UHGV virus genome: UHGV-0127207 | Length of the DNA: 24,457 bases | Source of the DNA: a virus | Strand: one strand, 5' to 3' | Shown here: piece by piece, positions 1 to 24,457 of the stretch | How positions within the stretch are numbered: position 1 is the first letter of the stretch | How the letters are laid out: the number at the start of each line of letters is the position of its first letter | The notes under the pieces: generated by a model | What the model was told of the DNA's origin: nothing | Databases searched by the model: none | The model's input: only the letters and a program-made list of their open reading frames with translations | Program-made: the position numbers and the translations under genes

Positions 1-1063
1 CTTCTCCCAAACCAAGGTATGCGAGAAGACCAGCGACATCCTTTCCACTCAAATTAGTCAGCGTATTGTCCAGCGGTTGTTTACCTGCCAGCGCATTAAG
101 CATTGTCGTGGCAAAGTTCGGATCATTCCCCAACGCCGACGCCAGTTCGTTCAGTGTATCCAGTGCCGCAGGTGCAGAACCTACCATTGCTGCAATCGCC
201 GATTTCACAAAAGCCGTGGTGGCAATCTGTGTATTGTTGACCGACTGTGCAGCAGTGGGGGCTGTTGGCGTTCCGGTGAGTGCCGGACTCGACAACGGCG
301 CTTTCAGTGCCAGCGCATTGTTAATGGTGGTACTGAAATTCGGATCATTGTTAATGGCTGCGGCTATTTCTTTCAGCGTGTCCAGCGTGGCTGGCGCACC
401 ATTAATAAGAGCCGTCAGTGCCGCCTGAACAAACGCGGTGGTCGCAACCTGCGTGGTGTTATTCCCTGCCGCTGGAGTTGGCGCTTTTGGTGTCCCGGTA
501 AACGTCGGACTTTCTTTGGGTGCATACTGTGAATGCGGGTCCGGTGCGGCAAGATGTTTTGCCATCTGATCATCCACGTACACCTTCAGCTCCAGTACCT
601 TGTCATCCACATACTTGCGGGTTGCCAGCACTACGGCAGGGTCGATTTTCAGGGTGATATTGTCCGTGCTGCTGGTAATCAGCACCATGCGCACGGTCTG
701 GGTACGCCCGCTGCCTTCAGCCAGTTGCGGCTTATAGCTTTCCGGGCAGTTGCCCACGGCAATCAATGCCCCGGACTCATCAAACAGGCCCACTTCACGT
801 ATCCACCAACCGCCCTCGTTTTCAGGGATCACCTGTTCAGCAATAATCTGGCTGCTGTTCTGCGGGTCGATATAGAGCATATTCAGCGCAGCCCGGCGTT
901 TCTCATTTACCAATGCTGTCTGCTTGGCGTCCGGCGTTGGCAATGTTCCGCCGCCATCGCCCACCGCCATATGGGTAATTTTTAGCGGCACACCGAGCGC
1001 GGCGGCGCTGGCAAGTTTCGCCGCGCCAATATCCGTCAGCAGGGTATAAAATTTTGTGCTCAT
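1..1063 (-). CDS. H: Tail fibre protein gpH, N-terminal part (gene continues past window start)
   Basis: ATG at 1063-1061 on minus strand translates MSTKFYTLLTDIGAAKLASAAALGVPLKITHMAVGDGGGTLPTPDA..., followed by repeated ...NDPNF(S/A)TT... motifs typical of P2-family tail fibres; start overlaps gpI stop (ATGA); frame open where hand-checked; absent from ORF track because it has no stop in the window. Confidence 0.85.
   Translation of the reverse strand, partial: MSTKFYTLLTDIGAAKLASAAALGVPLKITHMAVGDGGGTLPTPDAKQTALVNEKRRAALNMLYIDPQNSSQIIAEQVIPENEGGWWIREVGLFDESGALIAVGNCPESYKPQLAEGSGRTQTVRMVLITSSTDNITLKIDPAVVLATRKYVDDKVLELKVYVDDQMAKHLAAPDPHSQYAPKESPTFTGTPKAPTPAAGNNTTQVATTAFVQAALTALINGAPATLDTLKEIAAAINNDPNFSTTINNALALKAPLSSPALTGTPTAPTAAQSVNNTQIATTAFVKSAIAAMVGSAPAALDTLNELASALGNDPNFATTMLNALAGKQPLDNTLTNLSGKDVAGLLAYLGLGE
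85..500 (-). repeat. Imperfect tandem duplication (about 220 bp period) inside tail fibre gene H
   Basis: Compare 91-146 with 312-359 and 181-258 with 409-480; translated units TQVATTAFVQAALTALINGAPATLDTLKEIAAAINNDPNFSTT and TQIATTAFVKSAIAAMVGSAPAALDTLNELASALGNDPNFATT. Confidence 0.6.
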
Positions 1064-1665
1064 GGATTCACTCTCATTGTGTCAATAACATGGACCGCCC
1101 CGCCTTCATGCGCGGTGCCGCCGGAAATAATTGTTTCGTTGATATACGGATAGATCGTGATTTCTTCGCCAAGATAGCTGGCGGCCCCCACCCAATGCGG
1201 ACCGCTGGTCTGCAGATTGATGGACATGCCGATCATGTGACGGCTACATGGTTTGGCATCGCTTATCAGCCGCTCAAGTTCCAGATAGGTATCTTCAGTG
1301 ATGCCCTGGTCCTGCACGCCGATATCCAGGCGAAACGTGCCCGGTGTTTCTCCGGTCTGCCACCACTCAATAATGCGGATCAGGAATCCGAACGGTTCCA
1401 CCACCCGCCGCACGGCACTGGTAGTTCCTTTATGCTGATGAATATAAAAAGCATCCTTCACTACCTGGCGTTTGACGCTTTCTGTCCAGCCCTCGTCCCA
1501 GCGATCCACAGAGAACGCCCAGGCGAGATAAGGCAGGAAGCTGATCGGACAGGTAGCCGGATTCCACAAGTCACGCAGCGGCACCTGCAGATCAGAAATC
1601 CCGCTACAGGTTTGCGCCAGTCGGCGCTCCAGTGAAGTTGAACCCGGTGGCAGCAGACTATTCAT
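1060..1665 (-). CDS. I: Baseplate assembly protein gpI
   Basis: 201 aa ORF; position between J and H in conserved P2 order V-W-J-I-H; overlaps J stop and H start. Confidence 0.85.
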   Translation of the reverse strand: MNSLLPPGSTSLERRLAQTCSGISDLQVPLRDLWNPATCPISFLPYLAWAFSVDRWDEGWTESVKRQVVKDAFYIHQHKGTTSAVRRVVEPFGFLIRIIEWWQTGETPGTFRLDIGVQDQGITEDTYLELERLISDAKPCSRHMIGMSINLQTSGPHWVGAASYLGEEITIYPYINETIISGGTAHEGGAVHVIDTMRVNP

Positions 1666-2566
1666 CCGTTCCTCCGTTGGTTACGCTCCACTGCGTACAT
1701 GATGCCGCCTGTGTTTTGTTCAGGACCACATCCGCCAGCGGAGAAGCCAGTTCCACACGTTGAACACCCTCAACATGCAGAGCAGCAAAGATGGCGCTAC
1801 GGCGAATATCCCGACCAAGCCTCGTCTGGCTGGCAATGTACTTCTGCAGACTGGCTTTTGCCGCTGCCATTACCGGCTCTGCTTCCGGTCCCGGATAGAG
1901 AAAAATGGTGGCTTCCACGCGATACGGGATGATTTCTGCGCTGCGAACCGTAAGACGGTCAGCCACCGGGCGGACGTTCTCACTGTTCAGAGCTTTTTCC
2001 ACCACGTCCAGCAGGTCTTTTTCTGCAGTTCCATCGCCTTCGCGGCTAAGGACAGTCAGCACCACCTCTGCAGGTGCCGGGCTGGTTGCACTGGCATCCG
2101 CCACCCGACCGTCGGCGCTTCGGGCATGAAATTCATAAGCTGCAGTTGGCCCCGCAACTGAAAGCCCTTCAAAGGCTGCAGGCACACGCAGGCGTAACGC
2201 TTCATCGCTTTCCATCACAGCTGCAACGGGCGGCACAGCGTCATTATCAGCAGGCGTCACCGTCAGGCGTTTCACGTTGTAGTTGGCGGCGAGCTGGTCC
2301 AGATCGCCCCCTATGGCATAAGCCACCATCACCGCCTGCGCGGCTTCGTTAATGCGCTGGCGCAGAAGCAACTCACGGTAAGCATTCTCCTGCAACAATT
2401 TGGTGACGGGTTCAGATTCCAGCTCCAGCGTGCGGATCACTGCTTCCTGCTCATCTTTCGGATGAAGCGCCACAAATTCTGCCTTGCGTTCGGCAAGCAG
2501 CGTCTCAAAGTCCGGCACATCCACAATCTGCGGCGCAGGCAGCTGCGAAAGGTCAATCACTGCCAT
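1658..2566 (-). CDS. J: Baseplate assembly protein gpJ
   Basis: ORF 1658..2605; ATG at 2566 (MAVIDLSQLPAPQIVDVPDFETLL...) gives 302 aa as in P2 J; the upstream GTG at 2605 is the alternative start. Confidence 0.85.
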   Translation of the reverse strand: MAVIDLSQLPAPQIVDVPDFETLLAERKAEFVALHPKDEQEAVIRTLELESEPVTKLLQENAYRELLLRQRINEAAQAVMVAYAIGGDLDQLAANYNVKRLTVTPADNDAVPPVAAVMESDEALRLRVPAAFEGLSVAGPTAAYEFHARSADGRVADASATSPAPAEVVLTVLSREGDGTAEKDLLDVVEKALNSENVRPVADRLTVRSAEIIPYRVEATIFLYPGPEAEPVMAAAKASLQKYIASQTRLGRDIRRSAIFAALHVEGVQRVELASPLADVVLNKTQAASCTQWSVTNGGTDE

Positions 2567-2912
2567 TCTCTGCTCCTGTTGATACGGAAAGGGAAACAGG
2601 CACACCGTTATTACGCCGCCCGGTCAGCTCCACCACCATTGAACCGTCAAAATTGCTGTTAATGGTGATGGAATCCAGCGTCAGCCGTGGCTCCCAGCGA
2701 CTCAGCGCCACATACACTGCCGACATGACCTGCAGGCGTAATGCCGGATTTTGTGGCTGGTCTATCAGTGCCGACAGCAGGGAACCATATTCCCGACGGG
2801 CAATGCGGCTACCCTGCGGCGTCAGCAAAATGTCCCGCACCGACTGGCGCAGATGATCAATATCAGTAATGGCTTTACCGCTGGTATTGTTCATCCCGCT
2901 ATAAAGCGTCAT
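2553..2912 (-). CDS. W: Baseplate protein gpW
   Basis: 119 aa ORF between V and J; start overlaps V stop; size and position match P2 W. Confidence 0.85.
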   Translation of the reverse strand: MTLYSGMNNTSGKAITDIDHLRQSVRDILLTPQGSRIARREYGSLLSALIDQPQNPALRLQVMSAVYVALSRWEPRLTLDSITINSNFDGSMVVELTGRRNNGVPVSLSVSTGAENGSD

Positions 2913-3487
2913 ACCGGGCCTCCGGTTGTGTCGCCGCCTTTCAGGACGTCAGTATGCTGATGCGCATCAACCACGATCCCGTTAGAACTCATCGCTCCGC
3001 CGCCCTGGGTAACGCCACCATTGATCACCACTTCGCTGTTAATGCGCGTGCGGTCAGCCTCCAGTACAAACTCACTGGTTTTCATGGTGATGTTGTCAGC
3101 GGCCTCAATGACCATTGATTTGATGCCCCTGACATACCAGCGCCCGGTAGTGGGTTCGTATTCAAACCAGCCGCCGTCAGGATGTTCTGTCACGCAGGCG
3201 TCTGCCGACGTCGACGGTGGTGCGAACTGATTCGAATAGACAGCGGGCAGCGCAAAGGCAGTTTCCAGATTGCCGCCCAGACTCAGCAGCACCACCTGCT
3301 CACCTTCCGATGGTCGCCACCATGTGCGGGCATTCCCGGCACGCAGCGTCAGCCAGCTGATCCAGTTGGTTTCAAGCTCGCCCGTTTTCACCCGGCAAAG
3401 CCAGTTTTCCCGGTCCACTTCGGTGACTACACCAGTGCGGATCAGGTTGGTGATAAGGCGCATGATTTCGGTTAGTTGTGCGTTCAT
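2909..3487 (-). CDS. V: Baseplate spike/assembly protein gpV
   Basis: ORF 2909..3595; ATG at 3487 (MNAQLTEIMRLITNLIRTGVVTEVDRENWLCRV...) chosen as start; P2 gpV-like; first gene of the V-W-J-I-H operon. Confidence 0.85.
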   Translation of the reverse strand: MNAQLTEIMRLITNLIRTGVVTEVDRENWLCRVKTGELETNWISWLTLRAGNARTWWRPSEGEQVVLLSLGGNLETAFALPAVYSNQFAPPSTSADACVTEHPDGGWFEYEPTTGRWYVRGIKSMVIEAADNITMKTSEFVLEADRTRINSEVVINGGVTQGGGAMSSNGIVVDAHQHTDVLKGGDTTGGPV

Positions 3488-3582
3488 AGGGTTAGGTTGC
3501 ACGGACCTTGAATCTATGGCATCAATACGTCCTTGTGTGGTAAATGACACAAATACAATTCCAATCAAAGAAAGGTAAAAGA

Positions 3583-4113
3583 ATGAGCCATCCAATTGAT
3601 TATTACGCTATAGAAGAACACGCAAGAATAATTGAGCAATTATGCTGTTCATCTGAATTTTATTTACAGCGTATATATTCCACACAGAAAGTATATGATG
3701 GTTCTATAGTAACTGAATTTGAAATGGAGGAGTTATCGTACAACGGATGGTTGGAATATACCATTAGCAACAATCTTATTAGCCTTTGTACAAAACTACG
3801 AATTCTCCAAGACACTAGTGAACATGAGTGGAACCCAGATTACTCACCTGAGAAAGAAGCATTTGAAGAACATGAAAATATACTTTTTGTTATAGATGGT
3901 CATGTTAAAGATTCTATACGCGAATGCTGCAATAAAATTATTCACGCATTAAGTTTTGAGTTAACAAAAAAGACCGGCAAAAATGGAATAAAATATTGGG
4001 ACGGTTCTATTATTGCTTCTGGGGTTCAAAACAAAAAAAACTGGAAAATTAAAATAGACCTTTTCCCTTTTTGCCAAAGCATAAAAAGTTATTTAAGTTT
4101 ATTAAGAGCGTAA
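3583..4113 (+). CDS. Hypothetical protein of unknown function (moron inserted between tail genes S and V, opposite strand)
   Basis: ORF 3544..4113; ATG at 3583 preceded by AAAGG with 7 nt spacer; visibly A+T-rich; opposite orientation to all flanking structural genes; no motif I can recognise. Confidence 0.6.
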   Translation: MSHPIDYYAIEEHARIIEQLCCSSEFYLQRIYSTQKVYDGSIVTEFEMEELSYNGWLEYTISNNLISLCTKLRILQDTSEHEWNPDYSPEKEAFEEHENILFVIDGHVKDSIRECCNKIIHALSFELTKKTGKNGIKYWDGSIIASGVQNKKNWKIKIDLFPFCQSIKSYLSLLRA

Positions 4114-4118
4114 ACATT

Positions 4119-4571
4119 CTAATTTTTCATCAATAAATACTTTAAAAGTAAATCTCTTACTTCATTTTCAGTATGTTCATTTAAACCCAGCAATTTTCGG
4201 GATGGATACTTAATGACTCCCCCCTTTGGACTGACGCGATCGCGCAGACCGTAGTGATGAACACGGGCAATACGCTGTACCTTACCTTCAAACTGTACGC
4301 TGGCAGAATCCGCGCTGGCGGCAGTTCTCAGGTATTTTGTAGTGCGCAGCTTTGCAAACATCTGACGTTTGATGCGCCCCTTCTTGCTGCGTGCTGTTAC
4401 CCTGCGCGGCTCATAACTGCTGCCATCTGGATTGCGCTGCATCCTGATATTCTGCTGCTGTGTCCGGCGCAGTTCCTGCGCCAGCTGGCGCATCATTCGG
4501 CTTCTTGCGGCTGGTTCCAGATTCGCCAGCAAAGCACTCAGCCAGTCGTCCACCTTCTGCAGTTCAGCCAC
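4119..4571 (-). CDS. S: Tail completion protein gpS
   Basis: 150 aa ORF (MAELQKVDDWLSALLANLEPAARSRMMRQLAQELRR...), P2 gpS-like; overlaps R stop. Confidence 0.85.
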   Translation of the reverse strand: MAELQKVDDWLSALLANLEPAARSRMMRQLAQELRRTQQQNIRMQRNPDGSSYEPRRVTARSKKGRIKRQMFAKLRTTKYLRTAASADSASVQFEGKVQRIARVHHYGLRDRVSPKGGVIKYPSRKLLGLNEHTENEVRDLLLKYLLMKN

Positions 4572-5016
4572 GTTTCACCGTCCACATTTCTTCAGGTTCA
4601 TCGGGTTCCGCTACTGCTTCAACGCTCGACACACTTCCGTCAGTGCTGACCAGCACACGTTCCGTCAGTTGCAGGTTGAGGCTGATATCACAGACATCGT
4701 TGCGCAGAATATCCACCTCAAAGGTGAATAACTTTTCCCGTAACGCCGGATTATTGATGGCATCGGGCTGGTTATCACGCAGCCACAGCAAAACCGGGGC
4801 CATCAGCAGATTCTGGTCGCCGCTGAAATCCTCAATCACCACGTTGAGGGTATAACGGTACTCCCATGACATGGAGCTGGCCCCCGTGGCAACCAGCGAA
4901 CCGTTATCCACAAACAGATGCAGCTTATCCGGGTTATTGCGGACATAAGGCACTGCTTTATTGAGGGCGTGGCGCAGGGATTGTGGTTTGTTCACTGTTT
5001 CGCTCCTGACACGCAA
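4564..5016 (-). CDS. R: Tail completion protein gpR
   Basis: 150 aa ORF immediately after lysC; P2 gpR-like; conserved order lysC-R-S. Confidence 0.85.
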   Translation of the reverse strand: MRVRSETVNKPQSLRHALNKAVPYVRNNPDKLHLFVDNGSLVATGASSMSWEYRYTLNVVIEDFSGDQNLLMAPVLLWLRDNQPDAINNPALREKLFTFEVDILRNDVCDISLNLQLTERVLVSTDGSVSSVEAVAEPDEPEEMWTVKRG

Positions 5017-5248
5017 TAATCATGTCCACTTTGTCTGCACAGACCGCCCAGGCGGCCTCCGTTTCATCCAGCAATGCGTTCAGATCACCGTTAGTGCGCG
5101 GCGCTGCCTGCTCCAGCCGACACGGCGTCACTCGCGGACAACCACTGACGGTAAGCTGCACCTCCGGTGAGTGCCGGACGTTCCCGCAGCCGGATAATGT
5201 CAGCAGGCAAAGGAGTATCAGCCCAGCGGCGTAAATCCTCGTTCTCAC
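4958..5248 (-). CDS. lysC: Outer-membrane lipoprotein spanin (LysC/Rz1-like)
   Basis: 96 aa; N-terminal signal with lipobox LTLSGC; starts inside lysB in another frame and runs past its end, the classic overlapped spanin arrangement. Confidence 0.8.
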   Translation of the reverse strand: MRTRIYAAGLILLCLLTLSGCGNVRHSPEVQLTVSGCPRVTPCRLEQAAPRTNGDLNALLDETEAAWAVCADKVDMIIACQERNSEQTTIPAPRPQ

Positions 5249-5519
5249 GTTTCAGTTCCTCGATCCGGTGTTGTCGTTGTCTCAGCAGCGCGCTGGTCTG
5301 TTCTGCTTCGGCATAGAGCCGCGCCTGCTCCCGGTTATTGGTTTCAGCCAGAATGGACAGACTGATCAGCTGGCTATTTTTCTTCGTTAGTTCGTGCGCT
5401 TTACTTTTCAGCGCCGCGCGCTGCGTTTCGATGGTGTGGCTGGCATCAGCCAGCCGCCACATCTGCCAGCCCAGCGACGCCAGTAATAACGCCAGCACAA
5501 CCAGCAGCAACCGGTTCAT
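5091..5519 (-). CDS. lysB: Inner-membrane spanin (LysB/Rz-like)
   Basis: 142 aa; N-terminal hydrophobic segment LLLVVLALLLASLGW followed by charged coiled-coil-like region; contains the embedded lysC start. Confidence 0.8.
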   Translation of the reverse strand: MNRLLLVVLALLLASLGWQMWRLADASHTIETQRAALKSKAHELTKKNSQLISLSILAETNNREQARLYAEAEQTSALLRQRQHRIEELKRENEDLRRWADTPLPADIIRLRERPALTGGAAYRQWLSASDAVSAGAGSAAH

Positions 5520-5893
5520 GCTGCCACCTGTTGCGCCATCTGGTTACGAGTGATCCAGAAGGCAATAACGGTCAGCAGATAAAAGACCAGGGTAATGGCC
5601 CACCCCGTCCAGGCGAGACTTACGATAATCAGCAATCGCATCACCCAACTGATAAATACGTTTTCTTTTCGGGTAATTGTCTTCAGCAAAGATGCCCTTA
5701 ACTCCTGCCAGAGCGGGCCATTCTTAATTAACGCAGCCAGTGCTACCGGAATTACCGCCCATGTCAGCAAACAGGCTACCCAAACGCCGGACGCTGCCAG
5801 TACCGGAAAAATCCCCTGCGGATACACCATTGCTGCGATTAACAGCGCCATCCATAACATCAGAAACAGCCCGCTGATTACTTTCTTTTTCAT
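5516..5893 (-). CDS. lysA: LysA-like multi-pass membrane protein (lysis timing)
   Basis: ORF 5516..6004; ATG at 5893 (MKKKVISGLFLMLWMALLIAAMVYP...) taken as start, directly after the K stop at 5895; about four hydrophobic segments; position K-lysA-lysB as in P2. Confidence 0.7.
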   Translation of the reverse strand: MKKKVISGLFLMLWMALLIAAMVYPQGIFPVLAASGVWVACLLTWAVIPVALAALIKNGPLWQELRASLLKTITRKENVFISWVMRLLIIVSLAWTGWAITLVFYLLTVIAFWITRNQMAQQVAA

Positions 5894-5894
5894 T

Positions 5895-6407
5895 TCAGTT
5901 TGCTCCCTGTAAGCACCAGGCCATCTCCCGCGCACGGCGGTTATCCAGCCCCTGATTAAACACACCTTTAACATAAACCCAGCGCGGCAACTGTCGGCAC
6001 GCATCCGCCCAGAGCCGCTGATTGAGTAATTTCACCAGTGTGGAACTGCAGGCATTGCCCGTTCCCACGTTGAAGGCAAACGACACCACCGCGTCATACA
6101 CCTTTTGCGGCGGCTGTTGCTTCACACACCTTTCCAGTGCCCGCTCCACACGCAGCACGTTGGAAATCAGCCCTTCTGCTGCCTGTCGTTCCGTGATTGT
6201 TTTGCCGGGAATGACGCCCGATGTATTACCAATGCCGTCGGTCCAGACACCTGCACTGCACTGATACGGCTGCAGACGGCAGCCTTCGTAATCGGCAATT
6301 AGTTTCAGCCCCTCCACGGAGGTGTGAAGCTGCTGAAAACCCGGCAACGTAGCTGCAATAGCCAGCACGGCCCCGACAAGGCAGCGTTTAACGATTGATG
6401 GATTCAT
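5895..6407 (-). CDS. K: Endolysin (T4-lysozyme-like muramidase) with possible N-terminal signal-anchor-release segment
   Basis: 170 aa; weakly hydrophobic Gly/Ala-rich N-terminus KRCLVGAVLAIAATLPGF followed by catalytic-type motif EGLKLIADYEGCRLQPYQCSAGVWTDGIGNT; start preceded by GGGAGGA. Confidence 0.85.
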   Translation of the reverse strand: MNPSIVKRCLVGAVLAIAATLPGFQQLHTSVEGLKLIADYEGCRLQPYQCSAGVWTDGIGNTSGVIPGKTITERQAAEGLISNVLRVERALERCVKQQPPQKVYDAVVSFAFNVGTGNACSSTLVKLLNQRLWADACRQLPRWVYVKGVFNQGLDNRRAREMAWCLQGAN

Positions 6408-6603
6408 AGTCCTCCCGCGAGATCTGCCCGTCGCGCAGAAGCTGGTAGGCTTTATGTTTGTAGTACCAGTTGATAGCCAGCATCAGCACACCAATCATCA
6501 GGCCGCCCAGCGTTGAGGCATCCTTGATGGACAAATCGCCCAGCCAGGCCAGCACGACGGCGATGCAATACGTGATAAAGGCGCTGATTCGCTCAAGCGT
6601 CAT
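6388..6603 (-). CDS. Y: Holin (two transmembrane segments, class II / pinholin-like)
   Basis: 71 aa; two hydrophobic segments ISAFITYCIAVVLAWL and LGGLMIGVLMLAINWYY with charged C-terminus; sits directly upstream of and overlapping the endolysin. Confidence 0.75.
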   Translation of the reverse strand: MTLERISAFITYCIAVVLAWLGDLSIKDASTLGGLMIGVLMLAINWYYKHKAYQLLRDGQISREDYESINR

Positions 6604-6606
6604 AAT

Positions 6607-6810
6607 TCAGTCCCATAGCTGGACGGTCTGCACGGTGGTGGTGGTCGGAATGTCCGGCAGCTCCACCTGCAGCCCGTGAGGTAAAAAGGGGCCGTATTCG
6701 GCAAGCCCCGGATTTGCCTTCAGTACCTGCTCCGTGACACCCTGCGTGCGCCCGTAATGACGCCAGCAAAGTGCGTCCACCGTGTCATACTGATGCGCAC
6801 GCACTTTCAT
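6607..6810 (-). CDS. X: Tail protein gpX
   Basis: 67 aa (MKVRAHQYDTVDALCWRHYGRTQGVTEQVLKANPGLAEYGPFLPHGLQVELPD...), same length and position as P2 gpX. Confidence 0.85.
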   Translation of the reverse strand: MKVRAHQYDTVDALCWRHYGRTQGVTEQVLKANPGLAEYGPFLPHGLQVELPDIPTTTTVQTVQLWD

Positions 6811-7337
6811 CAGATAAGCTCCACTGTGCAGTGCGGCGCATCCTGCACCCGGCTGATGGCCCAGCGGGCGTCACGCCATAAATCACCGCTTGCTTCCGCC
6901 AGTTCCTCGCCTCGCTTCGCACCGGATGCCGTGGCGTCATAGTCCTGGTAACGTTCGTTGAGCATGGCGCGTGCCCAGCAGTAAACCGCGTTGAAATAGT
7001 GCTGAATGCGCTCGCTTTTGCCGTCCAGTTGTTCCGCCGGGACTTCTGCCAGCGAGGCATACCCCAGCATCTGCTGGCGTCTGCGAAACTCATACAGCTC
7101 TGCGTTGACCTCCGAAATTGCCGACAGCGCAACCTGCTTTAAACGCGGCTGCGTCACCGTGCCGTCAGTGCGCATGACACTGCGAAACTCCGACAGGTCC
7201 ACATCAGGCCAGAACGGCGTATTTCTGATGATTTCCGCCTGTTCCGGTGCCTGTTCTGGCGCAACAAACTTCATGCTGCTTTCTCCTGAAATAGAGGGCG
7301 GTGGACGGGGTTTTGATGTGGCAGTGCCTTTCGCCAC
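6810..7337 (-). CDS. L: Head completion/stabilisation protein gpL
   Basis: 175 aa ORF downstream of M; P2 gpL-like. Confidence 0.85.
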   Translation of the reverse strand: MAKGTATSKPRPPPSISGESSMKFVAPEQAPEQAEIIRNTPFWPDVDLSEFRSVMRTDGTVTQPRLKQVALSAISEVNAELYEFRRRQQMLGYASLAEVPAEQLDGKSERIQHYFNAVYCWARAMLNERYQDYDATASGAKRGEELAEASGDLWRDARWAISRVQDAPHCTVELI

Positions 7338-7369
7338 CCCGTGCCGCCCGTGCGCGGGGGCACGTTCTG

Positions 7370-8020
7370 TCAGCGGCTGTCATTGCGCAGTCTGCGCTCC
7401 AGCTGCTGTTTGTCTTTTTTCACGCCACAGCGGGGATCGAGCTGTAACGCATGGTTGAGATGATTAAGGGCAGACGCCGGATTGCCTTCACTCAGGACCG
7501 CGCCAATCGCTTTATGCAGACGCGCCCGTGACTGATCCGGCATATCCAGACCGTCTGTCAGCTCCAGCGTCTGTAGCAACAGATCGGCATCAAAGCCGGT
7601 GGCGGCAAGCATTGCGCTCTGCGCCGCGTCTGCCATTTCCTCTGCCAGCACGGTCTGCACGTTGCGGTTACCCAGCGGCATCACCCACCCATGACGCAGG
7701 GCATGACGCCCAATCTCCAGCGCCCCGGCATAATCTCCGGCATCAATGCGCCACAGCATCACGTACATCAGCACGTCATCCTGTTGAGCTCCTCCGGCAG
7801 CCAGGACGCCCTCCGCCCAGGCGGCATATTTCGGCAGCAGCTCCACCTTGATTTCCGCTTTTTTCACCGTGGACTGAACGCCCTTGAGACGGCGGCGGTC
7901 TTCCGCCAGTTGCAGCAGCATCAGGTCATAGCCCGATGCGTGGCGAACACTGCCGCCCTCACGGGCGGCCTGTTCAGCCTGAACGCGCAGGCGATGCTGC
8001 CGTGCGGGACTCAGGCTCAT
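7370..8020 (-). CDS. M: Terminase small (endonuclease) subunit gpM
   Basis: 216 aa ORF directly downstream of capsid gene N; P2 gpM-like. Confidence 0.85.
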   Translation of the reverse strand: MSLSPARQHRLRVQAEQAAREGGSVRHASGYDLMLLQLAEDRRRLKGVQSTVKKAEIKVELLPKYAAWAEGVLAAGGAQQDDVLMYVMLWRIDAGDYAGALEIGRHALRHGWVMPLGNRNVQTVLAEEMADAAQSAMLAATGFDADLLLQTLELTDGLDMPDQSRARLHKAIGAVLSEGNPASALNHLNHALQLDPRCGVKKDKQQLERRLRNDSR

Positions 8021-8023
8021 GGA

Positions 8024-9082
8024 TTACGCTCCGGTTTCGGCTGCGGCGGCGCTGAAATCACCAATCTGGATGTTTTCCACCAGTGCGGCGCAGCGGTAGT
8101 CCTCAACCACATAGGCTTCATTAACGGATTCAAAGTTTTCAATCCGGTCACGTTTCGGGTTGTCGATAACTGAACGGCGGCGGGTGTCTTCCTGCCAGTA
8201 GATGGACAGGTTATCCAGACGGGTGATCAGCAGTGCATTCGGCGGGAAGAACGGCGCACGCACGGCCTGCAGGCCACCCATGCGTTTCTGACTGATGATC
8301 ATATCGGCAGCGAGTTTTTCACTGTTTTCCTGCTCTTTGTTGACCAGCGGGAAATACTTGTCAGACAGCAGTTCACGACCGCAAATCACCACCAGATCGT
8401 CATCGTCCTGGTAGACCACGTCGATAAGCTCATTAACGGCATCCATCACCACGGCGTCCAGGTTGGCATATTCGCCACCTTTACCGACTTTCACCGCGCC
8501 CGGTGTGGTTTCACCGCCCGTGGTGGTGCTGCCCATGACGTGATCCGGTGCATCCTCACGGATTTTCTGCAGCCAGCCTTTGTTTACATCCTGCAGCAGC
8601 GGGTTTTCACTACGGTTGGAGGTTTTCGCACGCTTCACGCCGTTAAAGCCGATCATGATGCGGTCCAGTGCCTGACGTTTCACGATGGCGTCACGGATAC
8701 GCACCTGGAAATCCTGAAACTTCGCCCACAGGTCCAGCTTCGCGTAGGTCAGCACCGTGTCAAAGTTGGTCTGCTCGCATTTATATTCCACATCGACCAT
8801 CAGCGTCGGATCGACAGGTTCACGCTCTTTCGCGGTGGTGTCAGTGGTTCCGGCAATGGTGCTGCCAACACCCAGCCCCAGCAGCTGACCGGACTGCTCA
8901 GTCACTGGCGTGACGTTAATCAGCGTCAGGAAAGCGGCGGACTGCTGGATCTGGTCTTCCAGCGTCTGCTGCACAGACGGCTCCACAGTGAATTTGCTGG
9001 ACAGTTCTTCAACTGCCACACCATTCAGACGCGCCAGCTGCTGCAGGTAAGCGTTAAAAGCAAAGCGGGTATTCTTCTTCAT
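8024..9082 (-). CDS. N: Major capsid protein gpN
   Basis: 352 aa (MKKNTRFAFNAYLQQLARLNGVAVEELSSKFTVEPSVQQTLEDQIQ...), P2 gpN-like; follows scaffold gene O. Confidence 0.9.
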   Translation of the reverse strand: MKKNTRFAFNAYLQQLARLNGVAVEELSSKFTVEPSVQQTLEDQIQQSAAFLTLINVTPVTEQSGQLLGLGVGSTIAGTTDTTAKEREPVDPTLMVDVEYKCEQTNFDTVLTYAKLDLWAKFQDFQVRIRDAIVKRQALDRIMIGFNGVKRAKTSNRSENPLLQDVNKGWLQKIREDAPDHVMGSTTTGGETTPGAVKVGKGGEYANLDAVVMDAVNELIDVVYQDDDDLVVICGRELLSDKYFPLVNKEQENSEKLAADMIISQKRMGGLQAVRAPFFPPNALLITRLDNLSIYWQEDTRRRSVIDNPKRDRIENFESVNEAYVVEDYRCAALVENIQIGDFSAAAAETGA

Positions 9083-9098
9083 CGGGTTTTGTGCTCCA

Positions 9099-9932
9099 TC
9101 AGCAATTGGTCAGAGTGTCAGCGGGGGCGTTACCGCCTGTTGCACGCTGGCGGTAGTCCTGGCGGCTGTCTTCATGACTCAGCTTGTCCACCAGTTCGTT
9201 AAAGGCGGTCTGCTGTGCCTGCAGGGCAGTCTCCAGCTCAGACAGACGTTCTTCCTGCTCAGACAGGGATTTTTCGGTGTGTGCGCTCAGGTTCTGCTGC
9301 TCAGTGGCGACCAGCTCCACGGCCTTATGCACATCAGAGAACCGGGCGTCATCGGACTGCTCTTTTTTGGTAAACAGCGCCGTGACGCGGGCAAACAGGG
9401 ACGGTTTGTCGTCCTGGATTTCTTCCAGTTCGATCACCGTTTCCTCTGCAGCGGTAAAGAGATTGGCAGGATTCTGCTTGCGGTTTGCCAGCGGGTTATG
9501 GGCTGCACTGGCGCTGAATGTCAGCATTTCCGTACCCAGACTGGCAGGGTCATCAGTGGCAGCCAGGCCGACCAGGTAGGCTTTGCCCGTATCAGCGAAC
9601 TTCGGGCTGACTTCCATAGATGTGAATAATTTCTGGCCTTTTTTCACCAGTTCCACCAGGGACTCCGTTGGCTCAACGTCGGCATACAGCGCCATCTTGC
9701 CTGCCAGCGGACCTTCCGTGATTTCTTCAGCAAACAGCGCCGTCACCTTGCCGTAGCGGTTAAAGGTGCTGTCCGGCAGATAAGACTTGATGTGCTCAAG
9801 GTTAATCAGCGCGGTATACACCGCCGGGTTGTAGCTGGCTGCCATCTGTTCCAGCCATTCACGCTGGATTTCGCGTCCATCGGTGGTGGCACCTTCCACC
9901 CCGATGCGAAAACGCTTTGCTTTCACTGTCAT
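9099..9932 (-). CDS. O: Capsid scaffolding protein gpO
   Basis: 277 aa (MTVKAKRFRIGVEGATTDGREIQREWLEQMAASYNPAVYTALINLEHI...TLTNC), P2 gpO-like; divergent from P. Confidence 0.9.
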   Translation of the reverse strand: MTVKAKRFRIGVEGATTDGREIQREWLEQMAASYNPAVYTALINLEHIKSYLPDSTFNRYGKVTALFAEEITEGPLAGKMALYADVEPTESLVELVKKGQKLFTSMEVSPKFADTGKAYLVGLAATDDPASLGTEMLTFSASAAHNPLANRKQNPANLFTAAEETVIELEEIQDDKPSLFARVTALFTKKEQSDDARFSDVHKAVELVATEQQNLSAHTEKSLSEQEERLSELETALQAQQTAFNELVDKLSHEDSRQDYRQRATGGNAPADTLTNC

Positions 9933-10010
9933 GAGCCGTGCTCCGTTAGAAAAAACTTACTGGAGCCTTATGGTTGCGGTGATGGGGGCAGTGAAACAAT
10001 GCGCAGTATT

Positions 10011-10028
10011 TGTACCGACAACCACACA
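10011..10028. promoter_or_regulatory. Candidate late-activator (Ogr/B/Delta-type) binding dyad TGT-N12-ACA in the divergent O/P promoter region
   Basis: TGTACCGACAACCACACA in the 142-bp gap between the O and P starts; about 87 bp upstream of the O start codon, so more likely serving the O promoter. Confidence 0.4.
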
Positions 10029-10074
10029 AACCGCAGGCGGGGAAAGCCTTCATTCAAGGCTGTAGGTTTGTGCC

Positions 10075-11841
10075 ATGAACACCACACTGACACCCGCAGA
10101 TCTCGATCCCCGTCGGCAGGCCATGCTGCTGTACTTTCAGGGATACCGCGTCGCCCGCATTGCTGAAATGCTGGGCGAGAAAGTTGCAACCGTTCACAGC
10201 TGGAAAAAACGCGACAAGTGGGGTGACTATGGGCCGCTGGATCAGATGCAGCTCACCACCGCCGCACGCTACTGCCAGCTCATTATGAAGGAGCACAAAG
10301 AAGGGAAAGATTTCAAAGAGATTGACCTGCTGGCGCGCCAGTCTGAGCGCCACGCGCGGATCGGCAAGTTTAACAATGGCGGTAACGAAGCCGACTTAAA
10401 CCCTAACGTCGCCAACCGCAACAAAGGCCCGCGCCGTCAGCCGGAAAAGAACGTTTTCACCGATGAACAAATTGAGAAGCTGGAAGAAATCTTCCACTCC
10501 TCCATGTTCAACTACCAGCGCCACTGGTGGGAAGCCGGAAAAACCAACCGCATCCGCAACCTGCTGAAGTCACGCCAGATCGGCGCGACCTTTTACTTTG
10601 CCCGTGAAGCCCTGATTGACGCCCTGCTGACCGGACGTAACCAGATTTTCCTTTCCGCCAGTAAGGCACAGGCCCACGTCTTTAAGCAGTACATCATCGA
10701 CTTCGCCAAAGAAGTGGAGGTGGAGCTGAAAGGCGATCCGATGGTGCTTCCTAACGGGGCCACGCTTTACTTCCTCGGCACCAATGCCCGCACAGCCCAG
10801 AGTTATCACGGTAACCTGTATCTGGATGAATATTTCTGGATACCGAAATTCCAGGAGCTGCGCAAAGTGGCTTCCGGTATGGCTATTCACAAAAAATGGC
10901 GACAAACCTATTTTTCCACGCCATCCAGCCTGACCCACAGTGCTTATCCGTTCTGGTCCGGTGCGCTGTTCAACCGTGGACGCAACAAAGCCGACAAGGT
11001 GGACATCGACCTGTCCCACAGCAATCTGGCCCCCGGCCTGCTGTGCGCAGACGGGCAGTACCGCCAGATAGTCACTGTGGAAGATGCGGTGCGCGGCGGC
11101 TGCAACTTGTTCGACCTCGACCAGTTACGCATGGAATACAGCCCGGATGAATACCAGAACCTGCTGATGTGTGAGTTCGTGGACGATCTCGCGTCCGTGT
11201 TCCCGCTCAGCGAGCTGCAGGGGTGCATGGTGGACAGCTGGGAAGTCTGGACCGACTTTCATGCACTGGCGCTGCGCCCGTTTGGCTGGCGCGAAGTGTG
11301 GATCGGTTATGACCCGGCAAAAGGTACGCAAAACGGCGACAGCGCCGGGTGCGTGGTGGTGGCACCGCCAGCCGTGCCGGGCGGTAAGTTCCGCATTCTT
11401 GAGCGTCACCAGTGGCGCGGAATGGACTTCCGCGCCCAGGCTGACGCCATCAAAAAACTGACCGAACAGTACAACGTGACCTACATCGGCATCGACTCAA
11501 CCGGCGTCGGTCACGGGGTTTACGAGAACGTGAAAGCGTTCTTTCCTGCCGTCCGGGAGTTTGTCTATAACCCCAACGTTAAAAACGCCCTGGTACTCAA
11601 GGCCTACGACATTATCAGCCACCGCCGTCTGGAGTTTGACGCCGGGCACACCGACATTGCGCAGTCATTTATGGCAATCCGTCGCGCCACCACCGCCAGC
11701 GGCAACCGCCCGACCTATGAAGCCAGCCGCAGCGAAGAAGCCAGCCATGCCGATCTGGCCTGGGCAACAATGCACGCACTGTTTAACGAACCGCTGCAGG
11801 GCGAGTCCGCCAATACCAGCAATATTGTGGAGATTTTTTGA
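10075..11841 (+). CDS. P: Terminase large (ATPase) subunit gpP
   Basis: 588 aa (MNTTLTPADLDPRRQAMLLYFQGYRVARIAEMLGEKVATVHSWKKRDKWGDYG...), P2 gpP-like; followed by and overlapping Q. Confidence 0.9.
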   Translation: MNTTLTPADLDPRRQAMLLYFQGYRVARIAEMLGEKVATVHSWKKRDKWGDYGPLDQMQLTTAARYCQLIMKEHKEGKDFKEIDLLARQSERHARIGKFNNGGNEADLNPNVANRNKGPRRQPEKNVFTDEQIEKLEEIFHSSMFNYQRHWWEAGKTNRIRNLLKSRQIGATFYFAREALIDALLTGRNQIFLSASKAQAHVFKQYIIDFAKEVEVELKGDPMVLPNGATLYFLGTNARTAQSYHGNLYLDEYFWIPKFQELRKVASGMAIHKKWRQTYFSTPSSLTHSAYPFWSGALFNRGRNKADKVDIDLSHSNLAPGLLCADGQYRQIVTVEDAVRGGCNLFDLDQLRMEYSPDEYQNLLMCEFVDDLASVFPLSELQGCMVDSWEVWTDFHALALRPFGWREVWIGYDPAKGTQNGDSAGCVVVAPPAVPGGKFRILERHQWRGMDFRAQADAIKKLTEQYNVTYIGIDSTGVGHGVYENVKAFFPAVREFVYNPNVKNALVLKAYDIISHRRLEFDAGHTDIAQSFMAIRRATTASGNRPTYEASRSEEASHADLAWATMHALFNEPLQGESANTSNIVEIF

Positions 11842-12875
11842 TGGGAAAGAGTAAGAAGAACCGCGCTGCGGCGACGAAACAGATCCAGCATAAAAACCAG
11901 ACTTCAGCCGAAGCATTCAGCTTCGGCGATCCCGTTCCGGTTCTGGACCGCCGTGAACTACTGGACTATGTGGAATGCGTACAGACAGATCGCTGGTATG
12001 AGCCGCCAGTGAGTTTTGACGGACTGGCGCGAACCTTCCGCGCTGCCGTACATCATAGCTCCCCGATTGCAGTAAAGTGCAACATTCTGACCAGTACCTA
12101 CATCCCTCACCCGCTGCTCAGCCAGCAGGCTTTTTCACGTTTTGTGCAGGACTATCTGGTATTTGGTAACGCCTATCTGGAGAAACGCACGAACCGCTTC
12201 GGTGAGGTTATCGCCCTTGAGCCTGCTCTGGCAAAATACACCCGACGCGGGTTAGACCTGGATACCTACTGGTTTGTGCAATACGGTATGACAACCCAGC
12301 CGTATCAGTTCACGAAAGGCAGCATTTTTCATCTGATGGAACCGGATATTAATCAGGAGATCTACGGCCTGCCCGGCTATCTTTCTGCCATTCCGTCAGC
12401 CCTGCTCAACGAATCCGCCACGCTGTTCCGCCGCAAGTATTACATTAACGGTAGTCATGCAGGCTTCATCATGTACATGACCGATGCCGCGCAGAACCAG
12501 GAGGATGTGAACAACCTCCGCAAGGCAATGAAAAGTGCTAAAGGACCGGGCAACTTCCGCAACCTGTTTATGTACTCGCCTAACGGCAAAAAAGACGGCC
12601 TTCAGATCATTCCTCTGTCAGAAGTCGCGGCGAAGGATGAGTTTTTGAATATCAAAAATGTTAGTCGCGATGACATGATGGCGGCACACCGCGTGCCGCC
12701 GCAGATGATGGGGATTATGCCTAATAATGTTGGGGGATTTGGGGATGTTGAGAAGGCGGCGCGTGTTTTCGTACGCAACGAACTTACACCACTCCAAGGC
12801 CGCGTGATAGAAATTAACGAGTGGCTGGATGATGAAGTGATTCGCTTTAACCCATACCTGACTGAGGAAGATTAA
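11838..12875 (+). CDS. Q: Portal (capsid vertex) protein gpQ
   Basis: 345 aa; start overlaps P stop; P2 gpQ-like length and position. Confidence 0.9.
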   Translation: MMGKSKKNRAAATKQIQHKNQTSAEAFSFGDPVPVLDRRELLDYVECVQTDRWYEPPVSFDGLARTFRAAVHHSSPIAVKCNILTSTYIPHPLLSQQAFSRFVQDYLVFGNAYLEKRTNRFGEVIALEPALAKYTRRGLDLDTYWFVQYGMTTQPYQFTKGSIFHLMEPDINQEIYGLPGYLSAIPSALLNESATLFRRKYYINGSHAGFIMYMTDAAQNQEDVNNLRKAMKSAKGPGNFRNLFMYSPNGKKDGLQIIPLSEVAAKDEFLNIKNVSRDDMMAAHRVPPQMMGIMPNNVGGFGDVEKAARVFVRNELTPLQGRVIEINEWLDDEVIRFNPYLTEED

Positions 12876-12961
12876 CGCTCACCTGACCTATCCTTCATAT
12901 CAACCGCTCTTCCTGGGGCGGTTTTACCCCCACTTCAATAGACGGTTTAGGGATGACAATC

Positions 12962-12982
12962 AAAACGCTCCTAAGAGCGTTT
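12962..12982. terminator. Candidate bidirectional hairpin terminator between convergent Q and the accessory operon
   Basis: AAACGCTC-CTAA-GAGCGTTT inverted repeat with T-rich stretches on both strands; the stop codon of the 239-aa gene lies in the loop. Confidence 0.35.
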
Positions 12983-13690
12983 CTGTTTACGGTTTGACTC
13001 TATTTGTTTTTTTAGCTGGATAAGCCTTTCAACTAACTCAAACACTTTTGTACTTGGATTATCAGTATCGCTAGCTTCAGCAGCCTGTAAACTTCTCTTA
13101 GCCCTAAGGACTACTTCATTTAAATCTTTTGACTCTAAAGCGTTTAGGGTTTTCTGAAAAATCCCTTTTGAGCCTTTCTCATAGTCCTTAATATATTTTC
13201 TTAACTCATTTACAATTTGATTTCCTGAACTATTACCAGGTAAATTTCTAAATGCCTTTGTCGAATAGGTATAATGTAGAAGTAACCAATATTCAAAACA
13301 AGGTACTGAATTCACAGTAAACCAAGTTGAGCTTGGTTTACTTCTCCTGATAGCGTCAAGCGCTGCCATGTAATCAGAGTGGGCATCCTTATCAATCACT
13401 ACAAAGATTTGATCATAAGGAGCCCCCTGTTCAGTCATTTTTTTATGCTGTGCTTTTGCATGACGAACAACACACATAGGACTAGAGCCACATTCTCCAG
13501 TTACATCAATTACACTTGCTGTAAGTAATTCAAAATGATTTATCAAATCCTCAAAGTAATTTGGTTCAGTTTTTTTACCCTCACAAACAATTAATATTTT
13601 AGCGAGAGGGGATTTTATTGCATTACGTCTTGCTAGATCCTTAGCCGTTTTAGGGGCACGTTTCTTTTTGAATAAATCCTCGCTTCCCAT
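12971..13690 (-). CDS. TOPRIM-like protein (RloB/AbiLii-type or DUF4435/AriB-type), second gene of a candidate anti-phage pair
   Basis: 239 aa; N-terminal ILIVCEGKKTEPNYF and downstream VVIDKDAHSD consistent with a TOPRIM E...DxD core; A+T-rich; starts 1 nt after the upstream ATPase gene stops. Confidence 0.6.
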   Translation of the reverse strand: MGSEDLFKKKRAPKTAKDLARRNAIKSPLAKILIVCEGKKTEPNYFEDLINHFELLTASVIDVTGECGSSPMCVVRHAKAQHKKMTEQGAPYDQIFVVIDKDAHSDYMAALDAIRRSKPSSTWFTVNSVPCFEYWLLLHYTYSTKAFRNLPGNSSGNQIVNELRKYIKDYEKGSKGIFQKTLNALESKDLNEVVLRAKRSLQAAEASDTDNPSTKVFELVERLIQLKKQIESNRKQKRS

Positions 13691-13691
13691 A

Positions 13692-14957
13692 TCAAATCCC
13701 CGTCAATTTCTTGATGAACGGCAATGCTCCATACCGACCGTCTAGGTATGCGGCTTCTAAATTTTCTCTTCCTTTCCTTGGACTAAAATCAGTCAATGGA
13801 TATAGATTAGTTTCACTGAGTTCATTTTTCTCACAAAACCAAACTTGATCACGTCTAAAAATGCTTTGATTCAGAATGGATGTTTCATGTGTTGAGAAAA
13901 TTAACTGCGCACCTTTTTTATTAGTAACCGGACTATTAAAAAGATTTACCAAGAAACTAACCAACTTTGGATGCAATGTATCGTGAAGCTCGTCGATTAA
14001 TAGTACATATCCATTATCGAGCGCATCTAACCATGGACCAGCTAAAGAAAAAAGCTTTTGAGTGCCATGAGATTCCTCTTCAAGAGAAAAACTTACCGGC
14101 TCACCTTTATCGTTATAATGGACAGTAGTAACATCAAAAACTTCTTTATCCTTCATATTAGAAATAACGATTTTTTTGATATCATCTGGCATATCAGATG
14201 GCAAATCATCTGGATTAAATTTTTCTTTCTTAACTAAAACATCATCAATGCCAATATCTGCAGCTTGCAAAAAATTCAAGATATCTTTCTTCATATCCTC
14301 GGTGCAGCGTTTAGCGGAGAATGTATTAGCCCATCCATTAATTCCAGAAAGTCTCAGTGTTTTTTTAAACCAAGTAAAAACAGGCTTAAGCTGCTCGCTA
14401 TTTAATTGAACAGCTGTAGACAAGAACAGGGCATTATTTCTAGTTGAACGCTGCCAAACTTGTTTTTCACCAAGTAGTGATGCGCCAAAATCCCAATCAT
14501 ATTCCTGCTTCTCTTCATCCCAAGCTCTGAAATACCACTTTTGAGGCCTTCCTTTTGGGTACGCAAAGAGCCATTCATCAATAATTCTTTCATTTGTAGC
14601 AGAAAAACCAAATTGATACCGGGTGCCCTCTGCAATAAAAGTAACTTCAAATTCAGTAGGTTTTTTAATTGAATCTGAATCAAGCTTGAAGGGGAATACG
14701 GGAACCTCTTCACCAGCCTGAGAGTTAGATGCAGAGTGGATAACTAAATCCATCATAGCCCTGACAGCCAGAAGTACATTCGACTTGCCCGCTGCATTCG
14801 CACCGTAAATAACAGCTGACTTTAGAACATTAAGGTTAACGTTTCCCTCTACTGTAAAGATATTCTCTTTTAACTCGTTACTTTTGTTAGCAATAAGTGA
14901 AAGTGTTTGTTTGTTTTTGATTGAGAGATAGTTCTCAACATTGAATTCAATAAGCAT
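13692..14957 (-). CDS. ABC/SMC-like P-loop ATPase (AAA_15/AAA_21-type), first gene of a candidate anti-phage pair
   Basis: 421 aa; Walker A GANAAGKSN, Walker B VLLIDELHD, H-loop-like FSTHET; strong RBS AGGAGGG before the ATG; A+T-rich. Confidence 0.7.
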   Translation of the reverse strand: MLIEFNVENYLSIKNKQTLSLIANKSNELKENIFTVEGNVNLNVLKSAVIYGANAAGKSNVLLAVRAMMDLVIHSASNSQAGEEVPVFPFKLDSDSIKKPTEFEVTFIAEGTRYQFGFSATNERIIDEWLFAYPKGRPQKWYFRAWDEEKQEYDWDFGASLLGEKQVWQRSTRNNALFLSTAVQLNSEQLKPVFTWFKKTLRLSGINGWANTFSAKRCTEDMKKDILNFLQAADIGIDDVLVKKEKFNPDDLPSDMPDDIKKIVISNMKDKEVFDVTTVHYNDKGEPVSFSLEEESHGTQKLFSLAGPWLDALDNGYVLLIDELHDTLHPKLVSFLVNLFNSPVTNKKGAQLIFSTHETSILNQSIFRRDQVWFCEKNELSETNLYPLTDFSPRKGRENLEAAYLDGRYGALPFIKKLTGI

Positions 14958-15135
14958 TTTTACCCTCCTGGTGGTTGAATAATCTTAGTTGCAAAAGCAA
15001 CAAACGTCACCAACAACCAAATCTTAAGGCATTTTATGACAAAAAACGTCAAAATGGTACTCATAAAATGAATTTAAACCAGTTTATTAGACTTAACATC
15101 TAATATTTACGGCTAGCTTTCGCCCTGAACGCGCG

Positions 15136-15154
15136 CTCGTATCCCCGCCACGCC
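15136..15154 (-). other. Candidate cos (cohesive end) site of the phage genome
   Basis: Minus strand reads GGCGTGGCGGGGATACGAG; the first 13 nt match my recollection of the 186/P2 19-nt cohesive end (GGCG(T/A)GGCGGGGAAAGCA(T/C)); G+C-rich motif in a non-coding A+T-rich stretch. Confidence 0.35.
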
Positions 15155-15533
15155 TGCCCGCTTTATGCAGTGGTTTTCATGCACATGCATGACATGAGCA
15201 AAAGCCCGCCAGTTCTGGCGGATCTGAGCAAAGACGATCCTCAATCGATCATGCGATTTCATGCAGCATAGTCATGCACTGTCAAGGAAGTGAAAATCCG
15301 TATCTGAATGGCCACTTGAAAAACGGATCATACGGGTTTACAAAGATGAATGTTCGCTGTGAACGGGAAGCGGAAGTTAGCTTTCAGATAACATAATCCA
15401 TATGCACGAGAACCTCTAAAATAGAATGGGACACCTAAGCGGGGTACTTACAACGATTCTTTCCAGATTCACAGTTAACACTCTGTTTGGCGTATTTTTA
15501 TTCAAATAGCAAACACCAATAAAAGGAGTTTCC

Positions 15534-15869
15534 ATGAACAATATTCCCCCTATACCACAGTTAGGAATTTATGTCTCAAAAATCGATCCCACCCTACGTA
15601 TCACTGTAACCGATGTTGATATTGTTGATGGTGAGGATGATTCTCCTGATGATGAGTTGTTTTATTTAGTCCACTGGATCGAGGGGGAAGATGAAAGTGA
15701 TATGACAGCAATGGGATTTGAGCTAGACCCAGTAGAGTGGCAGGCTTTCGTTGAATCTGAGCAATTAGTGTTTGAGCGTGATCCGTACATGGATTCAATC
15801 CCCGAAAATTCAAACTTGGCAAAGATTCGGGATTTTCTCATGAAGACTAAACAGAATGATCATTCGTAA
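15534..15869 (+). CDS. Small strongly acidic protein of unknown function (candidate DNA-mimic / anti-restriction)
   Basis: 111 aa; strong RBS AAAAGGAG before the ATG; about 26 Asp/Glu against about 7 Lys/Arg by hand count, including runs DGEDDSPDDE and EGEDESD; A+T-rich; opposite strand to flanking genes. Confidence 0.6.
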   Translation: MNNIPPIPQLGIYVSKIDPTLRITVTDVDIVDGEDDSPDDELFYLVHWIEGEDESDMTAMGFELDPVEWQAFVESEQLVFERDPYMDSIPENSNLAKIRDFLMKTKQNDHS

Positions 15870-16061
15870 GTGTAAGCATCCATCAGGAAAATGGTTTTGT
15901 AAGTGAATCATCAACTTTTAGAGAGTCTCAGACACTCCCACTTCTGCTTCTGACACAAAGCGGACGATCACTTATCAAAATAACCGCCCACCTTACGCCT
16001 TATTTCACTCATTGCCCAAACTAGCCCCCATCAGAATGAATCCTCCTGGGGGCAACGTTTC

Positions 16062-16295
16062 TTAATGCAGCCAGCTGTCGTCCTCCCACACCTTCTGCAT
16101 AATTTTCATCACTTGTTTTCTTTCTTCATCCAGTTGCAGTCCGGTTAGTTCCACACCGTTAGAGCTACCTTTGCGAATGCGAATTACCGTTTTGGGATAC
16201 AGGGGGCGCAGATTGCGGTAAAGCTCGGATTCAAGGGCGTCCAGGGTAGACTGGCTAATCTTCTGCTCTTTATCGATCATTATTTCAATGCGCAT
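16062..16295 (-). CDS. dinI: DinI-family protein (DNA damage-inducible protein I homologue)
   Basis: ORF 16062..16367; ATG at 16295 preceded by GAGGTGA gives 77 aa MRIEIMIDKEQKISQSTLDALESELYRNLRPLYPKTVIRIRKGSSNGVELTGLQLDEERKQVMKIMQKVWEDDSWLH, alignable to E. coli DinI (MRIEVTIAK...ELSRR...ETWESADDWF). Confidence 0.8.
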   Translation of the reverse strand: MRIEIMIDKEQKISQSTLDALESELYRNLRPLYPKTVIRIRKGSSNGVELTGLQLDEERKQVMKIMQKVWEDDSWLH

Positions 16296-16305
16296 AAAAG
16301 TCACC

Positions 16306-16494
16306 TCAGCTGATGACATCCATTGAGCGGTTGTATTCGTGGCTTCTGATTTTTGCCATGAGTTCATCAGTCAATTCAGAAACCCACTGCAGAGCCAGCC
16401 CCTTCTCTTCATCACTACACTCACTAGCCGCTACAAGCTTAAGAAAAAAATCAATGCGCTGGAGCTTCAAAGACTCCAAAAAATAGTCCTGCAT
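16306..16494 (-). CDS. Small SOS-controlled protein, candidate antirepressor (Tum-like role)
   Basis: 62 aa; strong RBS AGGAGG; first gene after the LexA box and directly upstream of dinI; functional assignment is inference from context only. Confidence 0.45.
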   Translation of the reverse strand: MQDYFLESLKLQRIDFFLKLVAASECSDEEKGLALQWVSELTDELMAKIRSHEYNRSMDVIS

Positions 16495-16521
16495 CTTTCC
16501 TCCTATGACACCACAACAATA

Positions 16522-16552
16522 CTGTATATATAACCACTGTTTATATTTACAG
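16522..16552. promoter_or_regulatory. LexA operator (SOS box) with overlapping degenerate second box, in the promoter of the small ORF-dinI operon
   Basis: CTGTTTATATTTACAG at 16537-16552 fits CTGT-N8-ACAG; overlapping CTGTATATATAACCAC at 16522-16537 is a partial box; about 45 bp upstream of the 62-aa ORF start; TTTACA -35-like hexamer further upstream on the minus strand. Confidence 0.7.
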
Positions 16553-16646
16553 TATATAATAATCTTACTGATGTAAAACGTTTTTTTACGTTCATCGGCC
16601 TGATATGCCTGGTATTATTAAGAGCACGAATTGTTAACCCGCGTAA

Positions 16647-19061
16647 TTAATACAGGTTCCGCCACTTATCATCTTCCTTCAGACGCTGGTTCCGATAGAA
16701 GATACGCAGGCCTGCTCCTGACGGAATACTGCCGCCGCGAAGGAGCAAATCGACTTCTTTCTCGCTGCCATCAAATCCCCTGGACTTCAGTTCATAGACG
16801 AGCTGCTGTCGCTGATGGTCTGTAATTCGCTGTTTGTAGTCTTTACGCCGTTTCGGTTTCACCTGGCGTAACCTTGCAGCCAGTTCCCGGCGCTCTTTTT
16901 TGCTCATACTGTGCAGGTAATCGTGCAACTCCTTGTCATTCATACGGGTAATATCCGTTCTGGAGTCCCCATCAGCTGATTTGTCTTTCCCTTGTTGGTT
17001 TAAATTTTCAGCAAGGGGACAGTTATTGCCACGAGTCCAAGGGGCGCAAGCGCCCTGGTCGGCTACCGCCTCCTGAACGTCAACGGCCTTACGAACCATT
17101 TTCCACTTCACTGCATGAGTGCAGATCTTGCCCTCTGCAATGGGTGACCAGATGCCATAAATACGAATGCCGTGATCGCCATAGGCGGTCGGCTCTTCGT
17201 TGATTTCATAAGCGGTTCTGATAAGGTGATATTTACGGGGAACCAGTACGCCGCCCTGCTTCATGATGTAGGTGGCAAAACAACCAGCATCAGCAGCAGC
17301 CAGGATGGCATCAAGGCGCGGGTCATCCAGTATCGGCGCACCTGCTTTTTTGTCACCCTGTTGCCTTGCCGCCTGACCAGCCAGCAAGCGAAGTTCACGG
17401 TAAGCCTGACGTCCCGGAATACCAAAGAAGCGGAACTGCTGAACACGATGCAGAGACGCCCAGGCATTAACGTATTCGGCGTTATCACGCAGGGATTTAC
17501 CCGTTTCCTTGCTGATCTCGCCAGCCAGACCACGCCCGTCAATGTTCTTACTGATGTATTTCGCGATATAGCTTGTCGGTGTTCCTTTGCGCGGGTTAAT
17601 CAGCTCAGACTTAAAGCGTGGCCCCGTGTTGTTGCCCAGCTCCTCGCGGTCTACACGGATGGCAAACTTACGCAGTAATGCAGTGATGGCGCGGCGGTCT
17701 TTTTTACGCATGAAGCACATGAGATGCCAGTGCACAGTACCGTCATGGTGCGGCTCAGCCACCCGCACGCCATACCAGCGCAACCCGGTTTTGTGCATTG
17801 CCTTACGAAATGCAGCAAACATGCCGACCATATAATCGCTGCTTTGTCTTACCGTCGCATTTGTCCAGGTCGGGTTGGGTCTGCCGTTGTTGAGCGTGGA
17901 ATGGAAACGTGACGGACAGGTGATAGTGTAGAAAACGGCGCAGTCACCGCGCATTTCCGCGATAAGCTCCAGACCTTTAACACAGGCCATCATCTCATTG
18001 CGGCGATGCGCAGGGTTGCTGCTGCTGGCGTTTACCACATCCTCCATGTCCAGCGTGTCGCCGTCTTCGTTCACCAGTTCATGAGAACGGAAAAACTCCA
18101 GCGACTTACGGCGCTGCTCACGTTTATGCATCACGGCTTCATAGCTGACATAGGGAGATGCTTTTTTGCTGACCAGGCAGACAGCACGCAACTGCTCTTC
18201 CCGCCATTCGCAACGCATCTTCCATAATTTCCGATACCACCAGTCGGCGCACAACATACGCGCCAGCGAACCCGGAATGAGTTCATAGGGCACGGGTTTA
18301 CGGCGGTTTCTTTTCCGACGGAGTTGCTCAAACGCAGGTGGGATGACATCCAGACGCAGGGTTTCCGCCGCCACCTTTTCCCATGTCTTGCGGATTTCTT
18401 CTGGCTTAACGTCATCGGTGGCATACAAATCGCCACAAGCTGCCTCAAGGCACATGCTCATATGCGCAGCTACCAGGGTGGACAGGCGTTTCACCTGATC
18501 CTGACTCATTTCAGGCAGGATCAGCAGGCCCTCCAGCCCTTGATGGCTTGCCATAAAACGGAAAGAAGCAGACAGCTGACTGTCACGTACACAATCCAGT
18601 CGCTCCAGACATGGCTTAATCGTCTCACGCAAATAGCGGGAATAAGCCTTTGGCCTGCCCAGGCTGCTGAAGTATTCGATACGTTGCATCAGCGGCTTGC
18701 TGATATGGATGGGCTGGGCGCTGACGTCCGCCAGAATGACCATGTCCGGGTTAAAACGCTGCTGTTCATGCGCTAGCTTTGCCCGGCTAATGAGCTTATC
18801 CTGCTCCATTTCGCGCTGGACAGGATCACGAGATTCATTAAAGAAATAACGCTCCCAGACCTGCTCACTCAGTGCATCGCGGCACAGCTGTTCCTGCTCA
18901 TTATCGGCAGCGTACAGAGTGATCAGGTTTAAAAGTGCAGACTCCGGAGCAACTTCCGCCGGGTCCAGATAAGGGTTAATGGCCTTTTTCGGGCCGTTCC
19001 ATGAAAATGCTGCAGCGGCCTCGTTAAAGCCGCTAGAGTTGCTCATATCGTCATGACTCAT
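16647..19061 (-). CDS. A: Replication initiation protein gpA (rolling-circle nicking endonuclease)
   Basis: 804 aa; P2/186 gpA-like by size and position at the end of the early operon; start overlaps dam stop. Confidence 0.85.
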
Positions 19062-19915
19062 ACACGCACCTCGTACACAGCAGAACTATCCACGCCACAC
19101 GAAGGATCAAATCCCACCCAGCAGCGCGCCCCGGAAACAGCAATGATTTCTGTTGCAGGTTTACTCTCGCCAGCCGACACGCCGATGCTGCGTTTTGCCT
19201 TGATGTAGTGGTGAGTGAAATTTCGATACAGCGAACGGATCAGGGATGTGTCACTGTTAGAAACAATGACTGGATGACCTTCTGATGATCGATATTCAAG
19301 AACAGATGCCAGGTGATACTGGTCATCTTCAGTGAAGCCGTTAGTGTGATAGCCGGAAAACGTACCGTCATAAGGCGGATCGCAATACACCACATCCCCC
19401 ACCTGCAGCATCGCCAGCGTTTCATCAAAGCTGGCGCAGATAAACGTTGCTTGCTGGGCTTTCTCTGCAAATGCGCGAATTTCTTTTTCAGGGAAATACG
19501 GATTTTTATAATTACCGTATGGAATGTTGAAATGCCCGCTCTTGTTATAACGACATAACCCACGGTAACCATGACGATTGAGATACAGGAAATATACCGC
19601 TTTCATGAAATCAGTAATTTCAGTGGAGTAATTAAACTCCTGCCTTATGTTGTAATAAGCCAACTCCCTGTTTGCTTCCTCAAATAAAGCTCTGGCACGA
19701 GATATAAACGCCTCGCAATCAGCAGCAACCTTTTTATAGAGGTTGATTAAATCAGGATTAATATCCGCAACAAGATAGCTGGGGTAATCCGTCTCCATCA
19801 TCACAGCACAGGAACCCGCGAAAGGTTCAACCAGTCGCGGGCCAGCAGGAAGGTGTTTTTTCAGTTCGGACATTACGGCGGTTTTATTTCCCGCCCATTT
19901 CAGGATGGTGCTCAT
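19058..19915 (-). CDS. dam: DNA adenine methyltransferase (Dam-type N6-adenine MTase)
   Basis: ORF 19058..19975; ATG at 19915 gives [11 protein letters not shown]... (Dam-type N-terminal SAM-binding motif) and contains DPPY catalytic motif; coupled to traR-like gene upstream and A downstream. Confidence 0.8.
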
Positions 19916-20139
19916 ACAGCACCCCCGTTGTAATGTTTGCCTTTCAGCTCTGCGATTTCCTGACAGGTAATGCAAAGCTGCACACCCGGAATGGCACGGC
20001 GGCGTGCTGGCGGAATTGGCGCTTCACACTCAACGCAAAGCACGCGGGACACGCCCGGCGTTTTGGCACGGGCAGCACGGATATGGCGCTGGCGTTCTTC
20101 TTCAACGCGCTGCTGTACGAGATCCATTGCATCAGCCAT
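19912..20139 (-). CDS. TraR/DksA-family C4 zinc-finger protein
   Basis: 75 aa; CVECEAPIP...17 residues...CITCQ four-cysteine arrangement; typical small gene of P2-family early operons. Confidence 0.75.
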   Translation of the reverse strand: MADAMDLVQQRVEEERQRHIRAARAKTPGVSRVLCVECEAPIPPARRRAIPGVQLCITCQEIAELKGKHYNGGAV

Positions 20140-20378
20140 TAGTGGATCTCCTGCGCTTCGTTCTGGATTGCTTCAGCAGTCACACGCAGCAGTTCTGCCG
20201 CTTCCACGTGGTTTAGCTGACGGGATGAGATATGACACGCCAGGCTATCAAGGCGAGCTGCCATTGCTTCAGCCCTTGCCCGGCGTTCTTCCAGACGAGC
20301 CTCTGTCAGTAAAATATTAAGCCCTGCGTCATCCGGTCCGGTTTTAGTCGTGAGGGTTTCAATATTACGCATAATCAA
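20139..20378 (-). CDS. Hypothetical early-operon protein
   Basis: 79 aa ORF; stop overlaps the start of the zinc-finger gene (ATGA); same strand as the early operon. Confidence 0.5.
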   Translation of the reverse strand: MIMRNIETLTTKTGPDDAGLNILLTEARLEERRARAEAMAARLDSLACHISSRQLNHVEAAELLRVTAEAIQNEAQEIH

Positions 20379-20439
20379 TTCTCCTGAATTTAGATAAAGG
20401 GATGCCCGGCGGGTTTACGCCATTAATTTCATTAGTTGG

Positions 20440-20781
20440 TTAATTCGGCATGGTTAGCCGTCTGGGAAATAAGCTCACCACTGCACGAAAATGATTCATT
20501 GCTTTAATCAGCTCCCGCTTTTCGTCAGTGGTCAGCTCATTAATGCTGATGCTATGACGTTCAGCTGGAATTTTTGCCATAAAGAATATGGCAGCCAGTG
20601 CCCGTTTATTTTGTTCATTATTGATATCCCGTGGATCACGCATATCTTTAATAAACCGCTCAAGCTCTGACTCAATATTCAGGCCAAAAACTTTCGCCCT
20701 TAACTCCGCAATGTGATTAAGTCCATTCAGGCGTTCACCGGGGCTTAATGGAACAGTTGCTGCAGCGCCATTAATTGCCAT
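20440..20781 (-). CDS. Hypothetical early-operon protein
   Basis: 113 aa ORF in the cII-to-A operon; no recognisable motif. Confidence 0.5.
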   Translation of the reverse strand: MAINGAAATVPLSPGERLNGLNHIAELRAKVFGLNIESELERFIKDMRDPRDINNEQNKRALAAIFFMAKIPAERHSISINELTTDEKRELIKAMNHFRAVVSLFPRRLTMPN

Positions 20782-20803
20782 ACTTCATATCCCCCAAACG
20801 CAG

Positions 20804-21028
20804 CTATCGTTCTTTGTTCTTACGGTAACGCTCAAGAGGAGATACATTTTTTCGTATCGTCTCTTTAACCTGCTCTCCCCGTAAAAACGTCCCATCCTTT
20901 AACGCGAAAAAGTAACTGCCATCGCCCGACAATGACGGATAGCAACAGAGCAAATCATCTTCAGGTACTGAATAACTCTCCCCTCTGTAACGAAACTGAT
21001 AAACCACTTCACTTTCTGCCGCATACAT
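20804..21028 (-). CDS. Hypothetical early-operon protein
   Basis: 74 aa ORF; overlaps the 3-prime part of ORF 20899..21225 in another frame. Confidence 0.45.
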   Translation of the reverse strand: MYAAESEVVYQFRYRGESYSVPEDDLLCCYPSLSGDGSYFFALKDGTFLRGEQVKETIRKNVSPLERYRKNKER

Positions 21029-21195
21029 TTGGACTTTCTCCGTTTCCTCGTGGTCAATTCAGACAGCAATTCATCTTGTGAATGACATGGATGCCAGCGT
21101 TTTCCATCCTCACCCGTGATCCAGCCGTGACCGTAGTGCATTGCCGGGCTTTGTTTTACCAGCAGCGATGCAAATGATGGTTCTTTCGTCAGCAT
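20899..21195 (-). CDS. Hypothetical protein (conflicts with 20804..21028; at most one frame is likely real across the overlap)
   Basis: ORF 20899..21225 with internal ATG at 21195 (MLTKEPSFASLLVKQSPAMHYGHGWITGEDGKRWHPCH...); immediately downstream of cII. Confidence 0.3.
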   Translation of the reverse strand: MLTKEPSFASLLVKQSPAMHYGHGWITGEDGKRWHPCHSQDELLSELTTRKRRKSKCMRQKVKWFISFVTEGRVIQYLKMICSVAIRHCRAMAVTFSR

Positions 21196-21202
21196 AAGCA
21201 CC

Positions 21203-21721
21203 TCACAGCAAACCGAATGAAGCACCGAGGCCAGTCACGGTATCAACTGCACTCGCCATCGCAGGGTTAGCCTGTAAACGGGCCTGCAATGAAACAGCAG
21301 CCAACGCCATCAGTCGTGTTACAGAGTTAATGCTGCTGATAGCATCACGACGACCTGCACTGGTTTTTACATCGCCAGATACCGCACCTGCAGCAACACG
21401 CCCGATCTCTGCGGTTGCACTCATGACGTAATGTGGCAGTTTCTCTTTTGCCACCTCATTAATTGGTACGCATGGCAGGCAGTGAATCTGTGCCAGAAAA
21501 CCATCTACCAACGTTGAATCTTCAGTCAGATCGGTAAGCAGCCAGATTTCTGGTGCGGTTAATAAATGAGGTTGAGCTGGGTTCAGCTTGTTCCGCAGAA
21601 TCTGCACATTCATGCCCGCACGTTCTGCCAGTTGCACCAGATTGTGGCGCAGTGCGAATGCACGACAGGCTTCATCAAAATGTGGATGTTTGGAAACTTG
21701 GTAATCAAACATGGTTTTCAA
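21203..21721 (-). CDS. cII: 186-type CII lysogeny-establishment regulator (Phage_CP76 family)
   Basis: 172 aa; closely resembles what I recall of the CII/CP76 proteins of 186-like prophages ([11 protein letters not shown]...[10 protein letters not shown]...LRNKLNP...); sits downstream of apl on the lytic-side operon. Confidence 0.75.
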
Positions 21722-21776
21722 CTCCGAACTTATCGCAAAATCGAACTCAGCGTCTTATTGCGAAAATAGACGTCTA

Positions 21777-21980
21777 TTAAGCAGACAAAGCATCAACAGT
21801 CAGAGCAGCCAGGTTAATCATTACCTTTTCACGTTTTTTGTCTTTACGAAGACGATGACGAGGTAGTCGGCCATCAGCCAACATGTCGTTAATCGTATCA
21901 ATAGAAAGGCCAGTCAGTTCGCTATAACGTTCGATTGTGACATGTGGTGTATTCAGAGTAATTGAAATGTTAGGTGTCAT
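21777..21980 (-). CDS. Apl/Cox-like excisionase and transcriptional regulator (small HTH protein)
   Basis: 67 aa; HTH-like segment [27 protein letters not shown]; first gene of the lytic-side operon, divergent from cI; RBS AAGGA. Confidence 0.7.
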
Positions 21981-22045
21981 AAGGCAACATTCCTTCTAGA
22001 TATGGCTTGTGGCGAGCCGTTGTTTGTCGTGATTAGTAGTGAAGG

Positions 22046-22119
22046 CTCCAAAAGAACACTTCTGGTTCAACTTTAAGATCGCTTTTGGAATCTGTCAACG
22101 AATTTTGGATTTCTTTGGA
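22046..22119. promoter_or_regulatory. Immunity switch region with repeated TTTTGGA-type motifs (candidate CI operators, convergent pR/pL arrangement)
   Basis: CCAAAAG at 22047-22053 inverted relative to CTTTTGG at 22082-22088; direct copies (T/C)TTTGGA at 22083, 22103 and 22113; lies between the divergent apl and cI genes. Confidence 0.4.
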
Positions 22120-22125
22120 GGACTT

Positions 22126-22695
22126 GTGGATTTCAATAGCGGCGGTAAGAAAGCCATAGAACGTTTAGTTGAAGCATATGGGTTCGGTACCCGTCAGGCT
22201 CTCTGTGATCATTTAGGTGTTTCTAAGAGCACCATGGCAACGCGCTATATGCGTGATATTTTTCCAGCAGATTGGGTAATCCAGTGCGCCCTTGAAACGG
22301 GCACCTCGCTTAATTGGCTAACAACAGGGCATGGTTCAAAGCAAGCATCAGCAAATACAAATACTATAGAAGTAGAAAAATATTTATTGTCTGATGGAGC
22401 ATTGCAGAAAGACGGTTTTTATATTTTTGATAAGGGATTTCTACCCTCTACGTTTAAAAAACCTTTTGTCATCACAGATAACAATTCTGAATTTATTTGT
22501 GATAAAGAATTTGATGATATACGTGATGGTAAATGGGTAATAAGTATTGATGGCGAAATAACGATCCGTGACATTACTCGTTTACCCGGTGGAAGAATCT
22601 TCGTCGAGGGTGGAAACAGAGCCTTCGAATGCAAGATAGAAGACATTGAAATAATTGGTAAAATTATAAGTTTAACAGTCAAGTATGTTAAATAG
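22126..22695 (+). CDS. cI: CI immunity repressor (186-type, N-terminal HTH)
   Basis: ORF 22039..22695; GTG at 22126 preceded by GGAGGA gives about 189 aa; HTH region GTRQALCDHLGVSKSTMATRYMRD; start uncertain (SD spacing short). Confidence 0.75.
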   Translation: MDFNSGGKKAIERLVEAYGFGTRQALCDHLGVSKSTMATRYMRDIFPADWVIQCALETGTSLNWLTTGHGSKQASANTNTIEVEKYLLSDGALQKDGFYIFDKGFLPSTFKKPFVITDNNSEFICDKEFDDIRDGKWVISIDGEITIRDITRLPGGRIFVEGGNRAFECKIEDIEIIGKIISLTVKYVK

Positions 22696-22710
22696 TACCG
22701 GGAGGAAACT

Positions 22711-22902
22711 ATGCTTGGTAAGGTATTTTTTGTGGTTTTGTCATGTTCTTTGTTATTAAACCCACTAACTACCTATGCTAGAAATTATCCCTGCTCAGGG
22801 AAAAAGGGAGGTGTTTCTCACTGTACCTCAGATGGCAAATTCGTTTGCAATGATGGAACTATTAGTAAATCCAAAAAAATCTGTACTAAAAACTCACGAT
22901 AA
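22711..22902 (+). CDS. Small secreted cysteine-rich protein (moron in the cI-int operon)
   Basis: 63 aa; strong RBS GGGAGGAAACT-ATG; N-terminal signal peptide [23 protein letters not shown]; mature part basic with four Cys; A+T-rich. Confidence 0.55.
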
Positions 22903-23090
22903 CTTTTGCTTTTATATCTGCGTCTAAAATAAAAATGAGCCGCAGGTTAACCGCAAAAGTTACATGCTCACATAGCAAAAAGAATAGCCAACTTCATGAT
23001 GGCTTCAGTGAGATGTATGGTCGTAGGATTTCATACATTGACACTGGTTATACATACAGTAAAAATGCTCTCTACTGGAGGGCATTTTTT

Positions 23091-24143
23091 ATGGCAGTAC
23101 GAAAACTCACCACAGGGAAATGGCTTTGCGAATGTTACCCCGCCGGACGTAGTGGGCGTCGTGTGCGTAAACAATTCGCCACCAAAGGCGAAGCTCTGGC
23201 TTTTGAGCGCCACACGATGGAAGAAACCGAAGCAAAGCCCTGGCTGGGTGAATCAGTGGATCGTCGAACACTGAAAGACGTAGTTGAGCTATGGTTCAAA
23301 CTACATGGTAAATCTCTGACAGCTGGGCAGCATGTCTATGACAAATTGCTGTTGATGGTTGACGCTCTGGGTAATCCTCTTGCAACCGATCTCACCTCTA
23401 AAATGTTTGCCCACTATCGAGATAAACGCCTGACAGGCGAGATCTACTTCAGCGAGAAATGGAAGAAAGGAGCAAGCCCGGTCACCATTAACCTGGAGCA
23501 AAGCTATCTAAGTAGTGTTTTTAGCGAACTATCCCGTCTGGGCGAATGGTCGTATCCGAACCCACTGGAGAACATGCGAAAATTCACCATCGCAGAAAAA
23601 GAGATGGCATGGCTTACCCATGAGCAGATTGTTGAATTGCTGGCTGATTGCAAACGTCAGGACCCAATTCTGGCACTGGTAGTTAAGATATGCTTAAGCA
23701 CAGGCGCACGCTGGCGTGAAGCCGTAAATCTTACCCGCTCACAGGTGACCAAATACCGAATTACCTTTGTCAGAACGAAGGGGAAGAAAAACAGAAGCAT
23801 CCCTATCAGTAAAGAGCTTTACGAAGAGATCATGGCGCTTGATGGGTTCAATTTCTTTACAGACTACTATTTTCAATTTTTATCCGTGATGGAAAAAACG
23901 TCTATCGTGCTCCCTCGCGGTCAACTCACACACGTTCTGCGCCATACGTTTGCGGCGCACTTCATGATGTCGGGTGGAAACATTCTCGCCTTACAAAAAA
24001 TTCTCGGACACCACGATATAAAAATGACTATGCGTTACGCACATCTGGCACCAGATCATCTGGAAACGGCGCTCCGTTTCAATCCTCTGGCAACGCTGCC
24101 AAGTGGCGACAAAGTGGCGGCAGCGGTTGGCATTACCCCGTAA
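23091..24143 (+). CDS. int: Tyrosine integrase (P2/186 family)
   Basis: ORF 22935..24143; ATG at 23091 (MAVRKLTTGKWLCECYPAGR...) taken as start; C-terminal catalytic region HVLRHTFAAHFMMSGGNILALQKILGHHDIKMTMRYAHLAPDHL with catalytic Tyr in MRYAHL. Confidence 0.9.
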   Translation: MAVRKLTTGKWLCECYPAGRSGRRVRKQFATKGEALAFERHTMEETEAKPWLGESVDRRTLKDVVELWFKLHGKSLTAGQHVYDKLLLMVDALGNPLATDLTSKMFAHYRDKRLTGEIYFSEKWKKGASPVTINLEQSYLSSVFSELSRLGEWSYPNPLENMRKFTIAEKEMAWLTHEQIVELLADCKRQDPILALVVKICLSTGARWREAVNLTRSQVTKYRITFVRTKGKKNRSIPISKELYEEIMALDGFNFFTDYYFQFLSVMEKTSIVLPRGQLTHVLRHTFAAHFMMSGGNILALQKILGHHDIKMTMRYAHLAPDHLETALRFNPLATLPSGDKVAAAVGITP

Positions 24144-24166
24144 TAACCACCACTGACCACCAACCC

Positions 24167-24198
24167 AACTTATTGTTTTTAATCTAACTTATTGTTTT
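24167..24198 (+). repeat. Direct repeats AACTTATTGTTTT x2 just after int (candidate Int arm-type or att-associated sites)
   Basis: Identical 13-mers at 24167-24179 and 24186-24198, separated by 6 bp. Confidence 0.5.
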
Positions 24199-24202
24199 CA
24201 TT

Positions 24203-24228
24203 AACCCGTTTACATAAATGGGTTTTTT
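24203..24228 (+). terminator. Rho-independent terminator-like hairpin downstream of int
   Basis: AACCCGTTTA-CA-TAAATGGGTT stem (one G-T wobble) followed by TTTTTT. Confidence 0.5.
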
Positions 24229-24457
24229 GTTATCTAAAACTTATCTACTACCCTGCAACCCTCTCAACCATCCTCAAAATCTCCTCGCGCGATAGCGGCT
24301 TACGGTCGGTGACAAAATGCAGCGTCATCCCCTCAATAAACGCATCAAGCGCGCGGGCGGTTCCGGGTTCAAACCATTGTTCGAGCGTTTGCTGACTGCG
24401 CTGCACTGAGAGATCCCCTCATAATTTCCCCAAAACGTAACCATGTGTGAATAGATT

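Follow-up and report, generated by a model that had tools for sequence, protein, structure and literature searches.

The window, the whole 24,457-nt stretch of viral DNA analysed here, contains a gene at positions 3583..4113 (+ strand) that is almost certainly horizontally acquired cargo, a moron occupying the S-V junction, already known as the variable orf30 site in P2-like prophages. The gene is real and under selection. It is 531 bp long, an uninterrupted open reading frame of 176 codons whose product begins, in the translation of the window, with MSHPIDYYAIEEHARIIEQL and is identical to gp14 of Escherichia phage Cartapus and to LF82_RS13640. An AAAGG Shine-Dalgarno-like sequence lies 7 nt 5' of the ATG. 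An alternative in-frame ATG farther 5', at 3544, would give a product of 189 aa; we place the start at 3583 because the MSHPI start is kept across the family, with TTG as the start codon in the Salmonella orthologue. The encoded protein is soluble and acidic (20.6 kDa, pI 5.4) and has no hydrophobic stretch, its highest 19-residue Kyte-Doolittle mean being 0.88. An earlier note on this DNA had described an A+T-rich gene for 176 aa on the opposite strand between V and S, with a ribosome-binding site of its own and a product lacking a transmembrane segment, and all of these points held.

On its left the cargo gene diverges from the gpV baseplate spike gene (2909..3487, - strand) and on its right it converges with the gpS tail-completion gene (4119..4571, - strand), whose stop codon is 5 bp from that of the cargo gene. 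We assigned V and S through the annotated genome of Cartapus (NC_070909; 99.9% identity over 1701 bp), which is the P2-like prophage of E. coli LF82, with the LF82 annotation also used for V; the Pfam family Phage_base_V was found in V at orthologous loci. The composition of the cargo gene is unlike that of the surrounding phage genes: GC content is 0.28-0.35 over positions 3500-4200 against 0.53-0.61 in the flanks, and the gene itself has a GC of 0.32 and a GC3 of 0.27, where V has 0.57 and 0.65. S is likewise A+T-rich and divergent over its last ~34 codons, and the corresponding C-terminal ~34 residues of gpS differ from those of phage 500465-1, in which the site is empty. Because blastn homology to phage 500465-1 stops at 3500 and restarts at 4222, the variable segment as a whole spans 3501..4221 and takes in the pV promoter region, the cargo gene and the 3' end of S, amounting to 721 bp here versus 152 bp in phage 500465-1. 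The insert had earlier been put at roughly 630 bp; its A+T-rich character stands, but the segment exchanged relative to this phage is larger. An Rfam scan of positions 3300-4400 returned no RNA family.

The earlier note had taken S to be followed directly by V in P2, which proved incorrect: the P2 reference record has Orf30, a nonessential product of 261 aa, between the two, encoded on the strand opposite to both. Because orf30 is annotated there, the V-S junction is an already-known cargo site. With the V-to-S region as query, a search of 5426 complete E. coli genomes found the backbone in 1040, of which 22 carried the cargo gene, always at the V-S junction; ~98% of the E. coli prophages that share these V and S genes lack it. 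In a spread sample of 60 records from these 1040 genomes the junction was empty in the majority. V and S lie ~68 bp apart in phage 500465-1, as they do in the greater part of the 1040 genomes. Other cargo in the sample comprised DUF6216 (for example in E. coli B derivatives), TIR_2, FRG, DUF2971 and hypothetical genes, usually although not always on the opposite strand. Comparison with relatives, as had been proposed, thus reveals a junction that is mostly empty and otherwise variously loaded, and the suggestion of a single-gene insertion at a tail-operon junction is borne out by a gene of foreign composition lying between two genes that are adjacent in related phages.

Orf30 of P2 and the DUF6216 cargo of E. 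coli B resemble the present gene in their S-V position, opposite-strand orientation and single-gene character, orf30 being non-essential according to the P2 record. These proteins are 261-268 aa long with hydrophobic segments in the alignment, whereas the cargo protein is shorter and soluble, and BLASTP of the cargo protein against P2 Orf30 and the DUF6216 protein gave short spurious matches only (E 0.22 and 5.5). We dropped a relationship to either protein for want of sequence similarity. The P2 genes old, tin and fun(Z) are likewise non-essential cargo at fixed variable sites of P2-like phages and act from the prophage (PMC9122126; bioRxiv 10.1101/2024.10.15.618418), but they sit at gpA-gpQ and downstream of the tail-fibre genes, encode unrelated proteins and have demonstrated anti-phage phenotypes. 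All three of these conversion genes exclude phages, and P2-type hotspots also hold cargo that is not defensive (PMC9122126); anti-RM or anti-CRISPR genes are present in a few P2-like prophages (PMC13586616). Work on P2-like hotspots has centred on the gpA-gpQ (old/tin) and Z/fun sites (PMC13586616; bioRxiv 10.1101/2024.10.15.618418; PMC9122126). The prophage studied here does carry defence cargo, since an AbiL system is present in its main hotspot.

Conservation of the cargo gene was assessed at the same junction in other genera. Orthologues occupy the V-S position in Salmonella (74% identity) and Enterobacter cloacae (60%), and homologues of 58-84% identity are found at this junction in prophages including those of Salmonella and Enterobacter. 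All 18 IMG/VR viral contigs with a homologue (58-100% identity) display the same V-cargo-S order, and the ORF is intact in these 18 contigs as well as in the 22 E. coli genomes. Between the window and Salmonella, the cargo gene has a dN/dS of 0.09, which compares with 0.13-0.14 for V and 0.09-0.19 for S.

Expression values were taken from S1 Table of Misson et al. 2023 (PMC9928086), given as log2(fpkm+5), in which the cargo gene is LF82_787/CARTA_14. In LB stationary phase (BLB) the gene is near background, at 3.5 and 2.7; it reaches 5.1-6.0 in the B1/B6 columns, which are cultures, probably in DMEM although the column key is not confirmed, and 4.4-5.3 in infected macrophages (MB1/MB6) (PMC9928086). 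For V and S of LF82 most values fall within 2.3-3.6, and MB6 is the only column in which V rises to 4.1-4.3 (PMC9928086). As CARTA_14 is high where V and S are mostly low, transcription of the cargo gene in the repressed prophage does not depend on the neighbouring late operons. LF82_787 is not among the morons reported by Misson et al. because it falls below their 5-fold LB cut-off (PMC9928086). We also considered whether the cargo gene could be LF82_789, the 'hypothetical' Cartapus moron of that study, and rejected this identity, LF82_789 lying 10 kb away. The earlier note had named a conserved homologue with a structural role, or an ORF that is not expressed or is disrupted in relatives, as outcomes that would count against its reading; the homologues at this site have no structural role, and the ORF is expressed and intact in relatives.

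The region between V and the cargo gene contains candidate control elements for both. A TGTGT-N8-ACACA dyad (TGT-N12-ACA) at 3534..3551 is a putative Ogr-type late-activator site of the V-operon promoter; its centre is ~55 bp upstream of the V start, the dyad is 31 bp from the cargo ATG, and its position agrees with that of the activator site annotated upstream of V in the P2 record. As read from the sequence, a TACAAT -10-like hexamer (3554-3559) and the AAAGG ribosome-binding site (3571-3575) form a candidate promoter and ribosome-binding site of the cargo gene's own (3554..3575, + strand), and the LF82 RNA-seq values support its autonomous transcription. For the cargo gene, a scan for consensus elements detected neither a sigma-70 promoter on the + strand nor an intrinsic terminator, so that the TACAAT hexamer is the only recognisable element of the promoter and terminator expected of a moron.

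The protein belongs to a large family that is undescribed in every library we searched; the arrangement, an A+T-rich moron at a recognised P2 variable site, is of an already known kind. No match was found in Pfam, NCBIfam or PADLOC, and PADLOC-DB 2.0 contained no defence-protein model for it at E values up to 10. When 91 diverse relatives were compared with Pfam and PADLOC, scattered single chance matches were all that appeared. The cargo protein matches phrog_18838 end to end (E 6.6e-127), and since this PHROG is annotated 'unknown function', the match indicates no more than a previous occurrence in phage genomes; the description of the protein as unrecognised therefore stands. A literature search by the accessions and locus tags of the gene found no paper. 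A word-indexed search recovered only 16 clusters, while an exhaustive profile search of 1.84 billion representatives yielded 381 clusters (50% identity) at E <= 0.001 and a profile search of a 5.8-billion-protein set yielded 1930 clusters (90% identity). The family spans bacteria and archaea and lies mostly outside phages, with members from Vibrio, Photobacterium, Aliivibrio, Aeromonas, Burkholderia, Clostridia, a Dokdonia MAG and an archaeal MAG; a contig scan with a narrow family alignment gave a single locus, in the Dokdonia MAG. Nearly all members are 175-205 aa long, all are 'hypothetical' and none has a Pfam domain. In 12 diverse contexts outside P2-like phages the gene was solitary, with no conserved partner gene of the antitoxin or sensor kind. 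Distant homologues lie mostly among housekeeping genes and not in recognisable defence islands (Photobacterium, Bacteroidota-like and archaeal contigs), one Aeromonas homologue adjoins an integrase and a filamentous prophage (Zot, RstB, Rep), and another family homologue is near an AlpA element.

The earlier note had proposed a remote-homology search together with structure prediction and comparison, and these gave a confident fold with no significant match in sequence or fold. The AlphaFold2 model, built from a 17-sequence alignment, has a pLDDT of 90.5 and a pTM of 0.86 and predicts helices at residues 7-21, 24-34, 45-78 (a long helix) and 89-95, a strand at 101-105, a helix at 112-120, three strands at 124-159 and a last helix at 160-175. 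Sequence-profile searches of the PDB returned nothing relevant to the cargo protein, and Foldseek against the PDB and BFVD gave no match at E <= 0.001. Across the 91 members the mean column identity is 17%, and against this background six polar residues are at least 90% invariant. R73, D77, R113, N117, K118, H121, G147 and W154 are each present in 82 to 90 of the 91 members. The polar pair R73 (90 of 91) and D77 (82 of 91) is encoded within R-I-L-Q-D (codons 73-77, 3799..3813, + strand), at the C-terminal end of helix 45-78 in the model. The remaining polar residues lie in R-E-C-C-N-K-I-I-H-A (codons 113-122, 3919..3948, + strand), an almost invariant R-x3-N-K-x2-H motif and candidate catalytic site, for which the counts are R113 85, E114 71, C116 77, N117 90, K118 88 and H121 90; the core motif of the family reads [LI]-[ST]-[LI]-R-E-x-C-N-K-I-I-H-A. 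Polar residues kept this strictly argue for an active site and not for a binding surface. A protease-like Cys-His-Asp triad was rejected upon finding C116 replaced in 14 of the 91 members, whereas N117, K118 and H121 are not.

Closer inspection of the motif suggests a resemblance to HEPN ribonucleases of the DUF4145 type. In HEPN domains helix 3 ends in an Rx4-6H motif, helix 2 carries a conserved acidic residue and the inserts vary, those of Csx1 including a beta-hairpin directly after the motif (PMC3710099). RAZR (PD-T7-4) is a defence RNase with a DUF4145 'divergent HEPN' domain in which R146 and H154, an Rx7H pair, are essential (PMC13017515); its sequence in PDB 9y9c reads CRIVGNQAVH, that is R-x3-N-x3-H with the same spacing as RECCNKIIH of the cargo protein, and plasmid DUF4145 proteins carry the same motif as RSLGNIGAH. 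The cargo protein shares the R-x3-N-x3-H motif of DUF4145 and RAZR. Its R113-E114...H121 is Rx7H and so falls outside Rx4-6H, with a polar residue after the arginine and the short helix ending at H121. The placement of the motif at the end of a short helix, the acidic residue in the preceding helix and the inserts around them fit the HEPN description. Structures considered in connection with HEPN were 1wwp, 1jog, 1ylm and two of aminoglycoside nucleotidyltransferase (ANT(4')), whose C-terminal domain is of HEPN type.

Like RAZR, the cargo protein is a single-gene module of ~200 aa with R-x3-N-x3-H and a conserved arginine in the preceding helix, ~40 residues upstream, the family-wide arginine of RAZR being one residue farther (41 versus 40). 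A model of a RAZR-like protein has the same order of helix 2, short insert helix, motif and final helix, but without a beta-sheet; RAZR-like proteins have a loop and a long helix after the motif where the cargo protein has a ~35-residue beta-sheet. The N-terminal Cys4 zinc ribbon of RAZR is absent from the cargo protein, the first 45 residues being two predicted helices without CxxC pairs, and neither the protein nor its 91 relatives match Pfam PF13643 or PADLOC PD-T7-4. The stand-alone HEPN abortive-infection proteins and toxins AbiD/F, AbiV, AbiU2, HepT and RnlA are alike in having a helical core, a conserved Arg/His pair that encloses a polar residue and a conserved acidic residue one helix earlier, and prophages and plasmids often carry them (PMC3710099); the cargo protein is unlike them in having Rx7H instead of Rx4-6H, no match to the HEPN clan of Pfam for itself or its 91 relatives, and no partner gene.

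We then compared the two families directly, using a reference set of plasmid zinc-ribbon-DUF4145 proteins that were confirmed by Pfam and PADLOC and aligned with their collected relatives; bona fide DUF4145 members score 2e-9 to 1e-12 in Pfam and 2e-14 to 4e-17 in PADLOC. Alignment of the cargo family with the RAZR-like alignment by hhalign was not significant (probability 0.1%, E 0.4-0.6), and its best path, equally short of significance, matched R73 to the RR in helix 2 of DUF4145, R113 to the motif arginine and N117 to the motif asparagine. In an ungapped profile test, offset +52 ranked 1st of 155 for residues 45-122, with ~10% of column shuffles reaching the score, and the three conserved blocks at this offset ranked 4th, 1st and 2nd of 220 (shuffle P about 0.1). 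With these two results, homology to RAZR-type DUF4145 was dropped. The cargo protein plausibly works like a DUF4145-type HEPN RNase and is at most a candidate member of that superfamily.

The reading that we prefer, and hold tentatively as one possibility, is that the cargo protein is a divergent HEPN-like (DUF4145-type) metal-independent RNase serving as a single-gene effector of abortive infection or defence. A composite active site would arise where the R113-x3-N117-K118-x2-H121 helices of two subunits pair, with R73 and D77 behind them. This site would be inactive in the lysogen and would be switched on by a component of a competitor phage, upon which the activated protein may cleave tRNA or mRNA and halt translation before the invader finishes its cycle. 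The earlier note had named superinfection exclusion, abortive infection and anti-defence as typical roles of such an insertion. We favour defence because the site elsewhere holds a TIR protein, the lysogen transcribes the gene, and the invariant motif is enzyme-like and resembles that of a defence RNase.

The gene could also be a defence or superinfection-exclusion moron without being HEPN-like, as a novel enzyme or binding protein whose fold is its own, in which the R/D/R/N/K/H residues would serve, for example, nucleotide or protein modification or ligand binding. The hotspot with TIR and other alternative cargo and the transcription in the lysogen suit such a protein, and both the lack of a significant sequence or fold match to a known family and the modelled alpha/beta architecture, with a four-stranded sheet in place of a plain HEPN bundle, speak for it. 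We nevertheless see it as a weaker possibility, given that the form and spacing of the motif match the DUF4145 catalytic motif and that nothing positive indicates any other chemistry. A related and bolder proposal, which we regard as unlikely, is that the protein founds a new, widespread family of stand-alone immune effectors with an alpha/beta fold of its own, partner-free and with the beta-sheet sensing a phage component, whose catalytic helix (R-E-x-C-N-K-I-I-H) would be convergent with, or anciently diverged from, the DUF4145/HEPN motif. Cargo outside phage-phage conflict, whether for host fitness or purely selfish, would instead make the protein a stress-responsive RNase or toxin, or a regulator of benefit to the lysogen in certain niches, lodged in a permissive site. 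Its distant homologues standing alone among housekeeping genes, its higher expression in B1/B6 (probably DMEM) and in macrophages than in LB stationary phase, and the non-defence cargo of P2-type hotspots (PMC9122126) are what one would expect of such a gene, but its spread is patchy and linked to mobile elements (P2-like prophages, the Aeromonas integrase and filamentous prophage, the AlpA element), it has no partner antitoxin, and old, tin and fun of P2 all act in phage exclusion (PMC9122126); on balance this too appears improbable.

Far less probable is an anti-defence protein that disarms host immunity during the phage's own infection or induction. A single small acidic protein in a phage hotspot would fit that role, and such genes are known from a few P2-like prophages, as noted above. 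Against it, nonetheless, stands a family that occurs as a lone chromosomal gene in both bacteria and archaea, with ~1,900 clusters that are mostly non-phage and with strictly kept polar residues that are enzyme-like; the lysogen, moreover, transcribes the gene at a time when the late genes are silent, and the gene is located between late operons and not in an early operon. The idea that the ORF has a part in tail assembly or structure, or is a non-functional remnant, draws on its location between tail genes and on the proximity of its stop codon to that of S. It scarcely merits credence: a structural role or junk is effectively refuted by the absence of the gene from nearly all E. coli prophages with the same V and S, its foreign composition, the purifying selection on it and the confident fold prediction, to which its opposite-strand orientation, its homologues outside phages and the intact ORF in the 22 genomes and 18 viral contigs can be added.

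P2-like prophages have proved to yield new anti-phage systems, and compared with the old/tin and Z/fun hotspots the S-V (orf30) site has barely been explored. If the reading as a new effector family were true, this site would be a further reservoir of single-gene defences. If the protein is a HEPN-like RNase, the superfamily would gain another highly divergent branch that is invisible to sequence methods, and if it is not, the protein would represent a new effector type. The gene stands for the ~1,900 protein clusters, none with a description in domain databases, and offers a sharply defined candidate active site. As a single gene that is short, present in the well-studied pathogen LF82 and conserved across several genera of enterobacteria, it makes a tractable candidate.

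The 3' end of the tail gene S (window positions 4119-4221), corresponding to its last ~34 codons, is A+T-rich, and these codons differ between phages that carry the cargo gene at the V-S junction and empty-site phages, which lack it. Despite this divergence, a YP.R.LLG pattern is kept in the C-terminal end of gpS, the product of an essential tail gene. Because the end of S is both compositionally distinct and divergent between cargo-bearing and empty-site phages, recombination for cargo exchange at this site seems, from the sequences compared, to take place within the S gene itself and not in the intergenic region.

The same junction appears to be rearranged in the P2-like prophage of E. coli E2348/69 (locus positions 3053-8459), where the block comprising V, W, J, I and the tail fibre is inverted relative to R-S. 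S is truncated in this prophage, and beside V are two further genes, one hypothetical (1155 bp) and the other of a recombinase family, together suggesting an inversion that disrupted the S-V junction.

One E. coli copy of the cargo gene (QM042_16485, 149 aa) has a truncated N-terminus and unrelated residues in place of the SIRECCNKIIHA motif. This appears to be a degraded copy, with changes that are consistent with frameshifts. In Aeromonas caviae, a family member with 40% identity has an integrase-bearing element on one side and, on the other, a filamentous prophage encoding Zot, DUF2523, RstB and Rep_trans (locus positions 2287-12009); thus, the family is also carried along with non-tailed phage elements. 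On the 13-kb Acinetobacter plasmid p3_010034 (positions 1-2955), the comparison gene, a DUF4145 gene resembling the defence RNase RAZR, is flanked by a Fic-family gene and an Abi_2 gene of the AbiD/F-type HEPN class, and the three constitute a small defence cluster.

Elsewhere in the window, the prophage has its main hotspot downstream of the portal-side genes. An AbiL-type defence system of two genes is encoded there on the minus strand (12971-14957), within an A+T-rich island (~12800-16800, GC 0.35-0.42). PADLOC identified AbiLi (421 aa, AAA_21 ATPase, E = 1e-100) and AbiLii (239 aa, RloB-like, E = 2e-29). As annotation of this region differs in Cartapus (NC_070909), the P2-like prophage of E. 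coli LF82, the window represents a mosaic relative and not Cartapus itself. The lysis region (5516-6407) is also unlike its Cartapus counterpart, in which the endolysin directly adjoins LysB. Here, the lysozyme ORF (5895-6407) is followed by an ORF (5516-6004) overlapping it by ~110 bp, an arrangement similar to that of a Salmonella locus with an additional LysA-like gene.

Follow-up and report, generated by a model that had tools for sequence, protein, structure and literature searches.

One predicted Ogr/B-type activator site for two back-to-back late promoters, and a putative leaderless terminase mRNA, in a Fels-2-like phage

Two divergent late operons and one palindrome

In the phage DNA examined here (a 24,457-nucleotide stretch of the viral genome UHGV-0127207, hereafter the window), two late operons diverge from a short gap between the scaffold gene O and the terminase gene P, and this gap holds a single clear palindrome. 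The question is whether one such element could serve the promoters on both of its sides and, if so, where the two transcripts would begin. The preliminary description had taken the gap for the divergent late-promoter region of a P2-family phage, and this holds; Pfam matches confirm the identities of the flanking genes. Measured between start codons, from the O ATG (A at 9932, minus strand) to the P ATG (A at 10075, plus strand), the gap is exactly 142 bp. The features that frame the question are:

9933–10074 (no strand): O–P intergenic region, from start codon to start codon, with two predicted back-to-back late promoters
10011–10028 (no strand): predicted Ogr/B-type late-activator site common to both promoters, so assigned from its sequence, its conservation and the equivalent position in P2 and 186
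9099–9932 (minus strand): gene O, capsid scaffold/protease, heading the leftward late operon (Pfam Phage_GPO, E = 4.6e-113)
10075–11841 (plus strand): gene P, terminase large subunit, heading the rightward late operon (Pfam Terminase_5, Terminase_6N and Terminase_6C)

The palindrome, TGTACCGACAACCACACA, can be read directly at 10011–10028, exactly where it had been placed, as a perfect TGT-N12-ACA dyad centred at 10019.5. The claim that it fits the recognition pattern of the Ogr, B and delta proteins also holds: TGT-N12-ACA is the consensus of Ogr/B/Pag/delta-dependent late promoters as quoted in PMC3931495, and the position of the dyad is that of the activator sites annotated in the P2 and 186 records. 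From the sequence, we regard this one dyad as almost certainly an Ogr/B-type activator site and consider it likely that it serves back-to-back promoters on both sides, with an O transcript starting near 9964 and a leaderless P–Q transcript.

The motif by itself is no proof, since its frequency is not above chance: the window contains three TGT-N12-ACA matches, against 6.8 ± 2.7 expected from shuffled sequences, and it is position and conservation that carry the case. Two of the three matches fall in the two late-promoter gaps, one in each, where their centres are 55.5 bp from the ATG of P (10075) and that of V (3487), respectively. The third, TGTGCCATGAACACCACA at 10069–10086, overlaps the P start codon; it was rejected as an activator site, being mismatched or absent in most relatives, and is likely a chance by-product of a conserved stretch, TGTGCC-ATG-AAC-ACn-ACA. 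Neither the comparison of loci nor a family profile anchored on the dyad (see below) revealed a second conserved dyad in the 142-bp gap. A promoter scan of 9800–10250 found no sigma-70 consensus promoter, which fits activator dependence.

Other candidate elements of the gap were set aside. An ACA-N12-TGT arrangement at 9996–10013 was weighed as a possible second site, but its motif differs, and the V promoters, P2 and 186 do not have it. An RNA element was rejected on the basis of there being no Rfam match and a fold z-score of −1.1, which is not significant. A perfect 8-nt inverted repeat, CACAAACC / GGTTTGTG (10025–10032 and 10065–10072), links the right arm of the dyad with the P −10 region and is probably incidental, because it is not conserved in the family profile. 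Other inverted repeats were likewise discarded, none of them being conserved in this profile.

Register of the two promoter cores

The records of characterized relatives give one site to both promoters. In P2 (NC_001895), a single activator site at 3057–3087 is annotated for the pO and pP promoters, and the mapped starts are at 3016 for the P operon and 3127 for the O operon. With its centre at 3071.5, the P2 dyad (TGG-N12-ACA) lies 55.5 bp from each mapped start. In 186 (NC_001317), one B-protein site at 3798–3817 is annotated for activation of pV and p12, and in the Stenotrophomonas P2-like phage Smp131, PP′ and PO′ are assigned to the same 18 bp (PMC3931495). Given one shared site in P2 and 186, a second dyad for P is not expected. 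The earlier remark that P lacks a clean dyad of its own is thus right in that none is conserved, but this is not a gap in the evidence: the single palindrome would serve both directions. Both the proposed sharing of the site and the 55.5-bp spacing are carried over from the annotation of these homologous phages.

Alignment with the late promoters of P2 and 186, which had been proposed as a check, puts the window's PP and PO in register with theirs and places the activator site at the dyad. In the window, PP runs ACA, 34 nt, TAGGTT, 6 nt and the A of the ATG; in P2 PP and 186 p12, the order is ACA, 34 nt, TAGCCT, 6 nt and the start, which in P2 is mapped. The P2 pO/pP region resembles that of the window in its orthologous O and P flanks, in the single palindrome between them, in −10 hexamers lying 43.5 bp from the centre on both sides, and in a P-side TAnnnT with 6 nt to the start. 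It differs in its imperfect dyad (TGG-N12-ACA, against a perfect one in the window), in its wider O–P gap (173 versus 142 bp) and in its P mRNA, which has a 23-nt leader with GAGG, whereas in the window the ATG stands at the predicted start. The −35-like element TTGTTT that is conserved on the window's O side is missing from both P2 and 186. Like the window, 186 has one annotated site for two divergent late promoters, and the two are also alike in the type of their immunity/regulatory module, the window's lineage carrying CI/Apl/CII. The 186 dyad, however, is TGT-N12-CCA on one strand, in place of the perfect window dyad, and orf12, the P homologue of 186, begins ∼22 nt beyond the annotated p12 promoter and is thus leadered, unlike what is predicted for P in the window.

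On the O side, the promoter core and the leader are composed of the following:

9994–9999 (minus strand): O-promoter −35-like hexamer TTGTTT, at ∼2 bits per position over 38 clusters and at a fixed distance from the dyad; its function is putative
9971–9976 (minus strand): O-promoter −10-like hexamer CAACCA, 43.5–48.5 bp from the dyad centre
9961–9967 (minus strand): predicted O transcript start zone, by analogy with P2; the point 55.5 bp from the centre is 9964
9941–9944 (minus strand): Shine–Dalgarno GGAG of gene O, read in the sequence, 8 nt before the ATG in a predicted leader of ∼32 nt

TTGTTT and CAACCA are separated by 17 bp. CAACCA is a weak −10 hexamer, and it occupies the same register as GAAACT in P2 PO and 186 pV and as CAACCT in the V promoter of the window. 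Because the O strand has a T at 9964, transcription may begin at an adjacent purine instead. The duplex energy of the O GGAG with the anti-Shine–Dalgarno (anti-SD) sequence is −5.8 kcal/mol.

Conservation was assessed with 80 loci carrying P homologues (69–100% identity), taken from species-representative genomes, of which 79 were usable; the P and O starts were placed by tblastn and the dyad distances then measured. Of these 79 related loci, 65 have a perfect dyad whose centre lies exactly 55.5 bp upstream of the P ATG; with Fels-2 and the window, where it lies at the same distance, the number is 67 of the 82 loci examined. The N12 spacer differs widely between loci (for example ACCGACAACCAC, GCCTTTCGCCAT and GCCGGAAATGGC), while the half-sites are invariant. 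In a dyad-anchored profile weighted over 38 clusters at 90% identity, the half-sites TTGT/ACAA reach ∼2 bits per position and the variable spacer holds little information. The P flank of this profile shows G-TAnnnT at 42.5–48.5 bp from the centre, then 6 nt, then C-ATG; the O flank shows TTGTTTC at 20.5–26.5 bp and CAACCAtAaG at 43.5–52.5 bp, within a conserved block that extends to ∼57 bp. Conserved hexamers thus stand 43.5–48.5 bp from the dyad on either flank.

The distance from the dyad to the O ATG, in contrast to that to the P ATG, ranges from 81.5 to 110.5 bp across loci. In a MAFFT alignment of 61 unique segments, almost all O-side indels lie at 64–70 and 83–84 bp from the centre, and the flank is essentially indel-free to ∼64 bp, the exceptions being gap columns at 30.5 and 39.5 bp, in ∼3% of the sequences each. 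Since the indels are confined to the predicted leader, only the length of the O leader would vary and the O core keeps a fixed register. With fixed register on both flanks, both promoter cores are locked to one dyad at equal distances. The initial view that the spacing suits the O promoter therefore needs qualifying: the dyad does lie ∼55 bp upstream of a plausible O start, but the rigid spacing to an ATG is to that of P, not O.

The −35-like element is part of a longer block, GAAACAA at 9993–9999 (TTGTTTC on the O strand), that is conserved like the dyad half-sites in the 38 clusters. A single step of 15 bp separates it from the left half-site, so that the sequence reads ACA-N12-TGT-N12-ACA; the P2, 186 and V promoters have no such block. 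The block, which holds the ACA half of the 9996–10013 arrangement, is probably the O promoter's −35 element; it may also be a third contact for the activator, or a contact for another factor.

That the dyad might serve the O promoter only, with P using an unrecognized and degenerate activator site of its own, is suggested by its suitable distance from a plausible O start and by the presence of a conserved TTGTTT on the O side alone. We consider this improbable, because it is the P ATG that keeps an invariant spacing (55.5 bp in 67 loci), the P-side TAnnnT is in the register of the P2 PP hexamer, whose start is mapped, P2 and 186 annotate a single shared site, and no other conserved dyad exists in the 142 bp. 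The converse, a dyad for P only and an O promoter that is conventional and TTGTTT-based or dependent on another factor, would agree with the rigid coupling to P and with the O side having its own −35-like hexamer and 17-bp spacer. It is very improbable, as the O core is also register-locked to the dyad (the ∼64 bp that are essentially indel-free in 61 unique sequences) and aligns with P2 PO and 186 pV, annotated as dependent on the shared site; furthermore, CAACCA is too poor to act unaided and no consensus promoter was detected. We give hardly any credence to a chance match, or to a site for some unrelated regulator, for example a CRP-like protein or the prophage repressor. The motif count, being no higher than chance, would allow it, but the position of the dyad, the conservation of its half-sites while the spacer drifts and the recurrence of the same geometry at V all speak against it. 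Also, CRP sites are spaced shorter (TGTGA-N6-TCACA), and the immunity region is 12 kb away.

The 5′ end of the P mRNA and the V promoter

The P transcript is predicted to begin at the P start codon itself. The relevant features are:

10063–10068 (plus strand): P-promoter −10 hexamer TAGGTT, 43.5 bp from the dyad centre, in the register of TAGCCT in P2 PP and 186 p12
10075–10077 (plus strand): P start codon and predicted transcription start of a leaderless mRNA, 55.5 bp from the centre and 6 nt after the hexamer

Translation of P begins with ATG in all 82 loci. In the window, 10075 is the sole in-frame P start after the upstream stop, and the Terminase_5 domain starts at residue 11. Met17 was rejected as an alternative start, since it has no ribosome-binding site and its use would truncate this domain. 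Along with the position of TAnnnT given below, these observations speak for 10075 as the genuine start codon.

The P mRNA is, in our judgement, probably leaderless, its 5′ end being predicted from geometry: relative to the hexamer, the ATG is at the position of the mapped P2 PP start, and the geometry is that of P2 gene V, which like lambda cI exemplifies leaderless mRNAs. The hexamer itself is well conserved, with TAnnnT at −12 to −7 from the P ATG in 51 of 59 unique upstream sequences (a count that omits P2, which is leadered) and at −13 to −8 in the remainder, with the exception of the also leadered locus L068. Conservation falls on the initial TA and the last T, and the central bases vary (TATGTT, TAATCT, TATTTT, TAGTCT). 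Such a pattern is the signature of a −10 element, as in a ribosome-binding site the centre would have to supply the G-rich Shine–Dalgarno core.

The main competitor is a leadered P mRNA that starts further upstream, with the TAGGTT region acting as a weak ribosome-binding site. In the window, AGGT (10064–10067) lies inside TAGGTT, 7 nt from the ATG, and its anti-SD pairing energy of −5.6 kcal/mol is about as good as that of the O site, so that a leadered P mRNA from an unrecognized upstream start is possible for this sequence only. In addition, leaderless genes are rare in enterobacteria (PMC4633059). We nevertheless regard a leadered P mRNA as possible but rather unlikely. Relatives with TATGTT, TAATCT or TATTTT have no AGGT-type anti-SD pairing, and the median anti-SD energy across the family is −3.2 kcal/mol for P versus −5.8 kcal/mol for O. 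The conservation of the hexamer is that of a −10 element, while the would-be Shine–Dalgarno core varies in relatives, and there is no conserved alternative −10 upstream in register with the dyad. Moreover, where a leader is present, as in P2, 186 and L068, it follows the same hexamer, and that of P2 (23 nt) has a clear GAGG.

The geometry proposed for the leaderless P mRNA recurs at the second late-promoter gap of the window:

3534–3551 (no strand): second late-activator dyad, TGTGTGGTAAATGACACA, for the V (baseplate) operon, a perfect TGT-N12-ACA with its centre at 3542.5
3494–3499 (minus strand): V-promoter −10 hexamer CAACCT, 43.5–48.5 bp from the centre and 6 nt before the V ATG

The centre of this dyad is 55.5 bp from the V ATG (3487, minus strand). 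The P2 record gives the first base of the V coding sequence as the transcription start of the V operon, and PMC4633059 cites P2 as one of the few sources from which leaderless genes have been studied in E. coli. P2 V, which has no ribosome-binding site, is like V and P of the window in having a dyad ∼55 bp upstream of the ATG and a −10-like hexamer 6 nt before it; the transcription start is annotated for P2 V and only predicted for P in the window. The P promoter of the window's lineage is a copy of the V-promoter geometry.

This geometry was followed in 80 viral contigs whose V protein is at least 96% identical to that of the window, from a search that gave close relatives only. Upstream of V, these contigs show 21 unique sequences, and insertions of different genes make several of the 21 quite dissimilar to one another. 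All 21 have a perfect dyad 54.5–56.5 bp from the ATG, and by eye most show an nAnnnT-type hexamer at −12 to −7. The V dyad geometry is also found in Fels-2, where three of seven TGT-N12-ACA matches sit at the F, V and O/P promoter positions.

One of the insertions upstream of V is that of the window itself, an ORF of 176 aa (3583–4113, plus strand) placed between the tail genes S and V but read from the other strand; it gave no Pfam or PADLOC match. The S–V gap in Fels-2 is only ∼68 bp, and similar sequence upstream of V is seen in many relatives; others have unrelated DNA there.

For the Fels-2/Wadgaonvirus-like branch as a whole, we lean towards a leaderless P–Q mRNA whose AUG lies 55.5 bp from the palindrome that would also drive the leadered O operon. 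If true, then together with V, two late operons of the phage would start with leaderless cistrons. The literature searched contained nothing relevant on a leaderless P2-family terminase or on start-site maps of Fels-2. Leaderless mRNAs are poorly translated in enterobacteria, so the arrangement, if the leaderless reading is correct, may set a low terminase dosage.

The first codons of both P (ATGAACACCACACTGACA, 10075–10095) and V (ATGAACGCACAACTAACC, 3467–3487) are C- and A-rich, and among relatives the nucleotide pattern ATGAAnACnACAC is kept in these codons even with different amino acids. CA-rich sequence downstream of the start can boost leaderless translation in E. coli.

The most distant P homologues (∼70% identity; from Pectobacterium, Rahnella, Brenneria and Sodalis) are those of loci L064, L066, L068 and L072–L083. 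The dyads of these loci are mostly imperfect and shifted to ∼57.5 bp, that of L072 being perfect. Their hexamer is mostly TAGCCT, 7 nt before the ATG, with TAACTT and TAACGT at 6 nt in L080 and L081, respectively. L068 (Proteus myxofaciens) retains a P2-like leader. Such loci may be intermediate forms, linking leadered and leaderless promoters.

The activator and neighbouring genes

By analogy with its relatives, the protein binding the dyad is most likely the lineage's own Ogr/B-type four-cysteine (C4) zinc-finger protein. A tblastn search gave no hit to an Ogr/B-type activator gene within the window, which ends inside the tail-fibre genes. The window, a P2-family prophage, is collinear with the Salmonella phage Fels-2, so the activator gene should lie beyond the left end of the window; the O–P region is collinear with P2 as well. 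C4 Ogr/B homologues are encoded in Fels-2 (139–357) and in Escherichia phage 500465-1, the latter protein being 78% identical to that of Fels-2 and 56% to P2 Ogr. The window itself is ∼96% identical to 500465-1 over most of the shared late and replication genes and 81% over Q, and its P protein is 97% identical to that of Fels-2 and 63% to P2 gpP.

In the mechanism that we propose, the activator bound at 10011–10028 would recruit RNA polymerase to both flanks from the midpoint between them. In P2, the activator acts through contact with the C-terminal domain of the RNA polymerase alpha subunit. Leftward transcription would start near 9964 and yield an O-N-M-L-lysis-R-S mRNA with a leader of ∼32 nt and GGAG. 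Rightward transcription would start at the A at 10075, or no more than a base or two away from it, yielding a leaderless P–Q mRNA.

The O/P promoter region is an ordinary member of the known P2/186 class of shared late promoters. The new point, the predicted leaderless terminase mRNA, is a modest one and leaves the understanding of P2 late control unchanged. The analysis does give a prophage family that is very common in enterobacteria its correct regulatory annotation, and it explains why a single dyad lies between O and P. Among 5426 complete E. coli genomes, 1268 have a match to the Fels-2-like family, and in 1035 of these the match spans most of the O-P-Q query. It also offers a natural comparison, the same activator-dependent promoter being leadered in P2 and 186 (∼22–23 nt), and also in L068, versus predicted leaderless in the Fels-2-like lineage. 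Such a pair could be used for studying leaderless translation and bidirectional activation in E. coli.

Downstream of P lies the portal gene Q, just beyond which are two cargo genes (12971–14957, minus strand). These encode an AAA_21 ATPase (AbiLi, E = 1e-100) and a RloB-family protein (AbiLii, E = 2e-29), and the pair looks like an AbiL-like anti-phage defence system.

Follow-up and report, generated by a model that had tools for sequence, protein, structure and literature searches.

What kind of system is encoded by two genes lodged between the portal gene and the cohesive-end site of a prophage, and how might it act? The question was raised by the virus genome UHGV-0127207, of which the whole stretch of 24,457 nucleotides was analyzed (hereafter the window). 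A preliminary description had pointed to two co-directional genes 1 nt apart, coding for an ATPase and a TOPRIM-like protein, and had proposed them as a candidate anti-phage system of the AbiL, PARIS or OLD type. The analysis supported this interpretation and, among the three families, resolved the pair to AbiL (RloA/RloB), an assignment that we hold with high confidence.

Organization of the gene pair and its place in the prophage

The window is a P2/186-like prophage, in which genes for baseplate J/V, tail S/R, capsid, terminase, portal and gpA were found together with those for a Dam methylase, CII (CP76), the CI repressor and an integrase. The portal gene (PF04860) occupies positions 11838-12875 on the plus strand. 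A cos-like cohesive-end sequence (15136..15154, minus strand; reverse complement GGCGTGGCGGGGATACGAG) can be aligned with the cos junction of P2 and matches the annotated cos of phage 186 exactly over the first 13 of its 19 nt; DinI, then gpA, come after this site. The portal gene, the cos-like site and the replication module had thus been correctly named as the neighbours of the pair. The interval from portal to cos measures 2,260 bp here, against about 170 bp in P2 and 186, where it holds a terminator only and no gene.

Within this interval, two ORFs follow one another in the same direction on the minus strand, both starting with ATG. The first (13692..14957, 421 aa) is an abiLi/rloA-type gene for a Rad50/SMC-like ABC ATPase and the second (12971..13690, 239 aa) is an abiLii/rloB-type gene for an RloB-family, TOPRIM-like putative nuclease. 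Their junction (13688..13694, minus strand) reads TGAtATG, that is a stop codon, a single nucleotide and a start codon; the ORF coordinates and the TGA-to-ATG spacing agree on the 1-nt separation, which makes a translational coupling of rloA and rloB plausible. The two genes are probably co-transcribed and translationally coupled. A Shine-Dalgarno sequence, AGGAGG, was read 6 nt before the ATPase ATG (14964..14969, minus strand). The A+T-rich leader (14958..15129, minus strand), the presumed promoter region of the cassette, travels with it: E. coli ETEC4091 has an identical leader, and in the Klebsiella phage ST13-OXA48phi12.1 most of it is kept. When the minus strand upstream of the ATPase gene was scanned for promoters, no consensus-grade sigma-70 site was detected, and candidates picked by eye were poorly spaced and were not retained.

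At the other end, the rloB stop codon lies inside the loop of a terminator-like hairpin (12962..12983, minus strand; RNA fold -13.4 kcal/mol, z -2.56), the U-tract of which is weak. A second hairpin, tQ/tW-like and followed by a U run (12902..12923, plus strand; RNA fold -13.3 kcal/mol, z -2.74), closes the terminase-portal operon and is convergent with the cassette; the annotated tQ of P2 and tW of 186 occupy the equivalent position. According to RNA folding, the portal gene and rloB are kept apart by these convergent hairpins. No RNA component of the system was found in Rfam, where one sub-threshold match to sraL was noise, and the PHROGs families of both proteins are labelled 'unknown function'. 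The A+T-rich island that had been noticed between the portal gene and the cos-like site and replication module is real: the GC content is 0.367 for the gene pair and 0.37 for positions 12876-15129, compared with 0.55 for terminase plus portal and 0.53 for gpA. This foreign GC content identifies the cassette as cargo.

The limits of the exchangeable cassette (12791..15129) were set by homology breakpoints. The homology shared with the prophages E2348/69 and H15 stops at 12757-12790 and resumes at 15129/15130, so that the cassette comprises the last ~30-40 portal codons, within which its left edge falls, the convergent terminators, rloB, rloA and the leader, and ends on the right 6 nt before the cos 19-mer. 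In E2348/69 the slot is filled by a DprA-family gene and in H15 by a gene for a 469-aa hypothetical protein. The conserved backbone from 15130 onwards is common to about 1,260 E. coli genomes. The cassette itself was found at 98% identity in ETEC4091 alone among 5,426 complete E. coli genomes and at 91% identity in ST13-OXA48phi12.1, and 15 further E. coli genomes hold a relative of it at about 67% nucleotide identity. This distribution bears on a possible role in the phage life cycle, for instance in assisting packaging or the cleavage of cos, which could be imagined for a pair placed so close to the cos 19-mer, adjoining portal and terminase, and combining an ATPase with a nuclease in a superficially terminase-like manner. 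Such a role can practically be discounted: the spacer of P2 and 186 holds no gene, the cassette is rare compared with its flanking backbone, and homologous pairs are abundant outside phages.

The cos-proximal region between gpQ and gpA of P2-like phages has been validated as a defence hotspot (Rousset et al. 2022, PMC9122126), the description of which was extended in a 2026 preprint. The locus studied here has the same layout, with variable cargo between the portal gene gpQ and gpA, beside cos. The preliminary description had equated the place of the pair with that of the variable cargo of P2-family phages (tin/old in P2). The pair is indeed within the gpQ-gpA hotspot, but cos lies between it and the position of P2 old and tin, the pair being on the portal side and old and tin on the gpA side. 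In the supplementary tables of Rousset et al., an arrangement 'hypothetical + DinI + AAA_21 + RloB' is listed in the hotspot, and a family joining AAA_15/AAA_21/SMC_N with RloB is credited with 37 occurrences there (PMC9122126); AbiL is not named in the main text of the P2 hotspot papers.

Both sides of cos appear to be open to exchange. ETEC4091 and ST13-OXA48phi12.1 diverge from the window just to the right of cos (15281-16051), which points to a second, independent variable slot on that side. In IMG/VR, AbiL pairs (28-93% identity) adjoin P2-type portals at 15 loci, whereas other pairs (loci L008-L012, 70-79% identity) are found across cos, on the side of gpA. From these two sets of loci, it was concluded that the AbiL module has been captured repeatedly by P2-like phages and has moved across cos. 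In these phages, which make cohesive ends, the cassette of the window adjoins cos.

Assignment of the two proteins to the AbiL family

The first protein possesses all the elements by which an ABC ATPase is recognized: Walker A, Q-loop, signature, Walker B with its catalytic Glu, D-loop, H-loop and the ABC head fold. The three motifs that had been picked out in it, GANAAGKSN (aa 52-60), LLIDELHD (aa 319-326) and FSTHET (aa 354-359), proved to be genuine, as they coincide with invariant or near-invariant columns in the homologues. The Walker A extends from G52 to N60, the Q-loop residue is Q115, a signature-like segment covers S296-K301, the Walker B and D-loop cover L319-D326 and the H-loop His is H357. 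Among 46 homologues, G52, N54, A55, G57 and K58 of the Walker A, Q115, S296-x-G-T-x-K301, D322-E323 of the Walker B and H357 are all invariant, and the catalytic-type motifs are intact in the protein of the window.

When compared with profile collections, the ATPase matched Pfam AAA_21 (5.7e-39, 135 bits) and, over aa 1-418, the AbiLi model PDLC02335 of PADLOC (1.1e-100, 334.9 bits). A Neisseria wadsworthii protein that bears the name RloA shares 61% identity with it, and more than 7,370 homologues are detectable. The title of AAA_21 in Pfam, 'AbiEii toxin, type IV TA', was dismissed as an artefact of family naming with no evidential value. A search of PDB sequences with the ATPase, as a single sequence and as a profile, returned no match. 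The structure of the ATPase is closer to Rad50, PtuA and the retron ATPases than to AriA; the sequestration model considered below comes from PARIS, yet the ATPase has these nearer relatives, which counts against that model.

The second protein matched the Pfam RloB family (PF13707) over model positions 1-195 of 195 with an E-value of 6.5e-35 and 121.5 bits, for a cut-off of 31.5, and the AbiLii model PDLC02337 of PADLOC with 1.6e-29; its detectable homologues number 717. The profile-HMM check that had been recommended gave clear matches to AAA_21 and RloB and strong ones to the PADLOC AbiLi and AbiLii models. For the second protein, the DUF4435 and OLD TOPRIM models, also recommended, remained without a match. 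Taken together, an AbiLi-type ATPase and an AbiLii/RloB partner are encoded by adjacent, co-directional, bicistronic genes with the ATPase first, which is the organization of AbiL.

The pairing was surveyed at 61 loci on viral contigs that code for a relative of RloB, 58 of which include sequence upstream of it. An ATPase gene lies directly upstream of RloB in all 58, with identities ranging from 27 to 96%; of 57 related viral loci, 53 have a tight spacing of the two genes, from -47 to +9 nt. The RloA/RloB pairing is obligate. Relatives were also seen in the company of known defence genes and of mobility genes: a homologous pair of Cellvibrio japonicus has Wadjet (JetABCD) on one side and a type III R-M system on the other, one of Neisseria is near RhuM and an integrase, and one of E. 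coli EC1515 is flanked by two integrases.

Described in 1999, AbiL is grouped with PARIS, MADS and OLD as an ABC ATPase plus TOPRIM system; reviews up to 2026 term its mechanism undetermined (PMC11464382, PMC13064643). The lactococcal comparison was made with the ORF55/ORF56 pair of the Lactococcus prophage proPhi7, taken from a phage collection, and not with the original AbiL of pND861. The two proPhi7 proteins are annotated as abortive phage resistance proteins, and PADLOC names them AbiLi and AbiLii, with scores below those of the window pair. Over its entire length, the ATPase shares 29% identity with ORF55 (E 8e-43). When the RloB profile was aligned with ORF56 by hhalign, a probability of 97.5% was obtained (E 6e-12), and the CEGxxTE, DxD and E-W-LLLH motifs of both lined up. 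A search of plasmids with RloB by tblastn gave no match in Lactococcus.

As in Lactococcus lactis, an ABC ATPase gene is followed by an RloB-family gene in a bicistronic arrangement, and the 1-nt junction is found in the proPhi7 pair too. The carrier differs, being a plasmid for the AbiL of L. lactis and a P2/186-like prophage of a Gram-negative enterobacterium here. The proteins have also diverged: they share no more than about 25-29% identity with the lactococcal pair, RloB has 239 aa compared with 192 aa, and it bears a conserved basic N-terminal tail (aa 1-30). A second likeness concerns RloA/RloB, the restriction-linked ORFs of the type I R-M loci of Campylobacter and Neisseria, to which the full-model Pfam RloB match and the 61% identity with Neisseria RloA relate the pair. 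Here, however, the pair adjoins the portal gene and cos and has no hsd genes beside it; the relatives that were examined likewise stood outside type I R-M loci.

TOPRIM-like motifs of RloB and related systems

In the preliminary description, the N-terminal ILIVCEGKKTEPNYF of the second protein and a downstream DKD had been considered consistent with the E...DxD core of a TOPRIM-like domain. The two motifs are located at aa 32-46 and aa 100-102, respectively, and an alignment of 52 homologues showed that G38, K40, E42, D100, D102, H104, E133 and H139 are invariant, E37 being conserved in at least 90%. In an AF2 model of RloB (pLDDT 87.6, pTM 0.82), an alpha/beta core with a parallel sheet is predicted, in which strand 1 (32-36) is followed by E37-G38, strand 3 (94-100) ends in D100-K-D102 and strand 4 is followed by P130-x-x-E133. 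The TOPRIM motif, as reportedly defined by Aravind, Leipe and Koonin in 1998, was looked for as a conserved Glu after strand 1, a DxD after strand 3 and a four-stranded parallel sheet, and these were recognized in RloB from the modeled strands and the conservation among homologues, in line with the earlier suggestion.

Comparisons of fold and profile were less conclusive. The first motif of RloB resembles that of P2 Old (LLVEGKTETN and LIVCEGKKTEPN). As a search for homologues with the TOPRIM region of P2 Old had yielded 5 fragments, 42 Old-type TOPRIM sequences from a search of representatives were used instead and were compared, profile against profile, with 102 RloB sequences. Motif 1 alone was aligned, and weakly (P 7.6e-4, probability 25%; reversed control P 0.47), whereas hhalign of the RloB profile with the single P2 Old sequence gave nothing. 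A Foldseek search of the PDB with the RloB model returned nothing at E <= 1e-3, and a search of PDB sequences gave noise alone (de novo designed helical proteins, and proteins with an AP-endonuclease-2 domain at E ~0.6). Because the motif is present while these comparisons gave weak or no similarity, RloB is labelled TOPRIM-like, as the model and the conserved residues suggest.

A system of like architecture is PARIS, in which a hexamer of the ABC ATPase AriA detects anti-restriction proteins, Ocr for example, and frees AriB, a DUF4435 TOPRIM tRNase. Several points speak for it: a split ABC ATPase of the AAA_15/21 type precedes a small TOPRIM-like effector, the PADLOC 'AriA' model PDLC02980 matches the ATPase at 1.8e-37, PARIS is common in the P4 and P2 hotspots, and an HHpred analysis in Rousset et al. 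tied AriB weakly to RloB, with 90.6% probability (PMC9122126). Nevertheless, the feature that defines PARIS, a DUF4435 (PF14491) AriB partner, is missing from the cassette. Neither an AriB/DUF4435 nor an OLD-TOPRIM match was given by RloB in Pfam and PADLOC, and none of 52 RloB-family members matched these models, even at E <= 10. PARIS was rejected on this ground as the identity of the pair, for which it is a very improbable reading, and was retained as a plausible template for a mechanism in which a sensor releases a nuclease.

Other systems were set aside on the basis of their composition. Class 1 OLD was rejected since the ATPase and RloB are two ORFs with a stop codon between them and not one polypeptide. 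P2 Old likewise is a single fused polypeptide, encoded on the gpA side of cos, in contrast to the two proteins encoded on the portal side here, and its profile similarity to RloB is confined to motif 1. Gabija was rejected, as the cassette has no helicase gene (GajB is UvrD-like). Finally, the ATPases of Septu (PtuA) and of the retrons Ec83/Eco7 differ in their partners, which are HNH nucleases or retron RT/msDNA and not RloB.

Proposed mode of action and significance

The mode of action that we favour is one of sequestration and release. The cassette would be lysogenic-conversion cargo of the P2/186-like prophage, carried in the portal-cos slot. RloA, as a Rad50/SMC-type ABC ATPase, would most likely serve as an ATP-dependent sensor of infection and as the keeper of the effector, and RloB, as a TOPRIM-like, metal-dependent nuclease, would most likely be the toxic effector. 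In the uninfected lysogen, RloA would hold RloB inactive. A component of a superinfecting phage, or a product of its replication, would most likely change the state of the ATPase, upon which RloB would be released, or activated in an ATP-dependent manner. Freed RloB would then most likely cut nucleic acid, either tRNA, as do AriB and P2 Old, or DNA, as do Gabija and OLD class 2. The infection would most likely be aborted in this way, which would protect the lysogen population and the prophage. An overall figure of about 0.7 blends the confident assignment to AbiL with the specific sequester-and-release mechanism, which, taken separately, we put at slightly under even odds.

Published work on AbiL provides background on several of these steps. 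The original AbiL confers phage resistance (PMC13064643, PMC10440598), and lactococcal AbiL is described as abortive, acting after transcription (PMC13064643). The AbiLii of F. nucleatum was toxic in E. coli and was not neutralized by AbiLi supplied in trans, while that of L. lactis was not toxic (Dy et al. 2014, PMC3985639). In two systems, AAA-ATPase antitoxins neutralize TOPRIM_OLD toxins (PMC10440598). No experiment on any enterobacterial AbiL was found in the literature.

These data also bear on the idea of an addiction module, in which RloB would be a toxin and RloA its antitoxin, stabilizing the cassette or the prophage with no dedicated role against phages. In the NetFlax analysis, pairs of an AAA ATPase with TOPRIM_OLD/RloB belong to a type II TA network in which two were validated by neutralization of toxicity (PMC10440598); the toxicity of F. 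nucleatum AbiLii (PMC3985639), the tight coupling of rloA and rloB and the occurrence of RloB-family genes on very small mobilisable plasmids, as seen by tblastn, all fit such a module. On the other hand, the resistance conferred by the original AbiL, the presence of relatives in defence islands and phage defence hotspots, and the failure of AbiLi to neutralize AbiLii in trans in one test (PMC3985639) argue against it. Moreover, TA behaviour and abortive defence can coexist. Addiction as the primary role is improbable.

The nuclease could also act without any abortive step, if RloA and RloB formed a complex that cuts the invading phage DNA directly, like GajA and the class 1/2 OLD nucleases. 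This reading is rather unlikely: a long coiled coil and a helicase partner are both missing, lactococcal AbiL is described as abortive and post-transcriptional (PMC13064643), and AriB and P2 Old, the relatives studied in most depth, proved to be tRNases (PMC11464382).

Apart from sequestration and release, a more speculative proposal, to which we give a similarly small chance, is that the proteobacterial RloA/RloB clade works unlike PARIS. In this clade, the ATPase is about 58-61% identical from the Enterobacteriaceae to Neisseria and the basic RloB tail (MGSxDLFxKRK) is conserved. The Rad50/PtuA-like ATPase might directly read phage nucleic-acid structures, for example DNA ends or replication intermediates, and license RloB on a novel substrate. 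If this were true, the E. coli copy carried by a P2-like prophage would offer a tractable setting in which the mechanism of AbiL is first revealed, and the substrate would be new for ABC plus TOPRIM systems.

The family and the hotspot are both already known and the pair is a further member of AbiL; the find was expected, given that AAA_21 plus RloB arrangements were tabulated in this hotspot in 2022 (PMC9122126). Its interest is of another kind. AbiL is widely detected by DefenseFinder and PADLOC, and a native enterobacterial copy with sharp boundaries would be a convenient E. coli model for the trigger and the substrate of the family, in a P2/186-like prophage setting that offers genetics, phage panels and two comparators, P2 Old and PARIS. 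The same slot has repeatedly captured very divergent AbiL pairs and, with closely related pairs on either side, the P2-like cos region is a two-sided docking site. The cassette could thereby help to ask whether all systems that combine an ABC ATPase with a TOPRIM protein share one logic.

Slots on either side of cos

We compared the viral loci L008-L012 with L005-L007 and L015-L017, all of which carry relatives of RloA and RloB. In L008-L012, whose pairs are 70-79% identical to that of the window, the module lies on the gpA side of a cos-like motif and the gene order is ATPase-RloB-cos-portal. Pairs on the portal side, in the order cos-ATPase-RloB-portal, include the window type and some relatives at 46-49% identity. 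Both slots flanking cos have thus been occupied by the AbiL module.

On the portal side, homology to prophages carrying other cargo breaks before the portal stop codon, within the final ~30-40 codons at the 3' end of that gene (12757-12875). Because the break falls inside the gene, the portal C-terminus appears, from the sequence comparison, to be swapped as one unit with the cargo cassette.

A second variable slot (15281-16051) directly adjoins cos on the gpA side. It contains an acidic 111-aa ORF (15534-15869, + strand) which had no match in Pfam or PADLOC and which matches phrog_17127, a PHROGs family of unknown function. This ORF is conserved in the E2348/69 and H15 prophages; in ETEC4091 and Klebsiella phage ST13-OXA48phi12.1, unrelated genes take its place despite the common AbiL cassette.

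The start of the DinI-domain ORF (16062-16367, - strand), mechanically called as 101 aa, was overcalled. As the domain spans aa 38-100 and the DinI-like gene is annotated as 234 bp in relatives, the true start is probably the internal methionine of MRIEIM.

Candidate cargo between gpV and gpS

Besides the AbiL cassette, the window contains a further A+T-rich island (GC 0.34 at 3501-4000), at the position of the 'orf30' accessory slot of P2. A 189-aa ORF (3544-4113, + strand) is flanked there by genes on the opposite strand, those of the baseplate spike gpV (2909-3595, -) and tail gpS (4119-4571, -). Searches of Pfam and PADLOC gave no match for the ORF, and in PHROGs it matched phrog_18838 (unknown function) at 6e-136. 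The ORF is a candidate uncharacterised cargo gene.

RloB tail and distribution of relatives

Residues 1-30 of RloB (13601-13690, - strand) form a strongly conserved tail, MGSxDLFxKRK...L.R, in which M1, G2, R11, L19 and R21 are conserved at ≥90%. Disorder is predicted for this tail (pLDDT 51-76), and the shorter lactococcal homologue mostly lacks it. The tail could be an ATPase docking peptide or a nucleic-acid-binding arm.

In E. coli EC1515 (locus L073, NZ_CP021844), a RloA/RloB pair with 67% nucleotide identity, flanked by two integrase genes, lies on the margin of a different prophage-like island; relatives of this kind (~67% nucleotide identity) were found in 15 of 5,426 E. coli genomes. 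The plasmid search (matches H52-H74) also returned RloB-family genes of ~31% identity on very small plasmids (3.5-5.3 kb) of Klebsiella, E. coli and Salmonella, most of them predicted to be mobilisable. This suggests that the RloB family also moves on minimal plasmids, where a toxin-antitoxin-like stabilising role would be plausible.

Follow-up and report, generated by a model that had tools for sequence, protein, structure and literature searches.

The window analysed here, a stretch of 24,457 nucleotides, is by its gene content and sequence relationships a P2-family prophage of E. coli, in which the genes and sites follow one another in the order A, dinI, an acidic ORF, the putative cohesive-end site (cos), AbiL, Q, and P. 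The features on which the following account draws are these:

7370–8020, minus strand: terminase small subunit gpM (PHROG 74, 1.4e-88; 43% identical to P2 M/186 R)
10075–11841, plus strand: terminase large subunit gpP (Pfam Terminase_6N, Terminase_6C, and Terminase_5)
11838–12875, plus strand: portal gene Q (Pfam Phage_portal)
12903–12926, plus strand: hairpin AACCGC...GCGGTT followed by TTTTA, just past the Q stop (read from the sequence)
12971–13690, minus strand: AbiLii/RloB-family protein, 239 aa (Pfam RloB, 6.5e-35; PADLOC AbiLii, 1.6e-29)
13692–14957, minus strand: AbiLi-type AAA_21 ATPase, 421 aa (Pfam AAA_21, 5.7e-39; PADLOC AbiLi, 1.1e-100)
15129–15183, minus strand: counterpart of the 55-bp cos core of P2/P4 (the 19-mer with 29 bp toward the right end and 7 bp toward the left end)
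15130–15280, no strand assigned: conserved cos island, 151 bp (limits from viral contigs, phage records, and E. coli genomes)
15136–15154, minus strand: predicted cohesive-end sequence, 19 nt (homologous to 186/PSP3/P2/P4; identical to the HS phage 1 cos and the SEN8 putative cos)
15205–15222, minus strand: inverted repeat or terminator-like hairpin TCCGCCAGAACTGGCGGG followed by CTTTTG (scan and alignment)
15534–15869, plus strand: acidic protein, 111 aa, pI 4.05 (phrog_17127)
16062–16367, minus strand: dinI/tum-like gene downstream of A (Pfam DinI, 1.2e-22)
16647–19061, minus strand: replication gene A (Pfam Phage_GPA, 1.5e-126)

Between the start of the ATPase gene (14957) and that of the acidic ORF (15534) lie 576 bp (14958–15533) in which no ORF reaches 60 aa, and within them the minus strand reads GGCGTGGCGGGGATACGAG at 15154–15136. 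The 186 record begins with GGCGTGGCGGGGAAAGCAT, annotated as cos and present in the same form in PSP3, and the P2 and Wphi records begin with GGCGAGGCGGGGAAAGCAC. The first 13 nt of the window 19-mer are those of the 186 cohesive end, and two of the six remaining positions agree (positions 14–19 being TACGAG in the window, AAGCAT in 186, and AAGCAC in P2), which gives an identity of 15/19 to 186 and PSP3 and of 14/19 to P2 and P4. The 19-mer fits the G-rich P2-family pattern GGCG(A/T)GGCGGGGA... homologous to the known ends, and 2260 bp separate its end (15136) from the Q stop codon (12873–12875). The preliminary description of this DNA had reported just such a match of 13 nt to the 186 end, followed by divergence, in a non-coding stretch of about 575 bp some 2.2 kb from Q, and these points hold; so does its arrangement of the neighbors, with an ATPase/TOPRIM pair, identified here as AbiL (ATPase/RloB), on the Q side of the motif and the acidic protein and dinI, by gene order, on the A side.

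For P2, 186, and PSP3, the two genome ends were joined and the junction was compared with the window. The alignment extends well past the 19-mer: the left flank (A/T)AAAGCGGGCA and the right flank GCGCGC are kept, and the homology also takes in a TGCAT(T/G)AAAACC motif upstream and further TGCAT repeats. The orientation is likewise that seen in P2 and 186: the GGCG strand runs in the direction of Q, and the site is placed between the A-side accessory genes and Q. PMC5694545 attributes a 55-bp cos core to Ziermann and Calendar (1990); we delimited this core from the block shared by P2 and P4 (29 + 19 + 7 bp), the extent of the essential cos region being taken from that secondary citation together with the conservation seen in our analysis. 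Over the core the window is identical to 186 at 43/55 positions, to PSP3 at 44/55, to P2 at 41/55, to P4 at 42/55, and to SEN8 at 52/55. Across the 19-mer itself the identity is 19/19 with HS phage 1, SEN8, Fels-2, and Cartapus; the SEN8 and Cartapus records label it "putative cos", a feature that we did not count as proof because it was annotated by similarity and not by experiment.

The near-identical HS phage 1 offers support of an experimental kind. Zund et al. (2021, Microbiome, PMC8008629) used mitomycin C for the induction of E. coli HS, and by read-start/PhageTerm analysis thereafter the HS phage 1 cos was given as GGCGTGGCGGGGATACGAG at NC_009800.1 926016–926034 (PMC8008629, Suppl. 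Table 4); within the region that we examined (NC_009800.1 916000–949000) the sequence lies exactly at 926016–926034. Over 19.5 kb, the identity between HS phage 1 and the window is about 96%, and the terminase is near-identical, with 587/588 residues of gpP and 215/216 of gpM the same (99.5–99.8%). The portal protein is 93.3% identical to that of HS phage 1 (93% against 99.8% for gpP) and 62.6% identical to P2 Q. As in the window, HS phage 1 carries cargo between cos and the portal gene; there, however, the Q-side cargo is a gene for a 463-aa hypothetical protein (926128–927519) instead of AbiL, and the A-side cargo differs too. Despite the backbone identity of about 96%, three further stretches of the window (3500–4223, 20781–21064, and 21994–22171) are without a match in HS phage 1 and may be additional variable loci. 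Window positions 24100–24405 are 99% identical to the HS chromosome flanking the prophage near rcdA, which indicates that the window comes from E. coli, and the prophage is probably integrated at an attachment site shared with HS phage 1.

Could so short a motif be a G-rich sequence that matches by chance and has no part in packaging? Its length is the one point in favor of such a reading, which is highly improbable. The 13-mer GGCGWGGCGGGGA is present in a single copy in the window and 0 times in 100 shuffles (0 expected occurrences), 151 bp around the motif are conserved across hundreds of genomes, and the alignment to the known cos regions goes far beyond the 19-mer; taken with the HS phage 1 cos, these results effectively refute a chance match. 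The interpretation of the motif as cos in the preliminary description is thereby supported, both by the position of the motif, homologous to the annotated ends, and by the identical HS phage 1 cos; the alignment with P2, 186, and relatives that it had proposed as a check pairs the site and its flanks base for base with P2, 186, and PSP3, and its interval of 15121–15300 nearly coincides with the conserved island at 15130–15280.

We accordingly consider it very probable (about 93%) that 15130–15280 is a functional cos of a Fels-2/HS phage 1-type E. coli P2-family prophage, at which cleavage would take place. Outside the 19-mer the island shares only 87.8% identity with its HS phage 1 counterpart, and full cos function is therefore predicted here on the strength of homology. 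With only 24.5 kb of the prophage visible, and many P2-like prophages being non-inducible, one might suppose that the site descends from a true cos but belongs to a defective or cryptic prophage that no longer uses it for packaging. This is improbable given that A, Q, P, and M are all full-length, that the 19-mer and the core are intact, and that P and M are 99.5–99.8% identical to those of the inducible HS phage 1 (PMC8008629); the cognate terminase genes M and P are thus both present and intact in the window.

The distance from Q calls for separate consideration. In P2, 186, and PSP3 cos lies 167–178 bp from the portal stop, whereas in the window 2260 bp with two genes intervene, and the compact arrangement of P2 and 186 (cos about 170 bp from the portal stop, with the terminator alone between) is not found. 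The short distance in these phages would be in keeping with a true cos beside Q, within about 170 bp of the portal stop, the motif at 15136–15154 then being a duplicated or decoy copy. Yet the spacer between Q and AbiLii is 95 bp long and holds a hairpin only, the window has no second 13-mer and no second site within three mismatches of the 186 19-mer, and relatives with the same terminase have their cos at the corresponding distal position. With only a hairpin in the spacer and no site of three or fewer mismatches, a second cos near Q was rejected, and we give the decoy reading next to no credence. The hairpin in the spacer (12903–12926) lies where the P2 and 186 records have the tQ/tW terminator and forms the Q-side edge of the cargo; a terminator scan made no call at 12903–12926, and Rfam returned no match in the whole window. 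The terminase of the window is also removed from that of P2 and 186, with only 43% (M) and 63% (P) identity, in agreement with the divergence of the 19-mer toward its 3′ end; together these sequence differences suggest that the window belongs to a distinct cos/terminase group, apart from P2 and 186.

The limits of the island emerged from a scan of viral contigs (IMG/VR) for the exact 19-mer, which gave at least 120 loci, the basis of our boundary counts. Among the matches listed for 120 contigs, homology stops on the Q side at 15130 in 88 of 121 HSPs (range 15118–15131) and on the A side at 15277–15285 in 98 of 121. Past the Q-side break it resumes, among the matches listed, only inside the 3′ end of Q, at 12756–12868. 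In relatives with other cargo this restart lies 2–40 codons before the end of Q and not past the stop codon, from which it appears that the C-terminus of the portal protein is often exchanged along with the cargo. The island is the only conserved DNA between the accessory region of gene A and Q, with variable cargo on both sides, a pattern that recurs in at least 120 viral contigs, 81 phage records, and about 1300 of 5426 complete E. coli genomes.

Conservation beside the predicted cut is asymmetric, with about 126 bp on the A side against 6–7 bp on the Q side. The A side is also where TGCAT/ATGCA accumulates: over the 131 bp upstream of the cut there are six copies where 0.24 would be expected (about 25-fold), making this the densest interval in the window. 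The island is a probable terminase recognition region, and we infer that the TGCAT repeats are terminase-binding elements. As the conservation is weighted to the A side, the recognition elements would lie almost wholly on the right-end side, so that DNA could be inserted directly past the cut, on the Q side, with packaging unharmed. The island further contains the inverted repeat at 15205–15222 (CCGCCAG-AA-CTGGCGG), which is kept in the Fels-2-type and 186/PSP3 cos regions and absent from P2; among these regions the arms are kept and the center varies (GAAC, GTTC, GAGC), and the repeat could be a terminator or a protein-binding site. In some RefSeq/GenBank records short CDSs labeled "hypothetical protein" are annotated across the cos island (5038–5232 in locus L282, where the CDS crosses the 19-mer itself, and 3519–3689 in locus L214); these are probably spurious gene calls.

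P2-family phages package their DNA by a staggered cut that leaves 19-nt 5′ overhangs, and for HS phage 1, whose 19-mer is identical, a cut of this kind is reported on the basis of read-start/PhageTerm analysis (PMC8008629). The 186 record states "top strand cut at 5′ end and bottom strand cut at 3′ end". On the strength of this knowledge and the 186 annotation, the following course can be proposed for the window. After excision and replication, the gpM/gpP terminase would recognize the island and introduce staggered nicks at the borders of GGCGTGGCGGGGATACGAG, on the minus strand 5′ of 15154 and on the plus strand between 15136 and 15135, so that the cohesive ends would be 5′ overhangs of 19 nt. 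The larger part of the island, about 126 bp including the TGCAT repeats, would remain on the gene-A side of the cut. The left end of the virion DNA would then open with the AbiLi–AbiLii operon, followed by Q and P, and the right end would carry the acidic ORF, dinI, and A. Because only some 6–7 bp are conserved past the 19-mer on the Q side, the interval from cos to the Q terminator would be free for cargo, and an AbiL-type system would be expressed from the prophage.

Genes between cos and Q are the norm for this cos type and not unusual. Among the matches listed, 85 viral contigs have both the window 19-mer and the downstream 3′ end of Q, and in these the cos-to-Q gap is 144–3522 bp with a median of 1644; it is at most 250 bp, as compact as in P2, in nine of the 85, above 500 bp in 76, and above 1 kb in 61. 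The A-to-cos gap ranges, again among the matches listed, from 483 to 3797 bp in contigs with the 19-mer, and the values of the window (2260 bp from cos to Q and 1492 bp from A to cos) are typical. SEN8, Cartapus, Fels-2, and HS phage 1 each have genes between cos and the portal gene. When the nine commonest Q-side cargo clusters of at least 200 aa and one more cluster (c33) were scanned with PADLOC, eight of the ten matched known or candidate defense families, namely retron RT-Toprim I-C, ShosT + ShosA, PD-T7-4, PDC-S49, PDC-M03A + PDC-M03B, and PDC-S33. The backbone itself is present in 1353 of 5426 complete E. coli genomes, and in the best-matching ones the A-to-Q annotations include retron Ec67, retron St85, SIR2 + ATPase, an ATP-dependent nuclease, TIGR02391, and DUF4062, among others. 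Placement between cos and the portal gene was checked in three of these: retron Ec67 (FHI_NMBU_11), TIGR02391 (AR_452), and AbiL (ETEC4091). In FHI_NMBU_11, for instance, the retron Ec67 RT lies between an identical 19-mer and the portal gene. The retron Ec67 prophage was described with its cargo between cos and the portal-operon terminator by Dodd and Egan (1996, Virology 219:115), going by the title cited in PMC5694545. E. coli prophages of this kind have a backbone 98% identical to that of the window and the same slot with the same boundaries; their cargo, in contrast, is a retron RT-Toprim and not AbiL.

According to the accessible portions of two studies (Rousset et al., 2022, PMC9122126; a 2026 NAR paper, PMC13586616), the gpA–gpQ interval beside cos is a defense hotspot of P2-like phages, and the window conforms to it, having variable, defense-enriched cargo between conserved A and Q. 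In those portions, A-to-Q is taken as one unit, whereas here it consists of two slots split by cos. With the exact 19-mer published as cos and both slot and hotspot described before, the finding is correct but represents already known biology; the only local novelty is the uncommon AbiL cargo in a known slot.

That cargo is a two-gene operon, with AbiLi and AbiLii adjacent on the same strand, 1 bp apart and AbiLi first, transcribed away from cos and toward Q. Its G+C content is 34–41% against 52–60% in the phage backbone, and the nearest relatives of AbiLi, in a collection of bacterial genomes with one genome per species, are at most 62% identical and come from environmental gammaproteobacteria. 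Being AT-rich and this distant from its relatives, the pair looks like acquired cargo, and we regard it as a candidate anti-phage system, putatively acquired by horizontal transfer and predicted to be active. AbiL is rare in the cos–Q slot: it was found there in one complete E. coli genome, ETEC4091 (98% identical), and also occurs in one Klebsiella phage, ST13-OXA48phi12.1 (91% identical). A promoter scan gave no consensus sigma-70 promoter for AbiL in 14958–15129 and no consensus promoter for either AbiL or the acidic ORF in the intergenic DNA.

On the other side of the island, the acidic protein (26 D/E against 7 K/R) occupies the position of P2 old/tin and is likewise transcribed away from cos, so that both cargo units of the window point away from the site. 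It has no Pfam or PADLOC match, phrog_17127 has no function assigned, and its charge makes a DNA mimic or anti-defense protein possible; the protein itself recurs beside this cos in many E. coli prophages. The two sides are shared in different combinations. ETEC4091 has cos, AbiL, and Q in common with the window and a different A-side cargo; in AR_452 and many others, the A-side cargo and cos are 100% identical to the window and divergence begins at 15130. These patterns of sharing indicate that the two slots combine independently. A tentative and rather unlikely extension is that the cos island serves as a joint at which two defense-cargo slots are reassorted among P2-like phages, by homologous recombination within the island or by annealing of identical 19-nt sticky ends, the latter, between co-resident phage genomes, being speculation. 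Such a joint would explain both the break of homology at almost a single base (15130, 6 bp past the cut) and the sharing of Q-side cargo alone with ETEC4091 and of A-side cargo alone with AR_452.

P4-like satellites provide a further comparison. Besides the similarity of its core, P4 resembles the window in having variable genes (gop/beta/cII) just past the 19-mer, on the side where AbiL lies. P4-like elements differ in the 19-mer itself, which in the sampled loci ends in AAAGCAC, AGAGCAT, and related forms and never in ATACGAG: the ATACGAG-type 19-mer is absent from 80 psu-containing P4-like loci (L134–L213), and no satellite-like contig occurs among the at least 120 contigs with the exact 19-mer. 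This want of ATACGAG-type satellites is uninformative and not contrary to the reading of the motif as cos. The psu loci themselves contain at least six variants of the 19-mer, differing mainly at positions 5 and 13–19 with GGCG.GGCGGGG constant; the 3′ third of the overhang thus evolves freely in P4-like satellites. One contig, IMGVR_UViG_2558860442_000001, carries two elements (L209 and L072), a P2-like one with an ATACGAG-type cos and a P4-like psu locus with GGCGTGGCGGGGAGAGCAT.

While our knowledge of P2-family packaging is left unchanged by these results, they fix the map of the prophage, with the AbiL operon expected at the beginning of the virion chromosome and the acidic ORF at its end. 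They are also useful for delimiting cargo and for engineering P2-like phages and cosmids, in that insertions just beyond +6 of the cut are apparently tolerated. Finally, the published A-to-Q hotspot would really be two cargo slots, each transcribed away from the 151-bp cos island.

Follow-up and report, generated by a model that had tools for sequence, protein, structure and literature searches.

The acidic 111-residue protein encoded at positions 15534-15869 of a P2/186-like prophage is a member of DUF8087, a family that is repeatedly linked to int and to gpA-type replicons and that stays constant where neighboring defence genes vary. The gene is genuine and under purifying selection, and the copy studied here reached its present site as part of a mobile module. 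We tentatively propose, as one possible reading, that the protein would work on its own as an acidic decoy: it would inhibit some nucleic-acid-binding protein, and the mobile element carrying the gene would benefit.

The window, by which we mean the entire 24,457-nt stretch that was analyzed, is a P2/186-like prophage in reversed orientation relative to the P2 map (Table 1). Beyond gpA it encodes Dam, a CII-like protein, CI and Int. The DUF8087 gene lies in the gpA-gpQ hotspot, approximately 380 bp from the cos core, as the sole plus-strand gene between AbiLi and the DinI-like gene. A first-pass annotation, made from the sequence without database searches, had described a lone plus-strand gene with a good ribosome-binding site in an A+T-rich island, and each of these points was borne out: a Shine-Dalgarno sequence precedes the ATG by 5 nt, and GC content is 0.41 in the ORF, 0.35-0.46 over positions 13001-16500 and 0.53-0.63 in the structural genes. 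The Shine-Dalgarno sequence is also kept, as AAAGGA or AAGG, in the Serratia, Lonsdalea, Proteus and Symbiopectobacterium copies. The residue counts of that annotation proved exact, with 26 acidic residues (15 Asp and 11 Glu) against seven basic ones (four Lys and three Arg), as did both acidic runs, DGEDDSPDDE (residues 32-41) and EGEDESD (residues 50-56). The computed net charge is about -19 at pH 7.

Table 1. Coordinates of features in the window
Feature	Position	Strand	Remarks
Orphan 189-aa ORF	3544-4113	+	GC 0.34
Phage_tail_S	4119-4571		adjoins the orphan ORF
Terminase P	10075-11841	+	
Portal Q	11838-12875	+	
AbiL system	12971-14957	-	two genes
AbiLi	13692-14957	-	421 aa
cos region common to P2-like phages	15130-15280		core GGCGTGGCGGGGA at 15142-15154, minus strand
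Horizontally mobile module	15356-15905	+	ca. 175 bp upstream, ORF and ca. 36 bp downstream
Weak candidate sigma-70 promoter	15468-15498	+	TTCACA, 19-nt spacer, TATTTT; 9/12 matches; relaxed scan
Shine-Dalgarno AAGGAG	15523-15528	+	5 nt 5' of ATG
DUF8087 (PF26332) / PHROG 17127 CDS	15534-15869	+	111 aa, ATG start, pI 4.05 (computed)
P2-type integrase 5'-end remnant	15856-15906	+	MIIRKCKHPSGKWFCK, then stop; ATG overlaps last DUF8087 codons
G+C-rich 7-bp hairpin	16024-16053	.	between convergent DUF8087 and DinI-like genes; -15.7 kcal/mol, z = -1.95
DinI-like gene	16062-16367	-	
phrog_698 gene	16306-16494	-	
Replication protein gpA	16647-19061	-	
CI	22039-22695		past gpA
int	22935-24143		past gpA

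Several other features of the window merit description in their own right. The cargo on the Q side of the hotspot, between portal Q and cos, is a complete two-gene AbiL system composed of AbiLi, an AAA_21 ATPase (PADLOC, E = 1e-100), and AbiLii, a RloB protein of 239 aa. The DinI-like ORF has a 101-aa reading if translation starts at an upstream ATG, which lies within the overlap with the 3' end of phrog_698, and the RefSeq version is 77 aa; in Fels-2 the counterpart of the DinI-like gene is annotated as similar to PSP3 TumB. The orphan 189-aa ORF sits in an A+T-rich gap among minus-strand tail and morphogenesis genes and has no matches in Pfam or PADLOC; the likeliest explanation is that it belongs to the cargo of another P2 accessory hotspot, the second in this prophage.

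Family membership of the 111-aa protein was established by profile search and through its homologs. The protein matches phrog_17127 with E = 2e-70, residues 1-111 aligning to all 111 profile positions, and is 98% identical to the cluster representative P0001, which carries PF26332. Precomputed matches to PF26332 are found on all 61 + 81 + 56 homologs, P0001 included, and it is on these matches, together with the RefSeq product name "DUF8087 domain-containing protein" (WP_001059831.1), that the PF26332 assignment is based. By tblastn, the protein of E. coli E2348/69 (WP_001059831.1) shows 100% identity to that of the window, the BL21(DE3) copy has the same accession, and UniRef names an identical sequence "Ybl33" (E. 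coli B). Homologs fall into more than 100 clusters, and because only 35 matches came out of a profile search that exhaustively covered 1.84 billion representative proteins, we consider the family to be small.

Distant members range from 68 to 132 aa and share a core consisting of P-x-x-G-(L/I)-Y-V-S ... R-x-V-V-x-D-V, an acidic loop of 0-12 residues, and F-F-L-V ... D-M-S-A-x-G-x-E-L-D-P-x-E-W-x-x-F-V. Pro8, Gly11, Tyr13 and Val25 are invariant, and Trp69 is nearly so. Acidity is a family-wide property, with net charges of -6 to -22 and pI values of 5 or below even in relatives from Betaproteobacteria that are 30-40% identical. Because all members are acidic while the length of the loop varies, selection appears to act on charge rather than on a specific loop sequence. 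Pairwise dN/dS was 0.07-0.20 in comparisons with orthologs from eight other loci (Serratia, Symbiopectobacterium, Lonsdalea, Proteus, Buttiauxella and Xenorhabdus), and it stays in this range across differing cargo contexts. Thus, the ORF is a genuine gene under purifying selection and not a chance reading frame. Two overlapping minus-strand ORFs (15601-15822 and 15662-15841) were rejected as genes because purifying selection acts on the plus frame.

Searches of Pfam (a local copy without the PF26332 model), NCBIfam and PADLOC gave no matches for the 111-aa protein and revealed no catalytic or membrane domain, and a profile search of PDB chain sequences gave none up to E = 10. By tblastn, no copy was detected in 50,697 sequenced phage genomes, and among 72,556 plasmids there was a single record, a 45-kb non-mobilizable E. 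coli plasmid. A literature search for DUF8087, WP_001059831 and ybl33 found no relevant paper and no published function. The family has an existing catalogue entry as a DUF. Its member in the window is best filed as an uncharacterized, small, acidic, inhibitor-like protein of mobile elements.

Structure prediction points to a compact, folded protein. Two AlphaFold2 runs, with 31 and 42 sequences, gave mean pLDDT values of 78.9 and 75.6, and both place strands at residues 11-15, 22-31, 43-50, 60-64 and 78-82 and helices at 66-76, 84-87 and 94-108. The predicted fold is a small five-stranded SH3-like domain with helices. Because the two acidic runs fall in predicted loops of this fold (residues 32-42 and 51-59), the protein is likely to be a folded domain rather than a disordered tail. 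The structural check proposed in the first-pass annotation therefore yielded a protein that is predicted to fold, and the disordered tail of a structural protein that it had raised as a counter-case was not seen.

That annotation had also suggested a DNA mimic or anti-defence factor that follows the logic of Ocr or ArdA. The broader suggestion is upheld in part: the protein is phage-borne, its acidity is family-wide, and its gene stands alone among defence genes, but it has no homology or fold match to any characterized mimic. Foldseek comparison of the predicted model with PDB and BFVD found nothing at E <= 0.001, and neither Foldseek nor the PDB profile search linked it to Ocr, ArdA, HI1450, DMP12/19, Gam, Arn or other solved mimics. 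The more specific Ocr- or ArdA-type comparison failed, there being no sequence or fold relation to either protein in Pfam, the PDB profile search or Foldseek. DUF8087 proteins are like Ocr and ArdA in being small, very acidic and encoded by stand-alone genes of mobile elements. Ocr is an all-alpha dimer and ArdA an elongated dimer of three-domain subunits. In contrast to the all-alpha Ocr, the DUF8087 protein is predicted to be beta-rich, and its model is not an all-alpha elongated dimer with DNA-like charge spacing; nor does a 111-aa protein with a single compact predicted domain resemble the three-domain ArdA. Ocr and ArdA are also expressed first on DNA entry, whereas relatives of DUF8087 are found in a lysogeny operon.

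CarS, at about 111 aa, is close to the DUF8087 protein in size. This Myxococcus xanthus antirepressor is an SH3-like mimic of operator DNA, acidic and built of five antiparallel beta-strands (PMC2926617). The DUF8087 protein is likewise acidic, and it would share the five-stranded SH3-type architecture if its predicted fold is correct. As a further point in this comparison, the invariant Tyr13 and nearly invariant Trp69 of DUF8087 lie among the acidic loops. CarS is the sole conceptual precedent, with a resemblance in kind and not one of membership. A second comparison is with DinI, whose acidic helix mimics single-stranded DNA to RecA. DinI is likewise a small acidic phage/SOS protein that acts by mimicry, and a DinI-like gene adjoins DUF8087 in the hotspot; however, the two are unrelated in sequence and fold, the DinI-like gene is on the opposite strand, and, together with phrog_698, it belongs to the prophage backbone, whereas DUF8087 is variable cargo.

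The position of the gene beside a cos-like site, another claim of the first-pass annotation, was confirmed. A region of the window (15130-15280) is the only intergenic part shared with Fels-2, SopEPhi and the P2-like phages of Klebsiella and Yersinia, and its 13-nt core, GGCGTGGCGGGGA, has a single match in the whole window. This core resembles the sequence with which the P2/186 cohesive end begins. The complete 19-nt end of P2 is absent from the window at up to three mismatches, the 13-nt core alone matching. Homology of E. coli genomes to the DUF8087 side starts at cos, at about 15124-15130, and the cos region forms the recombination boundary that separates one half of the hotspot from the other.

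Nucleotide homology across genera is confined to a segment of about 550 bp, the mobile module of Table 1, which is 84-88% identical in Serratia, Symbiopectobacterium, Lonsdalea and Proteus. None of these loci has P2 genes within 10 kb. A search for related loci with an alignment of close homologs gave five species, and two of the cross-genus loci are ICE-like islands with a P4-type integrase, AlpA, DUF2857, TraR and VirB4, in which the DUF8087 copies adjoin DUF4365-TPR or Mrr-like genes. At its 3' end the module retains the start of a P2-type integrase gene: the DNA from 15856 reads ATG-ATC-ATT-CGT-AAG..., encoding MIIRKCKHPSGKWFCK before a stop, and residues 1-14 of Buttiauxella Int map to 15856-15903 by tblastn. 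Copies in other genera (L011-L014) retain the first 46-62 residues of Int. The window copy is a translocated module in which this integrase 5' remnant persists, its position beside cos being secondary. The upstream region of ca. 170 bp was considered as a remnant of the Flk_N-like gene found in Klebsiella, and this was rejected because there is no similarity. A 127-aa hydrophobic protein (MDTLSIKGIFEV...) is encoded 3' of DUF8087 and the int remnant in Lonsdalea, Proteus and the second E. coli island variant (L013 10538-10921, L014 10538-10921 and L021 9659-10042). It has no Pfam or PADLOC matches and may be a co-travelling partner of DUF8087.

The arrangement survives intact in P2-like prophages of Klebsiella and Buttiauxella, where DUF8087 is part of an operon at the att site beside pgsA/uvrC. 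This operon encodes, in order, the C repressor, a 215-aa Flk_N-like membrane protein, DUF8087, Int and a 243-aa protein, with gene spacings of 4-10 nt and, in Klebsiella, a 4-nt overlap between DUF8087 and int. In P2, C and int form the lysogenic (Pc) transcript, and the Klebsiella and Buttiauxella homologs are probably expressed in the prophage because they lie in such a C-int operon. The linkage of DUF8087 to int and the lysogeny operon is ancestral. In Klebsiella the five-gene operon occupies 8908-12067 of loci L016-L019. The C-terminus of the Klebsiella C repressor (GQGNRVAGRDYNENKK) recurs at the N-terminus of the next protein (GNQNRISGRDFNENNIQ), as might be expected if the two proteins had a module in common or if a duplication had taken place. 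Pantoea sp. (L004, 10001-10309) has a solitary and divergent DUF8087 gene, with 33% identity and no phage genes around it; it lies beside pgsA/uvrC, which is the integration site of the Klebsiella DUF8087-int prophages, and is probably all that is left of a prophage that has decayed.

The first-pass annotation had reasoned that a position next to cos would suit early expression after injection, an argument that the evidence does not bear out. The gene converges on the early A-DinI transcript, to which it is antisense; a consensus promoter was not found; the gene sits in a translocated module; and homologs occupy a lysogeny operon. A standard sigma-70 promoter scan of positions 14900-16700 found none at the standard threshold. 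The only candidate in a relaxed scan, TTCACA-19-TATTTT, has too long a spacer, and it is conserved across copies of the module. No Rfam families were found over the same positions, and the hairpin between the two convergent genes is, tentatively, a possible bidirectional terminator. As judged from these arrangements, DUF8087 is probably transcribed while the element is integrated, here by way of the weak promoter of its own and in the Klebsiella relatives as part of the repressor-integrase operon, and it is probably not an immediate-early gene after injection.

A third genomic context is provided by small integrative elements in Nitrosospira multiformis, Nitrosovibrio tenuis and metagenomes, of which there are at least five (L002, L007, L023, L030 and L031). 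All have a fixed layout of int, optional cargo, DUF8087 on the plus strand, a divergent HTH_17/AlpA-Phage_GPA operon, and more cargo. The cargo itself varies and includes TIR-AAA16-TPR (TIR-NTPase), BglII restriction-modification with Gabija, Kiwa (KwaAB), a TumE toxin-antitoxin pair and a SMEK/Aga-REase-like protein. A sixth contig (L025), which ends just upstream of DUF8087, contains the DUF8087-cargo-int side alone. DUF8087 proteins of these elements carry an added basic N-terminal tail (MGQAKLRGSKEERIAQSKARK) on the acidic domain. That DUF8087 stays constant while the defence cargo around it changes suggests that it serves the element and not the host. Betaproteobacterial homologs are preceded by small ORFs, which were considered as repressors and rejected because they are not conserved. 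The AlpA-proximal intergenic region of the elements contains a conserved TTGACA adjoining the near-palindrome CTGTTACAG, and the overall layout recalls P4-like satellites with defence hotspots.

Among 5426 complete E. coli genomes, 218 contain the module. The hotspot copy, at 95% identity or more, is present in 137 genomes, including BL21(DE3), C41(DE3), other B strains and EPEC E2348/69; an 88.5%-identical variant occurs in 82 genomes in another genomic island, along with IS elements, the 127-aa gene and a gene for a 1589-aa Tiamat/Mokosh-like helicase. Since 1301 E. coli genomes match part of a query spanning the cos to DinI flanks (14958-16061), DUF8087 occupies approximately 10% of E. coli P2-like prophages (ca. 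131-137 versus 1301 genomes). The cargo across cos from DUF8087 genes that are at least 99% identical consists of AbiLi/AbiLii in the window, a DprA-like gene in E2348/69, retron Ec86/St85 in BL21(DE3) and, in other genomes, a TIGR02391 protein, retron Ec67 or GmrSD. Because this cargo differs among strains, DUF8087 is not part of AbiL or of any one system, and its candidacy as a third AbiL component was dismissed, as partners vary and homology breaks at cos. The BL21(DE3) locus (L022, NZ_CP081489.1 874281-886830) has an identical DUF8087 gene, at 880317-880652, across cos from retron Ec86, a St85-family reverse transcriptase with its effector. The P2-like prophage at this locus has decayed, its gpA and CII genes being pseudogenes, and the DUF8087 gene is intact.

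The gpA-gpQ region including cos is the P2 defence hotspot described by Rousset et al. (2022, PMC9122126), in whose Table S5A the DUF8087 protein is listed 50 times as "hypothetical", outside the tested systems. Further P2 accessory hotspots are "between integrase and primase" and "integrase to att" (PMC13586616). DUF8087 has the attributes of gpA-gpQ cargo, being located between gpA and gpQ, near cos, and variable among P2-like prophages, and in Fels-2 a different gene fills its slot. It resembles P2 old and tin and the systems of Rousset et al. in belonging to the same class of locus, in being A+T-rich and in varying between otherwise near-identical prophages; it differs from them in being a single 111-aa protein without an enzymatic domain. 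Thus, across prophages and small elements, the DUF8087 family is repeatedly linked to int and gpA-type replicons and constant where defence genes vary.

In the decoy model that we tentatively prefer, DUF8087 would act stoichiometrically as an acidic mimic of nucleic acid, inhibiting a target protein by covering the basic surface with which that protein binds DNA or RNA. Stoichiometric binding is suggested because charge is conserved without catalytic motifs, and a host or widely shared target because DUF8087 persists, independently of any partner, in many contexts. The protein would be an autonomous single-gene module and not a subunit of the neighboring AbiL, and the beneficiary would be the mobile element that carries it, through counter-defence or host take-over in a broad sense. 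An inhibitor or decoy is consistent with its distribution among defence genes, whether in prophages, in ICE-like islands or in small integrative elements. How the protein works, what it targets, when it is expressed and who benefits are all inferred. Several observations weigh against the model. The protein has no match to a characterized mimic or anti-defence protein, no consensus promoter was found for its gene, and no copy was seen in the phage genomes searched. Expression in the prophage state, if it occurs, is more in keeping with exclusion genes (rex, old and tin, for example) than with anti-restriction. Moreover, the hotspot and the lysogeny operon carry mostly defence rather than anti-defence genes, recognizable anti-defence genes being present in only 28 of 1511 P2-like prophages (PMC13586616).

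One alternative is that DUF8087 is a prophage-expressed exclusion or defence factor, a case of lysogenic conversion like P2 old/tin/fun or lambda rex, in which the lysogen would be protected by poisoning a protein of a superinfecting phage or hijacking satellite, for example by titrating an incoming DNA-binding protein. Tin, which poisons T4 gp32, acts in this general manner, and P2 old is oriented opposite to the A operon, as is the DUF8087 gene. All contexts that we examined are defence islands, and from its place in the tightly spaced C-int operon of Klebsiella and Buttiauxella the protein would be made in lysogens. The gene also occupies a hotspot in which tested cargo is often anti-phage (PMC9122126; PMC13586616), although DUF8087 itself was listed by Rousset et al. 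outside the tested systems. Set against this are the absence of PADLOC matches and of any effector-like domain, and, in the small int/AlpA/gpA elements, its status as a fixed core gene amid defence cargo that varies. We regard an exclusion role as rather unlikely.

The ancestral site directly upstream of int raises a different prospect, namely that DUF8087 regulates its own element. Here the acidic domain would bind the arm-binding domain of the integrase, Cox/AlpA or the gpA HUH nuclease, and would tune integration and excision or silence replication in the manner of the CarS antirepressor. The two genes are translationally coupled, as judged from the 4-nt overlap in Klebsiella and the overlapping remnant in the window; in the small elements DUF8087 holds the "repressor position", divergent from AlpA-gpA; and its association with Phage_GPA replicons is repeated in two bacterial classes that are only distantly related. 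However, a gene found in just some 10% of E. coli P2-like prophages is a poor candidate for such a function, and purifying selection persists at loci (L011, L014 and L021) without an intact int or nearby gpA or AlpA. The intact gene beside the gpA pseudogene of BL21(DE3) argues the same way, and we consider an element-intrinsic regulator distinctly improbable.

There is a slim chance that DUF8087 has some other function altogether. Slimmer still is that of a classical Ocr/ArdA-type anti-restriction protein expressed immediately on entry owing to its adjacency to cos: high negative charge, carriage by mobile elements and a distance of 380 bp from the cos core speak for it, but there is no homology, the predicted fold is beta-rich and differs, the gene converges on the early operon without a consensus promoter of its own, homologs lie in a lysogeny operon or far from any cos, and the position here is the outcome of a translocation in which an int fragment was carried along.

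The decoy model can be extended into a joint reading of fold and distribution, which we offer as a doubtful proposition. The acidic SH3-like barrel would then represent a new class of nucleic-acid mimic and a core life-cycle or conflict gene of undescribed, P4-like-organized elements that carry defence cargo, with the layout int, cargo, DUF8087, divergent AlpA-gpA, cargo. P2-like prophages would have recruited it, to the lysogeny operon first and to the cos hotspot second, and it would target a conserved DNA-binding protein. That target could be proteobacterial or of phage origin; a restriction or defence nuclease, an H-NS-like silencer, or a helper or satellite regulator are all possible. H-NS would be of interest here as a nucleoid silencer that possibly represses A+T-rich defence cargo.

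Nothing yet points to an unusual mechanism for DUF8087. Hotspots of P2-like prophages are a main source of newly found anti-phage systems, and counter-defence or regulatory genes are hardly recognized there. The DUF8087 gene is among the commonest unexplained occupants of these hotspots, and it is the one gene that stays constant beside at least 12 different defence systems. These settings span two bacterial classes and mobile elements of three kinds. Its presence in BL21(DE3), beside retron Ec86, makes deletion and overexpression tests easy. Should DUF8087 prove to be an exclusion factor or an integrase-linked regulator, a Pfam DUF would still gain a function. If the decoy model is correct, the family would add a new fold to the repertoire of DNA mimics and would offer a way into the question of how mobile elements cope with, or escape, the immune systems that they carry.

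What the first reader, a model, noticed from the sequence alone, without database searches (positions are those of the whole stretch)
16062..16552. LexA-box promoter driving a small ORF plus a DinI homologue: SOS-wired module suggesting 186-type inducibility
CTGTTTATATTTACAG, overlapping a second degenerate box, lies about 45 bp upstream of a 62-aa ORF that is followed by a DinI-family gene whose RBS overlaps its end. In 186-type P2 relatives the SOS-controlled operon after gene A encodes the Tum antirepressor, and in Gifsy-type prophages LexA-controlled antirepressors sit in operons with dinI homologues. The 62-aa protein may therefore be an antirepressor acting on the CI at 22126-22695. Together with the 186-type CII this argues that the prophage is SOS-inducible, unlike P2 itself.
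Basis: partly seen in the sequence, partly recalled or inferred. Interest (0 to 1): 0.6.

Follow-up and report, generated by a model that had tools for sequence, protein, structure and literature searches.

The report
SOS-controlled Tum antirepressor operon of prophage
This is the known DNA-damage switch of Fels-2/186-type P2-like prophages: a LexA-repressed promoter drives a small antirepressor (TumA) and a DinI-like protein, and an identical gene in E. coli HS has already been shown to be needed for induction, so it is ordinary.

Summary
On the minus strand, just after replication gene A, two overlapping LexA boxes (16520-16554) cover the -10 of a promoter. It drives a 62-aa ORF (16306-16494) and a tightly linked 77-aa DinI-family gene (16062-16295).

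- The module is about 97% identical to Fels-2 (STM2728/STM2726.1).
- It has the split tumA/tumB layout annotated in phage PsP3.
- The 62-aa family profile matches residues 3-44 of the 186 Tum antirepressor (hhalign 94.9%, E 4.5e-8).
- The protein is 100% identical to E. coli HS ECHS_RS04495. A 2025 paper calls that gene tum and shows that its deletion, or lexA(Ind-), abolishes mitomycin C induction of prophage DuoHS.
- The module occurs in 1125 of 5426 complete E. coli genomes.

Three smaller points seem less documented.
- The operator is a double box at a 15-bp offset.
- One near-invariant TumA travels with CI repressors whose N-terminal domains are conserved but whose C-terminal domains are not.
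- A second conserved LexA-box promoter, followed by a hairpin, sits in front of int (23038-23090).

Interest is low.

The parts
16572..16577 (-). -35 hexamer TTTACA of the tum promoter
   Evidence: Read from the sequence. It is invariant in Fels-2, SopEPhi, SEN8, Klebsiella ST437phi4.1 and Yersinia MLG42 while the flanks diverge. The spacer to TACTGT is 17 nt, the same layout as the annotated 186 p95 promoter.
16549..16554 (-). -10 hexamer TACTGT, which is also the first half-site of LexA box 1
   Evidence: Sequence. By analogy with 186 p95, whose annotated -10 is also TACTGT inside the LexA site. The generic promoter scan missed it because TACTGT matches TATAAT at only 3 of 6 positions.
16535..16554 (-). 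LexA box 1, TACTGTAAATATAAACAGTG (promoter-proximal, strong)
Evidence: PWM 22.97 bits, above every one of 200 shuffles. It is conserved in relatives.
16520..16539 (-). LexA box 2, CAGTGGTTATATATACAGTA (GTG in place of CTG), offset 15 bp from box 1
   Evidence: PWM 17.56 bits. The same double arrangement is present in 20 of 33 species-level loci and in E. coli HS with one substitution.
16499..16503 (-). Shine-Dalgarno GGAGG of the 62-aa ORF
   Evidence: Sequence. Conserved in alignment A1.
16306..16494 (-). tumA-type gene: 62-aa predicted antirepressor (coordinates include the stop codon)
   Evidence: phrog_698 E 5.9e-38. hhalign to 186 Tum residues 3-44, E 4.5e-8. 100% identical to ECHS_RS04495, the 'tum' of PMC12055606. 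AlphaFold2 model is a two-helix hairpin, pLDDT 88.
16301..16308 (-). tumA stop codon TGA overlapping the ribosome-binding site GAGGTGA of the DinI-like gene
   Evidence: Sequence. The stop, ribosome-binding site and ATG spacing is conserved in six relatives. The local hairpin is not conserved (z -0.98).
16062..16295 (-). tumB / DinI-family gene, 77 aa (coordinates include the stop codon)
   Evidence: Pfam DinI 6.6e-23. phrog_189 1.5e-29, aligned to profile positions 71-148. 41% identical to 186 Tum residues 71-145. PDB 1GHH DinI E 2.7e-6.
16024..16053 (-). GC-rich hairpin after the DinI-like gene, the probable end of the operon (weak U tract)
   Evidence: RNA fold -20.4 kcal/mol, z -2.44. The next ORF, 15534-15869, is on the other strand.
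22126..22695 (+). cI, a 186-type immunity repressor and the presumed target of TumA
   Evidence: Pfam Phage_CI_repr 3.3e-31 plus Phage_CI_C 4.7e-29; the Peptidase_S24 hit is below cut-off. 33% identical to 186 CI. 87% identical to E. coli HS DuoHS CI.
23038..23090 (+). Possible second SOS node: promoter TTGACA-17-AAAAAT with a LexA-like box (23042-23061) in its spacer, then a hairpin with a U run that contains the int ribosome-binding site. The int ATG is at 23091.
   Evidence: PWM 23.25, the best site in the window. Promoter scan. Hairpin -17.5 kcal/mol, z -4.84. Box and hairpin are conserved, with a compensatory stem variant, across 29 leader variants. Its function is inferred only.

Best explanation
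This is the SOS operon of a Fels-2/186-type P2-like prophage, in its split tumA-tumB form.

In a lysogen, two LexA dimers are expected to occupy the overlapping boxes. The boxes cover the -10 hexamer (TACTGT) and the start region of the promoter just downstream of gene A, so the operon is off.

DNA damage activates RecA and LexA cleaves itself. The promoter then fires and two proteins are made from one transcript.
1. The 62-aa helical-hairpin protein TumA is homologous to the N-terminal part of 186 Tum. It binds the 186-type CI repressor (22126-22695) and stops it holding the lytic promoter, so the prophage is induced without CI cleavage.
2. The 77-aa DinI-like protein TumB corresponds to the C-terminal half of 186 Tum. 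It presumably acts on RecA filaments to tune the SOS signal and is dispensable for the switch itself.

Shown here: the sequence features, the homology and the conservation. Shown elsewhere, for an identical protein: the requirement for tum and for cleavable LexA. Inferred: LexA occupancy of both boxes, direct TumA-CI binding, and the role of TumB.
For: Location and identity:
- The module sits after gene A (Pfam Phage_GPA 1.5e-126), as tum does in 186.
- It is 97% identical in DNA to Fels-2 STM2728/STM2726.1.
- PsP3 annotates the same pair as tumA ('UV induction of prophage') and tumB.

Homology to Tum:
- The profile of 28 diverse relatives matches 186 Tum residues 3-44 (hhalign 94.9%, E 4.5e-8).
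- The 186 Tum N-terminus hits phrog_698 at 5.7e-6. The window ORF hits the PsP3 TumA family phrog_1993 at 0.002 and phrog_8554 at 1.1e-8.
- The DinI-like part is 41% identical to Tum residues 71-145.

Operator:
- PWM scores are 22.97 and 17.56 bits.
- In 33 species-level loci across Enterobacterales, 32 have a LexA box within 100 bp upstream of the ORF. Twenty of those are double boxes.
- A DinI-like gene follows in only 20 of the 33, so the small ORF plus the LexA box is the constant core.

Genetics from the literature:
- ECHS_RS04495 is 100% identical and its promoter is 97% identical.
- Deleting it, or using lexA(Ind-), abolishes mitomycin C induction of DuoHS (PMC12055606).
- Fels-2 makes a lexA null lethal, and in PSP3 the upstream half is reported to be the antirepressor (PMC3121763; PMC12626290).
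Against: - No direct test of LexA binding or of TumA-CI binding exists for this allele.
- BLASTP finds no pairwise similarity to 186 Tum or PsP3 TumA. The homology rests on profiles.
- This CI differs from the E. coli HS CI at 13% of residues, mostly in the N-terminal domain. Its sensitivity to TumA is therefore extrapolated.
- The published start-to-stop deletion of tum could also lower expression of the tightly linked DinI-like gene.
- The LexA matrix was built from sites I recalled from memory.
Confidence: 0.9

Rival explanations
1. The module is a genuine Tum operon, but in this prophage it no longer triggers induction. Either this CI variant is not recognised by the near-invariant TumA, or the prophage is defective elsewhere. 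The locus would then be SOS-regulated but inert as a switch.
For: TumA is 85-100% identical across phages whose CI proteins are only 38-58% identical overall. The CI here differs from the tested HS CI mainly in its N-terminal domain. The window covers only part of the prophage.
Against: The CI N-terminal domain stays 69-82% identical in all phages that carry this TumA type, including the recognition-helix region. The regulatory genes cI, apl/cox, cII, A and int are intact ORFs with strong family matches. This CI type is present in hundreds of E. coli genomes.
Confidence: 0.07
2. The DinI-like protein is the real effector, through RecA, and the 62-aa ORF is an accessory or leader peptide.
For: DinI-family proteins bind RecA filaments. 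The published tum deletion might be polar on the tightly linked downstream gene.
Against: - CI has no credible S24 self-cleavage domain (16.1 bits against a cut-off of 23.3), so RecA modulation alone would not inactivate it.
- 13 of 33 loci, and phages ESSI-2 and ESSI2_ev015, keep the LexA box and the small ORF but have no DinI-like gene.
- In PSP3 the upstream gene is reported to be the antirepressor, and dinI deletions in Gifsy prophages had no effect on induction (PMC3121763).
- The small ORF is homologous to the Tum half that is not DinI-like.
Confidence: 0.03
3. The LexA-like boxes are chance AT-rich palindromes in an ordinary promoter, and the operon is not under SOS control.
For: CTG-N10-CAG is not over-represented in the window (11 found, 6.8 expected). 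The region is AT-rich.
Against: Both boxes score within the range of genuine sites, and box 1 exceeds all 200 shuffles. The CTG/CAG positions are kept in 32 of 33 diverged loci while the inner bases vary. A near-identical promoter belongs to a prophage that lexA(Ind-) renders non-inducible.
Confidence: 0.01

Closest known systems
tum (ECHS_RS04495) plus the DinI-like gene ECHS_RS04500 of E. coli HS prophage DuoHS (PMC12055606)
   Same: The 62-aa protein is 100% identical. The promoter with its double LexA box is 97% identical. Gene order is the same: A, tum, dinI-like. The int leader is the same. Genetic evidence shows that tum and cleavable LexA are required for mitomycin C induction.
   Different: CI is 87% identical, with the differences concentrated in the N-terminal domain. 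The cargo between the DinI-like gene and the portal gene differs: an AbiL pair here, other hypothetical genes in HS.
Salmonella prophage Fels-2, STM2728 plus STM2726.1
   Same: About 97% DNA identity across the promoter and both genes. The protein is 96.8% identical. The double LexA box is shared. The literature describes a tum region split by a stop codon and Fels-2-dependent lethality of a lexA null (PMC3121763; PMC12626290).
   Different: Fels-2 CI is only 38.6% identical overall: N-terminal domain 69%, C-terminal domain 27%. In Fels-2, int abuts cI with no LexA-box leader. A gene follows its DinI-like gene on the same strand; no such gene follows here.
Phage PsP3 tumA / tumB
   Same: Split architecture after gene A with a LexA box over the promoter. 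TumB is closely similar to the DinI-like protein here.
   Different: PsP3 has a single LexA box. Its TumA is only a remote relative (hhalign E 0.0039 in the same register; a different PHROG). PsP3 CI carries a duplicated N-terminal domain.
Coliphage 186 Tum (146 aa) and its p95 promoter
   Same: Same position and the same logic: a LexA-repressed promoter whose -10 is TACTGT. The N-terminal 44 residues are homologous to the 62-aa ORF. The C-terminal half is DinI-like. 186 also makes a separate 76-aa DinI-like product from an internal start.
   Different: In 186 the two halves are fused in one reading frame. 186 has a single LexA box. orf97 follows in the 186 operon and is absent here.
Gifsy-1/2/3 LexA-controlled dinI-antirepressor operons (GfoA, GftA; PMC3121763)
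   Same: A small antirepressor co-transcribed with a dinI homologue from a LexA-controlled promoter. The repressor is not cleaved.
   Different: The gene order is reversed, with dinI first. These are lambdoid phages with different repressors. Sequence relatedness of GfoA/GftA to this ORF was not tested.
Colicin-type double SOS operator (for example colE1 cea), recalled from memory
   Same: Two LexA boxes overlapping at a 15-bp offset, with a weaker GTG-type second box. The recalled colE1 sequence TGCTGTATATAAAACCAGTGGTTATATGTACAGTA aligns without gaps to the site here (one search scores both).
   Different: Here it controls a phage antirepressor, not a colicin. Cooperative LexA binding and delayed induction are inferred, not tested.

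Membership tests
186 Tum / PsP3 TumA-type LexA-controlled antirepressor | Sequence homology to the N-terminal, non-DinI part of 186 Tum | tested here: met
   hhalign of family profile A3 against 186 Tum: 94.9%, E 4.5e-8, residues 3-44 to 3-44. PHROG cross-hits in the same register. Pairwise BLASTP is negative.
186 Tum / PsP3 TumA-type LexA-controlled antirepressor | Gene lies immediately downstream of replication gene A, on the same strand, in a P2-like genome with 186-type cI, apl and cII | tested here: met
   Gene A is at 16647-19061 on the minus strand. CI, CII (CP76) and a Cox/Apl-like protein were identified. The order matches 186, PsP3 and Fels-2.
186 Tum / PsP3 TumA-type LexA-controlled antirepressor | LexA operator overlapping the promoter | tested here: met
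   In silico only. PWM 22.97 and 17.56 bits over the -10 and start region. Conserved in 32 of 33 loci. LexA binding itself cannot be tested with these tools.
186 Tum / PsP3 TumA-type LexA-controlled antirepressor | Required for SOS induction of the prophage | not testable with these tools
   Literature only, for a 100% identical protein. A tum deletion and lexA(Ind-) block mitomycin C induction of DuoHS (PMC12055606).
186 Tum / PsP3 TumA-type LexA-controlled antirepressor | Binds CI and prevents operator binding without cleaving it | not testable with these tools
   Known for 186 Tum (Shearwin et al. 1998, as cited in PMC3121763). Indirect hint here: the TumA type tracks the CI N-terminal domain. 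CI lacks a credible S24 domain.
DinI family (PF06183) | Match to the family profile above the curated cut-off and to solved DinI | tested here: met
   Pfam 81.3 bits against a cut-off of 24.2. PDB 1GHH E 2.7e-6 over residues 1-75, including the acidic C-terminal helix ending in WED-DSW.
DinI family (PF06183) | Binds RecA filaments and modulates co-protease activity | not testable with these tools
The role is inferred from the family.
Double overlapping SOS operator (colicin type) | Two LexA boxes at a 15-bp offset, sharing one base of their 16-bp cores | tested here: met
   Boxes at 16535-16554 and 16520-16539. The same geometry is present in 20 of 33 relatives.
Double overlapping SOS operator (colicin type) | Cooperative binding of two LexA dimers, giving tight repression and late induction | not testable with these tools
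   Would need gel shifts or footprints and induction kinetics.
Gifsy-type antirepressors (GfoA/GftA) | Sequence relatedness to GfoA/GftA, and the order dinI first, antirepressor second | tested here: not met
   The gene order here is antirepressor first, DinI-like second, against dinI first in Gifsy (PMC3121763). Sequence relatedness was not tested. The mechanism is analogous but this is not a member.

The most novel reading that the evidence does not exclude
The SOS wiring may have two prongs and may cross immunity types.

1. One almost invariant TumA allele may inactivate a whole series of CI repressors with very different C-terminal domains, by binding their conserved N-terminal DNA-binding domain. 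SOS in a cell with several such prophages would then induce different Fels-2-like prophages through a shared antirepressor.
2. Excision may be gated separately. A LexA-repressed promoter is buried in a terminator-like hairpin just upstream of int. Read-through from cI would be terminated or have its ribosome-binding site masked. The SOS-induced transcript would start inside the hairpin and be translated.
Probability: 0.3. Interest if true: 0.45.

Novelty: already known. Interest (0 to 1): 0.15.

Why it matters
It confirms that this very common E. coli prophage type is SOS-inducible through an antirepressor rather than through repressor cleavage. That bears on antibiotic-triggered phage release and on gene transfer. 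The module is in about one fifth of complete E. coli genomes.

The practical gain is for annotation. RefSeq calls the 62-aa gene 'hypothetical protein', and PHROGs lists its family (phrog_698) as 'unknown function'. The literature and the profile evidence here both identify it as the Tum antirepressor.

The side observations are small but testable extensions of a known circuit:
- the double operator;
- TumA tracking the CI N-terminal domain;
- the LexA-box leader in front of int.

Tried and rejected
- Pfam gives nothing for the 62-aa ORF.
- BLASTP against 186 Tum and PsP3 TumA finds nothing. Profiles were needed.
- PDB sequence search with the family profile finds nothing at E up to 10.
- Foldseek of the AlphaFold2 model against PDB gives only generic helical hairpins, none at E <= 0.001.
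- PADLOC gives no hit for the ORF.
- Rfam finds no family anywhere in the window.
- The generic sigma-70 scan finds no promoter at the tum site, because the -10 is TACTGT.
- A hairpin that would mask the ribosome-binding site of the DinI-like gene (flagged as terminator-like) was rejected: z -0.98, and not conserved in relatives.
- The search for related loci with the family alignment failed because no stretch was conserved enough. The single protein was used instead.
- Bunny et al. 2002, the primary Fels-2/lexA paper, is not held. It is cited second-hand.
- The 80 IMG/VR Int loci were all at least 99% identical in protein, so they test the int leader only through variation in the leader itself.
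- The occasional database label 'levan regulatory protein' has no support.

Full report
**What is there.** The finding lies on the minus strand, directly after replication gene A (16647-19061; Pfam Phage_GPA 1.5e-126). Read 5' to 3' on that strand, the elements are:
- TTTACA (16577-16572);
- a 17-nt spacer;
- TACTGT (16554-16549), which opens the 35-nt sequence TACTGTAAATATAAACAGTGGTTATATATACAGTA;
- GGAGG (16503-16499);
- the ATG of a 62-aa ORF (16494-16306);
- its TGA stop, which overlaps the GAGGTGA ribosome-binding site of the next gene;
- the ATG (16295) of a 77-aa DinI-family gene (16295-16062; Pfam DinI 6.6e-23; PDB 1GHH E 2.7e-6);
- a GC-rich hairpin (16053-16024; -20.4 kcal/mol, z -2.44).

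The next ORF, 15534-15869, is on the other strand, so this is a two-gene operon.

The loose pattern CTG-N10-CAG is not enriched in the window (11 found, 6.8 expected).
- I built a position weight matrix from 28 E. coli LexA sites that I recalled from memory (the Lewis 1994 and Fernandez de Henestrosa 2000 sets; basis: my own knowledge).
- It scores the two 20-mers at 22.97 bits (16535-16554) and 17.56 bits (16520-16539).
- The training sites span 12.5-27.2 bits. The best score in 200 shuffled windows was 17.81.
- The boxes are offset by 15 bp. As far as I recall, that is the geometry of colicin operators, and the recalled colE1 operator aligns to this site without gaps.
- Box 1 coincides with the -10 hexamer, as in the annotated 186 p95 promoter, whose -10 is also TACTGT inside the LexA site.

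**Conservation.**
- In Fels-2, SopEPhi, SEN8, a Klebsiella phage and a Yersinia phage, the -35 and both boxes are kept while the flanks diverge. ESSI-2, ESSI2_ev015, 186 and PsP3 have a single box at the same place.
- In 33 species-level genomic loci encoding relatives of the ORF, 32 have a LexA box within 100 bp upstream. These loci come from Escherichia, Citrobacter, Enterobacter, Klebsiella, Serratia, Pantoea, Erwinia, Tatumella and others.
- Of those 33 loci, 20 have the double box at a 15-bp offset, 11 have a single box, one is cut by a contig end, and one has none.
- A DinI-like gene follows in only 20 of the 33. It is also absent in ESSI-2 and ESSI2_ev015.
- The constant unit is therefore the LexA box plus the small ORF. 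The DinI-like gene is an optional passenger.

**What the 62-aa ORF is.**
- Pfam has nothing for it.
- PHROGs places it in phrog_698, 'unknown function' (5.9e-38).
- BLASTP finds no similarity to 186 Tum or to PsP3 TumA.
- Profiles do link them. The first 69 residues of 186 Tum hit phrog_698 at 5.7e-6, in register 6-44. The window ORF hits phrog_1993, the family of PsP3 TumA, at 0.002, and phrog_8554 at 1.1e-8. Tum also hits phrog_8554, at 3.3e-12.
- An exhaustive search of 1.84 billion representative proteins gave 67 relatives. A 28-sequence alignment of the diverse ones shows the motif LQRI-L-ARLVA---CS--DKELAL-W--EL.
- Compared with 186 Tum by hhalign, that profile gives 94.9% probability, E 4.5e-8, residues 3-44 to 3-44. 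PsP3 TumA aligns in the same register at E 0.0039.
- The AlphaFold2 model is a two-helix hairpin (helices 2-23 and 28-61, pLDDT 88). It has no informative structural neighbours.
- The DinI-like protein is 41% identical to Tum residues 71-145.
- The two genes together therefore equal a 186 Tum split at the domain boundary.

**This is already described.**
- The region is 97% identical to Fels-2, where the genes are STM2728 ('hypothetical') and STM2726.1 ('DinI family, similar to PsP3 TumB').
- PsP3 annotates tumA ('similar to 5' end 186 tum; UV induction of prophage') and tumB.
- Lemire et al. 2011 (PMC3121763) make three relevant statements. Tum looks like an antirepressor fused to DinI. Fels-2 and PSP3 have the tum region split in two by a stop codon (citing Bunny et al. 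2002). In PSP3 the upstream gene carries the antirepressor activity (personal communication cited there).
- PMC12626290 summarises Bunny et al.: all lexA-null survivors had lost Fels-2.
- The most direct evidence is from E. coli HS. The 62-aa protein is 100% identical to ECHS_RS04495, with a 97% identical promoter. The supplement of PMC12055606 names ECHS_RS04495 as 'tum'. An in-frame deletion of it, or lexA(Ind-), abolishes mitomycin C-induced lysis and virion formation of prophage DuoHS, while the host SOS reporter still responds in the tum mutant.
- The module occurs in 1125 of 5426 complete E. coli genomes, where RefSeq calls the gene 'hypothetical protein'.

**The target.**
- CI (22126-22695) has the 186-type N-terminal helix-turn-helix domain and C-terminal domain, and no credible S24 domain.
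- It is 33% identical to 186 CI and 87% identical to the HS CI, with the differences mostly in the N-terminal domain.
- TumA is 85-98% identical in phages whose CI proteins are only 38-58% identical to this one.
- Splitting CI into domains explains part of this. Among seven such phages the N-terminal domains are 70% identical on average (minimum 58%). The C-terminal domains are 34% identical on average.
- Across ten phages, TumA identity tracks CI N-terminal identity (Spearman 0.95) but not C-terminal identity (0.45).
- These comparisons are not phylogenetically independent, so this is a lead and not proof. It fits the published statement that Tum prevents CI from binding its operator, and it suggests that the N-terminal domain is the contact surface.

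**Mechanism, with status.**
- Shown here: the anatomy, the homology to Tum and to DinI, and the conservation of the operator.
- Shown in the literature for an identical protein: the requirement for tum and for cleavable LexA.
- Inferred: two LexA dimers bind cooperatively; TumA binds the CI N-terminal domain; the DinI-like protein tunes RecA activity and is not essential. In Gifsy prophages, dinI deletions had no effect on induction.
- The hairpin near the junction that could mask the ribosome-binding site of the DinI-like gene is neither significant nor conserved, so I dropped it.

**Seen in passing: a possible second SOS node.**
- The best LexA-like site in the window is not at tum. It is at 23042-23061 (23.25 bits).
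- It lies in the spacer of TTGACA-17-AAAAAT, about 30 bp before the true int start at 23091.
- Between the box and the ATG is a strong hairpin followed by a U run (-17.5 kcal/mol, z -4.84). Its 3' arm holds the ribosome-binding site.
- Among 80 viral contigs with this Int type there are 29 leader variants. All keep ACATTGA and the CTG/CAG positions while the inner bases of the box vary. The stem occurs in two sequence versions plus a compensatory variant.
- The region further upstream is of 39 different kinds. E. coli HS has the same leader.
- Fels-2, 186 and PsP3 have a different Int type (57% identity or less) that lacks this leader. In Fels-2 and 186, int abuts cI; PsP3 has an extra gene between cI and int.
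- A plausible reading: the hairpin blocks int expression from cI read-through, and the LexA-controlled promoter starts transcription inside the hairpin. This is untested, and one literature search found no description of it.

**Verdict.** The feature is an already known system: the split Tum SOS operon of Fels-2-type P2-like prophages. Interest is low. What remains of value is correcting the 'hypothetical protein' annotation, plus the three modest leads above.

Noticed in passing
window 23038-23093 (+): The strongest LexA-like box in the window (CACTGGTTATACATACAGTA, 23042-23061) sits in the spacer of a TTGACA-17-AAAAAT promoter about 30 bp upstream of int. It is followed by a hairpin with a U run (z -4.84) that contains the int ribosome-binding site. 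Box, -35 and hairpin are conserved across 29 leader variants, including a compensatory stem change, and in E. coli HS. This may be an SOS-gated int promoter embedded in a terminator.
   Followed up: partly
window 22126-22695 (+) versus CI genes of L014-L021, L003, L004: Phages carrying near-identical TumA (85-98% identity) have CI repressors whose N-terminal DNA-binding domains are 58-82% identical but whose C-terminal domains are only 23-42% identical. TumA identity correlates with CI N-terminal identity (Spearman 0.95, n=10, not phylogenetically corrected). This hints that TumA contacts the N-terminal domain.
   Followed up: partly
window 12971-14957 (-): An abortive-infection pair lies in the variable region between portal gene Q (11838-12875) and the tum operon: AbiLi (421 aa, PADLOC 1.1e-100; Pfam AAA_21) and AbiLii (239 aa, PADLOC 1.6e-29; Pfam RloB). 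Relatives carry different cargo at this position.
   Followed up: partly
window 22711-22902 (+): A 63-aa ORF with a signal-peptide-like N-terminus is inserted between cI and int. Some RefSeq records call it 'YdcA family protein'. It has no Pfam or PADLOC match. It separates int from the cI transcript, unlike in 186 and Fels-2 where the two genes abut.
   Followed up: no
window 15534-15869 (+): A 111-aa acidic ORF lies on the opposite strand just beyond the tum operon terminator. It matches phrog_17127 (2e-70, unknown function), with no Pfam or PADLOC match.
   Followed up: no
L008 (ESSI2_ev015) 560-813; L009 (ESSI-2) 560-800; loci L045-L052: Some P2-like phages and prophages (ESSI-2 group, Pantoea, Erwinia, Tatumella) keep a single LexA box and a TumA-like ORF with no DinI-like gene downstream. 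The antirepressor can therefore stand alone.
   Followed up: partly
L004 1219-2079 (-), PsP3 cI: PsP3 CI (286 aa) contains two tandem copies of the N-terminal helix-turn-helix domain before the C-terminal domain, unlike the single-domain CI of 186, Fels-2 and this window.
   Followed up: no

What the first reader, a model, noticed from the sequence alone, without database searches (positions are those of the whole stretch)
19058..19915. Orphan Dam-type adenine methyltransferase embedded in the early replication operon
A methyltransferase with the KWAGNK N-terminal motif and DPPY, with no adjacent restriction gene, is translationally coupled upstream to the TraR-like gene and downstream to replication gene A (overlapping start/stop codons). 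Phage-borne orphan methyltransferases can protect against host restriction or tune replication and gene expression.
Basis: partly seen in the sequence, partly recalled or inferred. Interest (0 to 1): 0.4.

Follow-up and report, generated by a model that had tools for sequence, protein, structure and literature searches.

The report
Prophage Dam methylase, ordinary and known
This is a real, intact Dam-type DNA adenine methylase carried as optional cargo just upstream of the replication gene of a P2/186-like prophage; the same gene sits in about a quarter of complete E. coli genomes and is routinely annotated, so it is ordinary.

Summary
Window 19058-19915 (minus strand) is a 285-aa ORF with KWAGNK (aa 6-11) and DPPY (aa 179-182). 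ATGA stop/start overlaps join it to the TraR/DksA zinc-finger gene upstream and to replication gene A downstream.

It is a full-length D12-class Dam: Pfam PF02086 at 1.9e-76, TIGR00571 at 322 bits, and 46% identity to E. coli Dam. Six of the seven EcoDam GATC-contact residues are kept, including the key Arg124 equivalent. No restriction gene is nearby.

The window is a 186/Fels-2-like Peduoviridae prophage. The gene lies in the CI-repressed early lytic operon.

It is already known. The gene occurs at 90% identity or more in 1239 of 5426 complete E. coli genomes and in many Klebsiella and Salmonella phages, always annotated as DNA adenine methylase.

Comparison of 240 related loci shows it is facultative cargo in a mosaic slot between TraR and A. 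That slot also holds C5-methylases, DpdA-like transglycosylases and PAPS-reductase-like genes. Coupling into A is a property of the slot and is documented for 186 orf84.

The most likely role is topping up GATC methylation of rapidly replicating phage DNA; activity was not tested. A possible link to a conserved GATC pair near cos did not hold up. Interest is low.

The parts
19058..19915 (-). Dam-family orphan DNA N6-adenine methyltransferase CDS (285 aa plus stop)
   Evidence: ORF list. PF02086 1.9e-76, profile positions 1-253 of 253. TIGR00571 321.9 bits against a cutoff of 114.85. EcoDam PDB 2g1p/4gol E~2e-74. PADLOC oMTase 371 bits.
19883..19900 (-). Codons for KWAGNK (aa 6-11), the N-terminal motif. 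Lys6 is equivalent to EcoDam Lys9, which contacts the first base pair.
   Evidence: Invariant in 15 clade members. Role of K9 from PMC4417163.
19505..19579 (-). Codons for the DNA-recognition hairpin loop [25 protein letters not shown] (aa 113-137)
   Evidence: Aligned to EcoDam [25 protein letters not shown]. Y119, L122, R124, P134 and Y138 are kept, and N120 is replaced by R118. The loop contact residues are invariant in the clade.
19370..19381 (-). Codons for the catalytic motif IV DPPY (aa 179-182); they happen to contain a GATC site at 19378
   Evidence: Invariant in all aligned Dams, including T4 and P1/P7.
19912..19915 (-). ATGA overlap: stop of the TraR/DksA-like gene and start of dam
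   Evidence: Read from the sequence. The junction GGAGGTGCTGTATGA is conserved in 50+ related loci whatever the upstream gene is.
19922..19926 (-). Shine-Dalgarno-like GGGGG, 6 nt upstream of the dam ATG, inside the TraR-like ORF
   Evidence: GGAGG or GGGGG in relatives.
19058..19061 (-). ATGA overlap: stop of dam and start of replication gene A
   Evidence: Read from the sequence. ATGA is present at all 41 cargo-to-A junctions examined. The same overlap is annotated in phage records.
19067..19072 (-). Shine-Dalgarno GAGGTG for gene A, encoded by the last codons of dam (..E-V-R..)
   Evidence: The C-terminal E/G-V-R/Q is semi-conserved in the clade.
19912..20139 (-). Upstream neighbour: TraR/DksA C4 zinc-finger protein (75 aa; homologous to the DksA-like zinc-finger gene of the 186 early operon)
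   Evidence: PF01258 4.4e-11; 186 annotation.
16647..19061 (-). Downstream neighbour: rolling-circle replication initiator gpA (804 aa)
   Evidence: PF05840 1.5e-126; annotated as replication endonuclease in relatives.
22070..22098 (-). Candidate pR-type early lytic promoter (TTGACA-17-TAAAGT) upstream of apl/cox, facing the cI gene; tentative
   Evidence: Consensus scan only. The position matches pR of 186.

Best explanation
The gene encodes an active, GATC-specific, S-adenosylmethionine-dependent N6-adenine DNA methyltransferase, a phage paralogue of host Dam with no partner endonuclease. It is optional cargo in the slot between the TraR-like zinc-finger gene and replication gene A of a 186/Fels-2-type P2-like prophage.

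In the lysogen it is silent, because the early lytic promoter pR is repressed by CI. After induction or infection it is transcribed with the replication genes. It is translated by ribosomes passing from the TraR-like ORF, and those ribosomes in turn pass on to gene A. The methylase therefore appears exactly when gpA starts rolling-circle replication.

Its most likely job is to supplement the limiting host Dam so that the roughly one GATC per 280 bp of the rapidly amplified phage DNA is fully methylated before packaging. Progeny DNA would then be safe from GATC-cutting restriction enzymes in the next host. It would also be spared MutH nicking or SeqA binding of hemimethylated DNA in the current one.

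Shown here: identity, intactness, conserved contact residues, operon position, overlaps, and the facultative, mosaic nature of the slot. Inferred: GATC specificity, timing of expression, coupling, and the biological benefit.
For: Family and fold:
- Full-length matches to PF02086, TIGR00571, and the E. coli Dam structures at about 46-50% identity.
- It scores below the host-Dam equivalog cutoff (289 against 441 bits), so it is a paralogue and not the chromosomal dam.

Specificity:
- The EcoDam residues that read GATC are R124, L122, P134, Y119, K9 and Y138 (roles from PMC4417163).
- All are present here as R122, L120, P132, Y117, K6 and Y136, and all are invariant in 15 homologues of 70-93% identity.
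- Only N120 differs (R118). That position also varies among proven GATC enzymes: N in P1/P7 and S in T4.

Purifying selection: 120+ full-length homologues across Enterobacterales.

Orphan status: the neighbours are TraR and gpA, and the best PADLOC model is oMTase.

Operon:
- Same-strand string from apl to A with a pR-like promoter and no above-chance terminators.
- The 186 record annotates the homologous string as the CI-repressed early lytic operon, with non-essential genes between the zinc-finger gene and A.
- It also notes that translation of the upstream ORF is needed for A.

Facultative DNA-modification cargo:
- In 77 loci with this A type, the slot is Dam alone (40), DUF3850+Dam (12), empty (8), Dam+DpdA-like (8), Dam+PAPS reductase (5) or Dam+C5 methylase (1).
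- Salmonella phage SEN5, of another genus, has Dam then Dcm then A.

Literature:
- Host Dam is limiting for high-copy DNA (bioRxiv 10.1101/2020.06.22.160242).
- Orphan phage methylases are typically expressed only on exit from the cell and protect exported DNA (PMC12707154).
- A phage Dam protects against DpnII (PMC4190342).
- A prophage Dam homologue in E. coli EC958 was transcriptionally silent in the lysogen (PMC4659465).
Against: No methylation was measured; specificity rests on homology.

R118 replaces a base-contacting Asn, N135 replaces the phosphate-contacting R137, and the loop after DPPY is 5 residues shorter than in EcoDam. These changes could alter flank preference, processivity or fidelity.

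All known hosts (E. coli, Klebsiella, Salmonella) already have Dam. GATC-cutting restriction systems should therefore be rare in this host range, so the benefit of a second Dam is not obvious.

Eight of 77 close relatives do without it, so any benefit is conditional.

GATC is neither avoided nor enriched in the window beyond what other 4-mer palindromes show (87 observed against 109 expected, ratio 0.80).

A GATC-methylating phage enzyme can also be a liability, because Dam overexpression triggers retron-Sen2 abortive infection.
Confidence: 0.7

Rival explanations
1. The methylase serves mainly the phage's own development: methylation of specific GATC sites gates a step such as cos recognition and packaging (as Dam methylation of pac does in P1), excision, or promoter activity.
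For: Two GATC sites 11 nt apart (window 15236 and 15247, with a third at 15221) lie 67-93 nt from the cohesive end, next to repeated ATGCA motifs. They are present in 73 of 76 loci of this A clade. In the Dam-carrying Gegevirus phi13.6 the spacer between them has diverged while the GATCs are kept. The Dam-less P2-type and 186-type clades have 0-1 (rarely 2) GATC in the same 150 nt. P1 needs Dam methylation at pac (PMC12707154). SopEPhi excision is favoured by Dam (PMC7380047).
Against: Nine of 11 Dam-less members of the same clade keep the GATC pair. The GATC columns are no better conserved than the rest of the 150-nt cos block. The Dam+Dcm phage SEN5 has no GATC within 240 nt of its cos. The association therefore rests on about three clades and is confounded by descent. 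Host Dam would methylate these sites anyway.
Confidence: 0.12
2. The enzyme has a relaxed or shifted specificity (for example GATN, NATC or a broader A-containing motif), giving broad anti-restriction cover rather than GATC top-up.
For: N120 is replaced by R118, R137 by N135, and there is a 5-residue deletion after DPPY relative to EcoDam. The EC958 paper notes that no recognition site had been determined for close homologues of its prophage Dam-like enzyme. It also notes that prophage methylases are often promiscuous (PMC4659465). The slot's other cargoes are DNA modifiers with anti-restriction logic.
Against: R124, the main discriminator of the fourth base pair, is invariant, as are L122 and P134, which read the third. 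Overall identity to EcoDam is 46-50% over the whole length. Position 120 already varies among proven GATC enzymes.
Confidence: 0.1
3. The ORF matters chiefly as a translated leader that delivers ribosomes to gene A, and the methylase activity is incidental or dispensable.
For: The ATGA overlap and an in-ORF Shine-Dalgarno are kept at every cargo-to-A junction regardless of which gene occupies the slot. The 186 record states that translation to the end of orf84 appears necessary for A translation.
Against: In Dam-less relatives the TraR-like gene itself abuts A with a TGATG overlap, so no extra ORF is needed. A mere leader would not keep every catalytic and DNA-contact residue invariant across 70-93% identical homologues.
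Confidence: 0.05
4. The gene is a decaying, inactive relic in a defective prophage.
For: A few database homologues are truncated or fused to gpD-like sequence (P0008, P0009 and P0102). This shows that prophage decay occurs at this locus in some genomes.
Against: The window copy is full length with all motifs. The surrounding prophage has intact structural, lysis, replication and regulatory genes collinear with isolated, plaque-forming or induced phages.
Confidence: 0.03

Closest known systems
Dam of Felsduovirus/Peduoviridae prophages (e.g. Salmonella phage RE-2010 gp10, Klebsiella phage 4LV2017, Escherichia phage vB_EcoM-813R9; RefSeq 'DNA adenine methylase' WP_029364117 in E. coli ML35)
   Same: The same gene: 91-94% amino-acid identity in vB_EcoM-813R9, RE-2010 and Klebsiella phage ST11-VIM1phi8.4. 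The position is the same (TraR/DksA, then Dam, then A), with the same 4-nt overlaps.
   Different: Nothing of substance. Only the neighbouring cargo in other slots differs (AbiL here, against AIPR, KAP NTPase, retron Ec67 and others in relatives).
Escherichia coli chromosomal Dam (EcoDam, PDB 2G1P)
   Same: D12/alpha-class architecture along the whole length, at 46% identity. KWAG(G/N)K, ADIN and DPPY are present, as are the GATC-reading residues K9, Y119, L122, R124, P134 and Y138.
   Different: It is a paralogue, falling below the NF008152 equivalog cutoff. N120 is replaced by R and R137 by N, there is a 5-residue deletion after DPPY, and a semi-conserved ~25-residue C-terminal tail is absent from EcoDam. 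Expression is phage-controlled rather than constitutive.
Phage P1/P7 Dam (Dmt) and T4 Dam
   Same: Phage-borne orphan GATC methylases of the same Pfam family; 36% identity (P7 C-terminal domain) and 22% (T4). P1's enzyme shows that a phage Dam can serve packaging (PMC12707154).
   Different: P1 Dmt is a two-domain late protein with pac-site GATC clusters. T4 Dam acts on hydroxymethylcytosine DNA. The present enzyme is single-domain, early, and has no demonstrated tie to packaging.
Phage 186 orf84 (CP84, PAPS-reductase-like) and P2 orf83: occupants of the same pre-A slot
   Same: Same position immediately upstream of and overlapping gene A in the early lytic operon. They are non-essential, and there is documented dependence of A translation on translation of the upstream ORF.
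   Different: They are unrelated proteins (PF01507 and DUF5405), not methyltransferases.

Membership tests
Dam family / D12-class (alpha-group) N6-adenine DNA methyltransferases | Full-length match to the family profile above the curated threshold | tested here: met
   PF02086 257.6 bits (cutoff 22), profile positions 1-253 of 253. TIGR00571 321.9 bits (cutoff 114.85).
Dam family / D12-class (alpha-group) N6-adenine DNA methyltransferases | Catalytic motif IV (D/N)PP(Y/F) | tested here: met
   DPPY at aa 179-182. Invariant in the clade and in the EcoDam, P7 and T4 alignment.
Dam family / D12-class (alpha-group) N6-adenine DNA methyltransferases | AdoMet-binding motif I (FxGxG) and the acidic residue of motif II | tested here: met
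   EPFAGSCAV aligns to EcoDam EPFVGAGSV. F32 and G34 are invariant, and the second Gly is Cys here, as it is Leu in active T4 Dam (FCGGL). D51 of ADIN is invariant.
GATC-specific Dam enzymes | Residues that read GATC in the EcoDam-DNA complex (K9, Y119, N120, L122, R124, P134, Y138) | tested here: met
   Six of seven are identical (K6, Y117, L120, R122, P132, Y136), and N120 is replaced by R118. Position 120 also varies in T4 (S). Roles are from PMC4417163. This is homology-based, so specificity itself remains inferred.
GATC-specific Dam enzymes | Demonstrated m6A at GATC (DpnI-sensitive and MboI/DpnII-resistant DNA; methylome) | not testable with these tools
   No experimental data for this protein or a close relative were found in the searchable literature. 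The EC958 prophage Dam homologue gave no signal because it was not expressed.
Host chromosomal Dam orthologue (NCBIfam NF008152 equivalog) | Score above the equivalog cutoff | tested here: not met
   289.5 bits against a cutoff of 441. It lies in a prophage, not next to damX/rpe as in K-12. It is therefore a phage paralogue, not the host dam.
Orphan (solitary) methyltransferase | No cognate restriction endonuclease in the neighbourhood | tested here: met
   The flanking genes are TraR/DksA and gpA. The other window genes are P2-type structural, lysis and regulatory genes plus AbiL. The best PADLOC model is oMTase PDLC03729 at 371 bits.
Translationally coupled gene in the 186-type early lytic operon | Same-strand position between pR and A, with stop/start overlaps and in-ORF ribosome-binding sites | tested here: met
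   ATGA overlaps at both ends and SD-like runs. Conserved in relatives. Operon layout matches 186.
Translationally coupled gene in the 186-type early lytic operon | A translation actually depends on translation of the upstream ORF | not testable with these tools
   Supported only by the precedent noted in the 186 record for orf84. No conserved occluding RNA structure was found at the TraR/Dam junction (covariation term -0.68), and the Dam/A junction folds no better than shuffles (z -0.53).
P1-type Dam-gated packaging site | Cluster of GATC sites in the terminase recognition region that co-occurs with the phage Dam | tested here: inconclusive
   A GATC pair 11 nt apart near cos is present in 73 of 76 loci of this clade, against 0-1 GATC in Dam-less P2 and 186 clades. 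However, it is kept in 9 of 11 Dam-less members of the same clade, is not specially conserved, and is absent in the Dam+ phage SEN5.

The most novel reading that the evidence does not exclude
The TraR-to-A slot of P2-like phages is a dedicated, plug-in hotspot for DNA-modification genes: Dam, C5 methylase, DpdA-like 7-deazaguanine transglycosylase and PAPS-reductase-like enzymes. Each cassette carries its own SD-plus-ATGA junction, so that synthesis of the cis-acting replication initiator gpA is translationally tied to synthesis of the DNA modifier and replication never outruns modification. In this clade Dam would additionally act on a conserved GATC pair beside cos to time packaging, as in P1.
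Probability: 0.1. Interest if true: 0.45.

Novelty: already known. Interest (0 to 1): 0.12.

Why it matters
The gene in itself changes little. It is a correctly recognisable, widely annotated prophage Dam.

It is a reminder that about a quarter of E. coli genomes carry a second, normally silent GATC methylase that switches on with prophage induction. That can matter for methylome interpretation, for DpnI/MboI-based assays on induced cultures, and for defence systems that sense Dam activity, such as retron-Sen2.

The comparative by-product may be more useful. The slot in front of gene A collects DNA-modification enzymes across several genera of P2-like phages. It could serve as a practical place to look for new anti-restriction functions.

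Tried and rejected
1. GATC statistics. The window has 87 sites against 109 expected (ratio 0.80), within the range of other 4-mer palindromes (0.49-1.02). There is no signal of avoidance or enrichment.

2. Dam-cos link.
- I followed a cluster of three GATCs 67-93 nt from the cohesive end.
- I then collected 240 loci anchored on gpA.
- The pair is clade-wide and contrasts with the Dam-less P2 and 186 clades.
- However, it persists in Dam-less members of the same clade, is no better conserved than its surroundings, and is missing in the Dam+ phage SEN5.
- I rejected it as evidence and kept it only as a low-probability lead.

3. RNA structure for coupling.
- The TraR/Dam junction folds unusually well in the window (z -4.9).
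- An 18-sequence alignment gives a different, weak consensus with almost no covariation.
- The Dam/A junction is unremarkable (z -0.53).
- There is no support for a conserved occluding hairpin.

4. Linking the gene to M.EcoMIV of E. coli EC958. The region I fetched by guess contained no prophage, so the identity of that enzyme with this family is unverified. I cite the paper only as an analogy.

5. The review of phage orphan methyltransferases (Murphy et al. 2013) could not be read by DOI or by PMC id.

6. Literature searches for experimental work on a P2-like phage Dam found none.

7. Structure prediction and fold search were not run. With 46-50% identity to a solved structure over the full length they would add nothing.
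Full report
**Observation**

The ORF list and the raw sequence show a 285-codon ORF on the minus strand, running from the ATG at 19915 to the TGA at 19058-19060. Its translation starts [11 protein letters not shown] and carries DPPY at residues 179-182.

The stop codon of the preceding 75-aa ORF (19912-20139) overlaps the start as ATGA. The ORF's own stop overlaps the ATG of the 804-aa ORF at 16647-19061 in the same way.

**What the protein is**

- It matches the Pfam D12-class N6-adenine methyltransferase profile end to end (PF02086, E=1.9e-76).
- It matches the NCBIfam Dam subfamily model at 322 bits against a cutoff of 115. It stays below the cutoff of the model for the chromosomal Dam orthologue (289 against 441 bits).
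- Its best match among solved structures is E. coli Dam (2G1P, 4GOL and others; E~2e-74). Identity to EcoDam is 46% in a direct alignment.
- The best PADLOC model is 'orphan methyltransferase'.

The structural literature on EcoDam assigns GATC reading as follows (PMC4417163):
- R124 reads the fourth base pair and is the strongest determinant.
- L122 and P134 read the third base pair.
- Y119 intercalates.
- N120 makes a base hydrogen bond.
- K9 and Y138 read the first base pair.

In the window protein these positions are R122, L120, P132, Y117, R118, K6 and Y136. Six of seven are identical, and all are invariant in fifteen homologues of 70-93% identity from at least ten enterobacterial genera.

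The one change, Asn to Arg, falls at a position that is Asn in P1/P7 Dam and Ser in T4 Dam, both GATC enzymes. Other differences from EcoDam are R137 to N135, a five-residue deletion after DPPY, and a semi-conserved C-terminal tail of about 25 residues. I conclude that this is an intact Dam paralogue that very probably methylates GATC. Activity itself cannot be tested here.

**Genomic setting**

The window is a P2-like prophage of the 186/Fels-2 type (Peduoviridae). It is 94-96% identical over the regulatory and replication part to Escherichia phage vB_EcoM-813R9, to Klebsiella phage 4LV2017 and to many Klebsiella prophages. It is collinear with prophages in E. coli chromosomes.

Reading right to left on the minus strand, the early region contains:
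- a pR-like promoter
- apl/cox
- cII (PF06892)
- a small ORF
- DUF5347 (annotated as gpB in one record)
- DUF2732
- the TraR/DksA zinc finger
- dam
- A (PF05840)

cI and int are divergent. No above-chance terminators interrupt the string.

The reference annotation of phage 186 describes the homologous string as the early lytic operon from pR, repressed by CI and Apl. It lists several 'not essential' genes between the zinc-finger gene and A. It also notes that translation to the end of the ORF preceding A 'appears necessary for translation of A protein'. Coupling in this phage remains an inference.

**How common it is**

- The 858-bp gene is found in 1239 of 5426 complete E. coli genomes. In all but 11 of the 1242 matching records identity is 90% or higher. 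In the records listed it is annotated 'DNA adenine methylase' between a TraR/DksA or DUF3850 gene and the replication endonuclease.
- The protein search returned more than 6500 relatives. The closest cluster alone stands for 4038 sequences.
- Phage records with the same gene include RE-2010 (Felsduovirus), 4LV2017, and the Gegevirus phi13.6.
- In Yersinia phage MLG42 the gene is present but unannotated.

This is a known, routinely annotated gene.

**The slot**

I collected 240 IMG/VR loci anchored on gpA, 80 each for the window-type, P2-type and 186-type A proteins. I then scored what lies between the zinc-finger gene and A.

| A type | Slot content (number of loci) |
|---|---|
| Window-type (77 scorable loci) | Dam alone (40); DUF3850 then Dam (12); nothing (8); Dam plus a DpdA-like protein (8); Dam plus a PAPS-reductase-domain protein (5); Dam plus a C5 cytosine methylase (1); a few other combinations |
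| 186-type | No Dam; DUF5405, an exonuclease subunit, DUF3850, PAPS reductase or DpdA-like genes |
| P2-type | Uniformly DUF5405 |

The family assignments come from Pfam and PHROGs: PF00145, PF01507, PF12961, and phrog_887 'queuine tRNA-ribosyltransferase'. Salmonella phage SEN5, from another genus, has Dam then Dcm then A.

Every cargo-to-A junction keeps ATGA and a Shine-Dalgarno sequence. Where the slot is empty, the zinc-finger gene abuts A as TGATG. At the upstream side the sequence GGAGGTGCTGTATGA travels with dam whichever gene precedes it.

Dam is thus a facultative cassette in a mosaic slot that repeatedly houses DNA-modification enzymes. Coupling into A is a property of the slot, not of Dam.

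**Mechanism**

The best-supported account is as follows:
1. CI keeps the gene silent in the lysogen.
2. On induction or infection it is made together with gpA.
3. It supplements host Dam while the genome is amplified.

The window has 87 GATC sites in 24.5 kb. Several published observations fit this account:
- Endogenous Dam is limiting for high-copy DNA.
- Orphan methylases of mobile elements are typically expressed only on exit and protect exported DNA.
- A phage Dam protects against DpnII.
- A prophage Dam homologue in EC958 was not transcribed in the lysogen. I could not verify that it belongs to this family.

The company Dam keeps in the slot (Dcm-type, DpdA-like) points the same way. Weaknesses are that all known hosts are Dam-positive and that some close relatives lack the gene. 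In addition, Dam activity can itself trigger a retron defence.

**Rivals**

A developmental or packaging role was the most interesting alternative.
- The cohesive end maps to 15136-15154 by alignment to the P2 and 186 termini.
- Three GATCs lie 67-93 nt to its A-proximal side, two of them 11 nt apart, among ATGCA repeats.
- The pair is present in 73 of 76 loci of this clade, against 0-1 GATC (rarely 2) in the Dam-less P2 and 186 clades.
- It survives spacer divergence in phi13.6, which carries Dam.

Against this:
- Nine of eleven Dam-less clade members keep the pair.
- The GATC columns are no more conserved than the whole 150-nt block.
- SEN5, which has Dam, has no GATC near cos.

I rate this rival at about 0.12.

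The other rivals are less likely, for these reasons:
- Altered specificity (0.10): the contact residues are conserved.
- A pure leader-ORF role (0.05): the catalytic residues are invariant, and empty slots still couple TraR to A.
- A dead relic (0.03): the gene and prophage are intact.

**Verdict**

The finding is real and correctly interpreted. It describes an already known, very common prophage gene whose general class (phage orphan Dam) is textbook. Interest is 0.12.

The only mildly new output is comparative. The pre-A slot is a recurrent home for DNA modifiers with cassette-like junctions. I offer this as the most novel reading not excluded (probability about 0.1).

Noticed in passing
window 12971-14957 (minus strand): A two-gene AbiL-type anti-phage system sits between the portal gene Q and cos. 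AbiLi is an AAA_21 ATPase (421 aa; PADLOC 335 bits). AbiLii is an RloB-like protein (239 aa; PADLOC 102 bits, PF13707). Relatives carry AIPR, KAP NTPase, retron Ec67 or other cargo at this position, so it is the variable defence hotspot of P2-like phages.
   Followed up: partly
window 15136-15154 (cos) and 15221, 15236, 15247 (GATC): The 19-nt cohesive end (rc GGCGTGGCGGGGATACGAG) was located by alignment to the P2 and 186 termini. Three GATC sites lie 67-93 nt away among ATGCA repeats. The 11-nt-spaced pair is conserved in 73 of 76 loci of this clade and absent from the P2 and 186 clades. It is also kept in Dam-less clade members and absent in the Dam+ phage SEN5.
   Followed up: yes
window 16537-16552 and 16062-16367 (minus strand): A perfect LexA-box consensus (CTGT-N8-ACAG) lies upstream of the ORF that holds a DinI-like/Tum-like gene (PF06183). 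This resembles the SOS-controlled p95-tum antirepressor module of phage 186, so the prophage is probably SOS-inducible.
   Followed up: partly
L039:3355-4176, L048:6369-7010, L064:4998-6182, L037:4788-5798, L077:5682-7001, L072:6168-6578; L254:26561-28550: In relatives, the slot between the TraR-like gene and gene A holds other genes next to or instead of Dam. These are DpdA-like 'queuine tRNA-ribosyltransferase' proteins (phrog_887), a C5 cytosine methylase, PAPS-reductase-domain proteins, or DUF3850/ASCH. Salmonella phage SEN5 has Dam then Dcm then A. The slot looks like a DNA-modification cargo hotspot.
   Followed up: partly
window 19912-19929 and 50+ related loci: The junction GGAGGTGCTGTATGA (SD, last codons and stop of the upstream ORF, and the dam ATG) is conserved whether the upstream gene is TraR-like, DUF3850 or something else. 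The dam cassette therefore supplies the C-terminal codons and stop of whatever precedes it, which marks a likely recombination boundary.
   Followed up: partly
window 19865-19985 (minus strand): RNA folding of the TraR/Dam junction is much more stable than shuffles (z -4.9). The dam SD is paired and the AUG lies in a loop. The structure is not conserved, however, and shows almost no covariation in 18 relatives.
   Followed up: yes
window 22711-22902 (plus strand): A 63-aa ORF with a signal-peptide-like N-terminus (NCBIfam PRK10040-type 'hypothetical protein', 116 bits) lies between cI and int. Phage vB_EcoM-813R9 has a 1.7-kb 'chromosome segregation ATPase' gene at the same place, so this is another variable cargo position.
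   Followed up: no
L005:4399-5244 (Yersinia phage vB_YpM_MLG42, PP599993.1): An intact Dam homologue (74% identity over 284 aa) lies in an unannotated 845-bp gap upstream of gene A in this GenBank record. This is a missed gene call.
   Followed up: partly
proteins P0008, P0009, P0102: Some E. coli database entries fuse 72-90% of this Dam to a Phage_GPD (late control D) domain. They probably reflect internal deletions in decaying prophages or assembly joins.
   Followed up: no
window 3544-4113 (plus strand) and 15534-15869 (plus strand): Two ORFs have no Pfam family. One is a 189-aa ORF on the opposite strand amid baseplate and tail genes (a hypothetical protein is annotated at the same place in E. 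coli ML35). The other is a 111-aa ORF between cos and the DinI-like gene (phrog_17127, unknown function).
   Followed up: no
window 22935-24143 and 24406-24457: The longest integrase ORF (402 aa) is about 50 codons longer than the integrase annotated in relatives (350 aa), so the true start is probably internal. The last 52 nt of the window fall outside every E. coli match, suggesting that the host flank is not E. coli-like.
   Followed up: no

Follow-up and report, generated by a model that had tools for sequence, protein, structure and literature searches.

Putative CI operators over the lytic promoter of a 186-type lysis/lysogeny switch in an Escherichia coli prophage, a likely new immunity class

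The closest described counterpart of the locus analyzed here is the lysis/lysogeny switch of bacteriophage 186. The 186 CI repressor assembles into a 14-mer wheel, with operator DNA wrapped around it. In the 186 GenBank record, CI sites extend from the cI ATG over the lytic promoter pR, whose -35 element is 15 nt away from the start of cI; seven Apl sites are located between pR and the lysogenic promoter pL, and the -10 element of pL lies just outside apl, with the -35 element inside the gene. CI operators at 186 pR are spaced by two helical turns (PMC3675496). The excisionase-repressors of 186- and P2-like phages bind short direct repeats in the switch region, and RDF arrays have repeats at 10-11 bp (PMC7498355). 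Switches of the P2 C/Cox type resemble the locus described below in having face-to-face early promoters and a Cox-like excisionase-repressor as the product of the first lytic gene (PMC3448106). They differ from it in that P2 lacks cII and its repressor, C, is a small, unrelated protein that recognizes two direct repeats, whereas here a two-domain CI and a CII are encoded. Another related prophage, that of strain CFT073 (PhiECO3), occupies the same attachment site as ours and has a 145-nt spacer and a CI of a different class (PMC3448106).

The stretch of DNA that we analyzed (24,457 nt in total, hereafter the window) carries a 186-like (Peduoviridae) E. coli prophage, in which the order of int, cI, cII and a Cox/Apl-like gene is that of 186 (int-cI and apl-cII-fil). 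Near the switch, the minus strand carries cII (PF06892, CP76 family, E 3.4e-42) and a gene of 67 codons (21777-21980), the first of the lytic operon, while the CI repressor gene, a 63-aa ORF and the integrase gene are on the plus strand. The 67-aa product, labeled a hypothetical protein in RefSeq, belongs to phrog_575 ("Cox-like excisionase and repressor", E 1e-29); its identity to 186 Apl (87 aa) is 30%, with the N-terminal HTH region in common. CI, which is 32% identical to its 186 counterpart, is likewise a two-domain protein with matches to Phage_CI_repr (the HTH domain, E 3.3e-31) and Phage_CI_C (E 4.7e-29), and its C-terminal domain matches the 14-mer domain of PDB 2FKD (E 1.1e-14). These phrog_575 and Pfam matches confirm the flanking genes, apl on the minus and cI on the plus strand, as they had been named from the sequence in the original prediction. 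Against Peptidase S24 (PF00717), a trait of lambda-type CI/LexA proteins, CI scored 16.1 bits (E 0.0091), under the 23.3-bit cut-off. The P2-type traits, a C repressor of ~99 aa and the lack of cII, were not found either: the repressor is a 189-aa protein of the CI type and a CII gene is present.

Positions 21700-22800 recur at 100% identity in several complete E. coli chromosomes, and among 5,426 complete genomes of this species, ~150 contain at least 80% of the switch region. The prophage of strain 1283 sits between ybjL and rcdA; that of 186 is found in a tRNA-Ile gene. A megablast search of the switch against deposited phage genomes gave no match, and the closest deposited phage by tblastn is vB_EcoM-813R9 (ON470620; 813R9 below), with a CI that is 55-58% identical. 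An Rfam search of positions 21500-22900 returned no meaningful match. Relatives were collected from E. coli genomes, by tblastn and by scanning GTDB for the CI N-terminal domain; related forms of the switch are present in Scandinavium, Silvania, Enterobacter, Citrobacter and Kosakonia. For measuring conservation, we used ten sequences (from E. coli and these five genera) that have the CI DNA-binding domain of the window.

The lytic promoter pR, on the minus strand, has a -35 element TTGACA (22098-22093), a 17-nt spacer and a -10 element TAAAGT (22075-22070), with a predicted start at ~22063. It is the sole sigma-70-like match within 21700-22400 (score 10/12) and its position is equivalent to that of annotated 186 pR. 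Of 20 relatives scanned, 18 have a -35-like hexamer, mostly TTGAC-, at a distance of 25-36 nt from the cI start. In L002 and L030, the hexamer overlaps the start as annotated, and L014 and L023 show a weak -10 match. The putative lysogenic promoter pL, on the plus strand, consists of TTGAAA (21962-21967), a 17-nt spacer and CAACAT (21985-21990), with transcription expected to start at ~21997. Its geometry is that of annotated 186 pL (TTGCGA-17-CATGAT): in both, the -35 element lies within apl, whose start codon is at positions 11-13 of the spacer. Seventeen of the 20 relatives have both pL hexamers; in L015, L016 and L024 the -35 element is kept and the -10 element is different.

As judged from the hexamers, pR and pL are face-to-face and their start sites are separated by ~64 bp; the distance is 41-65 bp in most of the 20 relatives and 62 bp in 186. 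The spacer between cI and apl is 145 nt long here versus 129 nt in 186. The original prediction had suggested a convergent-promoter immunity switch and alignment to the 186 pR/pL region as a check. The suggestion agrees well with our results, since hexamers and geometry match the 186 annotation and are kept in relatives, and the alignment reveals the same layout in the window.

The same prediction had listed repeated motifs between apl and cI, all of which are in place. The inverted pair consists of CCAAAAG (22048-22054) and CTTTTGG (22082-22088), which can be extended to a perfect 8-nt inverted pair, TCCAAAAG at 22047-22054 and CTTTTGGA at 22082-22089. The three direct copies of (T/C)TTTGGA are TTTTGGA at 22083-22089, TTTTGGA at 22103-22109 and CTTTGGA at 22113-22119. 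GGAGGA is located at 22117-22122, and the two in-frame GTG codons are at 22039 and 22126. YTTTGGA has eight matches in the 24.5-kb window, four of which fall within 73 nt. When windows were shuffled with a Markov model, some hexamer with four non-overlapping copies in 75 nt was found in 31 of 200 of them. By count alone, the clustering is thus not significant window-wide and is only suggestive, and because clusters of this kind arise so often in shuffles, support for the repeats has to come from conservation.

We consider three elements of 16 bp as putative CI operators. O_a (22044-22059, minus strand), with TCCAAAAG at 22047-22054 as its core, is inverted relative to O_b and would cover positions ~+4 to +20 of the pR transcript. 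O_b (GATCGCTTTTGGAATC, 22077-22092, plus strand) fills the pR spacer, which is where the central CI operator of 186 is found, and contains a GATC site. O_c (GATTTCTTTGGAGGAC, 22108-22123, plus strand) lies upstream of the pR -35 element and overlaps the cI Shine-Dalgarno sequence GGAGGA. The TTGGA/TCCAA cores of the three elements (22047-22051, 22085-22089 and 22115-22119) place them ~30 bp apart, with 30 bp between the cores of O_b and O_c. The dyad symmetry of each element is weak. Among the ten sequences with the same CI DNA-binding domain, one of eight columns varies in O_a, none of 16 in O_b and two of nine in the O_c core; of the latter, 22117, within TTGGA, changes in L021 only, and 22113 is either C or T. 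A block of 29 nt around O_b (22067-22095) is invariant. The middle TTTTGGA copy (22103-22109, plus strand), which overlaps the GAT left arm of O_c, is not conserved: it varies at four of seven columns and reads TTTTAGA, TTTAGA, TTCAGA or TTAAGA in relatives whose CI HTH region is identical. Over the whole 87 nt that precede 22126, 23% of columns vary, compared with 45% in adjacent cI coding sequence (Fisher p = 4e-4).

Two other arrangements of the repeats were considered and rejected. The palindrome CCAAAAG-AACA-CTTCTGG (22048-22065) was discarded because its right arm is not kept, being CTTCGAG or CTTCGGG in relatives. A 21-bp series composed of TTTTGGA at 22083, TTTTGGA at 22103 and TTGTGGA at 22124 was discarded as the main register since the copy at 22103 varies and that at 22124 is confounded by the start and Asp codons.

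Conservation of this kind could also have a trivial origin, with the repeats being a by-product of an AT-rich promoter region in which pR, the cI ribosome-binding site and the pL leader are what is maintained. The shuffles, 15% of which contain a four-copy hexamer cluster somewhere in the window, agree with such an origin, as do the unconserved middle copy and the weak dyad symmetry; moreover, conservation of O_c, which overlaps GGAGGA, could stem from the Shine-Dalgarno sequence, and that of O_b, which fills the pR spacer, from constraints on the promoter spacer. However, promoter spacers and leaders are not normally invariant over 16 nt beside coding sequence that varies at 45% of columns. 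O_a and O_b also change together from one immunity class to another: the pair is TCCAAAAG/CTTTTGGA here, TCCCAAAT/CTTTGGGA in L018 and L019 and TCCCAAAG/CTTTAGGGA in L014. Further, three related elements are present at the same three positions in every relative, regardless of their sequence. Finally, two Brenneria loci (L015 and L016), whose spacers are otherwise unalignable with that of the window, carry the exact 12-mer GCTTTTGGAATC, in three copies in L015 and in two copies plus a near-copy in L016, 30 and 28 bp apart. These copies lie downstream of the pR -10 element, within the spacer and immediately ahead of the ATG, which matches the positions of the elements in the window; the counterpart of O_c is a perfect GATTGCTTTTGGAATC directly before the ATG. 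We therefore regard a by-product origin of the repeats as rather improbable.

The original prediction left undecided whether the repeats are operators of CI or of Apl. An assignment to Apl would fit the fact that excisionase-repressors of 186- and P2-like phages bind short direct repeats in their switches (PMC7498355), and three of the four copies are indeed direct repeats, spaced by 20 and 10 bp. The conserved copies are, however, ~30 bp apart, with one inverted, unlike the 10-11-bp RDF arrays, and they are located over pR, where CI sites lie in 186, rather than between the promoters. There are no YTTTGGA copies between int and the host junction (att). The two Brenneria loci encode an unrelated 81-aa Apl yet retain the motif, together with a nearly identical CI recognition region (SKSTLATRYMRDIFPSDW vs SKSTMATRYMRDIFPADW). 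Conversely, TTTTGGA is absent from the switches of 813R9 (Apl 96% identical), H15 and CFT073, which share the Apl family and have other CIs. At the same places, these three have other repeats, GTACCCAATTGGGTAC or CTTCACA...GGAGAAT.

The 813R9, H15 and CFT073 prophages have much in common with that of the window: the rcdA attachment site, pL, the GGCTTGTGG(C/T)GAG(C/T)C element, the position of pR and GATCGC in its spacer. They differ in CI, which is 55% identical in 813R9 and has two tandem HTH domains in H15 and CFT073, and in the repeats, and are presumably heteroimmune to the window prophage. Judging by these comparisons, the TTTTGGA motif is one that follows the CI DNA-binding domain and not Apl. 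It is very unlikely that the repeats are operators of a Cox-like Apl, and the CI half of the original assignment is the one that agrees with the conserved copies, the Brenneria loci and the co-variation of O_a and O_b; the middle copy at 22103, being unconserved, drops out of it. O_a, O_b and O_c are most likely CI operators of a new immunity class.

The correspondence between repeat and recognition helix is not complete. L017, L020, L022 and L023 have the helix-3 residues of the Brenneria repressors, yet their repeat, TTCAC-N3-GTGAAATC, is different. Since these four share helix 3 and not the repeat, CI specificity must require residues outside the compared helix; residues such as those at the end of helix 2 and the one after RD may help to set it.

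For Apl, a better candidate is the stretch between the two promoters, which is where the seven Apl sites of 186 lie (PMC7498355). Here, GGCTTGTGGCGAGCC is followed by GT(G/T)(G/A) repeats (22004-22045, plus strand), namely GTGG, GTTG, GTGA and GTGA at 22009, 22019, 22029 and 22039, with a spacing of exactly 10 bp. The element is kept in loci with this type of Apl, including heteroimmune 813R9, H15 and CFT073, and four relatives with a similar Apl have no GGCTTGTGG element and keep GTG repeats at ~10-bp spacing. On the att side, GTGGCGA, GTGGCGG and GGTTGGC are found 11 bp apart at 24103-24131, with the GTGGCG(A/G) pair (24103 and 24114) at the 3' end of int, though the motif is short and GTGGCGR has 17 copies in the window. 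We tentatively propose that the 22004-22045 stretch probably holds the Apl sites, an assignment that is a weak one.

A hairpin at 22002-22020, which had been flagged as terminator-like, was rejected as an RNA structure: the stem is of 4 bp, changes in L021 and L013 are uncompensated and 813R9 has no T-rich tail. The region is more likely a DNA site.

We also searched for distal CI sites like FL and FR, which in 186 are located ~300 bp to either side. No copy of the motif was found at the equivalent positions, and within 1.5 kb on either side, no extra copy is conserved except for one TTTGGA, 437 nt upstream of the cI start; the distal sites of 186 may themselves differ in sequence from those at pR. 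This copy, the sole positionally conserved one, was rejected as an FL/FR-like site because it is part of a CII-binding inverted repeat common to 186, ATGTTTG-N13-CAAACAT (21686-21712, plus strand). The repeat, located at the cII start (the pE activation site), is nearly identical to part of the annotated 186 CII site and is conserved whatever the CI class, and its TTTGGA is not a CI site. The conserved ATCGCAAAATCGAAC that comes after it does not track the CI class either. The late-activator promoter pB of the prophage contains GCAA(A)ATGGA-like repeats and no YTTTGGA. This promoter is nearly identical in strain 1409, which has the same CI DNA-binding domain, and in heteroimmune H15, with a different CI, and thus cannot discriminate between CI classes; the 813R9 and L004 prophages have no late region.

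In the ORF track, cI opens at GTG 22039, which falls within the last GT(G/T)(G/A) repeat. Comparative evidence indicates that cI starts at GTG 22126 and not at 22039, and encodes a protein of 189 aa (22126-22695, plus strand). RefSeq places the start of this CDS (WP_001346406.1) at 22126, and the homologous position is GTG, TTG or ATG in 20 of 21 relatives. Among those from E. coli, it is GTG in L006 and L007, ATG in L004 (90% identical DNA) and TTG in L005 (84%); among the 17 from other genera, found via the CI N-terminal domain, it is GTG in two, TTG in four and ATG in ten, the exception being L024, whose alignment begins only at residue 4. Residues 10-183 of the 189-aa protein align to residues 10-184 of 186 CI (PDB 2FJR, E 1.5e-31), and the Pfam HTH domain begins at residue 10, which would be residue 39 of the long form.

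A start at 22039, used exclusively or additionally, would lengthen the repressor to 218 aa by adding 29 residues at its N-terminus. No stop interrupts the frame after 22039 in the window or in several relatives that are 84-99% identical, both candidate starts would be on the predicted pL transcript, and RefSeq takes the long form in strain 1409. Against this, a search for a Shine-Dalgarno sequence before 22039 found none, while GGAGGA precedes GTG 22126. A 1-nt deletion between the two GTG codons shifts 22039 out of frame in L004, and the extension is interrupted by in-frame stops in L011 and L021. In L011, L015, L016, L017, L020, L021 and L023, among which are the more distant relatives, the frame is stopped 3-57 nt upstream of the conserved start, with no alternative start. 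As can be seen from the ten-sequence set, variable columns are distributed over the three codon positions as 8/5/7 in the 87 nt before 22126 and as 22/13/59 in the 210 nt after it, and nonsynonymous codon changes predominate upstream and synonymous ones downstream. The extension does not resemble the N-termini of other CI proteins. A long repressor is thus very improbable, and the annotation in strain 1409 is probably an over-extension. We consider the 29 codons at 22039-22125 (plus strand) to be noncoding regulatory DNA.

The start codon, which had been called ambiguous, is not really so, given that RefSeq already has it at 22126 for this very sequence. The preference of the original prediction for GTG 22126 after GGAGGA, with a 186-like length, turned out to be correct. 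Its other argument, that a start at 22039 would place coding sequence over the repeats, is weak, and invalid in itself, because the sole available (and annotated) cI start of 813R9 overlaps the pR -35 element and 186 CI sites abut the ATG. The case for 22126 is therefore the comparative one and does not derive from repeat overlap.

Taken together, positions 21981-22125 are, with good though not full confidence, the operator-promoter region of a heteroimmune 186-type lysis/lysogeny switch, with CI operators over pR and cI beginning at GTG 22126. How such a switch would work is modeled on 186. Transcription from pR would proceed leftward into apl-cII and that from pL rightward into cI-int; because the promoters are arranged face-to-face, ~64 bp apart, pR activity would interfere with pL. 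The 189-aa CI, made from GTG 22126 behind GGAGGA, would bind three ~16-bp elements, of which TTTTGGA is the best-conserved arm: O_a at the start of pR, O_b within its spacer and O_c upstream of its -35 element. Occupancy of these operators would shut off pR, and relief of convergent transcription would then favor pL and, hence, the synthesis of CI itself, as in 186.

As in 186, the repeated elements cover pR from beside the cI start. The differences from 186 concern the operators themselves. Their arm is TTTTGGA, compared with the ATTCAC...GTGAAT and CCCAATTGAGAG types in 186; they are weakly dyad-symmetric, whereas the FL, FR and pB sites of 186 are clear palindromes (ATTCAC-N5-GTGAAT), and no sites of the FL, FR or pB type were recognized in the window. 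The putative operators are ~30 bp (about three helical turns) apart here versus 21 bp in 186, and one is inverted. GATC, absent from the pR spacer of 186, is present in that of the window, and this site in O_b is kept across nearly all immunity classes of these Dam-encoding prophages. The ~30-bp spacing with an inverted proximal site and the GATC are the only points that we find mildly unusual. One may speculate that they reflect a nucleoprotein geometry different from that of 186, with operators three helical turns apart and the promoter-proximal one inverted, combined with GATC-dependent methylation sensitivity of pR or of CI binding. This we hold to be a doubtful possibility. If true, the 30-bp inverted geometry would imply either that DNA wraps differently on the CI oligomer or that the oligomer itself is different, and adenine methylation at the GATC could affect pR or the binding of CI.

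For annotation, the practical outcome is a cI start at 22126 and a regulatory 29-codon extension that, at least in RefSeq strain 1409, is still treated as coding. The result is not a surprising one and leaves the understanding of how the switch works unchanged. It provides a prediction of operators, O_a, O_b and O_c, for an uncharacterized immunity class, which may be useful for predicting heteroimmunity between prophages. More generally, comparison of the loci shows 186-type switches as systems that keep their promoter geometry while swapping CI-operator and Apl-operator modules independently of each other.

Two elements that resemble each other, TTATCGCAAAATCGAAC (21730-21746) and TTATTGCGAAAATAGAC (21756-21772), lie within 21730-21785, between the start of cII and the stop codon of apl, the gene of the Cox-like excisionase-repressor. 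The second of them is bracketed by the inverted repeat CGTCT/AGACG. Since TTATCGCAAAATCGAAC is kept across CI classes, it is more likely, judging from this conservation, to be part of pE, the promoter with a CII-binding repeat at the cII start, or of the apl-cII junction than a binding site of the CI repressor.

Repeats similar to the GTGGCGA of the switch (22009-22015) were also found at the 3′ end of int, adjoining the host junction, where GTGGCGA, GTGGCGG and GGTTGGC are spaced by 11 bp (24103-24131). These repeats are possible Apl sites at att on sequence grounds, with the heptamer being common (17 copies in the window). The cluster ranked first in the k-mer cluster scan, four copies of GCCAGC in ca. 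75 nt (5437-5510), is located within a coding region and probably reflects repeated codons or a repeated peptide.

Besides cI, further genes are too long in the mechanical ORF list compared to RefSeq. The int gene (22935-24143, 402 aa in the list) starts at 23091 in RefSeq and codes for 350 aa; cII (21203-21721), listed with a TTG start at 21721, starts in RefSeq with the ATG at 21712, yielding a protein of 169 aa, as in coliphage 186; and fil (20899-21225) ends at 21195. Between cI and int, there is a 63-aa ORF (22711-22902; phrog_6000) with a hydrophobic N-terminus, named “YdcA family” in some RefSeq records. Its position is moron-like; in relatives, the site holds a gene for a KAP-family P-loop NTPase or different cargo.

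The prophages of E. coli H15 and CFT073 occupy the same rcdA-adjacent attachment site as the window prophage. Their CI proteins, of 313 aa (L030, 2666-3607) and 289 aa (L031, 3935-4804), contain two tandem CI-type N-terminal HTH domains followed by a single C-terminal domain.

In the window prophage, the ogr/B-like late activator has a TTTGCA-16-TATCAT promoter surrounded by three GCAA(A)ATGG(A/T) copies (4174-4263 of the separately numbered locus L026), and this region is near-identical among prophages whose CI proteins differ. At the lytic promoter pR, GATC(G/A)C is retained at the spacer position in nearly all relatives, regardless of CI class and operator sequence. In the window prophage, the GATC (22077-22080) forms part of the left arm of the inferred CI operator O_b; in contrast, the pR of 186 lacks it. 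Among the window prophage's own genes is one for a Dam-type DNA adenine methylase (19058-19915). The pR-spacer GATC could simply represent a common operator arm; alternatively, it could have been kept for a methylation-sensitive promoter or operator function.

What the first reader, a model, noticed from the sequence alone, without database searches (positions are those of the whole stretch)
22711..22902. Small secreted cysteine-rich protein inserted between cI and int: lysogeny-expressed conversion candidate
In 186/P2 the integrase gene follows the repressor gene directly. Here a 63-aa ORF with a strong RBS, a signal peptide (...LTTYA) and a basic four-cysteine mature peptide of about 40 residues is inserted in that operon, so it would be transcribed with cI in the lysogen. 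Such cargo often mediates superinfection exclusion at the envelope or acts as a secreted effector.
Basis: partly seen in the sequence, partly recalled or inferred. Interest (0 to 1): 0.55.

Follow-up and report, generated by a model that had tools for sequence, protein, structure and literature searches.

The report
Phage-borne YdcA-family small periplasmic protein
The 63-codon gene between the repressor and integrase genes of this P2/186-like E. coli prophage is real and strongly conserved; it encodes a catalogued YdcA-family small exported cysteine-rich protein whose function is unknown, and it is almost certainly made together with the repressor in lysogens.

Summary
ORF 22711..22902 (+) has a GGGAGG ribosome-binding site and a 23-residue signal peptide. 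The mature peptide is 40 residues, +7 and has four cysteines. It lies 15 nt after cI and 188 nt before int, whereas in 186 and P2 nothing lies between those genes.

It is not new as a sequence. It passes the NCBIfam model NF007463 ("YdcA family protein" in RefSeq) and matches PHROG 6000. It occurs in 628 of 5426 complete E. coli genomes, including BL21(DE3).

Alleles differ by 11-12 synonymous and 1-2 non-synonymous changes (dN/dS 0.02-0.04). It is linked about 1:1 to this cI C-terminal type.

Homologues sit directly downstream of unrelated prophage repressors in Yersinia, Buttiauxella, Iodobacter and Comamonas. In Haemophilus phage HP2 the start codon overlaps the cI stop codon.

The only solved relative is Dis2 (Lpg0823), a disulfide-pinned periplasmic component of the outer-membrane cap of the Legionella Dot/Icm secretion system.

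Best reading: a Sec-exported, disulfide-bonded periplasmic mini-protein co-expressed with cI, acting on a conserved envelope target. The phenotype is untested; it could be stress tolerance or superinfection exclusion. It has no match to known defence models. Interest is modest.

The parts
22126..22695 (+). cI immunity repressor (189 aa, GTG start, GGAGG RBS); first gene of the lysogenic operon
   Evidence: Pfam PF07022 E 3.3e-31 and PF16452 E 4.7e-29. RefSeq CDS has the same coordinates in strain 1283. The C-terminal half is low in GC (34%) like the ORF.
22700..22705 (+). Ribosome-binding site GGGAGG, 5 nt before the ATG and 5 nt after the cI stop
   Evidence: Sequence; invariant in the five aligned E. 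coli alleles.
22711..22902 (+). YdcA-family gene (63 aa precursor, stop codon included)
   Evidence: NF007463 115.8 bits against cut-off 93; PHROG 6000 E 1.9e-34; RefSeq product 'YdcA family protein'; dN/dS 0.02-0.04.
22711..22779 (+). Signal peptide, residues 1-23 ([23 protein letters not shown]); predicted signal peptidase I cut after Ala23
   Evidence: Ala at -1 is invariant in 24/24 homologues while the rest of the segment varies freely but stays hydrophobic. Family-wide heuristic. Modelled as a helix, residues 3-15. Cleavage itself is inferred.
22780..22899 (+). Mature 40-aa domain [40 protein letters not shown] (4 Cys, +7)
   Evidence: Invariant P27 C28 S29 K32 G33 G34 C38 F44 C46 D48 G49 S52 S54 K55 C58. 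No amino-acid change in residues 25-63 among the 63-aa E. coli alleles. AlphaFold pLDDT about 88-90 in the core. Best PDB match is Dis2.
22903..23090 (+). Conserved 188-nt spacer between the ORF and int; contains a promoter-like site (23038-23066, 10/12) and the hairpin below
   Evidence: The alignment of alleles shows it as conserved as the coding DNA. Promoter scan. A 2-nt indel in some alleles rules out the longer in-frame int start at 22935.
23061..23089 (+). 13-bp hairpin flanked by A5 and U6, ending 1 nt before the int ATG; the int Shine-Dalgarno GGAGGG (23077-23082) lies in its 3' arm. Terminator or translation-masking candidate.
   Evidence: RNA fold of 23030-23110: -19.1 kcal/mol, z -3.5, 0 of 200 shuffles as stable. 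Near-invariant in the alleles; the only change is in the loop. Function is inferred.
23091..24143 (+). Tyrosine integrase (350 aa)
   Evidence: PF24624 E 3.2e-32 and PF00589 E 4.7e-22. 96-97% identical DNA in Klebsiella and E. coli P2-like phages, whose similarity starts only at about 22990-23033.
24203..24224 (+). Terminator-like hairpin plus T-run after int; likely end of the lysogenic operon, at the prophage/host junction before rcdA
   Evidence: rcdA lies directly downstream in relatives.

Best explanation
The ORF is a phage-borne member of the YdcA family (PF27300 / NCBIfam NF007463), carried as cargo in the cI-int slot of a 186-like prophage integrated next to rcdA.

Proposed mechanism, with my probability for each step:
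1. It is transcribed on the lysogenic (cI) transcript and translated from its own strong RBS 15 nt after the cI stop (inferred, about 0.8). The hairpin and U-run just before int probably limit read-through or int translation, which would make cI-ydcA the main maintenance message (inferred, about 0.4).
2. The 63-aa precursor is exported by Sec and cut after Ala23, giving a 40-aa, 4.3-kDa, +7 peptide in the periplasm (about 0.9).
3. Its four invariant cysteines form two disulfides, as in the homologous lobes of Legionella Dis2 (about 0.7).
4. It acts by docking on a conserved, outer-membrane-proximal envelope component of the host rather than on a phage protein (about 0.6). The mature domain is about 70% identical from E. 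coli to Haemophilus, Moraxella and Herbaspirillum, and chromosomal copies exist.
5. The result is an envelope-level lysogenic conversion. I rate constitutive envelope or stress tolerance, as hinted for chromosomal ydcA, at about 0.35. I rate exclusion of superinfecting phage at about 0.25. The rest is unknown.
For: Identity: NF007463 passes its cut-off. PHROG 6000 matches. PF27300 is precomputed on the homologues. RefSeq uses the family name.

Real gene: 11-12 synonymous against 1-2 non-synonymous differences, and every amino-acid change falls in the signal peptide or at position +1. The gene is intact in 623 of 628 genomes that carry it, while the cI C-terminal segment occurs in 631.

Export: signal-peptide architecture is found across the family. 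K-12 YdcA is described as a predicted periplasmic protein.

Co-expression with the repressor:
- No promoter or terminator is predicted between cI and the ORF.
- In HP2 the ATG overlaps the cI stop (TAATG).
- The same repressor-then-ydcA order occurs in E. coli type 2, Yersinia, Buttiauxella and an S24-type remnant, and next to XRE-type repressors in Iodobacter and Comamonas.
- The decayed BL21(DE3) prophage keeps apl-cI-ydcA-int intact while cII and rep are pseudogenes.

Disulfides and outer-membrane proximity:
- Dis2 is the top PDB hit by profile (E 1.7e-4).
- It is also the top Foldseek hit with two models (prob 0.99 and 0.72-0.75, TMq 0.6).
- Both Dis2 lobes align to the mature peptide (E 4e-5 and 2e-4).
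- The Dis2-like protein P0079 carries a PF27300 hit.
- Dis2 lies near the outer membrane and has five disulfides (PMC8486379).

Stress link: E. coli W lacking ydcA is sensitive to 3-hydroxypropionate, and the same paper cites earlier reports of acid-induced, YdcI-dependent expression (PMC7642389). An RpoS promoter peak lies upstream of K-12 ydcA.

Slot is a cargo site: PSP3 carries a DUF2511 protein there, 813R9 a 558-aa ATPase and other prophages a KAP NTPase. The int-primase interval is a minor defence hotspot (PMC13586616).
Against: - No transcript, protein or phenotype data for this gene were examined.
- No signal-peptide predictor was available, and cleavage and disulfides are inferred.
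- Dis2's own function is unknown and its deletion has only subtle effects.
- The stress phenotype comes from one study of a paralogue. The window protein fails the K-12 YdcA equivalog model (68.5 bits against 118).
- No conserved partner gene gives a functional clue.
- The hairpin before int could equally be a translational control element only.
Confidence: 0.6

Rival explanations
1. Dedicated superinfection-exclusion or anti-phage factor: the periplasmic peptide blocks adsorption, cell-wall penetration or DNA entry of incoming phages.
For: It is expressed from the immunity operon. It sits in the int-primase interval that holds 8% of P2-like defence systems, next to KAP NTPase or ATPase cargo in relatives. 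It recurs as a phage gene in P2-like prophages and in the head-tail modules of Moraxella and Acinetobacter siphophages. At least 19 of 80 species-level loci are in a P2-like prophage context.
Against: It has no PADLOC match. The mature domain is almost invariant across classes and has core chromosomal copies in Enterobacteriaceae, which is unlike proteins in an arms race. The same prophage already carries AbiL in the main hotspot. No partner or target is known.
Confidence: 0.25
2. Accessory subunit or modulator of an envelope-spanning machine (type IV or type VI secretion, conjugation, pili), as Dis2 is for Dot/Icm. The phage copy would interfere with conjugation, pilus-dependent phages or T6SS attack.
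For: Homology to the Dis2 lobes. A 133-aa YdcA-domain protein sits inside a Citrobacter plasmid T6SS cluster, after tssE. UniRef calls the exact protein 'Conjugal transfer protein'.
Against: Most homologues have no secretion-system neighbours. The UniRef name is an unverified submitter label. The plasmid hits examined were phage-like regions or hypothetical genes, not tra operons. Dis2 is dispensable for the structure.
Confidence: 0.1
3. Exported cationic antimicrobial or bacteriocin-like peptide used against competitors.
For: It is small, carries +7 charge and has two putative disulfides, in the manner of defensins.
Against: A Sec signal alone delivers to the periplasm of a Gram-negative cell. 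There is no immunity, export or lysis partner nearby. The gene sits in the constitutive repressor operon, and chromosomal housekeeping-like copies exist.
Confidence: 0.04
4. Not what it seems: a spurious ORF, a cytoplasmic zinc-binding peptide, or a lipoprotein using Cys12.
For: Four cysteines could bind zinc. 'VLSC' at residues 9-12 resembles a lipobox.
Against: dN/dS of 0.02-0.04 and variation with a period of three rule out a spurious ORF. The N-terminal segment is hydrophobic across the family but not conserved in sequence, as signal peptides are. Cys12 is absent from most homologues and is preceded by only 7 hydrophobic residues and by K4. The solved homologue has disulfides.
Confidence: 0.02

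Closest known systems
E. coli K-12 YdcA (b1419; NCBIfam NF007462; Pfam PF27300)
   Same: Same family and architecture: a signal peptide followed by a domain of about 35 aa with the motif PCSGxKGG(V/I)xHC...F(V/I)CxDG(T/S)xSxSKxxC. The function of both is unknown, and K-12 YdcA is predicted to be periplasmic.
   Different: The window protein fails the K-12 equivalog model (68.5 bits against a cut-off of 118) and passes the sister model NF007463. It is prophage-borne in the cI operon. The K-12 gene is chromosomal, lies next to rydC and has an RpoS promoter signal upstream.
[quoted passage not shown]
   Same: Each Dis2 lobe aligns to the mature YdcA domain (GGV..C...G..VCNDG.IS..C; E 4e-5 and 2e-4). 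Dis2 is the top PDB hit by profile and by Foldseek. It is periplasmic, disulfide-pinned and lies next to the outer membrane.
   Different: Dis2 has two tandem lobes and five disulfides, and it is built into a secretion machine. The window protein is a single domain with no secretion system nearby. The Dis2 papers report no homologues outside Legionellales, so this link is my inference from weak but concordant scores.
Other cargo in the cI-int slot of 186-like phages: PSP3 orf28 (DUF2511), the KAP NTPase, the 558-aa ATPase of vB_EcoM-813R9
   Same: Same insertion site and same strand, downstream of cI and upstream of int. PSP3 orf28 is also small (112 aa).
   Different: These are unrelated proteins. 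Where the KAP NTPase is present, it is added after ydcA rather than replacing it.
Repressor-operon or envelope exclusion genes of other phages: lambda rexAB, T4 Sp and Imm, phi80 Cor, T5 Llp (recalled from general knowledge, not tested here)
   Same: The logic is the same: a small gene expressed in the lysogen or early in infection, acting at the envelope.
   Different: No sequence or profile similarity was detected in PHROGs, Pfam or PADLOC. Cor and Llp are lipoproteins and this protein has no conserved lipobox. Exclusion activity is untested here.

Membership tests
YdcA family (NCBIfam NF007463 / Pfam PF27300 / PHROG 6000) | Profile score above the curated cut-off | tested here: met
   NF007463 scores 115.8 bits against a cut-off of 93. 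PHROG 6000 matches at E 1.9e-34 over 56/56 profile positions. PF27300 is precomputed on the 98%-identical cluster representative. The local Pfam copy lacks PF27300.
YdcA family (NCBIfam NF007463 / Pfam PF27300 / PHROG 6000) | Four conserved cysteines and the PCSGxKGG...FxCxDGxxSxSK...C motif in a protein of about 55-65 aa | tested here: met
   All 16 invariant columns of a 24-sequence alignment are present in the window protein.
YdcA family (NCBIfam NF007463 / Pfam PF27300 / PHROG 6000) | N-terminal Sec signal peptide | tested here: met
   Heuristic only: hydrophobic core, a K in the n-region, T-Y-A at positions -3 to -1, and Ala at -1 invariant. No SignalP was available and no experiment was done.
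Orthologue of chromosomal E. coli K-12 ydcA (NF007462 equivalog) | Score above the equivalog cut-off and the chromosomal rydC-ydcA context | tested here: not met
   68.5 bits against a cut-off of 118. The context is a prophage lysogeny module, not rydC.
Dis2 (Lpg0823) of the Dot/Icm T4SS | Two tandem disulfide-pinned lobes | tested here: not met
   The window protein has a single domain. Tandem YdcA-domain proteins exist elsewhere.
Dis2 (Lpg0823) of the Dot/Icm T4SS | Sequence and fold similarity of the lobe | tested here: inconclusive
Dis2 (Lpg0823) of the Dot/Icm T4SS | Physical association with a type IV secretion system | not testable with these tools
   No T4SS genes lie in the window. 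Binding partners are unknown.
Known anti-phage defence or exclusion systems | Match to a defence-protein model | tested here: not met
   PADLOC gives 0 families at E up to 10. The PHROG family is annotated 'unknown function'.
Bacterial lipoprotein (Cor/Llp-type exclusion proteins) | Conserved lipobox Cys after an adequate n- and h-region | tested here: not met
   Cys12 is not conserved among homologues and lies only 8 residues after K4.
Phage moron (extra gene relative to related phages) | Absent from close relatives at the same site, with deviant base composition | tested here: met
   Absent from 186 and P2. GC is 35% against 50% for the window.
Phage moron (extra gene relative to related phages) | Own promoter and terminator | tested here: inconclusive
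   No promoter-like site is predicted upstream on the + strand, so it appears to use the cI transcript. A terminator-like hairpin follows 160 nt downstream.

The most novel reading that the evidence does not exclude
YdcA-domain mini-proteins are an unrecognised, widespread class of repressor-coupled prophage lysogeny factors. They would be homologous to the lobes of the Legionella T4SS component Dis2. Once in the periplasm they would dock under the outer membrane on a conserved envelope complex, either blocking entry of superinfecting phage or other invading DNA, or hardening the envelope. The chromosomal ydcA genes would then be domesticated copies.
Probability: 0.2. Interest if true: 0.6.

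Novelty: already known. Interest (0 to 1): 0.33.

Why it matters
The gene is present in about 12% of complete E. coli genomes, including the laboratory workhorse BL21(DE3). It is under very strong purifying selection and is tied to the prophage repressor in several phage lineages, yet nobody knows what it does.

Because the strains are already in every laboratory, its expression, export and phenotype can be tested cheaply.

A defined function would explain a recurrent piece of lysogenic conversion in P2-like phages. It would also give a first functional handle on chromosomal YdcA and on the Dis2 component of the Legionella secretion system.

Tried and rejected
- The local Pfam copy gave no significant family. 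The family model PF27300 is newer than that copy.
- Rfam found nothing in the window or in the ydcA-int spacer; the only hit was a chance Phe-leader match at E 0.79.
- All-against-all clustering of neighbouring ORFs in 80 species-level loci found no universally conserved partner gene. My crude ORF calling there includes spurious ORFs, so only the Pfam-verified clusters (GPD, tape measure, GPA, cI, cII, int) were used.
- The 'Conjugal transfer protein' label in UniRef could not be traced to any tra-gene context.
- I considered a lipoprotein reading (Cys12), a cytoplasmic zinc-peptide reading and a longer int start at 22935. I rejected them on conservation grounds.
- Searching with a Dis2 fragment returned only two truncated Legionella-type proteins, too few to build a Dis2 profile.
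- tblastn against 50,697 phage records found no enterobacterial phage isolate carrying the gene, so this allele is known only from prophages.

Full report
**1. The observation**

The window is the right-hand 24.5 kb of a P2/186-like prophage that ends next to the host gene rcdA. At the stated coordinates there is an ATG-initiated ORF, 22711..22902 (+), of 63 codons.

- GGGAGG lies 5 nt upstream of the ATG.
- The cI gene (PF07022 + PF16452; true start GTG 22126) stops 15 nt before the ORF.
- The integrase gene (PF24624 + PF00589) starts at 23091. RefSeq gives the same coordinates in a relative.
- The product is [23 protein letters not shown]|[40 protein letters not shown].
- The mature part is 40 aa, 4.29 kDa, pI 9.7, charge about +7, with four cysteines.
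- In 186, cI and int abut directly. In P2, C and int are separated by 115 bp without an ORF.

**2. It is a real gene under strong constraint**

Eight E. coli alleles of 63 codons differ by 11-12 synonymous but only 1-2 non-synonymous changes (dN/dS 0.02-0.04). The amino-acid changes are N17S and T20A in the signal peptide and R24K at position +1. Residues 25-63 never change. Variation in the DNA alignment falls on third codon positions.

The ORF DNA occurs in 628 of 5426 complete E. coli genomes, and 623 of these cover at least 80% of the query. The 3' half of this cI type occurs in 631 genomes. Linkage is therefore essentially 1:1.

I examined one disrupted copy, which is split by an IS5-like element. 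BL21(DE3) carries a decayed copy of this prophage in which cII and the replication gene are pseudogenes, but apl-cI-ydcA-int are intact.

**3. What it is**

The protein passes the NCBIfam model NF007463 (115.8 bits against a cut-off of 93). It fails the sister model for chromosomal K-12 YdcA (68.5 bits against 118). It matches PHROG 6000, annotated 'unknown function', at E 1.9e-34.

RefSeq names it 'YdcA family protein', and the homologues carry the newer Pfam entry PF27300. The exact sequence is already in public collections on 1000 or more contigs.

A profile search of 1.84 billion representatives finds 467 clusters at E up to 0.001. Most are proteins of 55-130 aa, and some have two or three tandem domains.

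An alignment of 24 diverse members shows 16 invariant positions: the Ala at -1 of the signal peptide and 15 in the mature domain, including all four cysteines. The preceding segment varies freely but stays hydrophobic. Cys12 is not conserved, so this is not a lipoprotein.

By my own heuristic, among 191 members:
- 97% have a hydrophobic core;
- 89% have K/R near the N-terminus;
- 92% have a small-x-small site 3-4 residues before the first Cys.

The literature describes K-12 YdcA only as a 57-aa predicted periplasmic protein of unknown function.

**4. Context and expression**

No promoter-like or terminator-like site is predicted between cI and the ORF. The cI C-terminal half, the ORF and the spacer form a low-GC block (34-37%) in a window that is 50% GC overall.

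The order 'prophage repressor, then ydcA on the same strand' recurs with different repressors:
- a second E. coli 186-like type, where a KAP NTPase is added after ydcA;
- Yersinia, Buttiauxella and an S24-type remnant;
- XRE-type repressors of P2-like prophages in Iodobacter and Comamonas;
- Haemophilus phage HP2, where an unannotated 60-aa homologue starts at the A of the cI stop codon (TAATG).

At least 19 of 80 species-level loci lie beside P2-like hallmark genes. Other homologues sit in the head-tail modules of Moraxella and Acinetobacter siphophages. Others are core chromosomal genes, for example next to trg and rydC in Escherichia, or between rplS and yfiB in Citrobacter and Atlantibacter.

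The cI-int slot also carries other cargo in relatives: DUF2511 in PSP3, a 558-aa ATPase in 813R9, and the KAP NTPase. A 2026 survey lists the int-primase interval as a minor defence hotspot of P2-like prophages (PMC13586616).

Together this makes co-expression with the repressor very likely, but no expression data were examined.

**5. The spacer before int**

The 188 nt between the ORF and int are as conserved as the coding DNA. They end in a 13-bp hairpin flanked by A5 and U6 (23061-23089). The hairpin contains the int Shine-Dalgarno sequence and stops 1 nt before the int ATG. The fold energy is -19.1 kcal/mol, z -3.5.

I infer that it attenuates transcription into int or masks int translation. 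That would leave cI-ydcA as the main lysogenic message. This is untested.

**6. Fold and nearest solved relative**

AlphaFold models have pLDDT 77 for the full protein and 81 for the mature domain, with about 88-90 in the core. They show a small beta-hairpin-based domain.

The only meaningful PDB match, by three routes, is chain AN of the Legionella Dot/Icm T4SS structures (7MUC/7MUD):
- profile search: E 1.7e-4 with the signal peptide, and still top at E 0.15 without it;
- Foldseek: top hit with both models (prob 0.99, then 0.72-0.75; TMq 0.6; 38-39% identity);
- BLASTP of the mature peptide against a Dis2-like protein: both lobes align (E 4e-5 and 2e-4). That protein also carries a precomputed PF27300 hit.

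Chain AN is Dis2 (Lpg0823). It has two lobes similar in sequence and structure, pinned by five disulfides and positioned near the outer membrane (PMC8486379). Its deletion leaves the complex intact and changes translocation only subtly. The authors report no homologues outside Legionellales (PMC12716638).

I therefore regard YdcA as a single-lobe relative of Dis2. This supports a periplasmic location, disulfide bonding and a docking role. It does not reveal a function.

**7. Function**

There is no match to PADLOC defence models and no conserved neighbour.

The near-invariance of the mature domain across gamma- and beta-proteobacteria, together with the chromosomal copies, argues for a conserved host envelope target rather than a phage target.

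The only phenotypes reported for a family member concern chromosomal ydcA:
- E. coli W lacking ydcA is sensitive to 3-hydroxypropionate, and the same paper cites earlier reports of acid-induced, YdcI-dependent expression (PMC7642389).
- An RpoS SELEX peak lies upstream of ydcA (PMC5493296).
- It is induced in early stationary phase (bioRxiv 310961).

I therefore favour an envelope-level lysogenic conversion acting on a host component. Stress tolerance (about 0.35) is somewhat more likely than superinfection exclusion (about 0.25). A role at secretion or conjugation machines is about 0.1. A YdcA-domain protein does sit inside a Citrobacter T6SS cluster.

**8. Verdict**

The gene is a catalogued, widespread member of a family of unknown function, not a new kind of element.

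What this analysis adds:
- the quantitative evidence for selection;
- the repressor-coupled synteny across phage lineages;
- the unannotated HP2 homologue;
- the link to Dis2;
- the hairpin before int.

Interest is modest, but the question is cheaply testable in standard laboratory strains.

Noticed in passing
window 12971..14957 (-), and 16062..16367 (-): An AbiL-type abortive-infection pair occupies the classical P2 defence hotspot between the portal gene and gpA. It consists of AbiLii/RloB (239 aa, PADLOC E 1.6e-29) and AbiLi/AAA_21 (421 aa, E 1.1e-100). A DinI-like gene follows it. The otherwise close relative in strain 1283 has different cargo at this site.
   Followed up: partly
window 23061..23089 (+): A 13-bp hairpin flanked by A5 and U6 ends 1 nt before the int start codon and sequesters the int Shine-Dalgarno sequence. 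It is a candidate terminator or translational mask separating cI-ydcA from int. A promoter-like TTGACA-17-AAAAAT lies at 23038-23066.
   Followed up: partly
L001 (Haemophilus phage HP2, NC_003315) 2920..3102 (+): An unannotated 60-aa YdcA homologue lies between cI and orf1(S). Its ATG overlaps the cI stop codon (TAATG). The next gene, orf1(S), encodes a 254-aa protein with a hydrophobic N-terminus that looks like a signal peptide (PF12869). Moraxella caviae has a weak homologue of orf1(S) (28% identity) at the same relative position after its ydcA.
   Followed up: partly
L104 (E. coli BL21(DE3), NZ_CP053602.1) 1..7410: The decayed 186-like prophage of E. coli B keeps apl-cI-ydcA-int intact while cII and the replication gene are pseudogenes. 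An St85-family retron (reverse transcriptase plus effector) lies about 4 kb away in the same remnant.
   Followed up: no
L108 (Citrobacter sp. TSA-1 plasmid) 4926..5327 (+): A 133-aa protein with an N-terminal YdcA domain and a long basic linker sits inside a type VI secretion gene cluster, directly after tssE.
   Followed up: no
P0081-P0085, P0088 (metagenomic and genomic proteins): YdcA domains also occur as two or three tandem repeats joined by Ser/Lys-rich linkers, the same architecture as Dis2.
   Followed up: no
L013 (contig labelled 'Bacillota bacterium' MAG): A 3-kb contig assigned to a Bacillota metagenome-assembled genome carries a YdcA ORF identical in protein sequence to the window's. 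Its int (99%), cII (99%) and cI (87%) are close to the E. coli versions. This looks like binning contamination rather than a Gram-positive host.
   Followed up: no
window 22441..23090: The cI C-terminal half, ydcA and the spacer form one low-GC block (34-37%) in a window that is 50% GC overall. Similarity to Klebsiella and E. coli P2-like phage isolates starts only at about 22990-23033, so a mosaic junction lies inside the spacer.
   Followed up: partly

Follow-up and report, generated by a model that had tools for sequence, protein, structure and literature searches.

Gene content of the prophage

The window, by which we mean the entire 24,457-nucleotide stretch of DNA that was analyzed, is a P2/186-like (Peduoviridae) prophage whose genes run in the opposite direction to the P2 map. 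Among them are the genes for capsid and terminase, one for replication, a 186-type cI gene whose product has Phage_CI_repr and Phage_CI_C domains (Pfam), a gene for a 67-aa Cox-like protein, and int (Table 1). The int product contains Int_N (3e-32) and Phage_integrase (5e-22) domains (Pfam); it shares 56% identity with phage 186 Int over 334 aa (E = 7e-138) and 99–100% with the integrases of Escherichia phage vB_EcoM-813R9 and of relatives of Klebsiella phage 4LV2017. The region described below thus adjoins the gene of a tyrosine integrase that has both an N-terminal arm-binding part and a catalytic domain, as other 186/HP1-type Peduoviridae att sites do.

Table 1. Features of the int-proximal prophage end and related genes, in window coordinates
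Feature	Position	Strand	Description
RDF candidate, 67-aa Cox-like protein	21777-21980	-	Cox-like
int	23091-24143	+	350-aa tyrosine integrase, 186/HP1 type
Putative Int arm-type sites of the P' arm, AAGTGGCGACA + AAGTGGCGGCA	24101-24122	+	Tandem, 11 bp apart, over the last int codons
Possible third arm-type repeat, GCGGTTGGCAT	24123-24133	+	Degenerate; in 11-bp register with the pair
CCAC(C/T) pair, ACCACCActgACCACCAa	24148-24165	+	About 11 bp apart; conserved block CaCt.cT.AcCAC in the family alignment
Accessory site 1, CAACTTATTGTTT	24166-24178	+	IHF-consensus-like; holds the first 13-mer
Accessory site 2, TAACTTATTGTTT	24185-24197	+	IHF-consensus-like; holds the second 13-mer
Hairpin (24203-24224) and T-tract	24203-24230	+	Probable intrinsic terminator of the cI-int operon; 3' arm and T-tract within the core
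att common core, ATGGGTTTTTTGTT	24218-24231		14 bp common to attB, attL, and attR
Host chromosome	24232-24405	-	16-bp spacer, then the rcdA (ybjK) 3' end; stop codon 24248-24250
IS10/ISVsa5-like element terminus	24406-24457		52 bp; interrupts rcdA

Neither the Cox-like protein nor a 63-aa ORF between cI and int (22711-22902, plus strand) was assigned to a Pfam family. The 63-aa ORF has a signal-peptide-like N terminus and several cysteines, and its slot is filled by a 1.7-kb ATPase gene in vB_EcoM-813R9; it is therefore, apparently, a cargo hotspot. Next to the portal gene, where P2 has old/tin, lies an AbiL-like two-gene anti-phage defense cargo (12971-14957, minus strand) encoding a 421-aa AAA_21 ATPase (PADLOC AbiLi, 1e-100) and a 239-aa RloB-like protein (PADLOC AbiLii, 2e-29). 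A 101-aa DinI-like protein (16062-16367, minus strand) is encoded next to the replication gene and is called an SOS induction modulator in related phage records, which suggests an SOS-inducible 186-type prophage. Directly upstream of the Cox-like gene is an inverted repeat, GGCTTGTGGYGAGCC (22005-22020), that is kept in relatives with differing cI (L088-L104); it is a candidate regulatory site.

The prophage end lies between ybjL and rcdA

Positions 24144-24457, which begin directly after int, were compared by megablast with 5,426 complete E. coli genomes, and 5,423 of them matched. In prophage-free genomes, the match is confined to 24218 (query position 75) through 24405, and the feature beneath it is rcdA; 1,098 of the 5,426 match from the first base onward and therefore carry the same prophage junction. 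A three-way comparison was made with an empty site (strain 41, locus L001), in which ybjL and rcdA are convergent, and with both ends of a complete prophage (strain ECONIH4, locus L002), where 35 kb separate ybjL from rcdA. The attB of strain 41 reads ...GGTTGATGGGTTTTTTGTTATCTAAAAC..., the ogr-side junction of ECONIH4 ...GGTTGATGGGTTTTTTGTTGCCTGAAAT..., and the int-side junction of the window ...CATAAATGGGTTTTTTGTTATCTAAAAC.... Exactly 14 bp, ATGGGTTTTTTGTT, are common to the unoccupied attB, both ECONIH4 junctions, and the window. Phage DNA lies to the left of ATGGGTTTTTTGTT and host DNA to the right, so strand exchange must fall within it. This alignment identifies the region as attL, where the int end of a 186-type Peduoviridae prophage integrated between ybjL and rcdA meets the host chromosome. 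The GenBank record of 4LV2017 annotates attL and attR over the same core bases, extended to 19–20 bp, and in an IMG/VR viral contig (L077) the int arm continues through the core into the ogr arm, an arrangement that represents attP in another copy.

The initial annotation of this DNA had placed the prophage end directly after int and the other end outside the window, both of which hold. It had expected the core a further 100–300 bp on and had found no core repeat that could be identified within the window; comparison with empty and occupied sites instead puts the core inside the very hairpin and T-tract that it had recorded. The comparison with an uninfected chromosome that it proposed gives this position from E. 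coli strain 41, and the matching core repeat to be sought at the other prophage end is present at the ogr-side junction of ECONIH4. A junction further to the right, with additional phage genes past 24457, was named there as the finding that would speak against such a boundary; the window instead passes into host DNA and then into an insertion sequence.

As the initial annotation had also observed, the window holds no tRNA: ARAGORN, run on the whole window, detected no tRNA and no tmRNA. None is expected at this junction, because the integrase targets the ybjL terminator, and a tRNA was rejected as the integration target. Homologs of rcdA and ybjJ flank the int side in most of the Enterobacteriaceae genera that carry the integrase, and the target locus is thus a conserved one. 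Within E. coli, the sequence of the empty attB varies (L001 positions 1495-1530 compared with O157:H7 genomes, hits H126-H137). The K-12-type attB, GTTATCTAAAACTTAT, has 14 bp of identity to attP, and the host of the window is of this type; the O157:H7-type empty attB, GTTGCCTGAAATTTAT, has 27 bp and was found in approximately 400 records at 99% identity or higher.

This integration locus is already in the literature, and the prophage end is an ordinary one. NC-MV of E. coli NC101 is integrated between ybjL and rcdA (PMC12803456), and a P2-like phage of E. coli HS, reported to be inducible, is flanked by rcdA and ogr, which implies the ybjL/rcdA location (bioRxiv 10.1101/2024.06.12.598711); our likening of the window to these two prophages concerns their reported location on the rcdA flank alone. 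This is a textbook prophage junction, present in about one-fifth of complete E. coli genomes, and little is at stake biologically. What is gained is an annotation exact to the base for the core, the arm sites, the first host nucleotide, and the disrupted rcdA (Table 1).

The adjoining host gene is interrupted by an insertion sequence

The assignment of the host segment to rcdA is given concordantly by the feature beneath the megablast matches and by the annotation of both reference loci (L001 and L002). The initial annotation had expected the first host gene within approximately 100–300 bp; rcdA ends at 24248, well inside the window. Identity to intact rcdA ends after 24405, and the remainder matches IS4-like ISVsa5 elements (hits H19 and H20), with the transposase-stop-proximal end of an IS10/ISVsa5-like element beginning at 24406. 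Since the sequence leaves intact rcdA for this element, the gene is disrupted in the strain from which the window derives. The combination of an IS-interrupted rcdA with the prophage junction occurred in none of the 5,426 complete E. coli genomes (RefSeq). The product of rcdA (ybjK) is a TetR-type regulator of csgD. A third AACTTAT, at 24238-24244, was considered as an element of the phage arm and rejected; it is host DNA, within a stretch of partial attB/attP similarity.

The core forms half of a probable terminator in phage and host

The hairpin downstream of int was picked out by a terminator pattern scan, and its predicted RNA fold has an energy of -9.0 kcal/mol (z = -3.0 compared with shuffled sequences). 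It consists of nine pairs, one of them G.U, closed by a 4-nt loop and followed by TTTTTTGTT, so that a 9-bp stem and T6 stand 60 nt past the int stop codon on the same strand. These features bear out the hairpin with a T-tract described after the repeats in the initial annotation and make its proposal of an int terminator plausible; we infer that transcription of the lysogenic cI-int operon probably terminates here. The stem is weak, with only three G-C pairs. Within the integrase's own clade the hairpin is nearly invariant, and a G/A variation at 24208 preserves pairing (G.U or A-U), but it is missing from Serratia and Yersinia relatives, which retain the core alone. Given the weak stem and this absence, conservation of the hairpin could reflect, perhaps in part, core-type binding by Int instead of termination.

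In the empty site, the 14 bp of the core make up the 3' arm and T-tract of a strong terminator after ybjL (-24 kcal/mol), and this fold survives at the ogr-side junction (-23 kcal/mol). At the int end the 5' arm of the hairpin comes from the phage, so that a hairpin and T-tract follow the int stop by 60 nt in attP as well as in attL. The core thus serves as 3' half to two structures, the ybjL terminator in attB and the phage hairpin in attP, and integration would leave a complete terminator at both junctions.

Int arm-type sites match the family consensus on both arms

The tandem pair AAGTGGCGACA/AAGTGGCGGCA was recovered as a repeat family (D3). The arm-site consensus of 186-type integrases is tgccGCCActt (Nilsson et al., PMC3448106), and the GenBank record of phage 186 (NC_001317) gives an arm consensus of YAYCGCCAYTY, with three sites on one arm and two on the other. 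AAGTGGCGGCA is the exact reverse complement of tgccGCCActt, and both members of the pair fit YAYCGCCAYTY, as the reverse complement, at all but one position. A 21-mer of the pair, GGCGACAAARTGGCGGCAGCG, also occurs on the ogr-side arm (L002 6035-6055), where, as in 186, an inverted copy lies close by. Sequences matching the arm-type consensus are therefore established on both the int side and the ogr side.

The last approximately 14 codons of int in the window (24101-24143) overlie the arm-type sites. In relatives with cargo between int and att (loci L090, L097-L101, L104, and L131), Int stops at approximately residue 336–340 and the arm pair is kept unchanged as non-coding DNA at an equal distance from the core. 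Retention of the pair where it is non-coding indicates a DNA-level element rather than a by-product of the coding sequence. GCGGTTGGCAT may be a third arm-type repeat: it is nearly invariant over 21 non-redundant relatives, including the non-coding cases, and phage 186 shows a triple repeat in that register. Between the arm sites and the 13-mers, the CCAC(C/T) pair falls in the interval that holds the Apl sites of phage 186 and, by this analogy, is a speculative candidate for an excisionase (RDF) site; a search of the switch region for a motif of this type gave no match.

A pair of 13-mers keeps a fixed position in the int-side arm

The 13-mer AACTTATTGTTTT is present exactly twice (24167-24179 and 24186-24198, plus strand), as the initial annotation had stated for 24167-24198. 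At 89% identity the repeat can be widened to 18 nt (24162-24179 and 24181-24198), and its copies start 19 bp apart. It is the sole exact direct repeat of at least 13 nt within 60 bp in the 24.5-kb window, and no such repeat arose in 40 first-order Markov simulations; the repeat and the hairpin are real and not products of chance. Looser copies of AACTTATTGTTTT elsewhere in the window (three or fewer mismatches) are at chance level, with nine found against 8.2 expected.

Int-side arms were collected from 77 genome loci across GTDB species and from phage and IMG/VR records. The own clade comprised 26 arms from many genera with 70–100% Int identity, and a distant set comprised 31 arms whose Int was 50–57% identical. 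The own-clade layout is rigid: with the second arm-type site at 0, site 1 lies at +54, site 2 at +73, and the GGG of the core at +108. Of the 26 own-clade arms, 21 have site 1 at +54 and 24 have site 2 at +73, 35 bp ahead of the GGG of the core; of the 31 distant arms, 23 have site 1 at +52 to +54 and 14 have site 2 at +72 or +73. The distant arms have other cores (the ssrA 3' end, tRNA-Ile, or other terminators), and their RDFs are Apl-type or undetected. The position of the two elements is thereby established across the family, and this rigid arrangement of arm sites, two IHF-like sites, and core could serve automatic att finding in 186-type prophages. The own-clade consensus is cTAAcTtATTGAtt for site 1 and cAAgTcaTTGTTTT for site 2. 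Perfect identity of the two copies over 13 nt sets the window apart from most relatives, in which 3–5 positions differ.

The 13-mers resemble IHF sites

The IHF consensus WATCAANNNNTTR (WATCAR form) was scored as its reverse complement, YAANNNNTTGATW, over nine positions. Both window copies match at 8 of 9 positions with a T/A-rich flank, and site 1 reaches 9 of 9 in most relatives (TAACTTATTGATT). Matches of at least 8/9 are concentrated at the site 1 and site 2 offsets, both in the own clade (45 of 47) and in the distant arms (37 of 38 in the 150 bp that follow the arm pair). In these sites YAA and TG hardly change at all, and the first T of TTG alternates between T and C, like the WATCAR form; variation is free at N1 and N3, N2 is T in nearly all cases, and N4 is mostly A. 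The sites follow neither core nor RDF type and are constant across hosts, which points to a shared host factor, with IHF as the obvious candidate. The phage 186 record (NC_001317) also annotates an IHF DNase I footprint, which spans +50 to +79 when counted in this frame.

Several features of the elements fit IHF less well. They deviate systematically at one consensus position, with TTGTTT instead of TTGATT, and the near-constant T at the second N leaves the motif less freedom than IHF sites in general have. At a spacing of 19 bp, two bound IHF molecules would clash sterically, and simultaneous occupancy in the usual way is therefore impossible. The annotated 186 footprint has no good consensus between +50 and +79, and it only partially overlaps, or only abuts, the 186 element that aligns with site 2; a specific consensus element was therefore rejected as the basis of the footprint, which serves as positional support only.

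Other readings of the repeat

The initial annotation had taken the 13-mers for Int arm-type sites. Direct repeats that adjoin int and keep a constant spacing to the core would suit such a role, perhaps as a second class of site for the integrase N-terminal domain, which is conserved within the 186-type family (PMC3448106), and the 13-mers track the integrase family and not the core or RDF, as an element recognized by Int would. The family consensus (tgccGCCActt/YAYCGCCAYTY) is nevertheless satisfied by the upstream pair at 24101-24122 and is unrelated to the 13-mers: AACTTATTGTTTT is unlike AAGTGGCGGCA, and it is missing from the ogr-side arm, whereas the true arm pair is on both arms. Reading of two unrelated motifs by one small N-terminal domain would also be without precedent in the family, and we regard this assignment as very unlikely. 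We give even less credence to a repeat with no binding function, produced by recent local duplication or homogenization in an AT-rich spacer beside a hairpin that is merely a terminator. The copies are identical over 13 nt here and differ at 3–5 positions in most relatives, so some recent homogenization has occurred, but position, spacing, and the YAA...YTG skeleton are kept down to 50% Int identity in many genera while the flanks diverge.

More weight attaches to the excisionase, although we still consider it an unlikely occupant. In lambda, the Xis sites X1 and X2 are two 13-bp direct repeats with 7 bp between them, about two helical turns apart, and they bend the arm for excision; the 67-aa Cox-like protein could act on the 13-mers in a similar way. 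As tandem direct repeats between core and arm sites on the int-proximal arm, they lie where P2 Cox and 186 Apl bind (PMC7498355; for Apl also NC_001317). RDF and Int are co-inherited in every close relative, so linkage cannot tell against the excisionase: all 80 IMG/VR loci with the Cox-like RDF have the same Int clade, in a sample in which most contigs end at the int stop codon. Several Klebsiella phage records end before int. Against the excisionase, the motif sits at the same offsets in attP arms of family members whose RDF is not Cox-like but Apl-type (approximately 30% identical to 186 Apl) or undetectable. The mapped Apl operators of phage 186 are a different, 6-bp motif at 10–11 bp spacing, and the 19-bp spacing found here is not one helical turn. 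P2-family RDFs reuse their recognition sequence in the lysis-lysogeny switch (PMC7498355), but the switch region of the window (21981-22126) has no copy of the motif, and it is likewise missing from those parts of the switch that are conserved across immunity types. Alignment of the switch from relatives with the same RDF and a different cI showed conservation of GGCTTGTGGYGAGCC near the RDF start and nothing resembling the 13-mer; a search by k-mer sharing for an operator common to switch and att arm, in the phage of the window and in ESSI2_ev129, returned only trivial 4–5-mers. In spacing, in reuse at the switch, and in co-variation with RDF type, the 13-mers thus behave unlike an RDF operator array.

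The paired elements, YAAsTnaYTG(T/A)TTT at +54 and +73 whatever the core or excisionase, might instead constitute a conserved module that is as yet undescribed, which we think doubtful. One possibility is that IHF can occupy either position but not both, which would give the arm one geometry for integration and a different one for excision; alternatively, the elements could be a second motif that the integrase itself reads.

On the consensus match and the offsets, the protein most likely to bind the 13-mers is IHF. The complete reading, in which an attL with arm sites has 13-mers bound by probable IHF and strand exchange within a 14-bp core, is one that we hold to be reasonably probable. Rightward along the P' arm, the order would be two or three arm-type sites (AAGTGGCGRCA, 24101-24133), the CCAC block, the two IHF-like elements, and the hairpin and core. 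The Int N-terminal domain would bind the arm-type sites while its other domains, core-binding and catalytic, engage the core, and a DNA-bending protein at the 13-mers, likeliest host IHF, would fold the arm so that one Int bridges arm and core. Strand exchange would occur inside ATGGGTTTTTTGTT, where we infer the exact cleavage points to lie.

Comparison with related att sites

Phage 186 (Eganvirus, NC_001317) resembles the window in several respects. Both arms carry tandem, 11-bp-spaced repeats of one consensus, the B/ogr side has two direct arm-site copies and one inverted copy, and the int-side order is core, accessory-factor sites, arm sites, and int, with approximately 100–118 bp from arm to core. 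A terminator-like hairpin is followed by TTTTTGTTGCCT in both. In 186, by contrast, the target is the 3' end of tRNA-Ile (ileY) and the common sequence has 36 bp, whereas here the core is a 14-bp terminator tail between ybjL and rcdA; the lysogenic-operon terminator of 186 lies beyond the core instead of overlapping it; the RDF of 186 is Apl, to which the 67-aa Cox-like protein appears unrelated; and 186 has a single 13-mer-like element, at +74.

The P' arm of lambda attP is arranged for a heterobivalent integrase, with distal arm-type repeats (P'1-3) and, between these and the core, the H' IHF site, which bends the arm to the core. The window, as judged from its letters, would share the logic of an IHF-consensus site between core and distal arm repeats. 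It differs in having two consensus-like elements 19 bp apart where lambda has one IHF site, and in integrase lineage and arm consensus.

Phages 4LV2017 (Elveevirus) and vB_EcoM-813R9 share with the window an integrase at 99% amino acid identity, the arm including both 13-mers, and the core. Cargo genes differ within this group, and the window copy stands apart in that its neighbor rcdA is broken by the IS10-like element. In Klebsiella, the host of 4LV2017, identity of attB reaches 19 bp, ATGGGTTTTTTGTTGCCTG, compared with 14 bp in the E. coli host of the window.
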